Positions 1 through 64,000 of a stretch of 64,000 nt of DNA are shown piece after piece. Position 1 is the first letter of the stretch. The number at the start of each line of letters is the position of its first letter. The notes beneath the pieces are model-generated. The model did not search any database and was not told the DNA's origin. It saw nothing but the letters and a program-made list of their open reading frames with translations. Origin of the DNA: Ophelia neglecta. Its lineage: Eukaryota. The DNA lies in the NCBI GenBank assembly GCA_965285935.1, contig OZ260661.1, positions 116,312,001-116,376,000 of the forward strand. Direction: 5' to 3'. A program made the translations under genes and the position numbers.

Positions 1-2817
1 TGAGATGATTTGATAATATAGTTAATTATTTTCAATTAGACATTTATATTAAGGTTTAATAGGACTGTCTTTAGAATCGTTTTGGTCTTGGCATCCCTCC
101 CACTAGATCAATTCTTGTGACAAGACAAGGCATTATACAATAATTTTGTTTTGGCAATGAAAATTTTTAAAGAGCTATCCTTGGCCATAGAGAAGTTTAT
201 CTTCTATAACTTTTGACAATACTGGTGTACCCCATTTACATAGCAGTACTGGTCAACAGATTAACTATATAATAATTAAATGTCTTGTCTGGCTGGCTAT
301 AAATGCCAAATAAGACATCTAAAGCTCACACAAAATATCACTCTTAGGTCTTAGCCAGACATCTGGATCATGAAAGCCATGTGATGGTTTAAAGGAGCCA
401 AGTAGGCTGATAAGAAAGACAAAAGTATTCACCATTAACGAGAAATCCTATGCAAGTATCCAGAGGGTTCAAATAAGTTTAATCTTTTAGGGCTTAATTC
501 TGTTGTTTATTTGGCAATAATAGTAAAGAAATACACCAATATGGGTAGTGGATGTCACGTCACACGGGATTATATATGTACTCAAATACTCTATTAGTCT
601 GTCCTATTTTAATTGTTAGAATCTATCCATTAGACTCCGGGTGATTAACCAGACTGATTGGACTAGTAACCTGCAAAATGAATCAGGGCTCTTGAAATGC
701 AATGTCTCAAGAAGTGTATTTTGCCAAAATCAATCTTTATTTGGCATCTGCTGATGGATAAACCAACATTCAATCTGGCACTTAATTGGTGGGCTTTACC
801 TGCCGGAAGATGGCTGGTTGTAAAGGCGGACAGGGTCCGGAGAATACCGCCATTCCTCCGCTGTTTGTCATCGGAACCCAACCACACCCTACAACCACAA
901 GGAGAGAGTTCTCCTCAGGGTCCAGCCGCCTAGAGCTGTATGCACTACCCCCTGTACACAGTCACGTAGGCGACTACCTACACCTACACAGCTGGACAGA
1001 CTTCCATTACCCATTGGTCTGATCAATCTCTTCCTGCAGACGGTACCTGCTGAAAACACAAACATGTGTCATAGTCCTGTATCTCCATTGTTCTGGCAAT
1101 TTATATTTTTAAGTCTATTGTAAACCTGTAATTGGCAGTAGATCAGGTCCGGGGAATGTGTCATTGCTGTCGGAGTAATACCTCTTTGTGCATATTTGGC
1201 AAAAAAATGAGAGTTTTGCCCAAGTTAACAACTGATAAATTACTCATTGTTTAGTGGTGTCATTTATTGACTCCATATCTTATGCCATATTTTACAGCAA
1301 TTAGGTTAAGAAATAATTTTCCTATTTGCACACTAAAATGCTTAATTCATTCAGGCGCCTGAATGACCTGCCTACATATTGCCCATAGCATAAAACAGTT
1401 GTCAAAGTCATTTTAAGGACCTTGTGTGCTACTTATACCATGAAAAAATCAATTAATATAAACACTTTTCTTCATTTTACACAAACTAGTAAAATGCACT
1501 TACCCCAACAGCAGTTCGGTGTATCCCAGGGTATATACTCTCACAAAAGGACCAGGTCTCTAGGTCAGAGAAAGGAGTAGGAGTAGTGGTTTTTGTCTCC
1601 TTTTTTGACATCACAGCACTGGTAGGTAGTTTTCAGCCTCTGGTGCTATAAAAATCTCGCAAAGAAACCTGAAGATAAACCATTAGTTTGGTCTAAAGTA
1701 TTACCACCACTTATTGGGATTTGGTCCATTAATGTCTGTATTAAAAAAATAATTATTGTTTAATAAGATGGCAAGCTACGGGATTTTCTGTGAGCAATTA
1801 AAGCTACGTACAAGCATCAGTCTTGTTGTTAACAGTTTTTTGACCAGCCTTCCTCTGTCCACTGGCAATGTTGATGAGTACATATAATAAGTTCAACTGG
1901 TGTACAGCTTGACCTATTAAGGATGCTGGACTTAACGATTACAGCTTCGATAGTCAGTTACCAGGGCGTACCAACACACTACATGCTGCGATTAGCATGG
2001 AAAAATGAGCTGCGATTAGTGTGTATTTAGGTCTACATGAGGTAACACCCAAATCAAAAGGGGATGCACTTGTTAGGTGTGGATAACCATCTGCTTTTCA
2101 TGCTCTAATACACAAGCACATGTGTGTTAAAACTATTTATTTGTTTGTAGCAATGTTTTGTGTTGGCACTCCTAGGAAAATGCAATTTAGAGGCCACGTT
2201 TTGGCTACATTCGAGATTGTTTTAAGGTGCACTTTAAAAGAAGGGTAGATTTTTTTGCAGGAGGAAAGAGCAAAGTTATATTTGCGCCTTGTCTCTGCAT
2301 ACGCCTTATGGATGATTAAATTCGGTAAAATAAAGGAAGTTGATTCATAGAATATTATGTATTTATTTCCACAAAACAATTGAGGAAATATGCACACACA
2401 CAAACAAAAAACATGATTAGCTTCATTAAATGTATGATAAAATATGGTATTTCAAGTTGTTATTCTTCTGTAACTGGACCTCTAACATTCATAGATGTGG
2501 AGCAAAGTGATATTGAATATGTCACATGATTACAAAATACATTAATGTATTATCTCTACCTGTGAACCAGGTATGGATCACACAGACCGATCTGTAGACC
2601 TTAACAGTGTTCGAGCATGAGGTATATTTGCTATTTTAAGTCCTGTTTTATAATAAATGTTTATTGATACATGTCTACAAGGCTCTTTCCAAAGGACAAC
2701 TGATAATTGAAGTTCTAAGATGGGAAATAACTGAAGGCTAAAGGAGAACTAATCAGGCCATCAAACAGATGATGAATGTCACTTGTCACCGCTGACAGTG
2801 TGTTGTAACTTGAGAAG

Positions 2818-5476
2818 CTCCACCATCCCCTCTGTCCTTTGTGACCCTAAGGAAGTCCCCCATCATCTCAGTCCTTAGTGTCCCTGAGGGTGTCTACCAT
2901 CATCTCAGTCCTTAGTGTCCCTGAGGGTGTCGACCATCATCTCAGTCCTTAGTGTCCCTGAGGGTGTCCACCATCACCTCAGTACTTAGTGACCCTAAGG
3001 AAGTCCACCATCATCTCAGTCCTTAGTGTCCCTGAGGGTGTCCACCATCTTCTCAGTCCTTAGTGTCCCTGAGGGTGTCCACCATCATCTCAGTCCTTAG
3101 TGTGTCTGAGGGTGTCCACCATCATCTCAGTCCTTAGTGACCCTAAGGAAATCCACCTTCCCCTCAGTCCTTGGTGTCCCTGAGGGTGTCCACCATCATC
3201 TCAGTCCTTAGTGTCCCTGAGGGTGTCCACCATCATCTCAGTCCTTGGTGACCCTAAGGAAATCCACCTTCCCCACAGTCCTTGGTGTCCCTGAGGGTGT
3301 CCACCATCACCTCAGTACTTAGTGACCCTAAGGAAGTCCACCATCATCTCAGTCCTTAGTGTCCCCGAGGGTGTCCACCATCATCTCAGTCATCTCAATC
3401 CTTGTGACCCTTAGGAGTTCAATGTTCATCTCAGTCCTTAGTGTCCATGAGGAGGTCCACCATTATCTCAGCCCTTAGAAGTGACCCTTAGAAGGTCAAT
3501 GTTTGTCTCAGTCCTTATTGTCCCTGAGGGTGTCCACCATCATCTCAGTCTAATTGGTAATGAGGTGGTCCACCATCATCTCAGTCCTTAGTGTCCCTGA
3601 GAAGGTCCCCCATCATCTCCGTCCTTAGTGACCCTAAGGAAGTGGCCCACCAGCATCTCAGTACTTAGTGTCCCTGAGGAAATCCACCTTCCCCTCAGTC
3701 CTTGGTGTGTCTGAGGGTGTCCACCATCATCTCAGACCTTTGTATCTGTGTGGTCCACCATCATCTCGGTACTTAGTGTCCCTGAGGGGGTGCACCATCA
3801 TCCCATCATTTGTATCCATGTGGTCCACCATCATCTCAGTACTTAGTGTCCCTGAGGGTGTCCACCATCATCTCAGTCCTTTGTATCTGTGTGGTCCACC
3901 ATCGTCTCGGTACTTAGTGTCCCTGAGGGGGTGCACCATCATCCCATCATTTGTATCCATGTGGTCCACCATCATCTCAGTACTTAGTGTCCCTGAGGGT
4001 GTCCACCATCATCTCAGTCCTTTGTATCTGTGTGGTCCACCATCATCTCAGTACTTAGTGTCCCTGAGGGGGTGCACCATCATCCCATCATTTGTATCCA
4101 TGTGGTCCACCATCATCTCAGTACTTAGTGTCCCTGAGGGTGTCCACCATCATCTCAGTCCTTTGTATCTGTGTGGTCCACCATCGTCTCGGTACTTAGT
4201 GTCCCTGAGGGGGTGCACCATCATCTCAGTCGTCAGTGTCCCTGAGGGGGTGCACCATCATCTCAGTCCTTTGTATCCATGTGGTCCACCATCATCTCAG
4301 TCCTTAGTGTGTCTGAGGGTGTCCACCATCATCTCAGTCCTTAGTGACCCTAAGGAAATCCACCTTCCCCTCAGTCCTTGGTGTCCCTGAGGGTGTCCAC
4401 CATCATCTCAGTCCTTAGTGTCCCTGAGGGTGTCCACCATCATCTCAGTCCTTGGTGACCCTAAGGAAGTCCACCATCATCTCAGTCCTTAGTGTGTCTG
4501 AGGGTGTCCACCATCATCTCAGTCATCTTAATCCTTGTGACCCTTAGGAGTTCAATGTTCATATCAGTCCTTAGTGTCCATGAGGAGGTCCACCATTATC
4601 TCAGCCCTTAGTGACCCTTAGAAGGTCAATGTTTGTCTCAGTCCTTATTGTCCCTGAGGGTGTCCACCATCATCTCAGTCTAATTGGTAATGAGGTGGTC
4701 CACCATCATCTCAGTCCTTAGTGCCCCTGAGAAGGTCCACCATTATCTCCGTCCTTAGTGTCCCTTAGGAGTTCAATGTTCATCTCAGTCCTTAGTGTCC
4801 CTGAGGAGGTCCACCATCATCTCAGTCCGTAGTGACCCTAAGGATGTGGTCCACCATCATCTCAGTCCGTAGTGACCCTAAGGATGTGGTCCATTATCAT
4901 CTCAGTACTTAGTGTTCCTGAGGGGGTGCACCATCATCTCAGTCCGTAGTGACCCTAAGGATGTGGTCCATTATCATCTCAGTACTTAGTGTTCCTGAGG
5001 GGGTGCACCATCATCTCAGTCCTTTGTATCTGTGTGGTCCACCATCATCTCGTGTGGTCCACCATCATCTCGGTACTTAGTGTCCCTGAGGGGGGGCACC
5101 ATCATCTCAGTCCTTTGTATCTGTGTGGTCCACCATCATCTCGGTACTTAGTGTCCCTGAGGGTGTCCACCATCATCTCAGTCCTTAGTGTCCCTGAGGA
5201 GGTCCACCATCATCTCAGTCCGTAGTGACCCTAAGGATGTGGTCCACCATCATCTCGGTACTTAGTGTTCCTGAGGGGGTGCACCATCATCTCAGTCCTT
5301 TGTATCTGTGTGGTCCACCATCATCTCGTGTGGTCCACCATCATCTCGGTACTTAGTGTCCCTGAGGGGGGGCACCATCATCTCAGTCCTTTGTATCTGT
5401 GTGGTCCACGATCATCGTGGTACTTAATGTCCCTGAGGGGGTGCACCATCATCTCAGTCTTTAGTGTCCCTGAGGT
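2818..5476. repeat. Minisatellite, ~37-nt unit (gtccaccatcatctcagtccttagtgtccctgagggt) with shorter variants and higher-order repeats
   Basis: Direct tandem repetition; 141-nt higher-order period at ~3720-4210. Confidence 0.97.
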
Positions 5477-7379
5477 GTTTCTCTTTGGCCATCATATCAA
5501 AAAGAGCAGGGTGGCCGTTTGCGCAGAAAGGCTGTTGTAGATTGTAACTGAAAGTCGAATACAAGTTACATCTACTATTGCCTGCCATTGTATGATGGTT
5601 TATATAAAAAAATGAAAAAAACATCTCTGTAATAAACAACCTGTGCTTAAAAGTGGTAATTTTTCAATCCCAATTAATTATTTTAACAGACCTGGGTTTG
5701 TTTATACAATGCCATGTACATTAGTTGTACCTAACTATATTGTGTACGATTCTGTTAAGAGCATTTATGAAGTATTCACAGAGGCTACATTTTGATCTGT
5801 GGTCTTACCACAAAGAGCAATTCGTAATATGTGCTGGAGCTGATAATAACATTACACTATAAACCCATGTGCTTAAGGATGCATGCACATCCAATTTAGT
5901 TTCTTAAAAAAAGACGTTTGAGGCAACTTTGTACATGTAGGTTAATAATTTGCAAATAAAAAAAGTAACTTATGGGAAATTTTCAGTTAAGAAGCGACGT
6001 TGTTTTTTAAATGCTGGACAGCGGAATTTTTACTGCATTTTTGTCCAAACACAGCTGAATTAACATGATGGAGAATGCATCAAGATTATGACCTTTCATT
6101 CAGTCCAAATTTTCTATAATTGATTGTATCCTGTGTATTTAATAGTATGAATATTTTCATATATTACTGGATGAGTATATTCTATTACTAGATCAAGCTG
6201 TCAATATAAGACATATTACTCCAATATGTACTCTGGACAGATCTCTCCACTCTCAGATGTTTGTCAGTCTAAAGGAATGTGGATTGACTGATCAATTTGA
6301 GAGCTGAGAGTGCGGACTCCGCTGGGTGTATAAGTTCATTGATTAAGCTACCTTATCACTTGGCCGCTGTGATTTGCAGCCTTCCTGTTGAGACAAGTAG
6401 GGTCACTGTGTCATATTGGCTGTCATTGAAAAGAAACAAAAGGCTGTCTGGTCTTAAGAACATGTACAGCACCTCACTGGCAACATTATCAAACCACACC
6501 GCTCAATAGTGTATTATTAAATATATCTTAATAAGGTTCTTATTTATTTAAAAATAAAAACACCAAACATGCACAGATTTAGTAAGTGAATCTGATACTA
6601 GTGATGGAATTTTAAGAAGGCAAATTCAAGAAATTGCCTTCTCTAATTTCCATCAATATGCATTAACTGGCTTGGAGTGTGAATTGTGGGTTTTTAACAC
6701 CATAAACAGTCTGATGCACCAGACCCTGGAATTCCCTAAAATGCTATTGAGATTCACTTTTTGGTTCAATACAGCTCTTCGTGATCCATTACGGGCAATT
6801 CTCAGCTGGCAGTGTCATTTGTCTGCAGTCAGGAAGGGGCGCACAGAGTTGGAGCGGAGTAATGCAAGTGGGCTGACATGATGATGTGCTCGGCTGGCTC
6901 GCCCATTGTCCGCCCGCCCGCTGCTCTGGCAAGCGGTGATTGGGACCATAACTAGCTTGATGAGCACAATTTGGCATCATCAGCTTGGTGATGGGTTGCC
7001 AGATTCTCTCCAACTCAGGTCCACAGAAAGACTTTCCTTCCTTTTATTGAGCCTGTGCTTTCAAATTGTCTTCTTGGGAACCAATAGGTGTAACAACACT
7101 TGTCATTCAGGCTCTCGCTACGGGAGTGGTTACAGACAGACAGTCAGATATTGACTGATCACCCGTATTTATGTCAACGGAGAAGTTCTTTTCAAGCAAT
7201 TACCGCTTCAAGAAAGTCACCACACTAAAATGTAGAACCTCTAGCTGGCTCTCGTGTGTCTCTCCACAATTAGGTCAGAGGCCTAGGATCACATCCATCA
7301 TGCCATTCCAGCATATGAACAAACATACCGAGTTTCTTGATAAATATGCAAAAAAATGCTTATTACAGATTTTCTTATA

Positions 7380-7523
7380 CAGTGAAATCTGCCTTAAAGA
7401 CCACCTCCATATTCAGACTACCTCCATATTCAGACCACTAGTATGAAGACCATACTGCACACCTCTATAATCAGACCAGTATTTACCAGTCCCTTGGGTG
7501 GTCTCAATTCACAGGTTTCACTG
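7380..7523. mobile_element. 144-bp MITE, Tigger/pogo-like
   Basis: TA|CAGTGAAATCTG...CAGGTTTCACTG|TA; TIR similarity extends to agaccacc; internal agacca repeats. Confidence 0.75.
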
Positions 7524-9860
7524 TACATACTTACATGTAGGTGCTGTGCTCTAGTCACAGAGTACATTTATTAACACAGGAGGGATGATGTTGGAAGATG
7601 AAGCCATGTCTTATTATTCTTTTGTTTCATGTTGAAGGCTGCTTTTCACAAACACAAAGACATTTTGTAATCTCAGATATTGAGCTCATAGCAAAAACAG
7701 AGCTTCTGGCAAAAATATCCCTAATCTATAACGCCTGCAGGCTAGTGTGCTTTCTGGTATGACAGGTCCTAATAAGAAAGAGGGTTCCCTTTTGTTGTGT
7801 TACAATACAGGATCTCCATGTACATACATACACTGTTTGTTAATCAATAAATTGCAAATTTATTACATCACTACTTTCATATGACAAGACAGAGACATGT
7901 TTTAATTATCTTTAAACAAAAAAGGAAAACTAGAGGCTATTTAATCAATGGTATGGACTTGTCTACATAACATGATGGATCTATCCACACTGGTTCACTG
8001 CTGGAAAACCCGCCCCAGCTACGAGCGTTGTCTTATGAGCCGCGCTGAATGTACATCGAAAGTGCCATGGATCCCATGTGTGCCTCGCTTCCATGTCATG
8101 AAAATAAATTAGATATTTCCTTATCTGCGATGTGATTTAGAGTAAATATATTAACAAACATGTTCTGCATAAATGTCATTGGAAAAGATTCATCAGGAAT
8201 ATTTTAGATTGCTCTTGTCAACAGAAAAAATGATTTATCTGTGGGATTCAGAATGGTTGGTAAAATATGGTCAAATGTAAACAAATACACTATTTGGGAG
8301 AAAGGTGAATGTCATATTCCTTCTTAGACCATCAGTTTCTATGGTTGTGGCCTTTACAAGAAAACTTTACTGTACTTACCGTAATCATCAGGAGCTTATT
8401 GTGCATTATATTTTATTTTCAACGCTCTGTTTACTACAACCTTAGGAACAAAAATTGGAAGAGTGGTGATACTTTTACTGCCTTACAAAATGTGGTTCAG
8501 CAACTGTCAAAGTTATAGGTTTTATAATCAGGCAGAGCAAATGAAAATGAAAATTTAAATATCTATCCTCCAAACATTTCTGTTAGATGTTAAATATAAA
8601 GGTGTACATTTCAATCTGGAGCCCTATGCTTTCAGTTGTTCCCCCAAGACATTCACAATTGACGGAGAATGCAAATGCCTGTAATCTTAGGTATTCAAAT
8701 GCTTTTTACGCACATACATCACATTTGACCCCCTAACAAGTCCACAGACAGTGAGAAAAATGACAAAATTACCTACATATATCATTTGCAAATTGTTTAG
8801 GTTATTGACTCAAGAAAAGCACACATGTGATCCATGGCACTCTTGATGTATCCACAGTGCGGCTCATACGGTAAAGCTTATCGCTGTGGCAGGTTTCCCG
8901 ACGGTTTGGTTGGCCTTGTGGGCTCCTAACAGTGGTGTGGGGTTACTCCCTGGAATACTTGGAATCTAATGTGGCTTTTAATTTCCAATACCTTGATTAC
9001 AACCCTCTTCAATCAACCCTACTGTCTATATCACAACAAAACACTGCCTTCCAGATTTTTAAAACAAGATTCCAAAGAGCTGGGATGTCAGGCCCAAAGT
9101 GCACCATACAGGGATTAGGGCAGAAATTAATACAACTTTGAATACATTTGCATTCATTTATAGAACACTTCATGTATTGCTAAGGTGTTTTTTCTTGCAT
9201 CAGTCTAGCATAAATTTCTATTCGGCATGAGATAAATTATAAAGATAATGCAGATTAATGCACTACAGATATTACTTTGTTCATAATTGTCCTAAATCTT
9301 ATGCATCTCCATGATTGTTGGAGAAAAGGGTGATTTTTCTTTGCAGGAAGCTTCACACAATTCCAGCGCTTTGTGCTGTCTGGCTTTGATGGAAGATGGC
9401 ATAATATTTGATGATGAATGCCATAGCAGTCTCCTGAAGAAGCGAATCAATAGTAATCTAATCTGAAATAGCTAACTAAGAACAAGAGTTCATTAACTAC
9501 ACTGCAATTGTTGTAACAGCTAGCTTGCTCTACTATAACAAGAGAAAATGAAAATTATTAGAAGGAACATTGGATAACATCTAGAAAGGTTTATCTCGTT
9601 TGTTCAGCAATAATAATGTTAACAAAAATCACTTGTATGAAAGAAACAATAAGGATCAGCTGCTTGATGGCATCTGCTTAAAACAAATTCCTCTCAAAAT
9701 TACATTTACTTGATGGCGAACTGTCTTGATATGATGAGCAGGTTGGATTAAAGCTATAAGAACGATTTGTAAGCAGGCTGAGTGGACTAACACCCAAGGA
9801 CATTAGCTCTTTATGGGTGATTTACATAAATTTTTCCATGCTTTGACTGGACTAAATAAA

Positions 9861-10098
9861 ATGTAACTGACAGATACAGACCAAATCTCGGACCAAATAC
9901 GGACCAAATGTCCAAAAGTGTCAGAATTCTTGCAGGAAAGAGGTGCTATCTTCTCATTTCTGCTATTTACGTGTGATTTTTATGATGTCACACAATGAAA
10001 ATGACGAAAATTGTTGGTGACCTCATGATGGCCACCTAAAAACCACTTTACCACTCATGTGCACAAAAGCTGATTTGGTCCATGTCTGTTAGGTACAT
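9861..10098. mobile_element. Short inverted-repeat element (MITE-like)
   Basis: 27-bp imperfect terminal inverted repeats (22/27) and three tandem gaccaaat motifs at the left end. Confidence 0.5.
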
Positions 10099-13000
10099 CT
10101 TGGCATAAATTGGGATTTCTTATCAGGATGATTATGGTACTTAATTAATCAATTGTGTTCTGGTATTGTCTAATAATAAAGGTTATGACATTCTTAAGTA
10201 GTAGATAATACATCTTCTTTTCTTGCTACGTTGTATTTCCACAATAAAATAGACAGATTATATCTGTGATTGTGGACTGCCAGCCAGCCATGCTTATTAT
10301 GAAATCAATCTGGAAAACTTTTTATCATAAGCACACAACCACAAGAAAATTGAGATTGATATAAAGCTGAATAGTTGGTTTCTTTGTAGCCAGGTTTTTA
10401 TAGGGAAAACAAATTGAGTAAATTCTCTAGTTTGGTAAAATGATGTATTGTTCTCAGGCAATTTTGTTGTAATGATAACACATTGAGGAAATAGATGATA
10501 CTTCCTGTAGAGAACGATAGGATGCTGGAGCCAATATTCTATGAATATCGTAGATTATTGATCAAGGATTGCTTTGATTTCCCTGGCTTGTTTCTTTGCG
10601 GCATGCTGGATTGATAAAACTATGTTCTGCAGGTCAGCTATGAGTTTGTTGATGGATTGATTTTCAATATGTGCTACAAACCATCTACCATGTATGACAT
10701 TCATAACGGGTTTCTTCCAAATCAGTTGATTTCTGAACATTTTGCAAATTGTAGCTAAATACGGTGCCCCAGTTAGCAAATCATGGCAAATAGCTCAGAA
10801 GAATTTGTCAATGAGTAATATTTAGGAATTCACTTGTAAAGATGTAACTAAAAGGGAAGCCATTTTCTTGGGCAGAGGTAATGAACTGTCAAATTGAGCC
10901 TTTTGAGTTACGTCTTGTCTCATTTTCTGCTCAACTCTATTACTTACAGAGCACATGACAGTTACTAGTTGGTTTAGGGTGTTGGCTGAATTGGCTGCTG
11001 GGGTTTCATGTGTGGTGGGAAATGGATTAACTGTGGTATGGACACTCATTTCTAGGTCTGATTCAATATGTTTCTTTAAAGATACAAGCACTTTTAAAGT
11101 CAGCTTTATCAGTAGAGAATTCAGCTGATTTTGCCATGGACATTTTCTCTTTTCATAGCAAAGAAAGGCAATTTAGCTAAAGCTGCAAGACTGATAAAAT
11201 GATGTAAAAAAATAAAAAAAAACCATGGAGAGGTTCATGTGAAATGACGGAGCTAGGAGTGGGCACAAGGCACTGTCAGGTGACTGTGTTCAGTAGAGAT
11301 CCACTCCTGGTAAGAGTCTTTGATGTCTTGCAATCTGTTTACCTTTGTTTCCAAAAGAACTTAAGCCTCAGTTGATTGTGTTTATGTTCAGACATGGCTT
11401 AAGAAAAAGGTGGGCAGCAGATATTTTTTATTGATTCCTTCCTCTTGCCTCAAGGTGCGTTCAGCTCATGTTCAGATTGTCTATCATAGATCTGCACATA
11501 GCCTTTGATAATGTCGCACAATCAACCTAATTGCCATGACTGATTCCAGTCTGCGTAGTATTGGCTTTGGTGTCTGATCCTCCCAGCCACAAGCCTGCTG
11601 TAACGCCTGCTGTTACCACTTGGTATTAACTATCAGCTGCAGCTTCTTGGTTCCCTGAGCTGCCCACAATGGCCAAGCCTGCCACATAATCATGATAATG
11701 AAACCAACATTCAATGAACTGCTCTGTACCTTATAAATGTAGACCAGAGTTTTGTTTATTCAAGACCAGGGTTATCTAGAAGGCATCAGCAGAAAGGTTT
11801 TTTTGAGCATTTTCCCTTACATCTATTTTAATATATTAGATTGTGTGTTTAGATGATTTTATCCAATTAATTTAGTGACAATTTGAGCACATGGGCTAGA
11901 GGATTAATCATTGTCTACACGGGAGACATAAAACAATTTCCGATATCCATGGCATTGTGAAATCTTTTGACCCTATGCAGGCGCTCTATCTTGTTTTAAA
12001 GGTCAGGTTTGTTGAAGCAAATTGATGGATTGGGCACAGGTCTGTTACATTCTAATTTTGTATCCAAGTATCAGGAGGAGAAGTTTGTAGAGTTTTCTTT
12101 ATTTTATCACTTGTGCGATGATAGATAGCTCACCTGAGTGCCCCGTCCCGTTGGATCAGAATATTCCGGTTTACTCCCTTGTGTATGTACACAGAACACC
12201 GAGACTGGATACTAGTAGATAGATTCTATTTAGGGTATGGTAACATGAAATATATCAACTCTTAAAGGGTGATATATGTTCATTTGCTTTCAAGCAAATT
12301 ATTTATTGTTATGTCTTTCCCTCACACTTGTCTTGTTTAGGAACTGGCACCACTGATACATCTTCATATAACAACATTTTCTTGACTAAGGAAAACATGG
12401 AATATGTATTTCCTGTGCACTTTATCACTTGACAGTTATTGTCTTTTGTTCTTCATACGTAATTCAAATATTCAAAACAGATTTAGGTACTTCAAAACAA
12501 AGCTGTCTCTGTTTATTAGCCTTGACTCAATCCTCATTTCTCCACCGAGACCAAATTTCAAGCTACAAGGGCTAGCACATCAGTCCTATTGCATTGCAAA
12601 TGTGTTTTTATCAAACAATTTTGTTAATAGTATGCTTAATTTTTTTTAATGTGTGAAAATGATATACCATTATTTACGATAGCTGGCAATACTGTTTCCT
12701 GGCTCATGATTGATGACCCTCTTTCATTTTATACTCTCTATACAAGAGCTTTTGTTTGTTTGTGCTTCTTGCGAGATACGATAAAACTCTGGCTTATGTA
12801 ATGAATGCAAAAAACCACTACATTTTAAGCTTGTTAACAGACTATTGTTGCAAATCAGCCGTGTTGGGTGTAACTCCTTGCCAGTAGCCAGGGCACATAG
12901 CAGCAGGTGTTGTCTGGCTGGACATCAAATGTATTGTGGAAAATCCAGGTCTGCCCTGTTACTGTAGAGTGCTGTGTGTCGTCTGCTGCAGTGCTCAGGT

Positions 13001-13904
13001 TAATGAGGAGCAGCAAGCTACAGAGTGGAGGATCTCATGTCCTGATGGTAAAATATTGTCACTTTATTGTGATTCATCAAGGCTTTAATGGCTATACAAG
13101 GCCCTGTGTGGGATCTATACAATATATATTGTCCTTTCCAAAAAAAACCATAGCCCCTTAGCTTGTTGATGAGTTAGAGTGAGGAGACCCTATAGATGTA
13201 GGAAGTAAAGACTGAATATGGCTGTGTTATGGCCGCAATGTAAGTAACACAGGCAAAGGTTATTTTGTCATTAATGTGGTAGCAAGCCATTCATCAGAGT
13301 TGGCCAGCAGGCCAATCCACCTGTTATTGTGAAATGAGCCATGCCTAGGGATTGGGAGATTTGTCAACAGAGCTCAGCTCATGAGATTTACTGGTTCACC
13401 TGTCAGTAAACTCTCCTTAAGCCACATTCTATGAGACAGTTTTTGCCAATAAACTAGGGCAGCCACTTACATACATGTATATGATAGTCATAAATGTACA
13501 TGCCCATTGGTAAACCCATCTACCAAAACACCTGTTTACAGCCAGTTCTGTCCAGTGTACGTGAAGTGGATGGGTTGACTTAACCTTGTGTAGAATGTGC
13601 CAAACACAGTTTATACATGTAGCTGGTTAGGGAGGGAGGACAGAAGTCAATATGCCAGTTCAAACTTTGTTTCCATGCCTTGACTTCATTTAATAAATGC
13701 AGTGGTTATTATAATGTATCATTTCTAATAGATGTCTGTAGAATGCCTATTCAATGAAGCTAGTACTCCTAGTGCCTATACTACTTCCTTTTACAGAATT
13801 ATGGTGACAAAAGCTTGTTAACAAGGTTGCACAAAAGGTGTCTGGGGTACGGGCTGAAATCAACGGTGAGAAAGTGGTATAGGCTTAACTTGAACTGAAA
13901 ATTT

Positions 13905-14225
13905 TGCCTTTTTTAGCTTTTCTTGCCATTTCCAGCAGTTTTCAGTGTTTTTGGCAAACAATTTTGGGGGTTGAGGGGAGGGCATCTGGGGCAGCTTGTA
14001 CTGCAAAAATATCTCAAAATTTTGTTTTTGCTTTTCTTGCCATTTCAAGCTATTTCCAGTGTTTTTGGACCAATTAAATTTTTTGGGTGTGTCGGGGGGG
14101 GGGGGGGGGGTCTCACACTGGGACTTGGAGTTTTTGGCACAATTTGTAGAATGTCTTGCCATTTCATGAAATATCTTACTTATCCAAACACAATTTGGGG
14201 GCGGGGGGGGGGGGGGGGTCTCAGA
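13905..14225. repeat. Degenerate ~115-nt direct repeats (tcttgccatttc core) with poly-G tracts
   Basis: Three tcttgccatttc copies (~13921, ~14035, ~14154), each followed by G-rich runs. Confidence 0.55.
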
Positions 14226-17200
14226 CCCTTTCTTGCTTTGAATTTGACAAAATTGTTAATCAAGAACTGTCCCTGAGATCAGTCCCAATTAACCAAGAAC
14301 CAGAAGCCACAGCCCAAGAATCATCCCAAGCTCTCTTACAATAAATAAAATTGTATCTGAATTAGTACTAAAAGTCTGAATATTGACTTGCTAAGACAAT
14401 TAGTTAACAGTTTTCCATGATGTTAGTCAAGCCACAAAAATAACAAGCCAGTGGTTGGATCATGACATATGCCATATGGGGAGTCAATGATGGGATAATC
14501 TCTCATATATATCTAAGACTATAGATAGATGTGTCTTCAAAGTTAAACACCACAGAAGAATGTAACTGACCAAGTGCATTCTCAAAATATGGTAAAATTT
14601 ACAGTAAACCAGTCTCGCTTTTACTGTGGCTGACCACACAAGTCTTCCATTCACCAGCTGTCAATCAAATAACCCATCCTCTTTAAGTCTTAATAAGAAT
14701 TTGGAATCACATCTTCGTGAATTCATTTGCTACTTCAGGCTTCATATCTTTTAATTCCTTTCATTTGCCTGATGAGCCTAGTGTCAAAATAAAATTGTCC
14801 ATTCCTCATGTTTATCAGCTATTGCAATCAAATTTGGATAACACTTTCAGGGACCATAGTTAATTCTTAAAGGTGGTTTGTTTTTATTTTATTTGGATTT
14901 TTTAATATCAAATTTCAATGTAGCCTATTTACAGGTAGCACATACTGTATTAAGCCGACCAGGCACACCCCACGCCCTTTTTAACTTTTGGTAATTTTAT
15001 GCTTGTGTCGGCAAACACAATCCCTCAATGCTGTATGTGATAACATACTAACTGAACAATTGCAAGAAATCTCTGAAGCCAACACTTATAGTATGGATCA
15101 ATAAGAGATCACACAAACGGCTGTGAGGGGGAAAACTGGTTAGAAATAAAGGCTTAAATCATTCAGAAAATGCTGCAGTAAATAAAGGGAAAGCAACATT
15201 TCTGTTCTAACTAATGCTTTATTAGGATAAAATGCAAATAATGTTCAGGCATCAATAGGTAGAATTCAATACACAATTTCCCGGAGTAATACTGACAAAG
15301 CCTACAAGACCAACGGGGGCAAAAGGGGTATGGGATTGTTCACTAGATTTGACAGTTAAATCTATTTAGTGCGCTGATTACAGGAACCCCTTTCAACTTG
15401 AAGCAATCACATATTGGTCACTGTGCATTAACCTGGCAACTTGCACACTCCTGGACTCAATTAAGAATTTGACCCTTCAAAAAGTTGTCTGTTTTTGCTT
15501 TACTAATACAAGTAAATAAATTGACAATAAGGTGTTCTAAGAAATGCAAGCTCCCAACTAAATAAAACAGATGGCAATAATGCCTGTTGCAAGACCATCC
15601 CTGGCAAATTCAATTAAATCAATAGAAAGGTTAACTGATTCCCACAGATTGTCCTAAATACCCTGAAGTAAGTAGAAATATACTGATTTTAAGACAGCTC
15701 TCCACATCCCCCCCCTCGCCCCCCCCCCCCCTACCATCCCCCCCTAATGCCCATCCTCCAAATCCAGACCCAGTGATAAGGACAATGATATTGGCATGCT
15801 AGACTTTTCTGCATCAGACTTTTCTGTTGCAAACTCATTCGCCACCAGGCATCTAGTCCTTTTTGCTGAATGGTTGAATAAAACATCCTTATTACAAATA
15901 ATTAATTGTGCATCGATCATGAAGTTATACAAATATTGGTAGGTAGCCTGATAGGTAATACATGCCTGGTATATTAAAAGCTTCCACTGGCAAAGTATTA
16001 AATATCTAAATCATATTATTTGAGATCTAAATTGTCTTGATAGAGTCAGGAAGTTAGAATGTTGTTTAGAGGACAGTGGGGCATTGGGATCCACTTGAAG
16101 AAGATTGCAGGAGGAAGTTTGGCTGCAGTGTTCTGGAAGCTTCCATTATCCAGTTAGGGTATATTGGAAGAGCCAGCAGGAGAGATGAGTAAGTGTCTAT
16201 CACAGGCTCCTTTACAGGCTGGCCACACCCCTGTCCATGACAGATTGACTAGGTGTAATGGGCACTGGCAGTCCCACAAGATTACACCCTAATGCACCCG
16301 GCAGTGAATCAGATGCATGTGGCCAGCAGTATCATGGCTACCACTAATGATTCACTCGGACAGGTATCTCCTAACATGAGCAACATACACTCTTCAAGGT
16401 ACATCTCATATCGAGCAGAACATACAGCTCTATAAGACTTGTATATTTATTTTTAATTAACTGTAAACTTATTAAAAATAATTAAACTGTACCATGAGCC
16501 AACAAGACTAAATATTAGCAGTAGAAAGTACAAAGATTTTAACTAAATAATGAAAATATCTTCTCCACTTAGGTGGTAATCATTATTTGGATTATCATTG
16601 TAAGTAGAGGTGATTGATTTGATAGGAAAAAGCATAATAAAAGCTTCATAGAATACAGTAGAATGTCTGACCATTCATTCTAGCTTCTTAGTTCTTCCTT
16701 CAGATTTGTTGTCTTAGTGGTGTCTTTCATCGACAGACTGTTTTCCCTTGTTGTTTCTAAGATACTTGTGGGTATGTGACTGTCAATTACCTGTCCCTCT
16801 ACAATTTACTAGTCCACCGACACCGACGTTTATCTCGGCACTTTTTACTCCGTTTTATTGGTGACAGTCTTTGGCCTCTTGTCCCCGAGGGATTCCACAG
16901 AATTTTTGGCCCAATTGCTCATGAAATAAATCATCAACTGGTCTGGATGCCTGCAGACAAGAGGTAGAAAGAACTAGTTGCCCAGGGTACAAGCATTTAA
17001 TAATGTCATGCAAAGAAGACTGGGGGGTAATAGGTTGAAAGATGATCTATTGGCCATGCCACAGAACAGCCAGAGGGCGGTGAGAGCAAAACAAAGGTAA
17101 ACCAGCCTTCAACTATGTGCGGAGTGCCAGATGTGTACCTGAGGAAATTACTCAACTGTCTCTAACCACTTGTAAACATGTAGACTCATTCAGCTCTGCC

Positions 17201-19959
17201 TTCCCAGGCATTTCAGCATGTAGGGATTACTTAATAAATTTACCACTGAAAATATTTGTGACAAAAATGGAAAGGGGCCATTATTAAGGACACTTGTGTA
17301 CTGCTGCAGACTCAACTGACGAGTCTATTAAAACCACTGCAAGCTAAAGGTACTTTTATCTTATGACCTAGCTTTAAGTTATGGTTTTTTTTATAGCATT
17401 CCAATGCATTTAGTATTTGAATGTAGCATTCACTGATCACAAACAGATGTGACAGGTCTATCCGAGCAATGGACAGGTTAGTGAGGGCTGACATTATAGC
17501 AAGTCAAAGTATTGAAAACCTGTTTAACAGTCCTTGTTAAGATAAGAGGGCTTTTTATGTCATTTTGTTGGAATTGGGGGGCTATAAATCTTATAGATTT
17601 GACAGCCTGCAAAAAAAACTCCCCTATCCAGCTGAGCATACATGTCAATTGAACTGTTTACTTATGGCAATGTTTCCCTAGGCCATTGTCTCCAATATAA
17701 TAATCTGTGATTAAATCTAAAATCATTCCATGTGACCTAAATCAGATGAAAAAGGTGGTTTAATTTTTAGATTTTTGTAATATGCTATTCAATTTAGGTC
17801 TGGTTGCTCATTGGCCATGAATTGTATGACAGAACCTCATTCAGATAAGCCGACAAAGTGCATGAGATAGCTGACATAGATGTCGGGTTGATGTGTCGGT
17901 GACCTGGTGTGCTCTAACGCCCTGCGGCCTCTGCAGGGGTCTTTCAATGCTCACCTTTGTTTCATGCCCTGCTCTCTTGACGAACGATTACCTAAGTATT
18001 TACCTGTATGAGCCCTCAGCCACTAAGGCAATACTGAGTAGATTAACTGCCATTCACTTTGTGGATTTTCTATTACTTATTCAGTATTTTTTTTCGTAAG
18101 GCACTTAATTAACTATCCTGTTCCAGGGAAATATTAGATGGGGGTATTGTTTAAGATGTCTTGATATTATCAGTACCTGTAAGCAGTAATCCAAATGACT
18201 GACAGGGTTCACAAAGTCAGCCAAAATTTTTCCAAACCCTTTTTTCTAGTTCACCATTGAGGCATACCTACAATCATGTAAACAAAAACAGTTGTTATTT
18301 TGCTGTACCCTGTGATGAAATGTTTGACCTGGCTGTGGTTTATGAAATCAAACATGGTAATAATATATGTATATATATAAATCAACTTTAACTTATATAC
18401 GGATATTATTGCAAAGGTCACCTGCATTCGTAAGTCATTTCCCAAACAATGATTGTTGCCTTACAGGGATCTACGGTTGATGCTGAGAGCACATGGCTGC
18501 AGCAAGCAGTCCCTGACGAGACCATAAGGTACCGCTGACACCAACTTGTTATTGCTGCCTGTTTGACTGAACCCATGCCAGTTTATGAAAGCTTGGATTA
18601 GGTTTGGTCTTAGTGTCGGGCCTAGTGACAGTTGCTATGGTGATAAAAGAAAGCAATTGGGCGGTTAATTATCAAGAGGAGAGGACAGACGCTTAGTTAC
18701 TGAACAATTAGTATCAAGGTATGATGAAAGGTAACTAGCCAAAAGAATATCTCTCCTTGACATGGCATCACAGTCTGGCCGCTCAGCAGGTGCTTGTCAT
18801 GCCATCTTGGTATCAGAGTCTCGAGTTTTGATGATTTCTGATCCATATGCAAGACTTCATGCAAGTGGATACAAAATACAAGAGATTATTCACAAGAGAA
18901 ATCAGAGACGGCATGCAATCAAGATGAAAGGTCAATAGCTCATGTCTAATAATCTTGTAGATCCTCTGTCTAGAGTGATAAACATGTACGGTATGTTCAT
19001 AAAATTGTGAACAGACTAGATTAGAGGCTATTGACGAAGAAAACAAATTTGGTTGGTGTGTATACATGTATGTTATTGGACCTCAACAGTGTTTTACATT
19101 TTCCAGGGTTCAAAATGGCCTGAACATGTCTATGACAGGAAAAATACTCAGATGTGTAATATTTTACCTCATACAAAAAAACAAAGATGGCGATTAAAAA
19201 TGGGAGTGGATACCTGGCAGACAAAGTCAAATGATTAGTCAAGAAAGTATAAAGTTATGATCCTAGTGACACAATTAAAGGCTTGCACTATCCCAATTAA
19301 ATCAAGAATATCAAATAATATGTGACTAATGATGGTTAAATTTTCATTAGCGAAGAAGTCAGGCAAATAAATCCTGACATCCAGGTGACTGCCTCTAATA
19401 TGCTTAATGACTGGGCAGTTCTAAAAACATATTGTTCAGTTTGTGTTTGATTGCACTGACATAATCTGTCTGGTGGTGGGATACACACCCACCTTCCCAT
19501 CTCACACCTCACTGAATGTGACAAAATCTCGTAATGCCATTCGGTCATGTTCTGTTGCCCGAGGAATAGCAGAATATACAGGATGAGCTGTCATAGTCGT
19601 GTTCAAGAGTCTGTAAATGAATCTCCTGGTAGAGGGTGAGGATCTAACCTCCTTAACACCTGATTGATTATTAATAATGCTGAATGATTATTATTGATGA
19701 TAGGGTCTGATAGTATCATTTTCAGCTGTCGAGAAGTAGGGCTGATGGTATCAAGAGTAAGGGCAATGATAAAGATCTAAGTTACAAGTCCTTTGTATTT
19801 GAGGGCAGCAGTCAGAGAAATTTTTGTTGATGTACAGTATAATTGAGTTGGAGGTTTGCATGAAGCCATGCTTCAAGGCTGTACAGGATTGATGATAAAA
19901 GGGCATGTCTCAAGTTTTTTCTCTGTGCGAGCATGTCCTTCTACTCAGTATTAACATTA

Positions 19960-21130
19960 GCCTAGGAAGTAAATTCCCTCCCATGGTATGTATAAACTCA
20001 CACTTGTTAATAGTTCATGCGTTGGCTGATATTATGGTAAAGGGTGTTATGTTGATATTTTGCCGTTGACGGCCAAGAATTTTGTTTTCTTCTCATTAAC
20101 CACCGTCCCCGTTTCCTCACAAAATTATGCAAAGAGTTTGACATTTTGCCACATGTAGCCCATTGTGGTTGCAAAGAGTATATTGTCATCCAGTTGTATT
20201 AATATGTGTTGCCATCCTAGGAAACCATCTGATCCTCAGTTTGATTTAATTAGCCAGGTAAGGTCTTTGATAAAGAGGATGAAAAGAAAGCATGAAAAAG
20301 ATGGTCCCCTAGCACTGGGAGAATAGCCGAGCATATTGTAGGACCAAGCACATCGTTTGACATTTTATAAATTGAAGCTATGGCCATCATCATCGCAACC
20401 CTAGATGATTCAGTTGTTTCATAAGGTAATTTTTGTCTGCTCGATCATAAACTGTGGAGAAATTCACACATATTTAAGCCTGTTTCTTGTTTCTCCTAAA
20501 ACAGTTGTCCATTATTCACTGCAGTGCCAGAATATGTTCCATTATGCCCCAGCTGGCTATGCAGTGGCTCTCTTCATCTGGTTTGTACCATTTGCTGGGC
20601 CAATATTGTACAAGATATAGTATTTTACTCCTTATACATCTGTAACTGTCACAGTTGGTCTTGGCACCCTTTTTGAGCACAATAACTAGTCTAGCGTATG
20701 ACCAGCTTGATGGGAAGCAGTTGTAGAAAATCAAATCAAATGTGAGGTAGATTTTCCCTTTGGTTGAACCATCAGGGCGGTATTCCATCTGTGTCACTGT
20801 CTTTGTCTCATTATTCTGTTTCTTGATCACATGTTCGACCTCCTGCTGCCGCTTTAGCTAGTCCAATATACATGTAGGTATGTAAGTGTGAGGGGTTGTT
20901 TCTGATGAACCATATCAAGCAGTTTTTAAAATGGCACTCGAATTGTTCCTCTGTCCGTCCCTGCACATTTTTGTTTTGTGTTTGTAAAAATTTCCAATTG
21001 ATATCATTCACAAGAGTTCTGTTGCCTTTCATATCCAGAATTTTCCACCATTGATATTTATTTTCATGGATGTGATTTGAATTTGAGCCTTTTTTAAATT
21101 TAATTACCTGGCAATCCACACACTGCAATT
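19960..21130 (-). mobile_element. Decayed non-LTR retrotransposon (LINE) reverse transcriptase fragment
   Basis: Minus-strand motifs in order: FPSSWSYARLVIVLKKG...CDSYRCI; MEHILAL; CVNFSTVYDR (xDFSKAYD-like); DGFLGWQHILIQLDDNILFAT (xxDD); VNEKKTKFLAVNG; multiple stops and frameshifts. Confidence 0.85.
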
Positions 21131-24100
21131 TGTGGACACCTTAATCATCCAATCAGGGAGTATAAAGTGCCATTCTGTCATAATATAGGAGCAAGCTGAT
21201 GGGACACAGGCTATAAAAGGGGGTAACAATGCACATAAGGACAACTGTTAGATGACAATCAATTGCTCCATTGCTAATGGCAAGGTTCTGCTGGTGCAAT
21301 GTGCTGCGGAGACTCTTAGTTGACAGGGCAGGTTTAGTACTGCATTTACATCCAGTAAAACATTGACAGTATGTCTGCTCCACAAGGATATTAGGGCATG
21401 CAAAGAGAACCATGACAGACGACCTTGACAGAGTGATTTGTGTTGTCATAACTTGGTCACATTTCTACATCATAACGCACCTATACACTCTGATACAGGT
21501 GCATTATGACATACACACGTCACATATTTATGGCGGCACAAATCGCTCTGTAAGGGTCCTCTGCCAAGGTCCCATTTTCTACTATTGTCTACCAATTCAA
21601 TTATTAGGTTGGCTATTTTAATTTCCTGGTATTTCAAAATTATGAAAGTCATGAACAAGTCAGGAAGACTTTGTTGTGACCTGTTCAATGTTCTAACTAG
21701 GAAGTCATTACCTTTATCATGCAATGGGCATTACCAGCTGACCCTTGTCAGTGTTCTGGTAGCCTGTAGTACTGCGGATGGTAGGCCTATAACTGCCTCA
21801 TTTGTCACTTGAGTAAAGCTTTAGGAATATATATGTGGTTGTGTGGCCATTTGGCGGCTATTCTCGCTGAGCCTGTTGTCCACCGCTCAGAGTTAAGTGG
21901 ACTATAAATCTGTGATTTGTCACCTCCATTCCGTGTTCAGTGGTGGGTCCATATGGACAGTGTCCTCAGCAGAATACCAACCACAACACCAGTCTGCTCC
22001 TCAACAACCCCACAGATATCTCTGACTTCTTCCAATAAAGAAACTAAACAGGCATACAGTACATTATATGATAATTGACAGCATTCAAACTCCCTGCTGT
22101 ATTTTGTGAATGACAGGTTCTTCTTTATCTAAAATGTATTTGTATTTGTGCAACTAAGATGTCATTTCATTAGATATCAAAATTGTACGGATTAATTCCG
22201 AGGGTTAATTTGTTAATTGCTATTTTAGTTTTAAAAAAAGTAATGTTTCCTGCTAATACATGTATGTGGTTTTTAATTGGCTGTCTTGGTTGTTATTTTT
22301 AAGTTTGCATTTTATTAATCTAAACGGAAGGGGACATGACTGGTATATGACTGTTTTGCTGAATTATGAGCTAATATAATATAATAAGTCTGTCAAAATA
22401 TCTCAATATATGTAGTCATTTTTCATTTAAGGTTGACACATTGTCTTATTTTATAATCTGCAGTTGAAGTAATGAAACCACTTATAAGCAAACCTATCCT
22501 TTTTTTATCATAAGTTGTTACCCCCAATGTTCATTTGTCTCTGTGTTTTACAGCACGCCACTTGACCTACATATGGTCAAAGCCCAAAATAACCAGCTTA
22601 TACCTACAATGTGTAGGCCTTACATGTGCGAGCTTTAACTCAGCCAATGGACAAAGGCTTATTCAGCTGTTTTCAATCACCCTCTCTTAACTATGTCTCA
22701 GGCTCCTTAAATTCTTATTGCCTAGAAAATATAATAATATAATACATGTATATAGATATGCAACCTGCACTAAACATGGTGTGTGGAAACCTGGGTGACC
22801 TGCACCAGCATGGTAATTGTCTGAGGCATATAAGCATGTTGACTTGTCAGAGAAGCCGTCAGCGGTGTCCTAATTTACCAGGTAGAGTGTATACTTATGG
22901 TGGAGTAAACCATGCCAGAGTAAAGCTGTGACAATTCAAGCCATGTCCAAGATGGTGTGGAATTTTCTGGCTCAATATAAACATGTCGCTTAAGTTTGAA
23001 TTGGATCTTAAACAAGGGGAACGGTGGCTGAAAATGAAGGAAGCAGGCAATTGGCTGCTAGATTTAGGTCATGACCAACTCTTGTTGCCAATGGACCTTT
23101 TGAATTTAATTTCCATTAAAATAATGCCCAGAGGATTCCCAGACCAATGTTAGTAGTGACCGAAATATGCTGCCCTCAAGGCCTTACAAAAGGCTTCCGT
23201 TGTGACCAGAACTTGCCCTGATTTCGTGAGGTTCACTAGGCCTTACAAGTAACACGTACATGAAGATGAACTACCTAGCGATAATGACTCGCGGTTTTCT
23301 ATGCATTTATATCACATCTGTTTAGCCGGGGCAGGACTATTAGTTTCACTTTCCACTTGAGTTGAGCGTAAACGTGTCTGTAAAGGCAGATGTCACACTT
23401 TGACCTGATATTTCATGTAGTATTGATCACTGTAATCGTGTTCATCAGTTTTTGGTATTGGTCCCCATTGTTGTCAGATAATGACATGGATCCTGATTGG
23501 AGCAATGTCCTGTGATCAGGAGCGAGCACAATCACACTATCAGAGTAAAAGTGCATTTCACTGTTATCCCTGTGCCCTCAGTTAGATAGCTGTCAGCCTC
23601 AAATATCTACCTCCACAGATGACAGCAGATGTGCTTCACAGCATATTTATCATCAGTATGCTAGATTGAATATAATCATATATTAATCATAATACATGAA
23701 ATTGTTATTATGTACCTGTACACATGTACATTTACAGGATTGTATTCAACATTGACCTGATGAAATACTGATAAAACCAGTACATATTAAACAGACATTA
23801 TAAAATATAATGTACATGATAGATCATCGTTACATTATTACCCCCCCTCCCTCCCCGTGTCAAAGGTAAATACGTAATAGCTCAGAAGGCCACTAGTGTG
23901 AACAAATATGCAAAAATTAAAATTAATATGTTGTGAGACACTCAAGGCTCAGGTATATTGGGGAACTAAGGGATACTGTAAGTTTACCTGCTGTTAATGG
24001 GAAATCTAGAGATGACCCAATTTGACATAGGCCTATTGTTTCCATCATCAATGTGAATACTAAATTTTGATATTATTGCTATAGTTTGAAATCATGAAAA

Positions 24101-27100
24101 TTAGAATACAATAAATACCATATTTCAAAGAAAACTAATCACTGAATAACTGGTATATTATTAAATATTTTTTATTACTGCAATATTAGTAAAAATACTG
24201 GATGCTTGCCATCTGTGACTGGATTTTAAGCCGCTTGCTTCTCTTCACCAGGTCAAAGTGAATGCAAAAATGGTGTACATTGTAAATTTACAAAAATGTG
24301 TGTATGCTTCTGACTCTGTCATATGTGCCCATTGACATAATGATTGGATTAGAATAAATCATGAATGTATATATTCTGGTAATCAGTAGCTTGAATACCT
24401 TTAGCTCAACTTGCAGACTGACTGTGACCATGGAAGGGCCCAATCCACTTTAAATAAGAAACGTATGCGGTTTAAAAATCAAGTAAAAAAAGGTCAACAC
24501 TGATATAATGGCATTTCTGAAGAAGAACAGGTTCTGCAAATTATATCTCAGCAACGAGAGAAAAAATGTTTTGAGTTTGGATCTAAGATTTCGATAAATA
24601 ACACTGTAATCAAGGGGCAAGGTTAACCGTTAGCAAGTATTCTGCCATCAGCAAGAATGATTTCAATTACAAGTAATCAGCAGTAAGCGAGATTAGAGCA
24701 TGCTTAGTCAGACATTAAACTGGCTAGCGATTCAAGCTTCATCCGAGGGCTCAGCCCACACTCGTCAATTTATTTTGCTGACTACAGGCTGGTTAGAGCT
24801 CGCAACAAATTGTGGGCAACTATTGAAAACTAAGTTTTTTTAGAGATAAATAAAAGTAGAACAAGCCAATCTCAGTGACAAAATGTGGTGCCTTGTCATA
24901 CGTTTTAAAAGTCACGCTGACAAATACAATTCTGATTGTCTGTCAGAGAGCTCTTTAAGGCCTGCATAAAGGGCGATGGGAAGCTAGTGTACATGTACAT
25001 ACATGTACTCATGAACATTCAGTCCAACAGATAAGGTATTAGCCATGCCAGCTTGAACTCATGAATATATTGAATATCCAGGAGTTGATAAGAATATCAT
25101 GTGTGGAGAAGACCCATTAAGAGTAGCATATTTTACTTTCGCCTTTACAATATTATAATAGGATCAATACATTATGTAACATATAAACACAAGTACACTA
25201 GTCCTAGTACAAAACAATGTGAAAGGGTTAAGTGATAATCTCCAGTCGTGGTTCAGTGATAATCTCCAGTTTCAACTAATAATAATCTCTTTTCAAGACC
25301 AAATTGGGAAACATATTTTCCGATGCCTCTTTTTATTAAGCTAACTCTCTTACAGAGTTTACACATGCGTCTGCCGTAGGCCATGAAGACAAACATCTGT
25401 GTTTGTTGTGCCTCTACAAGGGGAGAAAAACAATTGAATCAATGGAGTGACAGGAGCCGATATTTTGCTTAGTTTTGTAAATCAAAAGAAGTGACAAGCT
25501 GTTTTAATAAGTGACAGAATGAAGCACCTCACCTCTTACAAGTTGTAGCATGTGACAAGCCTTCATAAAAAGTGACAGGGTCTTTTTTGGGAGGACCCTT
25601 GTAGAGGCACTTTGTGATCCCCTAGCTTTGCTGGTATAAAAAGTCCTCCTTAAAAGATAATAAAAAGATGAAAATGATGGGCTGTGCAAAAATTAAAATA
25701 TCTCGCAAATAAGTGGTATAGGTTAAATCTTATTGAAAAGACACTGTAGGACTGTTGATTTCCTGTGGCCACCAGATATAAAAATGAGTGGTATTACATG
25801 TAGGCATTTGTGATATACCAGATTGTTAGTCTCAAAGAGCCCGGAATAGAGTTTATGGCAAATCTCGCATAACTAGCAATATTACATATACAAGAGTGAG
25901 GGGATAGTGTAATTGGTAAACCAAGTTCACATGTCAAGACAATAACTACCGTTAGCAATACTTTTATGGATTTGAAGTTCTTGAAAAATGTTCTGAAGCT
26001 AGGAGGAGTATTTCATTCACTGGAGTAGTATGACATTCAGTGTGCTTGCGTTTAGTGGTTTAGATTACACAACGTGGGTGAGATGGAAATATAAAGGGGT
26101 TTATCAAATGCACTAGACAAATGTGATATAAGAAATATTTGCTTGATGAGGAAACAATATATTGGTCTAAAAGCAAATGATATTTTCCGCTGGCTAACTC
26201 CCACAGGAAATATATCTTGTTTCAGGCCAATATAACTGCATATTGCTTCCTCAGCAAGCCAATATTTGTATTATATTTCAAAAATAAAGGTGCCAATCAT
26301 TTTTATTGGTGCGAAGAAGTTGTCCGGCTTCTGATTTCTGTCCTTCTTTTAGATGTGTACTTGGTAGGTGTTCCCAGTGTGATGGCTACTCAAGTCCTCA
26401 AACTCAGGAACATTGGCCTACTTCAAGGAATTTTATGTTAAATAAGCTGAGAGATACATGTACATGTACAAATATTGCATGTGAGGTAGGTATTTTCTTG
26501 GTACCATATCATATAGCTCACAGGCACTGATTATGGTAACTGCATATACATGTACATACAGTATGTACTTGTGATTGGCTGTTATAAAAAGCTACCATGC
26601 AGAGTGAATCAGGAGGTATATATTTAAATAAATTGCTTTTAAATGGTCAAATCTTTTCATTAGGAGACATTTTCTTTATTCCCTAGTTATGTTATATATA
26701 AATTTTACTCGGTGGTTGATTTATATGATATAATATATGGTATTAAAAACACTTAGGCAATCTAATACACACGTAAGTGACAAATGTTTAAAGGGGTTTC
26801 CAAGTCATTTCTTATAGTACCCTGGTAGCTGATATTCTCTAGAGATAGACCATTGTATATACACATGATGAAACCTGTATGTGTATATATATGTAACACT
26901 TCAAATCAAAATTAAACATTCAGTAACTGTGGTTCATTTGCAATAATTAAATAACATATGTTGAAGTTTCAACAAAGTCCAAGCCTAAGCTGTCTCTATG
27001 TGACTTAACTCCATTGAGTTAAAGTGCCTGTTACAAGCATGGTAACATTCCAAGCACAGTTCCAGCCACTCCCTATCAGATTGACAAAGGCTGAGACTAT

Positions 27101-30014
27101 CAACTTGTGTAATATTTCATGATTTTGATCTGATCTTTGGCTGATTGACCTCACTTGTTTTCATTACTTTGCCATTTTTGTTATCAGACACATTACAGTA
27201 AATGCTACAACTTATTTGTGCACCAACTACTCTGAATGAAAGCTAGCTGTGATACACATACCCCCCATAAATGGTCCTAGACTTGGTTATGGGAATGAGC
27301 AAATGAGGATGCTGCCGAGTTAAGACAAGAGAGCTGGTCCTATGATGCCTTGGCCCCACCTCGCCTGATAAAGATCCATGCTGCCTTGCCATGAAGCGTG
27401 TACACATGAACAGTTTTTATTGAGAATCATGCCAGTCCATTGAGTCTTTTTATTACAATACCCCGAGTAAATTTGTTTTTCATATGAAAATCATTCATGC
27501 CAAGCAAACCAAGCTTTATTCTCCTATAGATTTGTCACTGTCTTTTCTGATCTGCTTTAAACATTGCAAACAGTAGGTAGCTTTAAGTCATAAATATTTC
27601 TTTGTGTTTCTGATGAAAGTTACCTTTGGACTGACAGACATGCCATATATCGCTATGATTATTGGTCCTTACATGCTGATGGATATGGAGAGAGCCATAA
27701 ACACCCAGCTACATGATCATTTATCTTCCATTTAATTGTATGCAAGGAAGGAAAACATGGATAAACTCACAAAATATTAAATAGTTTAACTCTCTGTCTC
27801 AGCAGGCGTTATAATGAGATGTCCTTGGGATAGAAAAGAATTGTTTTAGTATAATATTTGAATCAGACCTGCTGATTTCTTGCAAAAAAACTTACTTGCA
27901 AGGATTTAAAACAGAATGGTGTGATACATTATAATGATATTTTGTTTCTTCTAGAAGAGTTCCTCTTTCTGCCTTATTTTCTGTCTATTAGGGTCAGGGT
28001 AAATTTGGCTAAATTTGTGTGGTGGATAGTTGAATTTCCCTTTTTTCTGTTCTCTTTGGTGTTAACAATTGACTGGCAGAGAATATTGACTCTGACCTAT
28101 AAAATTTAAAAAATAGCAAAAATAAACATGTTCCATTGAGAATTTACAGTGTAATAAGAACTGGCTACTGTGGTGTCAACAGCCTATAAGATCAGTGAAG
28201 GCTACCAGTTTGGTTGACTTATTATTTTATTAAATGTGTTAGCACACATGACAAGGCATATATGATAAAGACACACCCAATATTGCAGGTGTTTGTACTT
28301 AGGCAGTAGCTTAGAATTTGAATTGATTACTAATTAATTTGAAACTAAGGCACCTACACATAGATGTACCTACAGTACCTTCATGTACGTGTATATATAT
28401 TTATATATATACTGACTGTACCAATATACATGTACATTGACCAATATGAGGCTTTAAATGTCATTTTATACAAGATAGAGATGCAAACTCTCAGATAAGT
28501 GAGATTAGCAGGCTAGTTTAATTATGACATAAAACAACAGCCAAGTCGTGCAAGTGGCACCACTATCAAATCTATAATGCTGTACGTGTATGTTACAATG
28601 CTATGACATCATTTTCAGCTGGAGTAATTTGTGTGAAAAGCAGAGTTAAAGGCAACAGCAGGCAGTCTAGGATGCCTGTTTTTCAGCATTTTTCAACAAA
28701 TGTTTTTTCCATGATCTCTTATTTTACCCTTTAAAGAAATGATAATTGTCTCCTCCTCGTTGTATTGACAGCTGGGGATTATTAGATTCAAACAAAAAAG
28801 TGTTCAAAATTTAGCATTGATCTAGTATTCATTTTGAAAAAAACAAACCTTTAGAGTTAGTATACCAAATGTTTTGCATTTTGCTTGTGCCAACTTTTGG
28901 CACTACTAGTAACTCTCGAAGGGTCTCAAAGCATTATCTTTTTATCTGAAACCAGATATCAGAAGGGAATAAAAATACCATGGACTTCATGTGGGACACG
29001 ACAAGCTTCCTTGTCTGAATATAGAACTTCACAAGTTGCTAAAATGAGGCACAAGGTTTAAACTTCTTAAGTGGCATTTTCATCATTAACAGGGGGCGCC
29101 ACACCTCATCACATTATCAATTCATGAGTGACAGTGTGCGTTGTGGCTGTTTTTATTCCTCTCTGTGCTGTGATCTACCTCATGGTGTCTCTCCTCATGG
29201 AGCTAAACTAATTGTAATGTACAGAAACAAAGCAAACCACATTGAAGACACTAAAGCAAAATAATATAAATTAAAAAATACAGGAACAAAAATCAATATT
29301 GAATCACACGAGAAATATAAATTACAATTAGCCAAATGATTAAATAGATTCCAGTCACTGTGTGCTATACGCGAAATGCAGAAATTAGCCATTTTTATCA
29401 CAATTCACTGTCTGGTTGTATATGTTAGAAGTGTTGGGACTTCTCCTTCATGAAGACATAAAGAACTATTTTTAAGCTAAATGCTCTTAGAAACTTGGTA
29501 AACCCTTTTGGGTAATGTTTGCATAAAGCCATTAACTCCATTGGAGGAGCCTACTGGCGGCACCTTATCTGCCCCAATCAACAAAATCAAGCTATAAATC
29601 AAGGTATAAATTTGGCTTGATTAAATTATTCATCGACATTTTCTTAGGTTTCAGTTTCATTAGTATAGTGTTATCTGTTGAGACTACATTGTAACATTTA
29701 GTCAGCAGAACTTTCAAAGAGGTTCATATACAAAATTAAGAAACATTTCCAAAATTTCAAAAAGCAAACTTTTTTTTGCAATTTAGTACACTGTAAAGGC
29801 AGTGGACGTTGCATATTTTGACATGACAGTGCCACCAAGAAGAGCTGCAGCTAAAAATGTGTGAAATGTATTATAGAAATGCATGAATGAGTGTTCATTT
29901 ATACAGCTCAAATCTTATATCTTATGTCTTCATTACTTTTTCACTATGAATAATTGTATCTCAGCTAAACTCTGAAAAATCATTTTTCTCATAATTGATT
30001 TCATTCCTTTATAG

Positions 30015-30083
30015 GAAATGGATTATCTGGATATATCATTAATACGGGACACCAGAACTGGAAAATATGCCAGAGTACCAAAG
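30015..30083 (+). CDS. PLCB: PLC-beta exon, PH domain ([23 protein letters not shown])
   Basis: tttatag|GAA...AAG|gtgggt, 69 nt, phase 0-0; matches the PLC-beta LD...RD.R.G..A..PK motif. Confidence 0.92.
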
Positions 30084-33000
30084 GTGGGTGAAACTTAATG
30101 AATTCTATGTAATATCTTGAGTAATATTAGTTTAAATTTCCACCATCCATAGCCTTTAATACCACAGATTGTCTGATATGTTACCAGGCTAATATACACA
30201 TGTACCTAGATTATTATGCTTTTTCCCTCAAGTACATTTATACAAGGTTTAAATTTCAATTCAGTTTGAAATTTGTGCAAAACTGTTTTTTTAGATTGCT
30301 ATGCCCTTTAAATACTACCATATAAAAACATGTAATTGTTTGTGGCCATCATGGTGCATATTCAATGATCAAAAATTGATACTTTAAGTCTTACTGTCAC
30401 TTAAAATCAAGGCAACAATTGCAGTTTAGGAGTTTCCTCTCTGGTATTTAAATGAACCTGGGCAATGCTTACATGTTAACAATGGTGAAAGAATATGTAT
30501 GGACAAGAAAAATGTTATTGTCACTTCTATTATGCATGAGTTTATCAAATCTAGCTTCTAAATTTGCTTGTGACGACTGTAAATGTCATCACCTGCCACC
30601 GGACAAGGTTTTATTGTTGCAGTAAAATATACTGTGTCATAAATTCCCCTAACAAGCCCTTCCATTACAATATTGTGAACAGAAAAATAGAATAGGGTAG
30701 TCTTTAATATAATGCAGGGTCCATTTTTTCAACCAGGATTTAGAATTATAATTTGTGCAAGGTGTATGTATGGCTATAAAAAATTTAATTAAACACTTTT
30801 TCTTCCCCTTTTACTGCTGGTTTCTGTTTGCTAATGCAAAATTTAGTCTTCAGGCTCTGGGCTCAGGCCTGTTGGATTTCTGAACCACAGCTTGGCTGTT
30901 TTGTGACGCAGGCAGTGTATGGCCCTTTCAGCTTGGGGGCACCTATTCCCCTCAGCAGCTGATCATGTGATACCTGAGGGGCAATGAGCTATTCCTAGGA
31001 AGTGCTCAAATAAATCAGTGGATATAACCATATTTTGCAAAATGTTTTCACACATCATAATGTTTTTTTTTTCAAACACAAAGGAACAAGGTCCTGCAGA
31101 AATTATGGGAGCTGCAGATACGCAAGCAGAAATGTCTGTTCATGTACCGTATAGCCCTTTGTACTAACCGCAAAATATTCAGGTTTCAGATCAATAAAAG
31201 CTGCAAATATCCTCGCCAGACAGGGGGTGCGGTTTAATCAAAGGGATTTTGTTGGGTCAAGTCAAAAATATGTTGAATTACGAAGCTCAAAACGGCCAGA
31301 TTCCAGTGAGTGATAATATAGGATGATAAGGCTAGAGTCGACTTGGTAGGGGGGGGGGGGCGCTGGTGGCCGGCCGGGGTGAAGGTGTGGGCTCCCTCCG
31401 TCATCCACGTAGCCCACAGAGCCCAGTAACGATCCTTGAAGGGCTTGTTGATGGCCACGTCTTACGGATGCAGGATCGAAGTGAGGCCACCTGGAATGAC
31501 AGCCATGTCGACTTTCCTTCGTGCTAGCTCTGCCTTCACGGCGTCTGTCAGATGAGCGCGGAAGGAGTCCCAGACTAGGAGCTTCCTAGCCGAGCCCGGG
31601 GCGGGAAGTGGGAAGGCGGCTCTCATCCACTCGAGGCAGCCGAGCTTCCTCTTTCCCTTGAATATGGCGTGGGGAGTTAGCTTAGATCCTTCGGCAGCAC
31701 AGGCGAGGACAACGGTGAAACCACGTTTCTCCGCACCGTTGGTTCTGATGGGCACTGTCTTATCTCCCTTCTTGTGTAATGTCCACTCCATCGGCAGATC
31801 AAACTTGAGTGGAGTTTCGTCCATGTTAACGATGTCAGACAGGGCGTACTGTCCATTGAAATTATGGTTAAAATATCAACACACACAATATACGTATACT
31901 ACGACTGATGGCAGTAAATTATGTTAATGCAGGGGTAGGTAACCATGGCCATGTATGCAAATTAGAGAGGTCACTATGATACACAGTGGGTAACCATGGT
32001 CATGTATGCAAATTAGGGAGGTTACTATGATACGTCACAAGCATCATCATCGATGTTATTACCGTTCTATTCTCATAATAAACCGCAATATGATTGTATG
32101 TAAACAACAGCTGTAATGGTTTGTCGTTTTAAATAGTTTTCTTTTGATGACTTCAGTACAGAGTTTGTTCCTCTCATCCCTTTGATCGTAAACGGTTACA
32201 TTTTGAAATGTGCAAAATCTTTGGCCAGGGCCAGAATCGCAATCAACAAGTTAACAAAATGACACCTCTTTGATTTGTGTTATCAGAGATCATCTAAGTA
32301 CCAAGAGTGCAAAACAGGTGTGGTGGTTAGACAAATCTGTGAAAGCCAATTGGTGTCAGATCTCCTGAGCACAAATGTGACACCTTTAATTTTGCCGCTG
32401 TTCTAGATGAAATGCCTCTCGGAATTGAGGTTACTAACAATTTTTTTATAATGCGGTTTATTGTAAGGGTTTTTCTTGGGATGTTTCAGGGCAGGAAAAA
32501 AGGTTTTAAAGGCCCGTACAATGGGGGTGCGGTTTATTCAAGATGGCGGTTAGTACAAAGGGTTTTACGGTATGTGTGGTTACAGTGAGGCAGAAAAGTC
32601 ACATTGTGGGGTCCAAGTATTAAGATAGAATTTTCTGACATGTAGATATACAATGTATGTGAACATAATACATTTATAGAGGTACATTACCCTTAAAATG
32701 TTTAATTGACATTTTGCTGTTTTAAGAATCATAACATATCATTTGAATATATAAACATATTTATCATTGCTATTCAGAGAGATAGAAAGTCTAAAGGAGG
32801 CAGCCTATTTAGTGGCCAGATTAATTGGATTAAGGCTATTCAAGTTAATGAGAAAACCTGACTTTATGTAATTTGTGGTACAAACCTATTTCTGCTATTG
32901 ACATGCTTAGTTTCCTCATATCATTTAAGATATGTAAAATGCCAATTCCAAAATAAATACAACATGTTACCTACTGGTAATGGTATGCAAACAAGAACCT

Positions 33001-36000
33001 AAAAACAATGAGGTTACCAGTAAAAAAAATGACATAAATATCTATTTGTCTGCCGGGTTTTCATGGTAACCATATGCATTACACATCCTTTCCAGAATAG
33101 TTTCTGCTAGGGGCAAAAAACTATACAATTCATTACTGTTATATATCATGGCTTTTGAAGAATTATAGTTTAGTTAAGATACTATCATAGTAAACATGGC
33201 AACCATGGTACATAAAACCTACAACCAATTAGAAATTGCCAAATTTGCTTCAGGTAAAAATTTTTATGGGTTTCCATAATTTTGTGATTATGTTAATATT
33301 TTTGGATATTCTTGCCAAAATTTCATCTGACACCTTAAAAGAAATTTACAGATTACATTCAATTTTTATAGAAAAAACATATTTTTTTCTCTGATATACT
33401 AGAGCCATTATGATTCATTTCAGAACATTTTTTTTTCACTGAATGGCTTTAAAGGAATACCAGTTAGTCCAAAAGTCTTATTACACTTGTGTATCTGTCC
33501 CTTATCTGAAGATGGGGAGGTATAATTTTCTCCAGGTTTGCAGGATATTGTCAGGGGTGTGAGATATTTTTCCAAATGACTGGTGAATTATTTATAAACC
33601 AGTGTTTACTACACATGTGCATGGACATGCACTTCCGGTACTTTGTGTTGTAAGTGGCTGTCACAGGTGGTTGTCTCAGCTAAGTGTCATGAACTATGCC
33701 AAAAATACACCCTGAATTATGGTACATGTGTTGGGTCTGACGTGTAAGGATAGCAATATGAACAAACCTACTAAATCAGTGATTGTCTCCCTAGTAAATA
33801 AAGGTATTGCATGTACATGCAGGCATGTCTGATAATTTGCCTGATCAATAATTATTTCCTAGTAATTTGTAAGTCCTCTCCCGAGTACCCTCTCTGGGCA
33901 GAATTAACGGCCAATCCTGAATGGCTGTTGGCCGAGAGACAGATGTCCAGGCTAATTGCGCCCTTCAACAACGACTTTACATTATCAGCTGACCTCTCAC
34001 TGGCAATGTGATATGATCAAAGGAAAATAGGTATTTGTCTCATGGCAATATTGTCAGAGCTGAAACATGCAAGACTATAAAAAGGACATAGTCTGAGTTA
34101 ATGAGTCTTTCTTCAAACCAGAAAAATGTAACAATTGGTTGTTAATACTCCACGTGATAGTAGTCAGACTTTATTTACTTGGGCCAATGCCTGCTCGCAG
34201 CTGCTAGTCTTAATGCCATGTGGGTGTAAACTTACATGTACATAACCCTGTTCCATAGTGTACAAAAGGTAACTGATATACAAAAATGTACATATTTGTG
34301 ATCGCCAGTTTATTTCAGGAAGTACACCATGCCTTAAATTTTTTTATTTATTATTTCAGGACTAAACGCCTGGAACTCTCGTATAGCGGAGGTTAGAAAG
34401 GGACATCATGTTTAGGGAATATGATGTCACTTTCTAATCTCAATGATGCAAGAGTTCCTGTCACTTTTTAGTAAATTCTAAATTATTGTGTGTTAGTTCT
34501 ATACATTTTGCTTCAGTTTTATGTCAGCATCAGACTCGGTAATAATGAGCTTTATAAGAACACCCCAGTCATGTACATGTATTATACCCCTAGTAAAAAT
34601 AGGCCAGACACTTTTCATTTGTATATGGAAGTCAGGATATAAGGAACAAATGATTGAAAGGCTCCCCCCCCCCCTGAAAAATCTCCAAGAAAGCCTTAAG
34701 AATAGACCACATTTGGGGTTCTGAGAGTACAAGTGTTAAAACTGTGGCAAAATAGCCTGTGTTGAGGTCCAAGGTCAAGCTTTAAAAACTGTTAACAAAT
34801 GGATTATACCTCTTGAATGCCTGATGTAAGGGACGCTAGTGAAATTTTATTCATCCAAAGAAAGAGACTCCTTTTCAGTGCATTCTTGTGCCCCACTATA
34901 TCTGAAGGAGGCCTCATTCCTTGATCAGTTATGTTAACAAGGTGTACATGTCACGTCCAGCGACTGACGAGGCTTCAGTACCCTGGTAGAGGGTGGATCT
35001 GAGTCTTCCTCTGACATCTTCTCTGTTTAATTGTGGTCAGAACTTCAGAAGGTGACATCTGCTAACCAGCTAATAACCCTGGTGATCTGTTTGATCTGTT
35101 CACATGACACCCATGACATAGGAGCTCACCCAGCATGCCAGTGCCCTCTACCTGTAAAAAATATCAAAAACCTAGCCTAGCACCTCCCTCATTGACTGAG
35201 CTGGTATTTTTGTGTTTTCTTCATGCTCTCGGTGTAGTTTTGTTAATATGAACATAAATGCTGATGTGTTGATCAATTTGAATGCTCCTTTTTATTTGTT
35301 TATGGTGTACAATCACGTAATCTGGCGATAAAATTTGATAGCTCCATCCAATATTTGTGCCAAACACAGATTGTGTATTGTATGAAACATGTAAAGCACT
35401 AATACCAATAATGAATGAGATGGATGATGAGGACTTAGCAGCTGGTATAAAATCTTGAAATGACAAATGAAGATGAGTGGGTTTCTGACCAGAGGATAGA
35501 AGCTGACTGGGAGTTAGGTGAAGGGAGTGACAGACAAATACATTGTTAAGCTTCCGGTTGACATCAAATGGACTCGCAGCAATGCGTCTTGCCAGATAGG
35601 CCATCAGCCGCATGGAAAGTAGATCCTCGAGAAAATCCCACTGGCCGTGGCAAGTTTACAACAGGAAATAACCCACTGAATGATTTATAGGCTTGGCCTT
35701 TCAGGCAAAAAAAACAGGGCAATGTATTGTGGGTGATATTTTTGAGTGTGTTGTCACAAGTGGGAGCAGACGGTGAGTAACAACATACCTGCCAGTGCCA
35801 TTTTGATATTACTGTAAGCACAGAAGCATACAAGACAAAAGTGCAATGCCACATTTAATTCTTTCTTTACAGTATACTTGTGCTAAGCCTTAAAAAACAC
35901 TAGCTTCCGGCTTAATTTCCAGGCTGGTGGTTTCATTCAAGTTTAATTTTTTTAATTACACCGGCTGATTGTGGCAACAATTGTAATGTATGTTTGGTTA

Positions 36001-39000
36001 GGTATGGTTACTTAATTAATAAATAACTATCCAGTATTTTCAACTGACTTTTGAAGATACAGTTGTTTGCTAAATAGAAGGAAATATTTATTCCATCATT
36101 GGCCTTCAGCAATGGTGCCTGAACCATTTTTATTTTGAAATGAAGTGGATGATGATCACCTGCTTATTGACGTGCAGGTGGTTATATGAATCTGTCATGT
36201 CTACATGTAAATCTACAAATTATTTTAGATTGAATTAACAAAATAGTTTTGAAGCACATTTTGTTTACAAACTATTAAGATATACCATTGTCTAAATTGT
36301 ACCCTGAGACAGAAACTTGTCTGTTTCTTGTGGTACAGACAGGGAGTAGGCACACCTTGGTGAATCATGTAAGCTATATAATATACACACTGCTTTCACG
36401 TATTTTACCATTTTACCTTTGATCCCCTTCAGTTCCTGCCATCTAACCTCCATTTGTTTGCTGCTAAAAAAAACCTAGCAACCTAATGGCTTGCCGCCAT
36501 CTGTGGGGACCTTACAAATAAACTTCACTTGTATGATCCATTTGGCCTCCTACAAGTCCTAATATTTGAGTGCACCTCTGAGATCAATGAGAGAGCAGGG
36601 TAATCAGTCAAATACTAGAGAGTGGCTTGAAGATGAATATCATCTACTAGAGCATTAGTCTACCAGCTAAACCCTGTCATCCGGTCAGCCAGCCAACTTA
36701 TACATTATTCAGCACTATTTTTTACCAGTCAGCTGTGCTCAAGGCACATCGTGCAGGGGACAGTTACAATTAGCAGCAACTCATTTCCAGGAAAACAATA
36801 TGGGGATGTTTAGTCTATACAATATAACATTGTGTCTTTAGCTTACATCTCAGTTGAAATCAAATACCATCTGCAGTGTTCGTGCAAGCTCTTTTAAAAA
36901 TGGGTACAACAAGAATATTTCATGTTGTTGCATCCCAGTGCATACAGAGGCAAAATTATATACTATAATACCTACATATACATATGGCATAAAATACAGT
37001 TATTGACCTGATTGTAACTAACATTTCCAAGTAGAACTTGTCATCGCCAACAAAAGGTTAAGCTAGTCCTAAAGTGTGTGGTGTAAACATATAGAGAGCC
37101 ATACAGCCTAGATGTATATATAAGTATATACACTGTAACATTTTCTTTCCCTTTGTATACCCTGCATTATTCTTATAATTAAAACATTTACCTGTTGTAC
37201 CGCTCCGGATAGTGGAGGCAAAATAAACATATATAGGTATATAACACACATCCTATTAAAACCTTGGCCTTTATATGGCCATTCTGAAGTGCAAAAACAT
37301 TGTGTTCCAGACTGCCTTGCTCGTGAACACCTTGAGAGCCGTAGTTGCTCCCTTTCTTAATCCTGTTGATGATAGGAAGTTAGGCGGCGACTGCATGGCA
37401 TTGGAGTGGCCTCACTTTAAGCACTGATTGCTGCCTCACTCTTTCAGGAATTTAATTACATGCTTATTTCTGGTCCCGCTTGGAAATGGTTTGCGCAATA
37501 ATGTAAAAATTTGAACAGAACTTGACGAAACCTAATATAATGTAGGGGACCAGAAATATTACTCAGAGAACTCATATTTATTTTGCTTCCTGTATGTATC
37601 GCCACATATATATCACAAGGTCCCACTTGTCCAGATTTTGGGATGAGATGCTCTTTGTACTGCAGACTTTATTTGATGATATGCCTGCTCCATCACACAA
37701 TGCTTATATTGATCTGGTCAATAGTAAAATGTGATAGACACCAACAAAAAGAGGCCATGACCCCCATAAGAGCAGGACTCACACCTTTCACCTTTGCTCA
37801 AGGCAGGCATGTCTTGCTATATTGATATCCACTGCCACAGAGTAAATTGGAGACTTCATTTTGCTCTTCATCATTGCTGGGGAATTTCAATTTCTGCTGA
37901 CCTAATTATGCAGTCCCACCCCGAGTAGTATTCATGCCTGTCGTGTGCCCTGCCACTATGATTATAGAGTAAATCTGTTCTGGATATTGCAGTTGCCACT
38001 TTGGATAATGTCATGCTAGGCACAATACTTTATGATGCATAATTTGTCTGCCATGGTTACTGTAGGCCATGAGACCTTCTTAGCCTCCCAAGCCATATGT
38101 CATATATCAGGCTCAACGGATTATACCAGTGGCAAATAGCTAGCTGGTAAAGGGCGACGGGGATAATACAAATGCACCACACCTTCAGAGTTATGTAAAT
38201 GCTTATTGGTAAATCCCTGCAGACTGGTAACTATCATGGTAGACTGGGTATCCGATGGAACACCGGTAGGTTGTGGGAATAAAATAAAATAAAGCACCAA
38301 TCAGTTGTTCAAGAGATAATGCAAAGTTAAATTTCTTATCTAGTTAATAAATATGCTATTTGCGGACCTTCATTCAATGTTTCACTTGCAATAATATCAC
38401 TGCAGTTCTTTAATTTTATCCAATTAAATATGTTTAAATAAAATATTAAAATAAAAACTAGTCTATGCTGGACTGCTGTCTCTCAGTGGACCAATACAAA
38501 AAATGTCCAAAACCATCCAAATTGTGTCAGAGCTGTGCAATTTATCTATATGCACATACATGTACATGTATAGAAAAAAATACTTTTCTTTTGATTTTCA
38601 TTTTAAGAATACGAGTTACATGTAAATATTAGATATCAGCCACACAAGGTGTGGAAAGATACATACTGTATGCCACCCCTATCACTTATATCCCCACCCC
38701 CTCATGTACATGTATATGGGATATTTTGACATCCTTAACTTGCTGTTCTCCAAGTCCCTGGCAGATATACTGCCTGCACCATCCCTTCACTCAGGCCAGC
38801 CCCCTTAGGGTGTCAAAAGAGTGATCACTCGCTCCACATGGCTTGCTTTGTGGTAATCAGTAAGCTATCCCAATTGTGTTGAGCTGGCCTATGAGCAATG
38901 ATGTGTCATTTATCATATCACTGGATGGCATGAGATGATATCAAGCTTCCAGCTTGGCCCCCCTAGACTCTCGATCAGAAGGCAAAGCACATACTATATC

Positions 39001-42000
39001 ATCCTCAATGCCCTTGGAAACTGTTGTATCTGCATAAAGTCCTGTTGGGCACTTTTCCTTTCAGCAGTGGCCACACAGGGTCTCTCGGAGACAGCTGTAA
39101 AGAGGGCACTTAGGATGTGTACTTGCCTTGATTCTGTTAATTGGGCTCCTGTTAGAGCACTAGCCTCTCGGGTGTCTTAGTCCACTTAACTCTAAGCCGG
39201 AGTAGGTCCACCTAGCCTGCTTTGACTCATCCTCACTCGGGAGAATCCTCATTGGAATAGGAATCGAATTGTATACATGTAAAATGTCTTAAGTAGTATA
39301 ACTATTTAATACATTAATTTTGGTTTCGGTTAACCTGGTTACAATCACTCTTAAACAGCCTCCACCCCTCGGCACCTCCACTCTTAACTTACCATTATCT
39401 CTGTAATGAGCCCCCAGGGCTCCTAAATATTTATCTGCCTTAATTTTATACTTTAAACCCCCAAACACAGTGAAAAGTGTCAAAATGGAAAGATTTTGAT
39501 AGAAAATGGGAGGGTGAGCATTTAATAAGGCATGGGGGCTTATTACATAGAATACAAGATTGAAAAAGGTGTTAGCCAGGGGCTGCAAATAACTTGATCA
39601 TTCTCGAAACTCATCAAAAGCTTAACTTGTGGGACGGGAGGAGAGTTTGGGGGCCTTGGGGAATGGCTGTTTGCTTCATTTGATGCCGGAGGAGTGAGAG
39701 GGATCACATTTTAACCTATGAAGTGACAGTTATATATATTTAAATATATAATATGTAGTATCACTGGTAACTGTAAATATATGGCTCCAAACCTACTTGA
39801 GTCTGAGGTGAAAGAGGTCGTTTGTAAGTTGCAAATGTCCCCAACAGGTCATTGAAACTCTAAAACATAGATATAATCACTTCAGAGAGGAAATTTGACA
39901 TCTGCCTTAAATTACTTCAGGAATTGACTGCATTGAAGATAAAAACATAGCTCTTTTCTTAATGTTATTTGATAGTTTGTTAACAGATGTCACCTTGACT
40001 CATTATTATCAACAGCAGAATTCTTTTTTATAATAAACTTTCTCCTCAATTTTCCTGTGCCAATTGTGATATTGCTAATTGCCACAAACCTAAGGGTTTG
40101 GAGTAATGTACGTGTCAATATGTCTGAATTTCTGTCATTGTTCTTTTTCATTGGTGATGCTGACCAAATGTTATTTTGTGATACATTCATCCAAAGGATA
40201 ACTTTGGTACTACATGAACCACTTAGTGAAGTTGAAATAGTGGCAGATGATAATATTTGCATTTTTAGCTTCAAACCATATTGTTGGGCACTTATTTTTG
40301 AACACCCAGGAATGGCAATAAAATTAAAATGTGTGCAGATATTGCTTAGGACGTTTCAAATTAGGCAATTTTTATATACTTAGTCACTACACGTAATATT
40401 TGCCGTGAATGTGTACTGCTACACCTCTGGCATGGTGTATCCAGTTTATATCCAGTCTGGTACAGAAAAAAAAACCTCTTTTAATAATGTGTATGATAGA
40501 CAGACAAGCTCAGATATAACCAGCTGAACACTGCTAATGATAATTTGACAACTTACTTTTTTTCTGCTTTCCAGTAAAACATTGGTGAGATTCTATTTAA
40601 GCAAGTTTTAACTGACATTATTGGATGGTTACATTTTGCCGATGGAGTGCTCCTGGACATTTTACTTAATAAAACCCTCACAGACTTTTCAATTTCTACA
40701 ATATTCTGAATGTTTGAAACAAGGTGATTGAAGTTATCCATTTTCATAGTTTTACATTTTGTTAGTAACGAAGGAATGCAATTAACAGAGTGAGATATTG
40801 AGACAATTTTCTAAACTTTCAGGTCTCTCTCAAACTGCAATGAATAGTGTTTAACAAAATTTTTTAAATATTGTTTAAACATTATTTGTGAAAGTCAGCA
40901 GGCATTGCCCTGCTTTTTGATATTATTATATAATAACTAATATGTTTTGTCAATTTTTACAAACAGGACAATAAAAATGCCTTATTTAATGGCTTCTTTG
41001 AGAGTGGTACCTGCTGTAACCACACTTTATAATTACAGTGGGTGTGAAGAGGGAACAAAAAGTCTTGACAGAACTGTACATTATGGTTTATGTCAATACA
41101 AATTACATATTGATCTAAAGCAAAACCACTCGGATCATTACGAACAAATATTAATGAGGTGTCATATTCATTTTACCTTGTAATCAAGTAAAGCGCTTCA
41201 TTTTTGGTTCACATTGTGTTATTGGGTGATAATGACATCTGTGTATGTTTTTTGCCATCAAACATAAAAAAAGTGATGATTTTTTGTTATGTGGGATATA
41301 TCTAGGAAATGCACTGCATGTAATATTTATTTCAAATTGTTGAAACAGAATAGTAGGCGAAAAGGGAGCCACAAATGGGTAAGTCTTGTACCTACCAGGG
41401 TCTAACGAGGTCTCAGTAATATTAAATAAACTATTAAATAACAATTTAACTTTTAACATTACTCTCTTTATGGCCATATGTATATAAACTATGCTTATTT
41501 GATATTAAACAGGTGCTAACAAAATATGCTGACATATAGTAAATTAGTTTGGAGTTGCTAACCATAAAATAAAAAATACTGTGATAAGACTGCTTGTGTG
41601 GTGGGTTTATAGGCAATCTCTTGTGTCTGCAGCACTCTGACAATCTACAGAACGAGCATTGTAAATAACACTAGACAGTTACTCCCAGTTTACTCTCAAT
41701 AGTCTCTTCAGGAAACATTTAATCATGTATAGTAGTACTACCAATCATAACACAAGGCCAGTAACCTCATCATCTTCTGACATATTGGAGTAGAAAGAGA
41801 AAACAATAACCAAGTTCTTGGTAAATGTTCAATCCTCGGCACTAGATGGACATGCACAATTTGGCTTTATGCTAACTTATCCCCTGCCTAAACATTAACA
41901 ATTTGTAACATCGACCAATGAGTTAATTGGTTAAGTAGCACTGATCTATGAATATTTAATGTATCAAATAATGTCAGATATTAAAAACTGTGAACTGCCT

Positions 42001-45000
42001 GCCACAATCTTGTTTTGGTTCACAGTAGACAGAGAAAAAGTAATTGAGTATTTATAGTACATGTGAGTCAAAGTGCAAAGATCTGAGATTATGAATTTCA
42101 ATTTGACCTCTTTTCAAGGTCAATTTCGAGAAAATGGGCTTTTCAACACAACATATTTTTGTTTAACATTGCTAGAAAGGCTTAAAAAATGTGTAGACCG
42201 CCAATAACAAGTGCTTCATGTACAAGTACCGGTATGTAAGAATTCTAAAGAGGACTTTAAAATTGACCGTTAGCTGTTACTCAACTTTGTGGCCTCAATA
42301 TTCAATCATTCATTCATTCTTACATTCATTCATATGTTCACAGTCATATTGCACAGAATTTCTACTTTGCACATGCTTAGCTTTTAAATAGTAGGCAAAA
42401 ATCTCTTTAGTGTGTTCTTTGATGTACAATCTGCCCCCTTCACCTGTTGTCATATCCAGGGGACAGGTCACAGACATACATGTTCCTTATCTAATCCAAT
42501 CTCATTCCTTCATATAATTAAAAATCCCATTTTGATATGAGTCTCCTTTGAGTGAAATTATTACAAGAACTACATTGACTCTTAAAACTCTTCTTTGTTG
42601 AAACACCTTGAAACCCATGAATATGGTGTTAATACTGTTTGACCATATAGCAAGCCACAGGCCTTGTACACAGTCATCTGACAACATCAGTGACGCTTAG
42701 TATTGTGGTACATGTTGGTGGAGTAGGTATATCCCCCAACCCCCCGCCACTTTCCAAATATATAATTCTATGCATTATCATTAATGTAGTATTTGGTCTC
42801 TGACCCTATTTTCTTTAACCTGCTCTAACTTTAAGTTTGAGGTATTATATTTGCTCCATGTTTGCTTGCAGGACTCCAGATTAAGAGACACAGTTAACAT
42901 GGGAGCTCAGGATGTGGCTCTCGAAGACAAGATGGTCACCATTGTTTATGGCACAGACATGATCAACCTCAGCTTCTGTAACTTTGCAGCCACCTCAGCA
43001 GAATCAGCAAAGGTCAGTTCTCTTTCCTGTCTTCTCTTTTACCACTCAGAACTTCAGACTAGTGTCATGCCAACCTTTAAGGTAGACTTGACTATATAAA
43101 TTCCAAATGTCATTTGTTACTCTTTGACACTGCATACTCAATGTCATAGCCTGAATAGTGGGCGGCTGTTTGAGCATTGGGCTTGGACTTCTACTGTCAG
43201 AATTACTCACAAACTGTAAACTGTAGGAATACTGTAGTGCCAGACATATCTCAGGCGTCTGTGTTTGCTTGAAGTTCCAGCAGTCTCACAGTAATAAGGT
43301 CTAAGCTATGTACATGTCTGGTCCTGTGATAGGGGTAGGCTTGTGGCTGTTAAATAGACCTTTGGACAGTGATCAGTGACAAATATTCAATCACATAGTG
43401 CCTAAAGTACCCCAGTGTCTTCTGGTGGCCTAATGGTGCAGAATGGACATGTAAAACCAATTGACCATCGATCTTTTTGTGGGGGGGGGGGGGGGGGTAA
43501 GTTCCATTTTGATAATATACAGAGATGTGCTGCTTACATGATTTAATTTTTCAGAGCCAGGATATATATGTATGGTAACCATTTTCAGAAATCCTTGTGA
43601 AAGGAGGATATTACATATTAATGCTAAAGATACTTAGTCAGATACAATGTGCATGGGAGGGATACATGTATGCAAGAAAATTAATAGTGAATTTGATTTG
43701 GACATATACATCTTTTTAATAATCAAAATGTGTAAATTGTATGTTTTTTCAATGTCTGGTAGTAATAAGATAAGTTCTTTTAAGACATACCCATCGTCCT
43801 GACTGCTAATAGAAAAACATTTGTGAGGAATCTACTCATGGCTTGAATTTGAACTTTACCCCCTTTTCCAATGTAAAATTGGTAACAAATTACTCCTGAA
43901 CTCCTTCTTTTAGTTCAGAAGTATTAGATGGATGTATAGAAAAAAATTGACCATTTAAGTTTCTTTTTTTAACTGCTTTGCAGTCCGTTTTTGTCAAATT
44001 GATATGTGTTTTTCATCAGGTTTGTCGGAAAGAAAGTCACTCTAAATATCAAATGAAAAAGCTCGTTAATTGTTGTTTGCACTTATAAATGTCACTTGTT
44101 TGTTCTCTTCAGATATGGACAGATGAACTTTTCAGATATGCTACAAATTTACTGGCATTGAATGCCAGTCCACTGGCATTCCTGGAAAAATCCTACACCA
44201 AACTCTCTCTTATTACCAACACCGAAGGAAAAATACCAGTTAAAAAGTAAACACTACTTACACTAGTTCCTCTACTATCAAAACACTACTATGTTTATGT
44301 CATTGATATTGTTTTCTAACCTAATCATGTGAAATTCATATACATGAAATAGATAAACAATAAGGTACTGTAATAAAGATGTGATATTCTAGAGCAGAAC
44401 TCTTTGGATAAAGTCTAAGTAGGCAGTAGTGACATGACACCATTTCTGTTCATTTCTGATTCCCAGTATACAGAAGCTGTATGCACAGCATAAAGATGAC
44501 AAAAAACGAATAGAAAAGGCGCTCGAAGCTAGTCAGTTACCCTCAGGAAAGGTGAGGTGGTGTTATTTGTGTTTGCATGATCTTTAGTATATAATTTATC
44601 TTCTTCTATGCTGTGTTATTCAATAAACTGTTGATCATGCATCTTGCTATATAAAAGGAATTAAAAGCAGGCTTAAGAAATGCCCTTAAATATGACCTCA
44701 TCTATTTTTCCACAGGTTTTTTGTGTGTGTGAACTTGTCTAGTGAAGTTGGTAAAAATGCATTGATTTGTTTATTGCAGAATGATTTAATTCATCCTTCC
44801 AAGTTCACATTTGAAGTCTTCATGAGATTTTATCGCAATCTCTGTGGAAGGAATGAAGTTGACAGAATATTCCACCAGCTGTGAGTGTTTCTACTGTTTA
44901 TGACTTTCAGTTTTACTCTCTGATCCATGGAAATTTGTATTGATCCTGTGAGCTGGGCAACAATAAATAAAGCCAAGCCTTCTCCCATAATCACCCAGCT

Positions 45001-48000
45001 TGCGTATTGATTGCAGAATTAATCAGTTAATATCTTTATCATACATGGGTTCTGTTATTAGTTTGCTCATATTATTGCTTGTGATAAATATCAATGACCA
45101 GAAAAAGTCGGATTCATGAAATTGTTTAGGTAGAAGGCAAATATATTGACTAAGCAGAGTGCACTCTAATGTAAAACTGTTCACCAAAGCCCACTCTTGA
45201 ACAGAAATTCTATTGGGAGCATTGAACGTTAAGCACAATTTAGGTAATTAAGCACCTAGAAAACGAATTTGTGATGAATTATAAATTAATGGGTATTTAA
45301 TCATAATTTGAACTTTGTTGTTGTCGTGATTAGTGGAGCTGGCAAGAAGCCCTACCTGACTGCCCAGCAGTTCCGGGACTTTCTGAATGATGAGCAGAGA
45401 GACTCGCGTCTGAATGAGATTCTTTATCCTTACTGTGATCTGAAGAAGGCACAGACGCTAATAAACATGTTTGAGCCCAACCAAAGTCTCGCCAACAAAG
45501 GTAATCTATAACGATCCACCATACAGTGTGGGGCCTTAACTGTTCACTGGACAGTGTGAGGCACAAGCTGTACACCAGACAGTGTGGGGCCTTAACTGTT
45601 CACTGGACAGTGTGGGGCATAAACTGTTCACTGGACAGTGTGGGCATAAACTGTTCACTGGACAGTGTGGGGCATAAGCTGTTCACTGGACAGTGTGGGG
45701 CATAAGCTGTTCACTGGACAGTGTGGGTAAGCTGTTCACTGGACAGTGTGGGGCATAAACTGTTCACTGGACAGTGTGGGGCCTAAACTGTTCAATGGAC
45801 AGTGCGGGGCATAAGCTGTACACCAGACAGTGTGGGGCCTAATTTGTTCACTGGATAGTTTCATGCCTAAGGTGAGACCTGGACTGTGTGGGGTCTACTT
45901 TGTACACTGGATAGTGTAGGGCCTAAGCTGTACACTGGAATGTGAAGGGGCCTAAGCTGTAAACCAGACAGTGTGGGGTCTAAGCTGTATGCCTGAAAGT
46001 GTGGGGCTTAAGCTGTTTGACATTGTGGATCCTAAGCTGCTTGACAGTGTTGGCCCTAGTCTGTTTGACAGTGTGGGCCCTAGTCTTTTTGACAGTGTGG
46101 GCCCTAGTCTGTTTGACAGTGTGGGGCCTAGTCTGTTTGACAGTTGGGGCCCTAGTCTGTTTGACAGTGAGTGGGGACTAAGCTGTATGATGTATTCTAA
46201 TCGCAAGAAATGAAGCCACTGCCAAGTGATCAGACAATTATAAAGTATGAGCTATCCATAGTTATGTTTTAAGTACTAAACTACTCCTGACCCGTTACTT
46301 TAGAATTACTTATAGTTCTAACTAACGTTGCTAACATTTCAGATTCAGAAGTGCCGCCAGGTATGGTATTTCGCCGATAGTATTCATGTTTTTTATTCAG
46401 ATCTAGTGCATTTAGATTCTAGCTGTTTTAGTTTATCCTTGATATGATCTGCTGCTTAGGGACCCACCATTAAGAAAATTTGATGGAGGGCTAGAAGATA
46501 TGTGAGTGTCCCCAGACCTGCCTTTTTTTTATAGCAAAAATACATAGGAGATGATGCCTTAACCTGAGAGACCAAATTATTTGTCTTCAAATATGAAAAC
46601 CCAACTTTTTTTCCTCTTCGAAGTCTTCTAGCCCCCCCCCCCTGCCCTGCCCCCCCCCAGTCTGCTAATAATGCATCCTTTACATGGCATGTCAGTTAAT
46701 TTGATTCAGTTTCAGACTGTGCGTTGTTAAACAAACTCAATGGGTAAATTTTTTCTCATCATTTGATGCAACCTTTCAGTTTTTGTAATTCTCTTTGGTG
46801 ATAGTTTATTTGTTCAGAAGGCCTGATACCTATATATTAAACAGGGCTGTTTGACAATTAGTTTACAAACATTTATTGACTTACAGTTTTTTTTCAATCA
46901 GCTCCTCTTGGCTTTGTTTTATTGTATCCTATTGAATATATTTCTAAACACAAGAAAGGCTCCATTTAAGGAGAGACTATATTCGTGGCTATGATGGAAA
47001 GGGGAAAGAAGAAAGTAAATGCAAATGGCATGTGGCATACTTTGCATTTTATATGAAAATGAGAGTTCATATTGTAACCTAAACATAGCCTTCAATACTT
47101 CAAAAAAGATGGGAAAATCTGGTCTCCATCCTCCAAAGTTGTAATGGAAATATTCTTTTATTGTATTATAAAGTCAAAACCTTTGGTCTGTCATATTTTA
47201 GACAATATATTAGTTGTACTTTGTCACCTTATAAGTTTGCCTGGTTGATTTAAATAGGGGTTGATATGGAATTATATTTTTGTCATCAATACCATTGGTC
47301 ATATTCAAGTGTAGATATCCCATTATTGTTTTATATTAATTCAATTGGTTATGCTTATGAAATTAGCATAGCTTCTAGATAGTTTAAAAGCAAAGTTTGT
47401 ACATGTAAGTTTGAAGTGCATGGTATTTGTGCAATGAATTGACAGAAGGTCAACCAACATATATATAAGATGATTCTATGAAAGCATTTTGTTCTAAAAT
47501 TGTTATTTAACAACAAGATTCATTTAACAAAATATTAGTATTTAATATTTACGAGTTTGTACAACTTAGTTATCAAACATATGCAAGTATGCTCGTATCA
47601 GAAACTTTTTTTATCCCAACTACCAGACAGCACTTGCCATCCTTTTAAAATATTGAACAAAATCAAACTGAATTACATTTAAAAGTGTACTTAGTGATTT
47701 TCTTGATTGCATGTATTTGCAGGACACATTTCCCAGGATGGCTTTCTGAGGTACCTGTTGAGTGAGGACAATGTTCTGGTACCTTCCGAGAAGCTGGACT
47801 TAAACGAGGACATGGATCAGCCGATAGCTCACTACTTCATCAACTCCTCACACAACACATACCTTACTGGTAAGTGGCTACAGCAGCTCACCCACCAAAA
47901 CTATCAGACATGTGTAGAGTGTCATATATGCCATGTTGTTGATGATAGGAAATGACATCTTATTTGGTCTGATATTGTAATATATATTAGTTCCTTTATA

Positions 48001-51000
48001 TCTGGGACAGTTAATAGGGACAAAAATGAAAAAAAAAATCAAGTATTTGGTTAAACACATAATCAGTTTATTTAAGGTGTATTGCTGATGCTGTTTTATG
48101 TACCTGTTTTTAGGACACCAGTTGACAGGTAAATCGTCTGTAGAGATTTACAGACAGGCCCTGTTAACAGGCTGTAGATGTATAGAGCTGGATTGCTGGG
48201 ATGGTCGGGGGTCGGATGAAGAACCAATCATCACTCATGGATTTACCATGTGTACAGAAATTGTCTTCAAGGATGTTATAGAGGCAATAGCCGAGACCGC
48301 CTTTAAGGTCTCAGAGTACCCAGTCATACTCTCATTTGAAAATCACTGCTCGTGAGTATTGTAATGTATATGCTTAGCAGGCTCGCCAGTGAAACAATCT
48401 ATGTAGTTTATGGCAATCTTGAAGGCAATTAAATAGTGTTTTATGACACATGTGTGTTTTATTGGGCAGTTTAGTCCGTCTGGTGGTTATAAATAGTGTT
48501 GGAATCAAATTCTCCAAATCTCGGTGGATTTTTGTTGCATTCCTTCTTATCCGTGAATCTCTTTTCCTACTCCAGGCCTAAGCAACAAGCTAAGATGGCA
48601 GCACACTGCCGGAATATATTGGGTGAGGCACTTCTTACAGACCCACTGGAATCACATCCAGTAAGTTGAAAGCCAACATTCATCAAGTACAGGGGTAACA
48701 TTACAGACTTGACAATCAATATATACATCTATATACAGTCCTTGTATTAAAGCCTTATATTTATTATTAAAGTTAGTAACTAACAATTACAACAATATCC
48801 TACTTAAACATTTTTATTAAGTAAAATGATTTTGAAATTAACAGCTTTCATAACCATATGCAGCTTATGATAGCCTAGACTGCTTAAGCTTCTAACTGTT
48901 GACCCTCTTAAGTAAGAAATCTGGCTGAACTACATGGCATGCTTGCTTCCAAATCATGGCTGAAATCTCTACATAAAATACTATAGGCAATTGTTTAGCT
49001 TGCATGCGAGAGTAATAATTTCCATTGAATTATGTTAAACTACCAAGACCTGAACAATTCTTTAATAATTCTGTAGAATTGGATGTGTACTAGATTGCAT
49101 ATTCTCATTCTTAATTGAATTACTCCGGTCTAATTACATTCATTTAATAGTGTAAGAAATATAGAATGATTTTTATTAAAAGGATTTACAGTTATGTTTA
49201 AGAAATAGGTTGATATGAATGATAATGAGCTCAATCGTTTGATTATAAACCCGCACGCCTGGTGTATGTTTTGATCAAATGTGTGTTTATTAACTGCATC
49301 TTGAAATAAGTTTTGTTCCTGGTGAAGAAAACAAAGAATATATAAACAGCCATTGAACTGTCATTCCCACTGTAAGAACTGTCATTCTCACTGAGACAGA
49401 ACTGTCATTCCCACTTTGAGAACTGTCATTCCCACTGTGAGAACTGTCATTCTCACTGAGACAGAACTGTCATTCCCACTGTGAGAACTGTCATTCTCAC
49501 TGAGACAGAACTGTCATTCCCACTGTAAGAACTGTCATTCTCACTGAGACAGAACTGTCATTCCCACTGTAAGAACTGTCATTCCCACTGTGAGAACTGT
49601 CATTCCCACTGTGAGAACTGTCATTCCCACTGTAAGAACTGTCATTCCCACTGTGAGAACTGTCATTCTCACTGAGACAGAACTGTCATTCCCACTTTGA
49701 GAACTGTCATTCCCACTGTGAGAACTGTCATTCTCACTGAGACAGAACTGTCATTCCCACTGTAAGAACTGTCATTCTCACTGAGACAGAACTGTCATTC
49801 CCACTGTAAGAACTGTCATTCCCACTGTGAGAACTGTCATTCCCACTGTGAGAACTGTCATTCCCACTGTAAGAACTGTCATTCCCACTGTGAGAACTGT
49901 CATTCTCACTGAGACAGAACTGTCATTCCCACTGTAAGAACTGTCATTCCCACTGTGAGAACTGTCATTCCCACTGTGAGAACTGTCATTCCCACTGTAA
50001 GAACTGTCATTCCCACTGTGAGAACTGTCATTCTCACTGAGACAGAACTGTCATTCCCACTTTGAGAACTGTCATTCCCACTGTGAGAACTGTCATTCTC
50101 ACTGAGACAGAACTGTCATTCCCACTGTAAGAACTGTCATTCTCACTGAGACAGAACTGTCATTCCCACTGTAAGAACTGTCATTCCCACTGTGAGAACT
50201 GTCATTCCCACTGTGAGAACTGTCATTCCCACTGTAAGAACGGTCATTCCCACTGTGAGAACTGTCATTCTCACTGAGACAGAACTGTCATTCCCACTGT
50301 GAGAACTGTCATTCCCACTGTGAGAACTGTCATTCCCACTGTAAGAACTGTCATTCCCACTGTGAGAACTGTCATTCTCACTGAGACAGAACTGTCATTC
50401 CCACTGTAAGAACTGTCATTCTCACTGAGACAGAACTGTCATTCCCACTTTGAGAAATGTCATTCCCTATTTGAGCTCTGTAATTGCCTCTGTGAGCTCT
50501 GTCATGGATTTTGTGAGAACTGTCATTCCCTCTATGAAAACTGTCATTCCCTCTGTAAGAACTGTCATTTCTTCTGTCATGACCTCTGTGGGAACTGTCT
50601 TTCCCTCTGTGGGAACTGTCATTCTCACTGTGAGAATTGTCATTACCTCTGTGACAACTGGCATTTCCTCAGTGAGAACTTGCATTTCCTCTGTTAGAAA
50701 TGTCATTACCTCTGTATGAAATGTCATTTCCTCTGTGAGAACTGTCATTCTCACTGTGACAACTGGCATTTCCTCTGTGACAACTGGCATTTCCTCTCTG
50801 AGAACTTTCATTTCCTCTGTGGGAAATGTCATTCCCTTTGTGTGAACTTTGATTTCCTCTGTGAGAACTGTCATTCCCTCTGTGAAAACTGTCATTCCCT
50901 CTGTAAAAACTGTCATTTCTTCTGTCATGACCTCTGTGAAAACTGTTATGACCTCTGTGAAAACTGGCATTTCCTCAGTGAGAACGTTCATTCCCTCTAT

Positions 51001-54000
51001 GAGAACTTTCATTTCCTCAGTGAGAACTGTCATTCCCTCTGTGACAACTCATTTCCTCAGTGAGAACGTTCATTCCCTCTATGAGAAATGTCATTCCCTC
51101 TGTGTGAACTTTCATTTCCTCAGTGAGAACTGTCATTCCCTCTGTGACAACTCATTTCCTCAGTGAGAACGTTCATTCCCTCTGTGGGAAATGTCATTTC
51201 CTCTGTGGGAGATGCTATTCATATTAGATTGATTTCATGAGAACATTCCTGTCATGAGAACTGTCATCCATTCCATGAGAACACTTAGTCATTATGTCTG
51301 TCACAACCTGAGAATCAGCAGTCAATATGTGAAAACTCTCAGGCAACCCCAAATCACAGCAAGAATTGTCAGTTATATTCAACAACAACAGACAAATTTC
51401 TGCTGTCACAGTATATGCCACAGTTCACTGAAAAAAGGCAGACAAAAGGACTCTCCACCGAGAAATGACATCCAAACGTGGGGGAGAATACTAACATCTC
51501 ATTTGATTGCCGGCAGAGGTAGCACAGGGCACCGGTTTTTATGTGAGGGTGGGAGGGACATGCTTAGGTATCATTCTCTTTCATTCATGTGTTGCCTTAG
51601 AACAGTAAATAGAATACCACCAGCACATGTCATATATAGCAAGGAGCCTCTCAGTCAGAATTCAGTGTTTAAAAATTTAAACACATCCATTCAATACATT
51701 TTCATATCTGTTTATTTTAAAGAATTTATCTTGTTTTCACCGTTTTTCTCTTGTTACAATTGTTATACACTGTGAATTATGAGCTGGCAAGGGACTGTTT
51801 TCTATACAATGACATGTGCTCCATATTAATTATTGTTGATACAAGGTAATGTTAATTTCATGTATCTGCTTCACTAAACATGTATGTTGCATATATATTT
51901 TATAATTACATGTACATGGACATGTCCTTTGCACATTACTTCCATGTACAGCGTGATATATATATATTTATTGTGTACCTAGTGGAAATCAGTAGGTAAC
52001 AGATGTGAGCTTTGATTGGCCAAGGATCATCATATTATCAATGTACAGCCTTCCCCAGCATCTCCTAACATTTGGTAGAACTGTTCATTTGCATTCTCCA
52101 TAGTTTAAAAACCTGTGCGAGGAGCAGACAAATTAACTTTATGTTGGACAATGATTTCTATATTTTGGTATTTATATTTTGTTTGCTGTGCTAACACTTT
52201 ATGTAAGGCATGTGTAGGCCCTACCTGCTACTCTAACTAATACTACTATACATAATTACATATTGATCATAACGCTACCAAAAACTTGTGTGGGATTCAG
52301 GATTAAGAATATATTGGAACATATGTGGATGGCATGTAAAGGAATTGAAAAGTGCACTTTAAGATTGAACTGCTTTTTGTGAGGACAAAATACTTGCATT
52401 ATTAATTTTTGTCAGGGCGTTATTACCGGATTTTCTACACATATGTTTCTTTTATATCCTTTTCCTGGCCACTAGAGTGCCATGATTTCTAAATCACAAT
52501 AGAATTGAAATTTTCTAACACATAACAGTAGTCACTATGCAATGTTGCCATCATTGCCTTTCTTACGGGTTCAGCTTAGCCACTAGCACCTTTATTTTCA
52601 ATTTGATTTTATGTTAAATTTGGTTTGTTTTCAGTTTGTCTTTCATTTTGTATAAGCCACTCCACTTTCTCCCTACTAGCTAGAGACTGGCATCCCTTTA
52701 CCAAGCCCACAACGTCTACGGGGAAAGATTATAGTGAAAAACAAGAAGCGCCACACACATAAGTGTAAGTAATGTCTCGGAGAGGGAGCATTCATTGCAT
52801 GATCCCCACACTTGACCCTAGACAAGGCTATTATGTAATGAGTTGAGGTTTCCTTGTCACTGTAGTTTTCTGTTCAGTTAGGCCCTTCAACCTTTTTTTA
52901 ACAATTATTTGAATACAGCAGAAAAGAAATACTGTCAATTCAACCTACTCAAGATAGCCTTGTCTCTGTTTTAACCATGCTTTTCAGAAGATGTGGATTG
53001 AGTCACAACTATTCTTGATTTGTGTCTTTGAGAGGGCGTCTGCCATCTCCAGCCAGTCCTCTCCATGACAATGAAGACTAGCACTGTGACTCAGTCCTTA
53101 TTCTGAATTTTTGTTTCAGGAAAGAACCTTTCACCCAGATACCCCCTGTCTACAGGTATCTCCTAACTGACAGCCTATTGTCTCATATGTAATTTGTATT
53201 TTATAACACCAGCTAAAGCGTGGCCAATCAACGCCGAGCCCTTTGCAGCTCAAGAGAAAGTTTATTATTAAGGCCAAGAAGCGTCAGAAGCCTCGCTGTA
53301 AGTATTGACCCTGTGCGGACAATGCACTGGGCCTGCACCAACCTTGATTTATCTCCTTGTATGCCTGGTCGTGTATGTTCCCAGACTACCTATTGGTATG
53401 GGTGGCTGCCGCACTTCCATATCTAGCCTTATACAAGTAAGACGCCACTACATCTCGGAGTATGCTGTCATGTAGCACATTGGTACAATAGATGTGTGTA
53501 GCCTACTCACCCACCTAGCATCCTGGGCACTCCACAGTACAGCCATGTTTCTGCTTTAGTTACACCCAGTTTGATCATGTCAATATGAACTGTTTCAAAA
53601 CTGGCCATTTCTATTATTGCACATTTAGGTACTTACTTGCATTTAGTGATGCAAAAACATTTCTTTCAAACTGATTGAAAATTAATTGAAAATTAATTTC
53701 AAATTTATTTCAAATTTATTACAAATTTAGCATCTTTACCTAGAAATCTATAATTTATGTTTTTCCCTCATTGATCTGTTAAGAGATGGGCCAGGTTTTG
53801 AATTCAGCCCTGTGGCAGTGTCCTTCTCAGGCCTCTGTGCCTATTAATAGTCAGCCCTGGTTATTTTTATTTCAGATATTTATCGAGCCATGGTGTTTTC
53901 AATATCATTTGAATATTTACCAAATCATTGTTGTGAGATGATGACTTGTTCAGTATCTAGCTTTATTTATTGGTTTCTGAAGTTGTATTATGTGTACAAT

Positions 54001-57000
54001 GTATAATGTTTTTGTAAGAATATACACACTCTAATAAATGAAGTTAACTGTACATGTATAATGGGAAAGGGTTTTTCAAATTGCAAAGACGTCTCAGTTT
54101 TAGCTCAGCTTGCTACTGCAAGCTGGCCTCAGCAAATCAAGTTAGTGTCTGTTGAGTCGCGCAGTGCATCCATCTTTTTTTCCTTCCACATAATTATGAT
54201 ACATTTCCTACTTCTACTTAAAGACCTTAAAATATACACCTACATTTTTTGTACAACTTTATCCATTCATATATATATGGCTCCATTATTCATCTACCTC
54301 TTTCAGATTCATTTCAAGTTTGTGTAGGCCAGTGTTAGCTACCTAAACTTTGCTGTAGATCATTCCCTGATACACTGTACATTGAATCTTTCTCTCCAAA
54401 ATGCCCTAGGACTGTTGCCCTTATTGGAGCTTTCTGAATGACCCTAGCAGGCCTCGCTACCAAAGTTATTTAAAATTTAAATGTATTTGACCTGCTATGA
54501 TTGGATGAAATGGCAGGAAAATCAATTTTCATTGGTTTGAGGTAATTCACATACCCACTGGTACACATATACATCAATATCCACTGGATACTTGAGGATG
54601 CATAGACATGCCCAGTGTATAAACCACAAATAGATAGAACTAGTAGATACCCATGAAAAACCTGATGACACTGAACTTGTCAATCACTTTTTTTTCTGAT
54701 TGGTCTATGAGTCTTACATTGTCAGGGCATCCATCTGTTGAGTAAATAAGAAGTTGTGTAAAAGGGATCTTTTGGCGACCTTAGATTTGACCTTGTTACA
54801 GTTATTATTCAAAGCTGAGTGCCATGTCAGTGGACATCTTGTTACAATGCACACATTATTTATATGACTGTGCTTATTTGCACCTCTGTGTATTTTAATT
54901 TCCATCACAGAATTTGATCAGATTATCTGTAATAGTATAGACCTACCTGTTTTGAGAATGTTTATTTATGACTATGTGAAGCTCATTGGTGTGGTGATAC
55001 AAGTGGCCTAAAATGAAGTGCTGGTTATCATTTAACATGCATGTATCCTCACAATGCTGTGTAAGTGGGGTGGTTTTACTTGTGACTAGGTTTTCCATTT
55101 TCAATTATTATCATAATAAGGTCAACTCTCAGACTGATGGAAATAGTCTGGGCAATTTTAAAAAGTCTGGTCTATTGGCCAATTTAAAAAGTCTGGCCAA
55201 TTTGAATAAATTGTATCATTTCATTGTAAAATGAATGTAGCAACAATGTGTCAATACAAAATGCCTATTAGAATAAAATAAATACTGTTACATATTAGTA
55301 TGTCAACAATTCTGTATGAAAACCAATACATAAACAAGTACGAGAATCAAAGATTTCAAATTTTTATTCTAGCCACCAGTTTACATGTTATGCCATTTGT
55401 ATCATTTTAAGTAAAGGATTTCTTAGGCACAATGTGCTTTTCCTTGCATTAATTTTACTAGGTGATACATATCCCACTCATTTTGTGCACGTCCTATTCT
55501 GTAAGTGATTTTAACCCATTCACCTTTTGCAGCCAAATCACGTGCTGTGAAGAAGGTGCCAACAGTGGTTGGGGAAACTGCCGGGGAGATAGAGGTTGTG
55601 TCAGTGGAGGGGGAGGGCCATGTAGGTGGGGAGGGGGAGGGGGAGGAGAAAGCCCACACTGCAGCCCCTGAAGAGGAAGTACTGGTTGTGGCGGAGGCAG
55701 ACGGAGGGGATTCTCTCTCTGAAAGTGATGAGGAGAGTGAAGAGGAAGGAGATGCTGGCCTCACAGAAGAAGATGAAAAACAGAGATTAGAGGCTAAAAA
55801 AGAAAAGGTGGTTTTAACATAAATTGCTCTTATGCACAACATGATACATGGTTTTAAAATGATAACATTATCATTAGGACATTAAGGTTATGCATCTGAG
55901 ATCCATCAGGCCATCTAGATATATGTCCTTAAAATATATTTGCTGGATACAAGACATCACCTCATTATTTTTTGTTTCCGGTACAGGGCACTGCTGGACA
56001 GGAAGCAGAGGCAGGCATGGAAATGTCAGCTCTAGTCAACTATATTCAGCCATCAAGATTTCATTCTTTTGAGATAGCAGCAAGTATGTTTACCTCAAAC
56101 ACCAATTGTAGGCTTTCAAACATTGCTTCAATGCTATGAAGTGCTTTATAAATAAATTACTGGTAATGTAAGACTATATAGTCCTTATTTGCACATAATG
56201 ACAGATATTGTTGATTTATATACTATGTACATGTAATTTAGGCAAAGTGTCCTTCAATTTTTTAGAGCGAAATAGAAGTTATGAATGTACCTCATTTGTG
56301 GAGACGCAAGCCACAGCCCTTCTCAAGGAGTTCCCAGTTGAATTCGTCAAGTATCCTTTATCATGCTGATGAAGATTGATCAATTGAATTGATTGATTTA
56401 TTATTTTTATAAAATGAATTTCCATCAAAATAAACATTGATTAAAAAGCCATAGGTTGAGTTTTGGTTATTGACAGCAAGATAAATGTCCTACAGTTTGT
56501 CTTTAACCTAAACTAGCTTCAATAAACGCCAAATCAGCAGAATCTACCCAAAAGGTACCCGAGTGGATTCCAGCAACTACATGCCTCAGATTTTCTGGAA
56601 TGCAGGATGTCAGCTAGTGGCTTTAAACTTCCAAACATTAGGTATGGGTGAAAGCTTCTCGTGAGTGTCGTATGGGGCTGCAATACTCTGCAGGTTATAA
56701 GCATTACATTTACCAACTAGGAAATATCTTGACATTTTATGCCTGTCGGCTTTATGTTGCAGATTTAGCAATGCAGCTGAACCTTGGAATATTTGAGTAC
56801 AATGGTCGAAGTGGCTGCATTTTAAAGCCCGACTTTATGCGCCGAAAGGACAGGCAATTTGATCCATTTGCTGAGTCAACAGTTGATGGTATTATCGCAG
56901 GAACTGTAGAAATAAAGGTTAGAGCCAGCTTATTGTTGTCCTAAGGGGAGAGTAAGGAGAAAGGTGAGACTAGAATCAGACCTGTATTGAGGAGAATCTG

Positions 57001-58954
57001 TGTTGAGCTTTCCTTTATTGCCTACTTGTGTGTATATCCTGCTTCAAATGTTAAATTACTCCCTTGTGGAAGATATTTATAGAAAGTTTGGTAATCAGTA
57101 TGTTTTATTAGGAGTCCCTTGTGTGAGGTAAATCAGTGGTAAATATTGCAGTTTTGATAGTCCTATGTTCTGTACCGTTCACATTGTGCTCTTTTTAGAT
57201 CATAAGCGGAGCATTCTTAACTGATAAAAAGGTGGGGACCTGTGTTGAGGTGGACATGTATGGCTTACCAGCTGATACGGTACGGAAGAAATTCAAAACC
57301 AAGACCATTCCCGGGAATGGCATTAATCCCCTGTGGGATGAGGATCCTTTTGTGTTCAGAAAGGTAAGGAGCAAGGACCACAAGATAAATGGGTTTCACT
57401 GATACATCAGCTGTGGGTATAATGACAATAAGTAGTCATCACACAAACATCAGGTTAACATACATCTATGAAAGTGTTATGGTATAAGTAAAATGTGTTC
57501 AGTAGTCTCATCTTAACCCTTCACTTAAACTTCTCAAAACAACTGCTTCTTTTATCTAGCAAGGCATTTTACTCCCTCACCAACACTACCCATATATGGC
57601 AATAGCTGCTTTATTGACCTTAGAGTCTTTACCATGAGAGTACTTGAATGCAAAATTAAGAAAACTGCATACTACTTGTTTTTACACTGTCTCTCTCACA
57701 GGTTGTGTTGCCTAACTTGGCCACTCTGCGTATAGCAGCATATGATGACAATAATCGTCTGCTTGGCCATCGTGTTCTGCCTGTAGAAGGCCTACGACCT
57801 GGCTACCGACACATTTGTCTGAGGAATGAACTCAACCAGCCACAAGGCTGCGCCACTCTCTTTGTATACATCAGTGCTAGAGATTATGTGTCAGATGCTT
57901 TTGCAGGTAATATTTTGTTGTATGCAATGTATAAATCAACTTTTATTTATTAGTTTGTCTAATTTTTCTATCCCTTGAAACCCGTTATCTGTGATGACTC
58001 ATGCCTTTGTAAAACAAATAGCGTAAACCACTGAATTATTAAAGTAGGCTTGCCTTTTCTGGGGAGCATCACACAGTATAGCCCATTTCCTTCTCATTGC
58101 ACTGCGCTATTCAAAATGGTCACCAAAGGTGCATTTTGATGAAAGGGAACTACTCTGGGGCAAAGTGCTAATGAAAGGCAATTTGTGTTAAGATAAATTT
58201 TCTGCGGAAATCATATTGAAGTCAGTGTCTTTATTGGAGGGGTCCGGCCAAAGGAGAAAATTTGATTGATCACATTCTTTGTTATCTCACCCATATTATT
58301 GACTAGGTGGCACCTTTTATAACCTCATGAGAAGGATTGCACCAAGCTATGTATGTGTTTCAGACTTTGCAGCAGCCCTGGCAAACCCCATAGCTTACCA
58401 GTCGCAGGTAGAGAAACATGCCCAGCAGCTGGCAGCACTGGAGGATGACTTTGATGTGGAGGTACAGATCATGTATAACAAACCCTGCATGAGCTCGGCA
58501 TAGCTAGTTGATAGTTAATACTGACTTGTGTAAAGGGCAACTGATTATATATTAGAATATAATACTTATGAATAATAAAAAAATAAATGGGGGATGCAAC
58601 TCAATAGAAAGATGCTTGACACAGGGATAAGGTGAAAGAATTGTGGAAACAAAGCACATTTCCTCAACACCTTTGAGGTCCGAAAATAACCGCTTATATA
58701 TTGTTAAGCTAGAAGGAACTATTATTCACATTGCTTGCAGGATGAAGAAGCAGCCGAGGCCACAGTGGCTGAGGTAAGAAGAGCAGAAATGGATGGCTTT
58801 TCACGAGAGAAAAACAGCTCTGTGATGTCTAAACGCAGTGCAGTGGACACGCCACCAATTATCAGTCGTGTGGGGAGTACCACTGCTTCCAGACAGCTGG
58901 CCAAACAGGAGAGCACACAGTCATGTGTATCACAGGGCTCAGGAGCATCCACTG
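30015..58954 (+). CDS. PLCB: Phosphoinositide phospholipase C beta (PLCB1-3/Plc21C-like), multi-exon gene, partial at both ends
   Basis: 19 AG/GT-bounded exons join in frame. Motifs: [74 protein letters not shown]2 ([20 protein letters not shown]), ALANPI. The linker [19 protein letters not shown] resembles PLCB1-3/Plc21C rather than PLCB4/NorpA. Confidence 0.96.
31340..31855 (-). pseudogene. pogo-like DDE transposase remnant
   Basis: IVNMDETP...[19 protein letters not shown]...[10 protein letters not shown]...[20 protein letters not shown]; 35 residues between second and third D; in-frame TAA; apparent internal deletion; no DNA-binding domain seen. Confidence 0.9.
31938..32033. repeat. 51-nt-period direct duplication inside the transposon, each copy with an ATGCAAAT octamer
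   Basis: ggtaaccatgg(c/t)catgtatgcaaattag(a/g)gaggt(c/t)actatgatac x2. Confidence 0.8.
32834..33448. mobile_element. Possible old TTAA-flanked non-autonomous DNA element
   Basis: TTAA|ggctattca ... tgaatggct|TTAA imperfect TIR; internal catgg(t/c)aaccat motifs. Confidence 0.3.
42872..43012 (+). CDS. PLCB: PLC-beta exon, PH domain ([11 protein letters not shown]...[26 protein letters not shown])
   Basis: ttgcag|GAC...AAG|gtcagt, 141 nt, phase 0-0. Confidence 0.95.
44113..44246 (+). CDS. PLCB: PLC-beta exon, PH end/EF1 ([19 protein letters not shown]...EGKIPVK)
   Basis: cttcag|ATA...AA|gtaaac, 134 nt, phase 0-2. Confidence 0.94.
44467..44551 (+). CDS. PLCB: PLC-beta exon, EF hand ([28 protein letters not shown])
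   Basis: tcccag|T...AAG|gtgagg, 85 nt, phase 2-0. Confidence 0.94.
44780..44880 (+). CDS. PLCB: PLC-beta exon, EF hand ([33 protein letters not shown])
   Basis: ttgcag|AAT...CT|gtgagt, 101 nt, phase 0-2. Confidence 0.94.
45334..45500 (+). CDS. PLCB: PLC-beta exon, EF hand (GAGKKPYLT...[13 protein letters not shown]...[10 protein letters not shown])
   Basis: gattag|T...G|gtaatc, 167 nt, phase 2-1; [12 protein letters not shown] hallmark. Confidence 0.95.
45523..46185. repeat. Compound minisatellite: 28-nt unit (cactggacagtgtggggcataaactgtt) grading into 24-nt unit (gacagtgtgggccctagtctgttt)
   Basis: Direct tandem repetition, shared gacagtgtggg core. Confidence 0.93.
46343..46360 (+). CDS. 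PLCB: Candidate 18-nt alternative microexon of PLC-beta (adds DSEVPP)
   Basis: ttgctaacatttcag|ATTCAGAAGTGCCGCCAG|gtatgg; phase 1-1, stop-free, three CTAAC motifs and a TGC just upstream. Confidence 0.6.
47723..47869 (+). CDS. PLCB: PLC-beta exon, EF4/X-box start ([11 protein letters not shown]...[12 protein letters not shown])
   Basis: ttgcag|GA...G|gtaagt, 147 nt, phase 1-1; catalytic His motif SSHNTY. Confidence 0.97.
48114..48351 (+). CDS. PLCB: PLC-beta exon, X box ([10 protein letters not shown]...[12 protein letters not shown]...ITHG...SFENHC)
   Basis: ttttag|GA...TC|gtgagt, 238 nt, phase 1-2. Confidence 0.97.
48576..48660 (+). CDS. PLCB: PLC-beta exon, X box ([28 protein letters not shown])
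   Basis: ctccag|G...CCA|gtaagt, 85 nt, phase 2-0. Confidence 0.95.
49355..51270. repeat. Minisatellite, 21/23-nt unit (gaactgtcattcccactgtga); homogeneous to ~50455, degenerate after
   Basis: Direct tandem repetition. Confidence 0.97.
52680..52764 (+). CDS. PLCB: PLC-beta X-box terminal exon, variant A ([28 protein letters not shown])
   Basis: ctactag|CTA...T|gtaagt, 85 nt, phase 0-1; canonical LPSP..L.GKI.VKNKK. Confidence 0.93.
53120..53155 (+). CDS. Candidate 36-nt cassette exon ([12 protein letters not shown] in phase 0)
   Basis: tttttgtttcag|GAA...CAG|gtatct; stop-free in phase 0; 57 nt upstream of variant B acceptor. Confidence 0.3.
53213..53297 (+). CDS. PLCB: PLC-beta X-box terminal exon, variant B, duplicated/mutually exclusive ([28 protein letters not shown])
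   Basis: acaccag|CTA...T|gtaagt; same 85-nt length and 0-1 phase as variant A; colinear PSP..L..K.I.K.KKR motif. Confidence 0.85.
55533..55807 (+). CDS. PLCB: PLC-beta exon, acidic X-Y linker
   Basis: ttgcag|CC...AAG|gtggtt, 275 nt, phase 1-0; [20 protein letters not shown] acidic stretch. Confidence 0.92.
55987..56083 (+). CDS. PLCB: PLC-beta exon, linker end/Y-box start ([32 protein letters not shown])
   Basis: gtacag|GGC...A|gtatgt, 97 nt, phase 0-1. Confidence 0.95.
56266..56350 (+). CDS. PLCB: PLC-beta exon, Y box ([27 protein letters not shown])
   Basis: ttttag|AG...AA|gtatcc, 85 nt, phase 1-2. Confidence 0.95.
56351..56516 (+). other. U12-type (minor spliceosome) GT-AG intron
   Basis: 5' splice site GTATCCTTT (exact U12 consensus); branch site TCTTTAAC at 56500-56507 close to the AG; no polypyrimidine tract. 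Confidence 0.9.
56517..56641 (+). CDS. PLCB: PLC-beta exon, Y box ([41 protein letters not shown])
   Basis: aactag|C...G|gtatgg, 125 nt, phase 2-1. Confidence 0.97.
56763..56917 (+). CDS. PLCB: PLC-beta exon, Y-box end ([27 protein letters not shown]...GTVEIK)
   Basis: ttgcag|AT...AAG|gttaga, 155 nt, phase 1-0. Confidence 0.96.
57199..57363 (+). CDS. PLCB: PLC-beta exon, C2 domain ([27 protein letters not shown]...FVFRK)
   Basis: ttttag|ATC...AAG|gtaagg, 165 nt, phase 0-0. Confidence 0.96.
57702..57906 (+). CDS. PLCB: PLC-beta exon, C2 domain ([15 protein letters not shown]...[12 protein letters not shown]...DYVSDAFA)
   Basis: tcacag|GTT...G|gtaata, 205 nt, phase 0-1. Confidence 0.96.
58364..58461 (+). 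CDS. PLCB: PLC-beta exon, proximal CTD / Galpha-q-binding helix-turn-helix ([32 protein letters not shown])
   Basis: tttcag|AC...GAG|gtacag, 98 nt, phase 1-0; ALxxPI motif. Confidence 0.94.
58741..58954 (+). CDS. PLCB: PLC-beta exon, CTD linker (DEEAAEAT...SQGSGAST)
   Basis: ttgcag|GAT...G|gtcagt, 214 nt, phase 0-1, open frame, low-complexity linker. Confidence 0.82.
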
Positions 58955-59034
58955 GTCAGTGTTATAACCTCTTATAGTCAGACATCTCTGCCCGGGCAAA
59001 TGACAACCTGTCATTGTCACAATATTGTCACAAC

Positions 59035-62000
59035 ATAACAACCTCTCATAGTCACCTCTCATAGTCACACTACCTTACCCAGGCTATACAACAACCTCTC
59101 ATAGTCACACTACCTTACCCAGGCTATACAACAACCTCTCCTAGTCACACTACCTTACCCAGGCTATACAACAACCTCTCATAGTCAAACTACCTTACCC
59201 ATGCTATACAACAACCTCTCATAGTCACACTACCTTACCCAGGCTATACAACACCCTCTCATAGTCCCACTACCTTACCCAGGCTATACAACACCCTCTC
59301 GTAGTCACACTACCTTACCAAGGCTATACAACACCCTCTCATAGTCACACTACCTTACCCAGGCTATACAACAACCTGTCATAGTCACACTACCTTACCC
59401 AGGCTATACAACACCCTCTCATAGTCACACTACCTTACCCAGGTTAAACAACAACCTCTCATAGTCACACTACCTTACCCAGGCTATACAACAACCTCTC
59501 ATAGTCAAACTACCTTACCCAGGCTATACAGCAACCTCTCATAGTCACACTACCTTACCCAGGCTATACAACAACCTCTCATAGTCACACTACCTTACCC
59601 AGGCCATACAACAACCTCTCCTAGTCACACTACCTTACCCAGGCTATACAGCAACCTCTCATAGTCACACTACCTTACCTAGGCTATACAACAACCTCTC
59701 ATAGTCACACTACCTTACCCAGGCCATACAACAACCTCTTATAGTAACACTACCTTACCCAGGTTAAACAACAACCTCTCATAGCCACACTACCTTACCA
59801 AGGCTATACAACAACCTCTCATAGTCACACTACCTTACCCAGGCTACACAACATGCTCTCATAGTCAAACTACCTTACCCAGGCCATACAACAACCTCTC
59901 ATAGTCACACTACCTTACCCAGGCTATACAACACCCTCTCATAGTCCCACTACCTTACCCAGGCTATACAACACCCTCTCATAGTCACACTACCTTCCCC
60001 GGCCATACAACAACCTCTCCTAGTCACACTACCTTACCCAGGCTATACAACAACCTCCCATAGTCACACTACCTTACCAAGGCTATACAACAACCTCTCA
60101 TAGTCACACTACCTTAGCCAGGCTATACAACAACCTCTCATAGTCAAACTACCTTACCCAGGCTATACAACAACCTCTCATAGTCACACTACCTTACCCA
60201 GGCCATACAACAACCTCTCATAGTCAAACTACCTTACCCAGGTTAAACAACAACCTCTCATAGCCACACTACCTTACCAAGGCTATACAACAACCTCTCA
60301 TAGTCACACTACCTTACCCAGGCTATACAACACCCTCTCATAGTCCCACTACCTTACCCAGGCTATACAACACCCTCTCATAGTCACACTACCTTCCCCG
60401 GCCATACAACAACCTCTCATAGTCACACTACTTTACCCAGGCTATACAACAACCTCTCATAGTCACACTACTTTACCCAGGTTAAATAACAACTTCTCAT
60501 AGTTACACTACCTTACCCAGGCTATACAACATCCTCTCATAGTCACACTACCTTACCCAGGCTATACAACACCCTCTCATAGTCACACTACACTGCCCAG
60601 GCTATACAACAACCTCTCATAGTCACACTACACTGCCCAGGCTATACAACAACCTCTCATAGTCACACTACCTTACCCAGGCTATACAACATCCTCTCAT
60701 AGTCACACTACCTTACCCAGGCTATACAGCAACCTCTCATAGCCACACTATCTTACCCAGGCTATACAACAACCTCTCATAGTCACACTACACTGCCCAG
60801 GCTATACAACAACCTCTCATAGTCACACTACACTGCCCAGGCTTTACAACAACCTCTCATAGTCACACTACCTTACCCAGGCTATACAACAACCTCTCGT
60901 AGTCACACTACCTTACCCAGGCTATACAGCAACCTCTCATAGTCACACTACACTGCCCAGGCTATACAGCAACCTCTCATAGTCACACTACACTGCCCAG
61001 GCTATACAACAACCTCTCATAGTCGCACTACACTGCCCAGGCTATACAACAACCTCTCATAGTCACACTACACTGCCCAGGCTTTACAACAACCTCTCAT
61101 AGTCACACTACCTTACCCAGGCTATACAACAACCTCTCGTAGTCACACTACCTTACCCAGGCTATACAGCAACCTCTCATAGTCACACTACACTGCCCAG
61201 GCTATACAGCAACCTCTCATAGTCACACTACACTGCCCAGGCTATACAACAACCTCTCCTAGTCACACTACCTTACCCAGGCTATACAACAACCTCTCAT
61301 AGCCACACTACCTTATCCAGGCTATACAACATCCTCTCATAGTCACACTACCTTATCCAGGCTATACAACATCCTCTCATAGTCACACTACCTTACCCAG
61401 GCTATACAGCAACCTCTCATAGTCACACTACCTTACCCAGGCTATACAACATCCTCTCATAGTCACACTACCTTACCCAGGCTATACAGCAACCTCTCAT
61501 AGTCACACTACCTTACCCATGTTAAACAACAACCTCTCCTAGTCACACTACCTTACCCAGGCTATATAACACCCTCTCATAGTCACACTACCTTACCCAG
61601 GCTATACAACCTCTCATAGTCACACTACTTACCCAGGCTATACAACACCCTCTCATAGTCACACTACCTTACCCAGGCCATACAACAACCTCTCCTAGTC
61701 ACACTACCTTACCCAGGCTATACAACACCCTCTCCTAGTCACACTACCTTACCCAGGCTATACAACACCCTCTCCTAGTCACACTACCTTACCCAGGCTA
61801 TACAACAACCCGTCATAGTCACACTACCTTACCCGTGCTATACAACACCCTCTCATAGTCACACTACACTGTCCAGGTTCATACAACAACCTCTCCTAGT
61901 CACACTACCTTACCCAGGCTATACAACAACCTCTCCTAGTCACACTACCTTACCCAGGCTATACAACAACCTCTCATAGTCACACTACCTTACCCAGGCT

Positions 62001-62480
62001 ATACAACAACCTCTCATAGTCACTCTACCTTACCCAGGCTATACAACAACCTCTCATAGTCACACTACCTTACCCAGGCTATACAACACCCTCTCATAGT
62101 CACACTACCTTACCCGTGCTATACAACAACCTCTCATAATCACACTACACTGCCCAGGCTATACAACACCCTCTCATAGTCACACTACCTTACCCAGGCT
62201 ATACAACAACCTCTCATAGTCACACTACCTTACCCAGGCTATACAACACCCTCTCATAGTCACACTACCTTACCCATGCTATACAACAACCTCTCATAAT
62301 CACACTACACTGCCCAGGCTTTACAACAACCTCTCATAGTCACACTAACTTACCCAGGCTATACAACACCCTCTCATAGTCACACTACCTTACCCAGGCT
62401 ATACAACAACCTCTCATAGTCACACTACCTTACCCAGGCTATACAACAACCTCTCATAGTCACACTACACTGCCCTGGCA
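59035..62480. repeat. Minisatellite, 40-nt unit (acaacctctcatagtcacactaccttacccaggctataca), ~85 copies
   Basis: Direct tandem repetition. Confidence 0.98.
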
Positions 62481-62823
62481 GTATAACCTCTCATAATCCA
62501 AACACAGTGCCCATAGTCACACAGTCACTCAATGTCACACAACCTTCATGTTTGTTACAGTTGTCAGCAAACAGGGCAATAACATTAATTCTTATTTGTT
62601 GATTTGTCATTACAACATTGTATTCTTTATCCATTGCACATCTGATGACAGACTATTAAAGTTACATGAATTAGACTAAGTATATGTTGATATCTGTTAA
62701 AAAATATTGTGCCCATATATATTTGTTTCAGGTTAGCTTAGTGTATCATCTTGACATGACCGTCCATTGATGTAGGTAACAAGGCCTGCCGTGTAATCTT
62801 TATCAGGTTGATATTTGTTACAG

Positions 62824-62946
62824 ACCAGCCTGACAAGAGACAAGATAGAATCCTCATAGAGGAGCGTGAGGCGCTGACTTTTAACTTTGGCTGTTGTTCA
62901 TGGACACGTACCAACAGCAATCCTACCAAACGGAAGACTGTGATTG
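62824..62946 (+). CDS. PLCB: Probable further PLC-beta CTD-linker exon (QPDKRQDRILIEEREALTFNFGCCSWTRTNSNPTKRKTVI); 3' end uncertain
   Basis: tttgttacag| acceptor is in the phase-1 frame required by the preceding exon; open frame; candidate donor G|gttggt gives a 123-nt symmetric exon. Confidence 0.5.
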
Positions 62947-64000
62947 GTTGGTACATTCCAGTGCATGATGGGACTTGTCCCCTTCATTGTTACTATACTA
63001 ATACTGAGATAGTCATTTTTCAGATGTTGTTGTGTGCACACTTGGACTCCAAAAAAAATAGAACGAAAGATTTCACCTATGAAGCATGCCTGGTCACACT
63101 CCACAATCCTGTAAACCTTTAATATTATAATTAGGCCGACTGAGTATTTTGATAATATGGAATGTATTTAATTGTTAATAAGGCAGAGTTAGAATTTAGC
63201 TAACTTGTTTGTTTGGAGTTGATTATTTTTAATTAGCCTGTGATTTATGGTTGACTAGATCTAACCAAGTTCATATTACACTAAGGACTCCATGACACCA
63301 TGGCACATCCGTTACCATTGACCCTGTCCTGCACTCAAAAAACCCAAGTCACAACGTCACAATGATCACATCACAGTTCAGTCTGACTCCAATCAAAATT
63401 TTCCTCATATTGGTCTAACAATTGTTCCAAAATCAACAGCTAGTTTTAATTTATTCATTCTTAATGCTACCTGATTGCTGATTTGACAGGCATCAGACAC
63501 CTCCAAAACTGCACAACTTTCGTATTGTTTGAAAATGCCTTTTTAAATGTCATAGATTCATATATTATAGCTTCAGCTGTTGTGAGTTGTCTAGGGAAGC
63601 AGCTTTTGGCTGGATCTTGAATTGGGCAGCATTTGCAAGTCTGAGCGGGGAATGTAAATTTCTAGACACTGTGTGAAACATAGACAATTCAGGAGTTTCA
63701 GTTTAGAGAAATATATTCCTGCAAGTCCGATGATTCTCAATAATTCACACAGCAATACGCCAAATTTAGGCAGCATATGGGATTTTACACTTATTGCAAA
63801 AGTAACTAAATACATCTAAATACATCATGGCAAGAGATGGTTTATGGGAATTTCCCCTTGTCAAGCAATAAATATATCAAATAATTTTGAAACGTTTATC
63901 AGAAGTGTTAAATCAGGTCAACCATAAATCAAAGGAAAATTAAGTACAAGTATCAATTTTAACCCAGATTTTTTTTCCTGGACTGAATCTTGCACAGCTT

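What the first reader, a model, noticed from the sequence alone, without database searches (positions are those of the whole stretch)
46310..46370. 18-nt microexon candidate with a neural-microexon-like signature in the EF-hand region
Seen: ttctaactaacgttgctaacatttcag|ATTCAGAAGTGCCGCCAG|gtatgg within the phase-1 intron 45501-47722. It is frame-preserving and turns ...LANK-GHIS... into ...LANK-DSEVPP-GHIS.... It has a strong donor, clustered CTAAC/ACTAAC motifs and a TGC near the 3' splice site. Known: a UGC near the 3' splice site is the SRRM3/4 (eMIC) microexon enhancer, ACUAAC is the QKI/SF1 motif, and the EF3-EF4 region of PLC-beta contributes to Galpha-q contact and GAP activity. Inference: a possibly neuron-specific 6-residue insert that modulates Gq signalling; automated annotation would probably miss it.
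Basis: partly seen in the sequence, partly recalled or inferred. Interest (0 to 1): 0.75.

Follow-up and report, generated by a model that had tools for sequence, protein, structure and literature searches.

The report
Probable 18-base microexon in PLC-beta
A tiny 18-base coding segment inside an intron of a worm-like invertebrate's PLC-beta signalling gene is probably a real optional exon, because molluscs carry optional acidic mini-exons at exactly the same spot, but no RNA data exist to prove it here.

Summary
ATTCAGAAGTGCCGCCAG (46343-46360) lies between an AG and GTATGG in the phase-1 intron 45501-47722 of a PLC-beta gene. It would insert DSEVPP between ...SLANK and GHISQDGF.

Splice-site strength and open frame alone are at chance level, about 0.3 comparable site pairs per kb. 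Three things lift it above chance:
- It is the only donor in this intron that passes the filter.
- Directly upstream lies the only triple CTAAC cluster on either strand of the 64 kb.
- RefSeq and other isoforms of scallops, an oyster, clams, a zebra mussel model and an abalone differ at exactly this K|G junction by short acidic inserts (GDVEP, EEE, EQSSLDE, DGTLEE, EE).

No RNA run exists for this species, so splicing is not shown. Neural or eMIC regulation is only partly supported: UGC and CUAAY are present, but there is no long AG-free zone and no UCUC tract.

The insert lies in the EF-hand 4 loop, 28 residues after the Gq-GAP asparagine. It sits six residues before the equivalent of PLCB3 E294, a G-beta-gamma contact.

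I put the probability of a real alternative microexon at about 0.65.

The parts
45334..45500 (+). Upstream constitutive PLC-beta exon (EF-hand 3/4: ...GAGKKPYLT...[11 protein letters not shown]...[10 protein letters not shown] + first base of the split Gly codon)
   Evidence: Pfam EF-hand_like. PLCB3 chains match at 5e-12. Boundaries and phase (gattag|TGG, AAG|gtaatc, phase 1).
45523..46169 (+). Minisatellite in the upstream half of the intron (28-nt unit x17.8, 24-nt unit x7.3; GT- and G-run-rich)
   Evidence: Only a self match in the genome. Length differs between DNA contigs (joints).
46318..46335 (+). Three CTAAC motifs (one ACTAAC): probable branch points, with branch A at 21, 17 and 8 nt from the 3' splice site; also a STAR-protein (QKI/SF1-type) motif
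   Evidence: It is the only cluster of three or more within 25 nt in 2 x 64 kb. The motif-to-protein assignment is recalled, not tested.
46329..46331 (+). TGC at -14 to -12 from the exon
   Evidence: UGC near the 3' splice site is enriched at fly eMIC exons (PMC8797185 passage). A single TGC is weak evidence.
46341..46342 (+). 3' splice site AG (tttcag|A); first AG downstream of the CTAAC cluster; the previous AG is 25 nt upstream
46343..46360 (+). Candidate 18-nt cassette microexon, encoding D-S-E-V-P-P and the first base of the restored Gly codon
   Evidence: Single copy in the genome. No listed variant in 46299-46375 in the DNA contigs.
46349..46360 (+). Possible shorter 12-nt version (EVPP) from a tandem acceptor, cag at 46346-46348
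   Evidence: Inference only.
46361..46366 (+). 5' splice site CAG|GTATGG (7 of 9 consensus positions; the gene's own donors score 5-8)
47723..47869 (+). Downstream constitutive exon (last two bases of the Gly codon, then [11 protein letters not shown]...[13 protein letters not shown]: end of EF-hand 4 and start of the X box)
   Evidence: Pfam PI-PLC-X and EF-hand_like. PLCB3 at 1e-13. Boundaries.

Best explanation
The 18-mer is a real, alternatively included cassette microexon of this spiralian's PLC-beta gene.

How it would be spliced: the spliceosome would use one of the CTAAC branch points at 46318-46326, the first AG after them (46341-46342) and the donor CAG|GTATGG. That splits the 2.2-kb phase-1 intron into parts of 842 and 1362 nt. 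A 12-nt version from the tandem acceptor is possible.

What it would encode: inclusion puts six residues (DSEVPP, net charge -2) into the inter-helix loop of EF-hand 4, directly before the conserved Gly, without disturbing the frame. It is the positional counterpart of the optional acidic micro-inserts in mollusc PLC-beta isoforms.

What it would do (inferred, not shown): the insert changes an exposed surface. [quoted passage not shown] Inclusion is probably tissue-regulated by factors that read the CUAAC/UGC elements (SF1/QKI-type STAR proteins, SRRM eMIC). Tissue and regulator are untested.
For: 1. Sequence: AG, an 18-nt open frame and GTATGG in the right phase, with the Gly codon restored.
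2. Of 71 open in-frame AG..GT pairs in the intron, only three pass the site filter, and all three share this donor.
3. The donor (7/9) and acceptor (12/20 pyrimidines) fall inside the range of 12 resolved introns of the same gene (donors 5-8, pyrimidines 12-16).
4. The only triple CTAAC of the window lies 8-21 nt before this AG. Of 39 equally strong site pairs on both strands, only the two using this donor have a CTAAC 5-45 nt upstream.
5. Isoforms with and without an insert at exactly this K|G junction:
- Pecten 1 of 2 and Argopecten 5 of 7, GDVEP
- Mizuhopecten 8 of 11, GDVEP
- Ylistrum, GDIEP
- Crassostrea virginica 2 of 15 listed plus P0163, EEE
- Ruditapes 8 of 10 and Mercenaria 5 of 6, EQSSLDE
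- a Dreissena model, 1 of 6, DGTLEE (18 nt)
- Haliotis 1 of 3, EE
- Logan protein P0201, EK
6. A spliced transcript fragment from a Dimorphilus-like annelid (P0002) reads ...LASK-ESR-G and then intron-like sequence.
7. The 201 bases around the unit are single copy in the genome.
8. DNA contigs of the species differ from the window at 46293, 46298 and 46376, but at no listed place in 46299-46375.
9. The genome has an SRRM_C match over the Pfam cut-off (31.9 bits).
Against: 1. There is no RNA evidence. The one run search found three DNA-like runs of one sample and no RNA run, and the reads laid were DNA contigs.
2. Site strength and frame alone are at chance level: 39 comparable pairs in 128 kb.
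3. The acceptor is at the weak end of the gene's range. Its AG-free zone (25 nt) is not long, and there is no UCUC.
4. The insert sequences are not alignable between lineages, so homology rests on position and acidity only.
5. The nearest relatives seen lack an insert: Dimorphilus 3 of 3, Tubulanus 2 of 2, Owenia, Lingula and the Logan transcript P0004. So do many molluscs among listed isoforms: Magallana 15, Ostrea 14, Mytilus 15, Biomphalaria 11, Saccostrea 13, Mya 5, Patella 4, Physella 6. So do 117 arthropod proteins and the vertebrate representatives.
6. The variant-free span of 77 nt is not significant at about one variant per 57 nt, and 26 substitutions were not listed.
7. The SRRM_C hit is RS-rich and may be partly compositional.
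8. I could not see the evidence type behind the mollusc RefSeq models.
Confidence: 0.65

Rival explanations
1. Chance AG...GT pair. The intron is removed in one step and the 18-mer is never part of mRNA. The CTAAC repeat is a slippage product (CTAA-CTAA-C) without function.
For: About 0.3 equally strong frame-multiple site pairs per kb occur in the window. There are 71 open candidates in this intron. No RNA data exist. The nearest relatives seen have no insert. Insert peptides are not conserved in sequence. Two of the three CTAACs overlap as a 4-nt tandem.
Against: This is the only CTAAC triple in 128 kb, and it sits exactly where a branch point should be. Only this donor passes the filter in the intron. 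Optional inserts occur at the same junction in at least nine mollusc species.
Confidence: 0.3
2. The unit is used in splicing but not to make protein diversity. It could be a transient intermediate (a recursive or decoy exon that helps remove the intron and is then skipped) or a larger 45-nt exon from the TAG at 46313-46315 ([15 protein letters not shown]).
For: The 45-nt variant also passes the site filter and is open. The strong donor plus branch-point cluster could act as an intron-definition aid.
Against: A 2.2-kb intron needs no recursive step. The 45-nt variant would place the CTAAC cluster inside the exon. Scanning from branch-like motifs further upstream would meet a frame-breaking AG first (46303-46304; read). 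Mollusc inserts are 2-7 residues and acidic, not 15 hydrophobic residues.
Confidence: 0.05

Closest known systems
Optional micro-inserts in mollusc PLC-beta ('beta-1-like' / 'classes I and II-like') RefSeq isoforms, e.g. Pecten maximus XP_033734459 (with GDVEP) versus XP_033734460 (without)
   Same: Exactly the same junction: after the Lys that ends the EF-hand 3/4 exon and before the Gly of G-H-[LIF]-S. The insert is optional, 2-7 residues long, acidic, and the Gly is kept.
   Different: Sequence and length differ (DSEVPP versus GDVEP, EEE, EQSSLDE, DGTLEE, EE). Ours is in a different, worm-like spiralian.
eMIC (SRRM3/4-type) dependent neuronal microexons of flies and vertebrates
   Same: Length of 27 nt or less, frame-preserving, located in a surface loop of a signalling protein. 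UGC 12-14 nt before the 3' splice site and strong CUAAY branch points (PMC8797185 passage). An SRRM_C-type domain is encoded in the genome.
   Different: No long AG-exclusion zone and no UCUC-rich tract. Neuronal inclusion and SRRM dependence are untested. No PLC-beta microexon is named in the fly paper's main text (0 occurrences of Plc21C, norpA or phospholipase). Its supplements were not seen.
Human PLC-beta3 EF-hand surfaces: the EF3-EF4 connecting loop with Asn260 (Gq GAP) and the EF-hand G-beta-gamma site (K238, P239, Y240, E294)
   Same: RLNE (the Asn260 equivalent) and K-P-Y are conserved in the upstream exon. The E294 equivalent (D) lies in the downstream exon (PMC6499889; PMC10194004; bioRxiv 10.64898/2026.01.14.699417).
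   Different: No vertebrate representative among the proteins fetched shows an insert here. Whether invertebrate PLC-beta binds G-beta-gamma at this site is unknown. The bioRxiv figure legend says these residues are poorly conserved even among human isoforms.

Membership tests
Alternatively spliced cassette microexon (27 nt or less) | Short segment inside an intron, bounded by AG and GT, length a multiple of 3, open in the host frame | tested here: met
Alternatively spliced cassette microexon (27 nt or less) | Transcripts or junction reads showing both inclusion and skipping | not testable with these tools
   No RNA run for the species. Only DNA contigs were laid.
Alternatively spliced cassette microexon (27 nt or less) | Conservation in other species | tested here: inconclusive
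   The position is shared with optional inserts in at least nine mollusc species and perhaps an annelid fragment. There is no sequence conservation, and the nearest relatives seen have none.
eMIC/SRRM3/4-dependent neuronal microexon | UGC close to the 3' splice site | tested here: met
   TGC at -14 to -12. One trinucleotide, so weak.
eMIC/SRRM3/4-dependent neuronal microexon | Strong CUAAY branch-point sequence | tested here: met
   Three CTAAC at -25 to -8, unique in the window.
eMIC/SRRM3/4-dependent neuronal microexon | Long AG-exclusion zone and long UCUC-rich polypyrimidine tract | tested here: not met
   The AG-free zone is 25 nt; the four correctly placed acceptors in the same call gave 16-48 nt. 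Pyrimidines are 12 of 20 and there is no TCTC or CTCT.
eMIC/SRRM3/4-dependent neuronal microexon | Regulator with an eMIC (SRRM_C) domain present; inclusion depends on it and is neuronal | tested here: inconclusive
   PF15230 match of 31.9 bits (cut-off 27) at G000:C12:35078626-35078754, RS-rich. Dependence and tissue are not testable.
QKI/SF1 (STAR protein) regulated exon | ACUAAY core with a nearby UAAY half-site | tested here: met
   ACTAAC at 46321-46326 with further CTAAC 4 and 9 nt away. This holds at motif level only. The binding rule is recalled, not from a call.
PLC-beta (host gene) | PH, EF-hand-like, X and Y catalytic boxes and C2 in this order, with best matches to PLC-beta rather than other PLC classes | tested here: met
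   Pfam on the two flanking exons. PDB best hits are PLCB3. tblastn of PLC-beta proteins gives colinear exons from 30018 to 58461.

The most novel reading that the evidence does not exclude
An old spiralian (mollusc plus worm-like lineages) alternative acidic microexon in the EF-hand 4 loop of PLC-beta. It would be read by CUAAC/UGC-binding splicing factors in particular cell types, and it would retune how the enzyme docks G-beta-gamma (Gi/o input) or the membrane rather than Gq. That would be a splice-controlled switch of coincidence detection in a core signalling enzyme, never described in print.
Probability: 0.2. Interest if true: 0.65.

Novelty: new member of a known kind. Interest (0 to 1): 0.45.

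Why it matters
PLC-beta is the main effector of Gq and, through G-beta-gamma, of Gi/o receptors. If the microexon is real, spiralian animals make two versions of the EF-hand surface that in human PLCB3 binds a second G-beta-gamma. The mollusc isoforms then offer natural pairs for testing whether a few acidic residues in that loop change G-protein or membrane coupling. It would also add a well-placed case to the question of how old regulated microexon programmes are outside flies and vertebrates. Two searches for microexon together with PLC-beta terms returned 1 and 6 papers holding the words; a third was too loosely set to bear on the question. I opened two of these papers; neither concerns this junction. 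The other four I judged from titles and abstract starts only.

Tried and rejected
- RNA evidence. The look-up of sequencing runs gave no RNA run. Read laying could therefore only show DNA variation, and its variant-free span around the unit is not significant.
- Mollusc DNA.
- Structure. The loop position rests on sequence alignment to PLCB3 chains and on general EF-hand geometry (my own knowledge).
- Drosophila Plc21C. I suspected from memory that its two isoforms might differ at this junction. Among 117 arthropod proteins, 106 had the modal spacing. Six others were anchor or upstream-deletion effects without an insert on inspection, and five had no second anchor and were not checked. The idea is dropped.
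- Paralogues. No second PLC-beta copy of this exon was found in the genome (1 match, which is the window itself).
- Repeats. The unit is not part of a dispersed repeat, and the minisatellite is local.
- Boundaries. My first hand-read exon boundaries were wrong for 10 of 14 acceptors and most donors. redid them by frame logic: 12 of 16 adjacent exon pairs were resolved, 3 gave no consistent pair and 1 was dubious. Only the candidate's own values are used, plus the AG-free zones of its four correctly placed acceptors.
- Literature. One search was badly designed (any two PLCB names matched) and gave nothing. Supplements of the microexon papers were not seen and may list PLC-beta exons.
Full report
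**What is there.**
The window's + strand carries a PLC-beta gene. tblastn of annelid and other PLC-beta proteins gives colinear exons from 30018 to at least 58461. The two exons around the finding hit Pfam EF-hand_like and PI-PLC-X and match human PLCB3 chains best. The exon 45334-45500 ends ...[10 protein letters not shown] plus one base. The intron 45501-47722 is phase 1. The next exon, 47723-47869, begins with the last two bases of a Gly codon and then [11 protein letters not shown]. Inside the intron the sequence reads tctaactaacgttgctaacatttcag|ATTCAGAAGTGCCGCCAG|gtatgg, with the 18-mer at 46343-46360. Inclusion gives ...LANK-DSEVPP-GHIS... and restores the Gly codon.

**Is it more than chance?**
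By frame and splice-site strength alone it is not.
- The intron holds 192 AG..GT pairs whose length is a multiple of three (3-51 nt), and 71 are open including both split codons.
- Across the window, 22 (+ strand) and 17 (- strand) pairs of 3-27 nt pass the same simple filter (YAG, 12 or more pyrimidines of 20, donor 7 or more of 9). That is about 0.3 per kb.

Three things set this candidate apart.
- Within this intron only three pairs pass the filter, and all three use the one donor at 46360|46361, with acceptors at 46316, 46343 and 46349.
- The three CTAAC motifs at 46318-46335 are the only cluster of three or more within 25 nt on either strand of the 64 kb. CTAAC occurs 43 times per strand, and these three are the only ones in the intron. 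They lie 8-21 nt before the AG, which is the first AG after them. Of the 39 equally strong pairs, only the two using this donor have a CTAAC 5-45 nt upstream.
- The donor (7/9) is typical and the acceptor (12/20) is at the weak end of the 12 introns of this gene that I could resolve (donors 5-8, pyrimidines 12-16). That pattern is what one expects of a regulated exon.

The 201 bases around the unit are single copy in the 762-Mb assembly.

**Comparative evidence.**
A search of protein-cluster representatives with the upstream exon alone turned up a scallop protein with five extra residues at exactly the junction. Cluster members showed that listed RefSeq isoforms differ there.
- With an insert:
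  - Pecten maximus X1 has ...MAAK-GDVEP-GHLSQEGF and X2 lacks GDVEP.
  - In Argopecten 5 of 7 listed isoforms carry it.
  - In Mizuhopecten 8 of 11 carry it.
  - Ylistrum has GDIEP.
  - Crassostrea virginica has EEE (2 of 15 listed isoforms, plus P0163).
  - Ruditapes has EQSSLDE (8 of 10), and so does Mercenaria (5 of 6).
  - One Dreissena model has DGTLEE, also 18 nt (1 of 6).
  - Haliotis has EE (1 of 3).
  - An unnamed Logan protein, P0201, has EK.
  - All inserts are acidic, start with G, D or E (as a phase-1 junction after a G requires) and keep the following Gly.
- Without an insert among the isoforms listed:
  - Magallana 15, Ostrea 14, Mytilus 15, Biomphalaria 11, Tubulanus 2, Dimorphilus 3.
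  - Saccostrea 7 and 6, Mya 5, Patella 4, Physella 6, two other Haliotis, unionids 2, Priapulus 3.
  - Owenia, Lingula and the Logan transcript P0004.
- Of 209 proteins of 300 aa or more with both anchors at that stage, 194 had the modal spacing. Eleven had the mollusc inserts and four were anchor artefacts.
- Of 117 arthropod proteins, none that could be read showed an insert. That was 106 modal and six anchor or deletion effects; five lacked the second anchor.
- One fragment, P0002, is a spliced transcript piece very like Dimorphilus PLC-beta. It reads ...LASK-ESR-G followed by intron-like sequence. It would fit a 9-nt microexon with its downstream intron retained, but its source is unknown to me and I could not check the DNA.

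By tblastn the window's gene is closest to Dimorphilus (70%) and Tubulanus (68%), so the animal is a spiralian of the annelid/nemertean kind.

**What could not be shown.**
- There is no RNA run for this species.
- Laying their contigs only shows DNA variation. Differences from the window lie at 46293, 46298 (one base missing) and 46376, and none of the 40 listed substitutions or 11 listed indels lies in 46299-46375. At roughly one variant per 57 nt, a 77-nt clean span is expected about a quarter of the time, and 26 further substitutions were not listed. This is compatible with constraint but is not evidence for it.
I therefore saw neither the mollusc introns nor a model of the loop.

**Regulation.**
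The fly eMIC paper (PMC8797185; passages read) lists four 3'-splice-site features of eMIC exons: long AG-exclusion zones, UGC close to the 3' splice site, long UCUC-rich pyrimidine tracts and strong CUAAY branch points. The candidate has the UGC (-14 to -12) and an unusually strong CUAAY cluster. Its AG-free zone is only 25 nt, and it has no UCUC. The genome encodes an SRRM_C match above the Pfam cut-off (31.9 against 27 bits), though the matched stretch is RS-rich. ACUAAY is also the core motif of QKI-type STAR proteins and of SF1 (recalled). So a regulated, perhaps neuronal, exon is plausible, but I rate neuronal or eMIC control at about 0.3 even if the exon is real. I did not test it.

**Where the insert sits.**
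Alignment to PLCB3 chains is gap-free across the junction. Y240 and E294 of PMC10194004 and K238 of the 2026 bioRxiv paper fix the numbering offset. Our K55 then corresponds to residue 288, the split Gly to 289 and the D of GHISQDGF to E294.
That is the N of RLNE, 28 residues upstream in the same exon.
- The insertion point is instead in the middle of the degenerate EF-hand 4 loop, just before the conserved Gly.
- In the cryo-EM complex of PLCB3 with two G-beta-gamma on membranes, the second G-beta-gamma binds the EF hands through a mostly electrostatic interface. E294 bonds G-beta W99, Y240 bonds D186, and P239 packs against M101 and L117 (PMC10194004, section 10 read). K238 meets G-beta D228 (bioRxiv 10.64898/2026.01.14.699417, passages). 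K-P-Y and the acidic residue are conserved here.
- In an EF-hand pair the two loops lie together at the end opposite the inter-hand linker (general knowledge). Direct action on the Gq GAP loop therefore seems less likely than an effect on the G-beta-gamma or membrane-facing surface.

This mapping is inference from alignment, not a test. The bioRxiv paper also notes that these residues are poorly conserved among human isoforms.

**Verdict.**
The best reading is a real alternative 18-nt (possibly also 12-nt) microexon, the counterpart of optional inserts that mollusc annotations already carry. I give it about 0.65, against about 0.3 for a chance site pair and 0.05 for a non-coding or differently bounded use. 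It is a new member of a known kind. It is interesting mainly because it points to an undescribed, possibly ancient splice-variable loop on a G-protein-binding surface of PLC-beta. Two literature searches for microexon with PLC-beta terms found no paper that, by its title and abstract start, is about it, and the two papers I opened do not concern this junction; a third search was too loosely set to count. Supplements were not available.

Noticed in passing
window 45523-46169: GT- and G-run-rich minisatellite (28-nt unit x17.8, then 24-nt unit x7.3) fills the first third of the intron just upstream of the candidate. It gives only a self match in the genome. DNA contigs of the species show a 247-nt skip and a 130-nt step back here, so its length seems to vary. 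Whether the repeated GGGG/GTGT units act as intronic splicing elements is unknown.
   Followed up: partly
window 46349-46360: A second in-frame acceptor (cag at 46346-48) six bases inside the microexon would give a 12-nt version encoding EVPP. This is a tandem-acceptor arrangement.
   Followed up: no
protein P0002, source not seen: A spliced transcript fragment very like Dimorphilus PLC-beta reads ...DQYEPNNSLASK-ESR-G and then AT-rich, intron-like residues. It is possibly a 9-nt microexon at the same junction in an annelid, with the downstream intron retained.
   Followed up: partly
proteins P0035 and P0097: P0035 is an Elysia-like spliced fragment that continues after the same Lys into a repeat-containing open frame, not a plain intron read-through. 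P0097 is an unnamed fragment with about 22 extra residues in the same loop. Other lineages may use this intron for other alternative exons.
   Followed up: no
window 46536-46717: The DNA contigs show two- to five-fold higher summed depth here, many loose ends at 46534-46613 and length variation in a C-run near 46620-46650. This is probably a dispersed repeat fragment plus a homopolymer inside the intron.
   Followed up: no
G000:C12:35078626-35078754 (L002): RS-rich exon matching Pfam SRRM_C (31.9 bits, cut-off 27). It is a candidate eMIC-type splicing regulator gene of this genome.
   Followed up: partly
PDB 3QR0/3QR1 (cephalopod PLC21): The matched ranges imply that the solved squid and cuttlefish PLC-beta has two more residues than this gene's skipped form in the same EF-hand 4 loop. 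The loop therefore tolerates length changes.
   Followed up: no
The same gene may thus carry at least two alternative-splicing modules.
   Followed up: no

Follow-up and report, generated by a model that had tools for sequence, protein, structure and literature searches.

A probable mutually exclusive exon pair, conserved across annelids, at the X-box end of a PLC-beta gene

A PLC-beta gene carrying two versions of one exon

We analysed a stretch of 64,000 nucleotides from the genome of the annelid Ophelia neglecta (hereafter the window, meaning this whole stretch) and found a PLC-beta gene in it. The predicted domain order of the gene is PH_14, EF-hand-like, PI-PLC-X, PI-PLC-Y and C2, and its nearest relatives are annotated as PLC-beta. 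Exons were searched one by one, and joined frames were translated locally solely to locate stop codons. In Pfam searches with single exons, PI-PLC-X and PH_14 scored above the curated cut-off, while EF-hand_like, PI-PLC-Y and C2 fell just under it, as fragments would be expected to do. In tblastn, 17 colinear segments align with the PLC-beta of Capitella teleta (P0227) at 76% identity, which makes this the closest protein found. Two transcript-derived proteins follow at about 72%, and the proteins of molluscs, ribbon worms and deuterostomes show lower identity than these. The gene is a PLC-beta1/Plc21C-type (PLCB1-type) paralog. The features described here are listed in Table 1.

Table 1. Positions of the exons, related genes and repeats described in the text
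Feature	Sequence	Position	Strand	Length	Remarks
Upstream exon	Window	48576-48660	+	85 nt	Phase 1 to 0; constitutive; donor for A or B
Exon A	Window	52680-52764	+	85 nt	Phase 0 to 1; encodes 28 residues; apparent canonical version
A-B intron	Window	52765-53212	+	448 nt	
Exon B	Window	53213-53297	+	85 nt	Phase 0 to 1; encodes 28 residues; annelid-specific putative alternative
Downstream exon	Window	55533-55807	+	275 nt	Phase 1 to 0; constitutive; acceptor for A or B
Last mapped PLC-beta exon	Window	58357-58449			
Open reading frame in early intron	Window	31462-31824	-	120 residues	
Two adjoining tandem arrays	Window	45523-46169			28-nt unit, 17.8 copies; 24-nt unit, 7.3 copies
Microexon candidate	Window	46310-46370			
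Minisatellite	Window	49355-51207		1.85 kb	21-nt unit; counted as a 42-nt double unit, 44 copies with 84% matches
Satellite	Window	59054-62468		3.4 kb	40-nt unit, 85.5 copies, 92% matches
X-box-end exon of second PLC-beta gene	O. neglecta L002 (G000:C1:89321255-89321338)	9256-9339	-		28 residues
PLC-delta-like open frame	O. neglecta L001 (G000:C7:80251457-80253910)	2458-4911	-	817 residues	Intronless
Capitella exon A	L003	29067-29151		85 nt	
Capitella exon B	L003	29543-29630		88 nt	28 residues plus one codon; GTGAGT donor
Dimorphilus A-type exon	L009	3360-3447		88 nt	AG and GT(G/A)AGT sites
Dimorphilus B-position exon	L009	3671-3758		88 nt	AG and GT(G/A)AGT sites

Two adjacent exons of the gene, which we call A and B, encode alternative versions of the same segment. 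Both are preceded by an AG acceptor and followed by a GTAAGT donor. They share 12 of 28 residues and 48 of 85 bases. In an ungapped BLOSUM62 comparison over the six frames of the 64-kb window, B reached a score of 55 against A, and the runner-up among about 128,000 positions reached 35; the match of B to A is in exact register with the splice sites of B. The homology of the two exons is far above background in the window and is no chance resemblance. Searched as 28-residue pieces, both exons have PI-PLC-X as their sole Pfam match, in its last 18-20 positions (125/127-144 of 144; exon A matches positions 127-144). The upstream exon is 87% identical to residues 427-456 of Capitella P0227 (tblastn), and the downstream exon encodes the basic-then-acidic start of the X-Y linker and takes one carried-over base.

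The joined frames remain open when either A or B is placed between the two constitutive exons. Inclusion of both leads to a TAA at 53269-53271, and skipping of both leads to a TGA early in the downstream exon. The lengths of A and B are both 1 modulo 3, so that an mRNA with both exons, or with neither, runs out of frame and soon meets a stop. On re-examination, the coordinates, lengths and translations that an earlier sequence-only reading of this DNA had assigned to A and B agreed exactly with ours, and our frame checks reproduced its argument about the two stop codons. In each productive mRNA, one of the two exons, A or B, would lie between the exon ending at 48660 and the exon starting at 55533. 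Transcripts with both exons or neither would be non-productive and would probably be cleared by nonsense-mediated decay.

Two further PLC genes were noted in the O. neglecta genome. One, on the same chromosome as the window, is a second PLC-beta gene with a single X-box-end exon, and no second copy of this exon was found in the 9 kb downstream of it. Its X-box end resembles that of vertebrate PLCB4. The other gene encodes, in a single open frame, all parts of a PLC-delta-like protein (PH, EF, X, Y and C2), with an X-box end reading KILVKGKKL; it is possible that this gene is a retrogene or a single-exon PLC gene.

The window is also rich in repeats. The intron that separates the upstream exon from exon A contains the minisatellite, which gives rise to long spurious open reading frames on both strands. 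The satellite lies downstream of the last mapped PLC-beta exon and causes a strongly negative GC skew at 58-62 kb. The two tandem arrays occupy an intron of the EF-hand region, near a microexon candidate. An open reading frame on the minus strand of an early intron may be a fragment of a DDE-type (pogo/Tigger-like) transposase.

Conservation, selection and origin of the exon pair

We found the A-then-B order, with AG/GT sites, matching phases and exon lengths of 1 modulo 3, in the Capitella teleta locus (L003), in two Capitella-like metagenome contigs (L006 and L007) and in Dimorphilus gyrociliatus (L009). In Capitella, exon B lies 391 nt downstream of A and has a pyrimidine-rich AG acceptor. 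The Capitella-like contigs, three in number (L006, L007 and L008), came from a search with a degenerate DNA pattern built on the motif that the B exons share. L006 carries the upstream exon followed by A and B, L007 carries A and B, and the shorter L008 carries B alone; A and B are 85 nt each wherever present in these contigs, and all of the exons end in T followed by a GTAAGT donor. One copy alone was found in the molluscs Lottia and Pinctada, in the ribbon worms Lineus and Tubulanus, and in the PLC-beta paralog of O. neglecta. Exon B is thus open and splice-competent in at least five other annelid-type loci, and the absence of any open, conserved B in relatives, which the sequence-only reading had named as the observation that would overturn it, does not hold.

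Among the five B exons compared, 16 of the 28 residues are invariant (L1, G4, P8, S9, P10, Q12, L13, K16, F17, I18, I19, K20, A21, K22, K23 and R28). Nei-Gojobori estimates for B give pN of 0.26-0.33 and pS of 0.80-1.05, the latter being saturated, and exon A gives a similar pN of 0.20-0.22. The 100 nt of intron on either side of B cannot be aligned between species. Saturated synonymous sites, invariant residues and unalignable flanking introns together indicate that B is selected as protein-coding sequence and is under purifying selection. This frame (frame 0) is read solely when A is absent, and so the coding constraint itself points to mutually exclusive use of the two exons, for which it is our chief argument.

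These comparisons bear on the view that B is an unused, decaying duplicate, a pseudo-exon that has stayed open by chance. A frame of 28 codons would be open by chance about one quarter of the time, every Capitella-like transcript found carries A, and the sequencing runs that hold O. neglecta exon B are all of genomic DNA. However, B has been kept at the same position, with the same AG/GT sites and phase and with 16 of 28 residues, despite saturation of its synonymous sites and of the introns. For the closest pair of B exons (L007 and L008), pN is 0.03 and pS is 0.75, and the Dimorphilus mRNA models use B. The sequence differences among the related loci also exclude contamination from one genome. 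The comparison of substitution rates that had been proposed for B found pN far below pS, and we consider a pseudo-exon extremely improbable.

Exon B could also be conserved as a poison exon, which would be added to A to stop translation and thereby lower PLC-beta output. In agreement with this, when A is joined to B the frame meets a premature stop within B in each of the four species checked (O. neglecta, Capitella, L006 and L007), so that such transcripts would be non-productive. A poison exon, however, would not account for the conservation of amino acids in frame 0, which is read only without A, while third positions are saturated. In the frame that is read after A, the B sequences are unrelated between species apart from the stop found in each of the four. 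The catalytic K-x-K-K and PSP motifs are kept in B, and the Dimorphilus proteins hold the B-position exon in frame. A role of B as a poison exon is thus very unlikely, and its selection as an alternative coding exon is the reading that we prefer.

The single exons of other groups give some indication of the age of the pair. In a maximum-likelihood tree of 28 columns, the B-position exons, six in all and with the divergent copy of Dimorphilus among them, fall on one branch (UFboot 83, SH-aLRT 84), the moderate support being due to the shortness of the alignment. The annelid A exons lie on the opposite side of this branch, where the molluscan and ribbon-worm single exons also fall. Exon A appears to be the canonical form and resembles the single exon found in molluscs, in ribbon worms and in vertebrate PLC-beta. 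Dimorphilus is a member of the Dinophiliformia, which are sister to Sedentaria plus Errantia (PMC7854359). Since Dimorphilus holds both exons, the duplication is older than the split between these groups. We suggest that an old tandem duplication of one 85-nt exon made the pair in the annelid PLC-beta1/Plc21C-type gene. The duplication would be either younger than the split of annelids from molluscs and ribbon worms, or lost in both of the latter groups.

The comparative evidence thus strongly supports the proposal, first made by the sequence-only reading, of a tandemly duplicated and mutually exclusive exon pair where the X box ends and the X-Y linker starts. Overall, we regard it as highly probable that A and B form an old, annelid-wide pair of mutually exclusive exons in this PLC-beta1/Plc21C-type gene, with one exon in each productive mRNA.

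Use of the two exons and control of splicing

We investigated gene models and transcripts for the use of A and B. The Capitella gene model (P0227) carries A and omits an intact B, and two transcript-length Capitella-like proteins (P0198 and P0210) also carry A. On the other hand, all three annotated isoforms of Dimorphilus carry the B-position exon in frame and skip an intact A-type exon. In the Dimorphilus annotation, transcript assemblies were weighted tenfold over protein alignments and splice variants were derived from the assemblies (PMC7854359). Given this weighting, the choice of B in Dimorphilus probably reflects transcripts. Outside the Dimorphilus annotation, we found no transcript or protein in which a B exon is flanked by the constitutive exons. 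The B signature KFIIKAKK is absent from about 300 public PLC-beta proteins, apart from the divergent Dimorphilus form, and a search with the 40-residue Capitella B frame gave no candidate among protein fragments of 22-70 residues. For O. neglecta, exon B occurs in three sequencing runs from one sample, as contiguous genomic contigs over 52400-56400 with no joints.

The annotations of Capitella and Dimorphilus each miss one intact exon. Current annelid models show one of the two exons, and the second isoform is therefore missing from protein databases. This one-sidedness could also be read in another way, namely that the pair is ancestral and one copy has recently been retired in O. neglecta, so that no switch exists there. 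The annotations of the relatives do show one form each, A in Capitella and B in Dimorphilus, and the genomic origin of the runs that hold O. neglecta exon B would fit as well. Both O. neglecta exons, however, keep their GTAAGT donors, AG acceptors, open frames and type-invariant residues, and the unannotated A-type exon of Dimorphilus is intact, which indicates an incomplete annotation rather than the loss of an exon. We therefore consider a recent retirement of one copy unlikely, while leaving it more room than either of the alternatives above. For O. neglecta itself, we infer that the exons are used in an either/or fashion, that A is the default and that the two forms differ in function.

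The introns offered few clues as to how such a choice might be made. A CTAAC about 46 nt upstream of exon B fits the usual branch-point consensus. A TGCATG, the Rbfox motif, is present at 52796-52801 in the A-B intron, 32 nt past A, as the sequence-only reading had noted; its suggestion of tissue control on this basis is unsupported, because the position of the motif is not conserved. The motif stands at other positions in Capitella and in L006 and is missing between A and B in L007, and its frequency is near chance (GCATG background of 0.8-1.9 per kb), so that we rejected Rbfox control as a candidate. In comparisons of 100 nt on each side of B across species, we found no conserved intron columns. 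In the intron sequence searched, the inverted repeats were short and species-specific, and no competing RNA structures shared between species were seen that would suggest docking/selector pairing. The A-B introns span 391-2985 nt across species, and steric exclusion is thus unlikely. The sole mechanism of exclusivity supported by these sequences is the predicted frame incompatibility of the two exons, together with the loss of non-productive transcripts.

The swapped segment and its possible meaning

Proteins made from A and B would differ solely in 28 residues. Exon positions 2-26 align to residues 449-473 of human PLC-beta3 (4GNK numbering; E 3.6e-6 for exon A). On this alignment, the swapped segment would take in a loop and a short helix surrounding the PSP motif, the final beta strand of the barrel's X half, on which both lysines sit, and the opening five residues of the autoinhibitory X-Y linker, which are its anchor point. 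The lysines K20 and K22 correspond to K467 and K469 of PLC-beta3. These match K438 and K440 of PLC-delta1, which established work identified as binders of the inositol 4- and 5-phosphates. The X-Y linker of PLC-beta3 runs from R471 to V584 (PMC10691244), and its opening residue, R471, is the counterpart of exon position 24. Deletion of this linker raises kcat about 1,100-fold, and most of the linker inhibition comes from its far end, T575-V584 (PMC10691244). The counterpart of this far end in the window gene is encoded by a constitutive exon.

A and B differ consistently at several positions. Position 2 is acidic or neutral in A and basic in B, and position 28, the last, is Lys in A and Arg in B. 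Position 17 is Ile in A and Phe in B, and position 21, between the lysines, is Asn in A and Ala in B; Dimorphilus departs from this pattern at both. The net charge is +5 to +7 for A and +8 to +11 for B. B had been described as the more basic of the two, and this is true of every one of the five species compared, the net charge of B being higher by 2 to 4. It had also been said to keep both lysines (KAK in place of KNK), and K20 and K22 are indeed invariant in the five B exons, so B should be catalytically competent. An S-T-P-S-P cluster that B was thought to have gained is, on the other hand, confined to O. neglecta: the other B exons read GSAPSP, YHIPSP, TILPSP and ASGLPSP. We accordingly rejected a conserved phosphorylation cluster in B. 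Most plausibly, the exchange of A and B would alter the electrostatics or geometry at the rim of the active site and the linker anchor, and so the basal activity or the set-point of activation by G proteins.

Mutually exclusive exon pairs that arise by tandem exon duplication are a well-known class. The annelid exons resemble such pairs in being adjacent and homologous, of equal or near-equal length, in the same phase and both conserved across species. As in those pairs, double inclusion or skipping is predicted from the frame to be non-productive, leaving one exon per mRNA. Within the PLC-beta family, Kim et al. are said to have described, in 1995, exon 4 of Drosophila norpA as a mutually exclusive pair in the N-terminal half of the protein. 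In contrast to the norpA pair, the annelid pair covers the last X-box strand, with the phosphate-binding lysines, and the linker entry; it belongs to the Plc21C/PLCB1-type paralog and is restricted to annelids. Mammalian PLC-beta variants (beta1a/b, beta2a/b and beta4) differ at the very C-terminal end or in whether individual exons are included or skipped (PMC12195575, a 2025 review). The annelid pair is like them in that splicing diversifies PLC-beta isozymes, but none of the mammalian variants replaces part of the catalytic X domain (PMC12195575), as the annelid pair does.

Some spiralian isoforms vary close to this site. Annotated isoforms of Lineus (X1 and X6; P0299 and P0300) differ right after K-N-K-K-x-H-x-H-K, and the same post-X-box variation is seen between Magallana gigas X15 (P0154) and a Crassostrea-labelled X12 (P0153). 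These isoforms alter residues past the X-box exon and leave the exon intact, whereas in annelids it is this exon that is exchanged. Among spiralians, isoforms seem to vary repeatedly at the point where the X-Y linker begins. In full-text searches of the literature, we came across no account of mutually exclusive exons at the X-box end in any PLC-beta; the sequence-only reading had likewise known of no PLC-beta switch of this kind. The A/B pair is real and conserved, and probably undescribed.

PLC-beta is the main effector of Gq-coupled receptors, and its activity is set by the autoinhibitory X-Y linker located within the active site. A conserved either/or exon that holds the lysine strand and the start of the linker would be a natural experiment on how this element tunes activity. 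It is conceivable, with a little less than an even chance in our estimation, that annelids diversify one PLC-beta gene at its catalytic centre by splicing and not by gene duplication, and that the A and B isoforms are kinetically or regulatorily distinct (for example, in PIP2 handling, in basal autoinhibition by the X-Y linker or in membrane electrostatics) and are deployed in different cells. If this is true, A and B are natural, evolution-tested variants of an active-site strand for dissecting PLC-beta autoinhibition. The pair would show that a single animal phylum has maintained two forms of the catalytic core of one PLC-beta gene from a time before its major living lineages separated.
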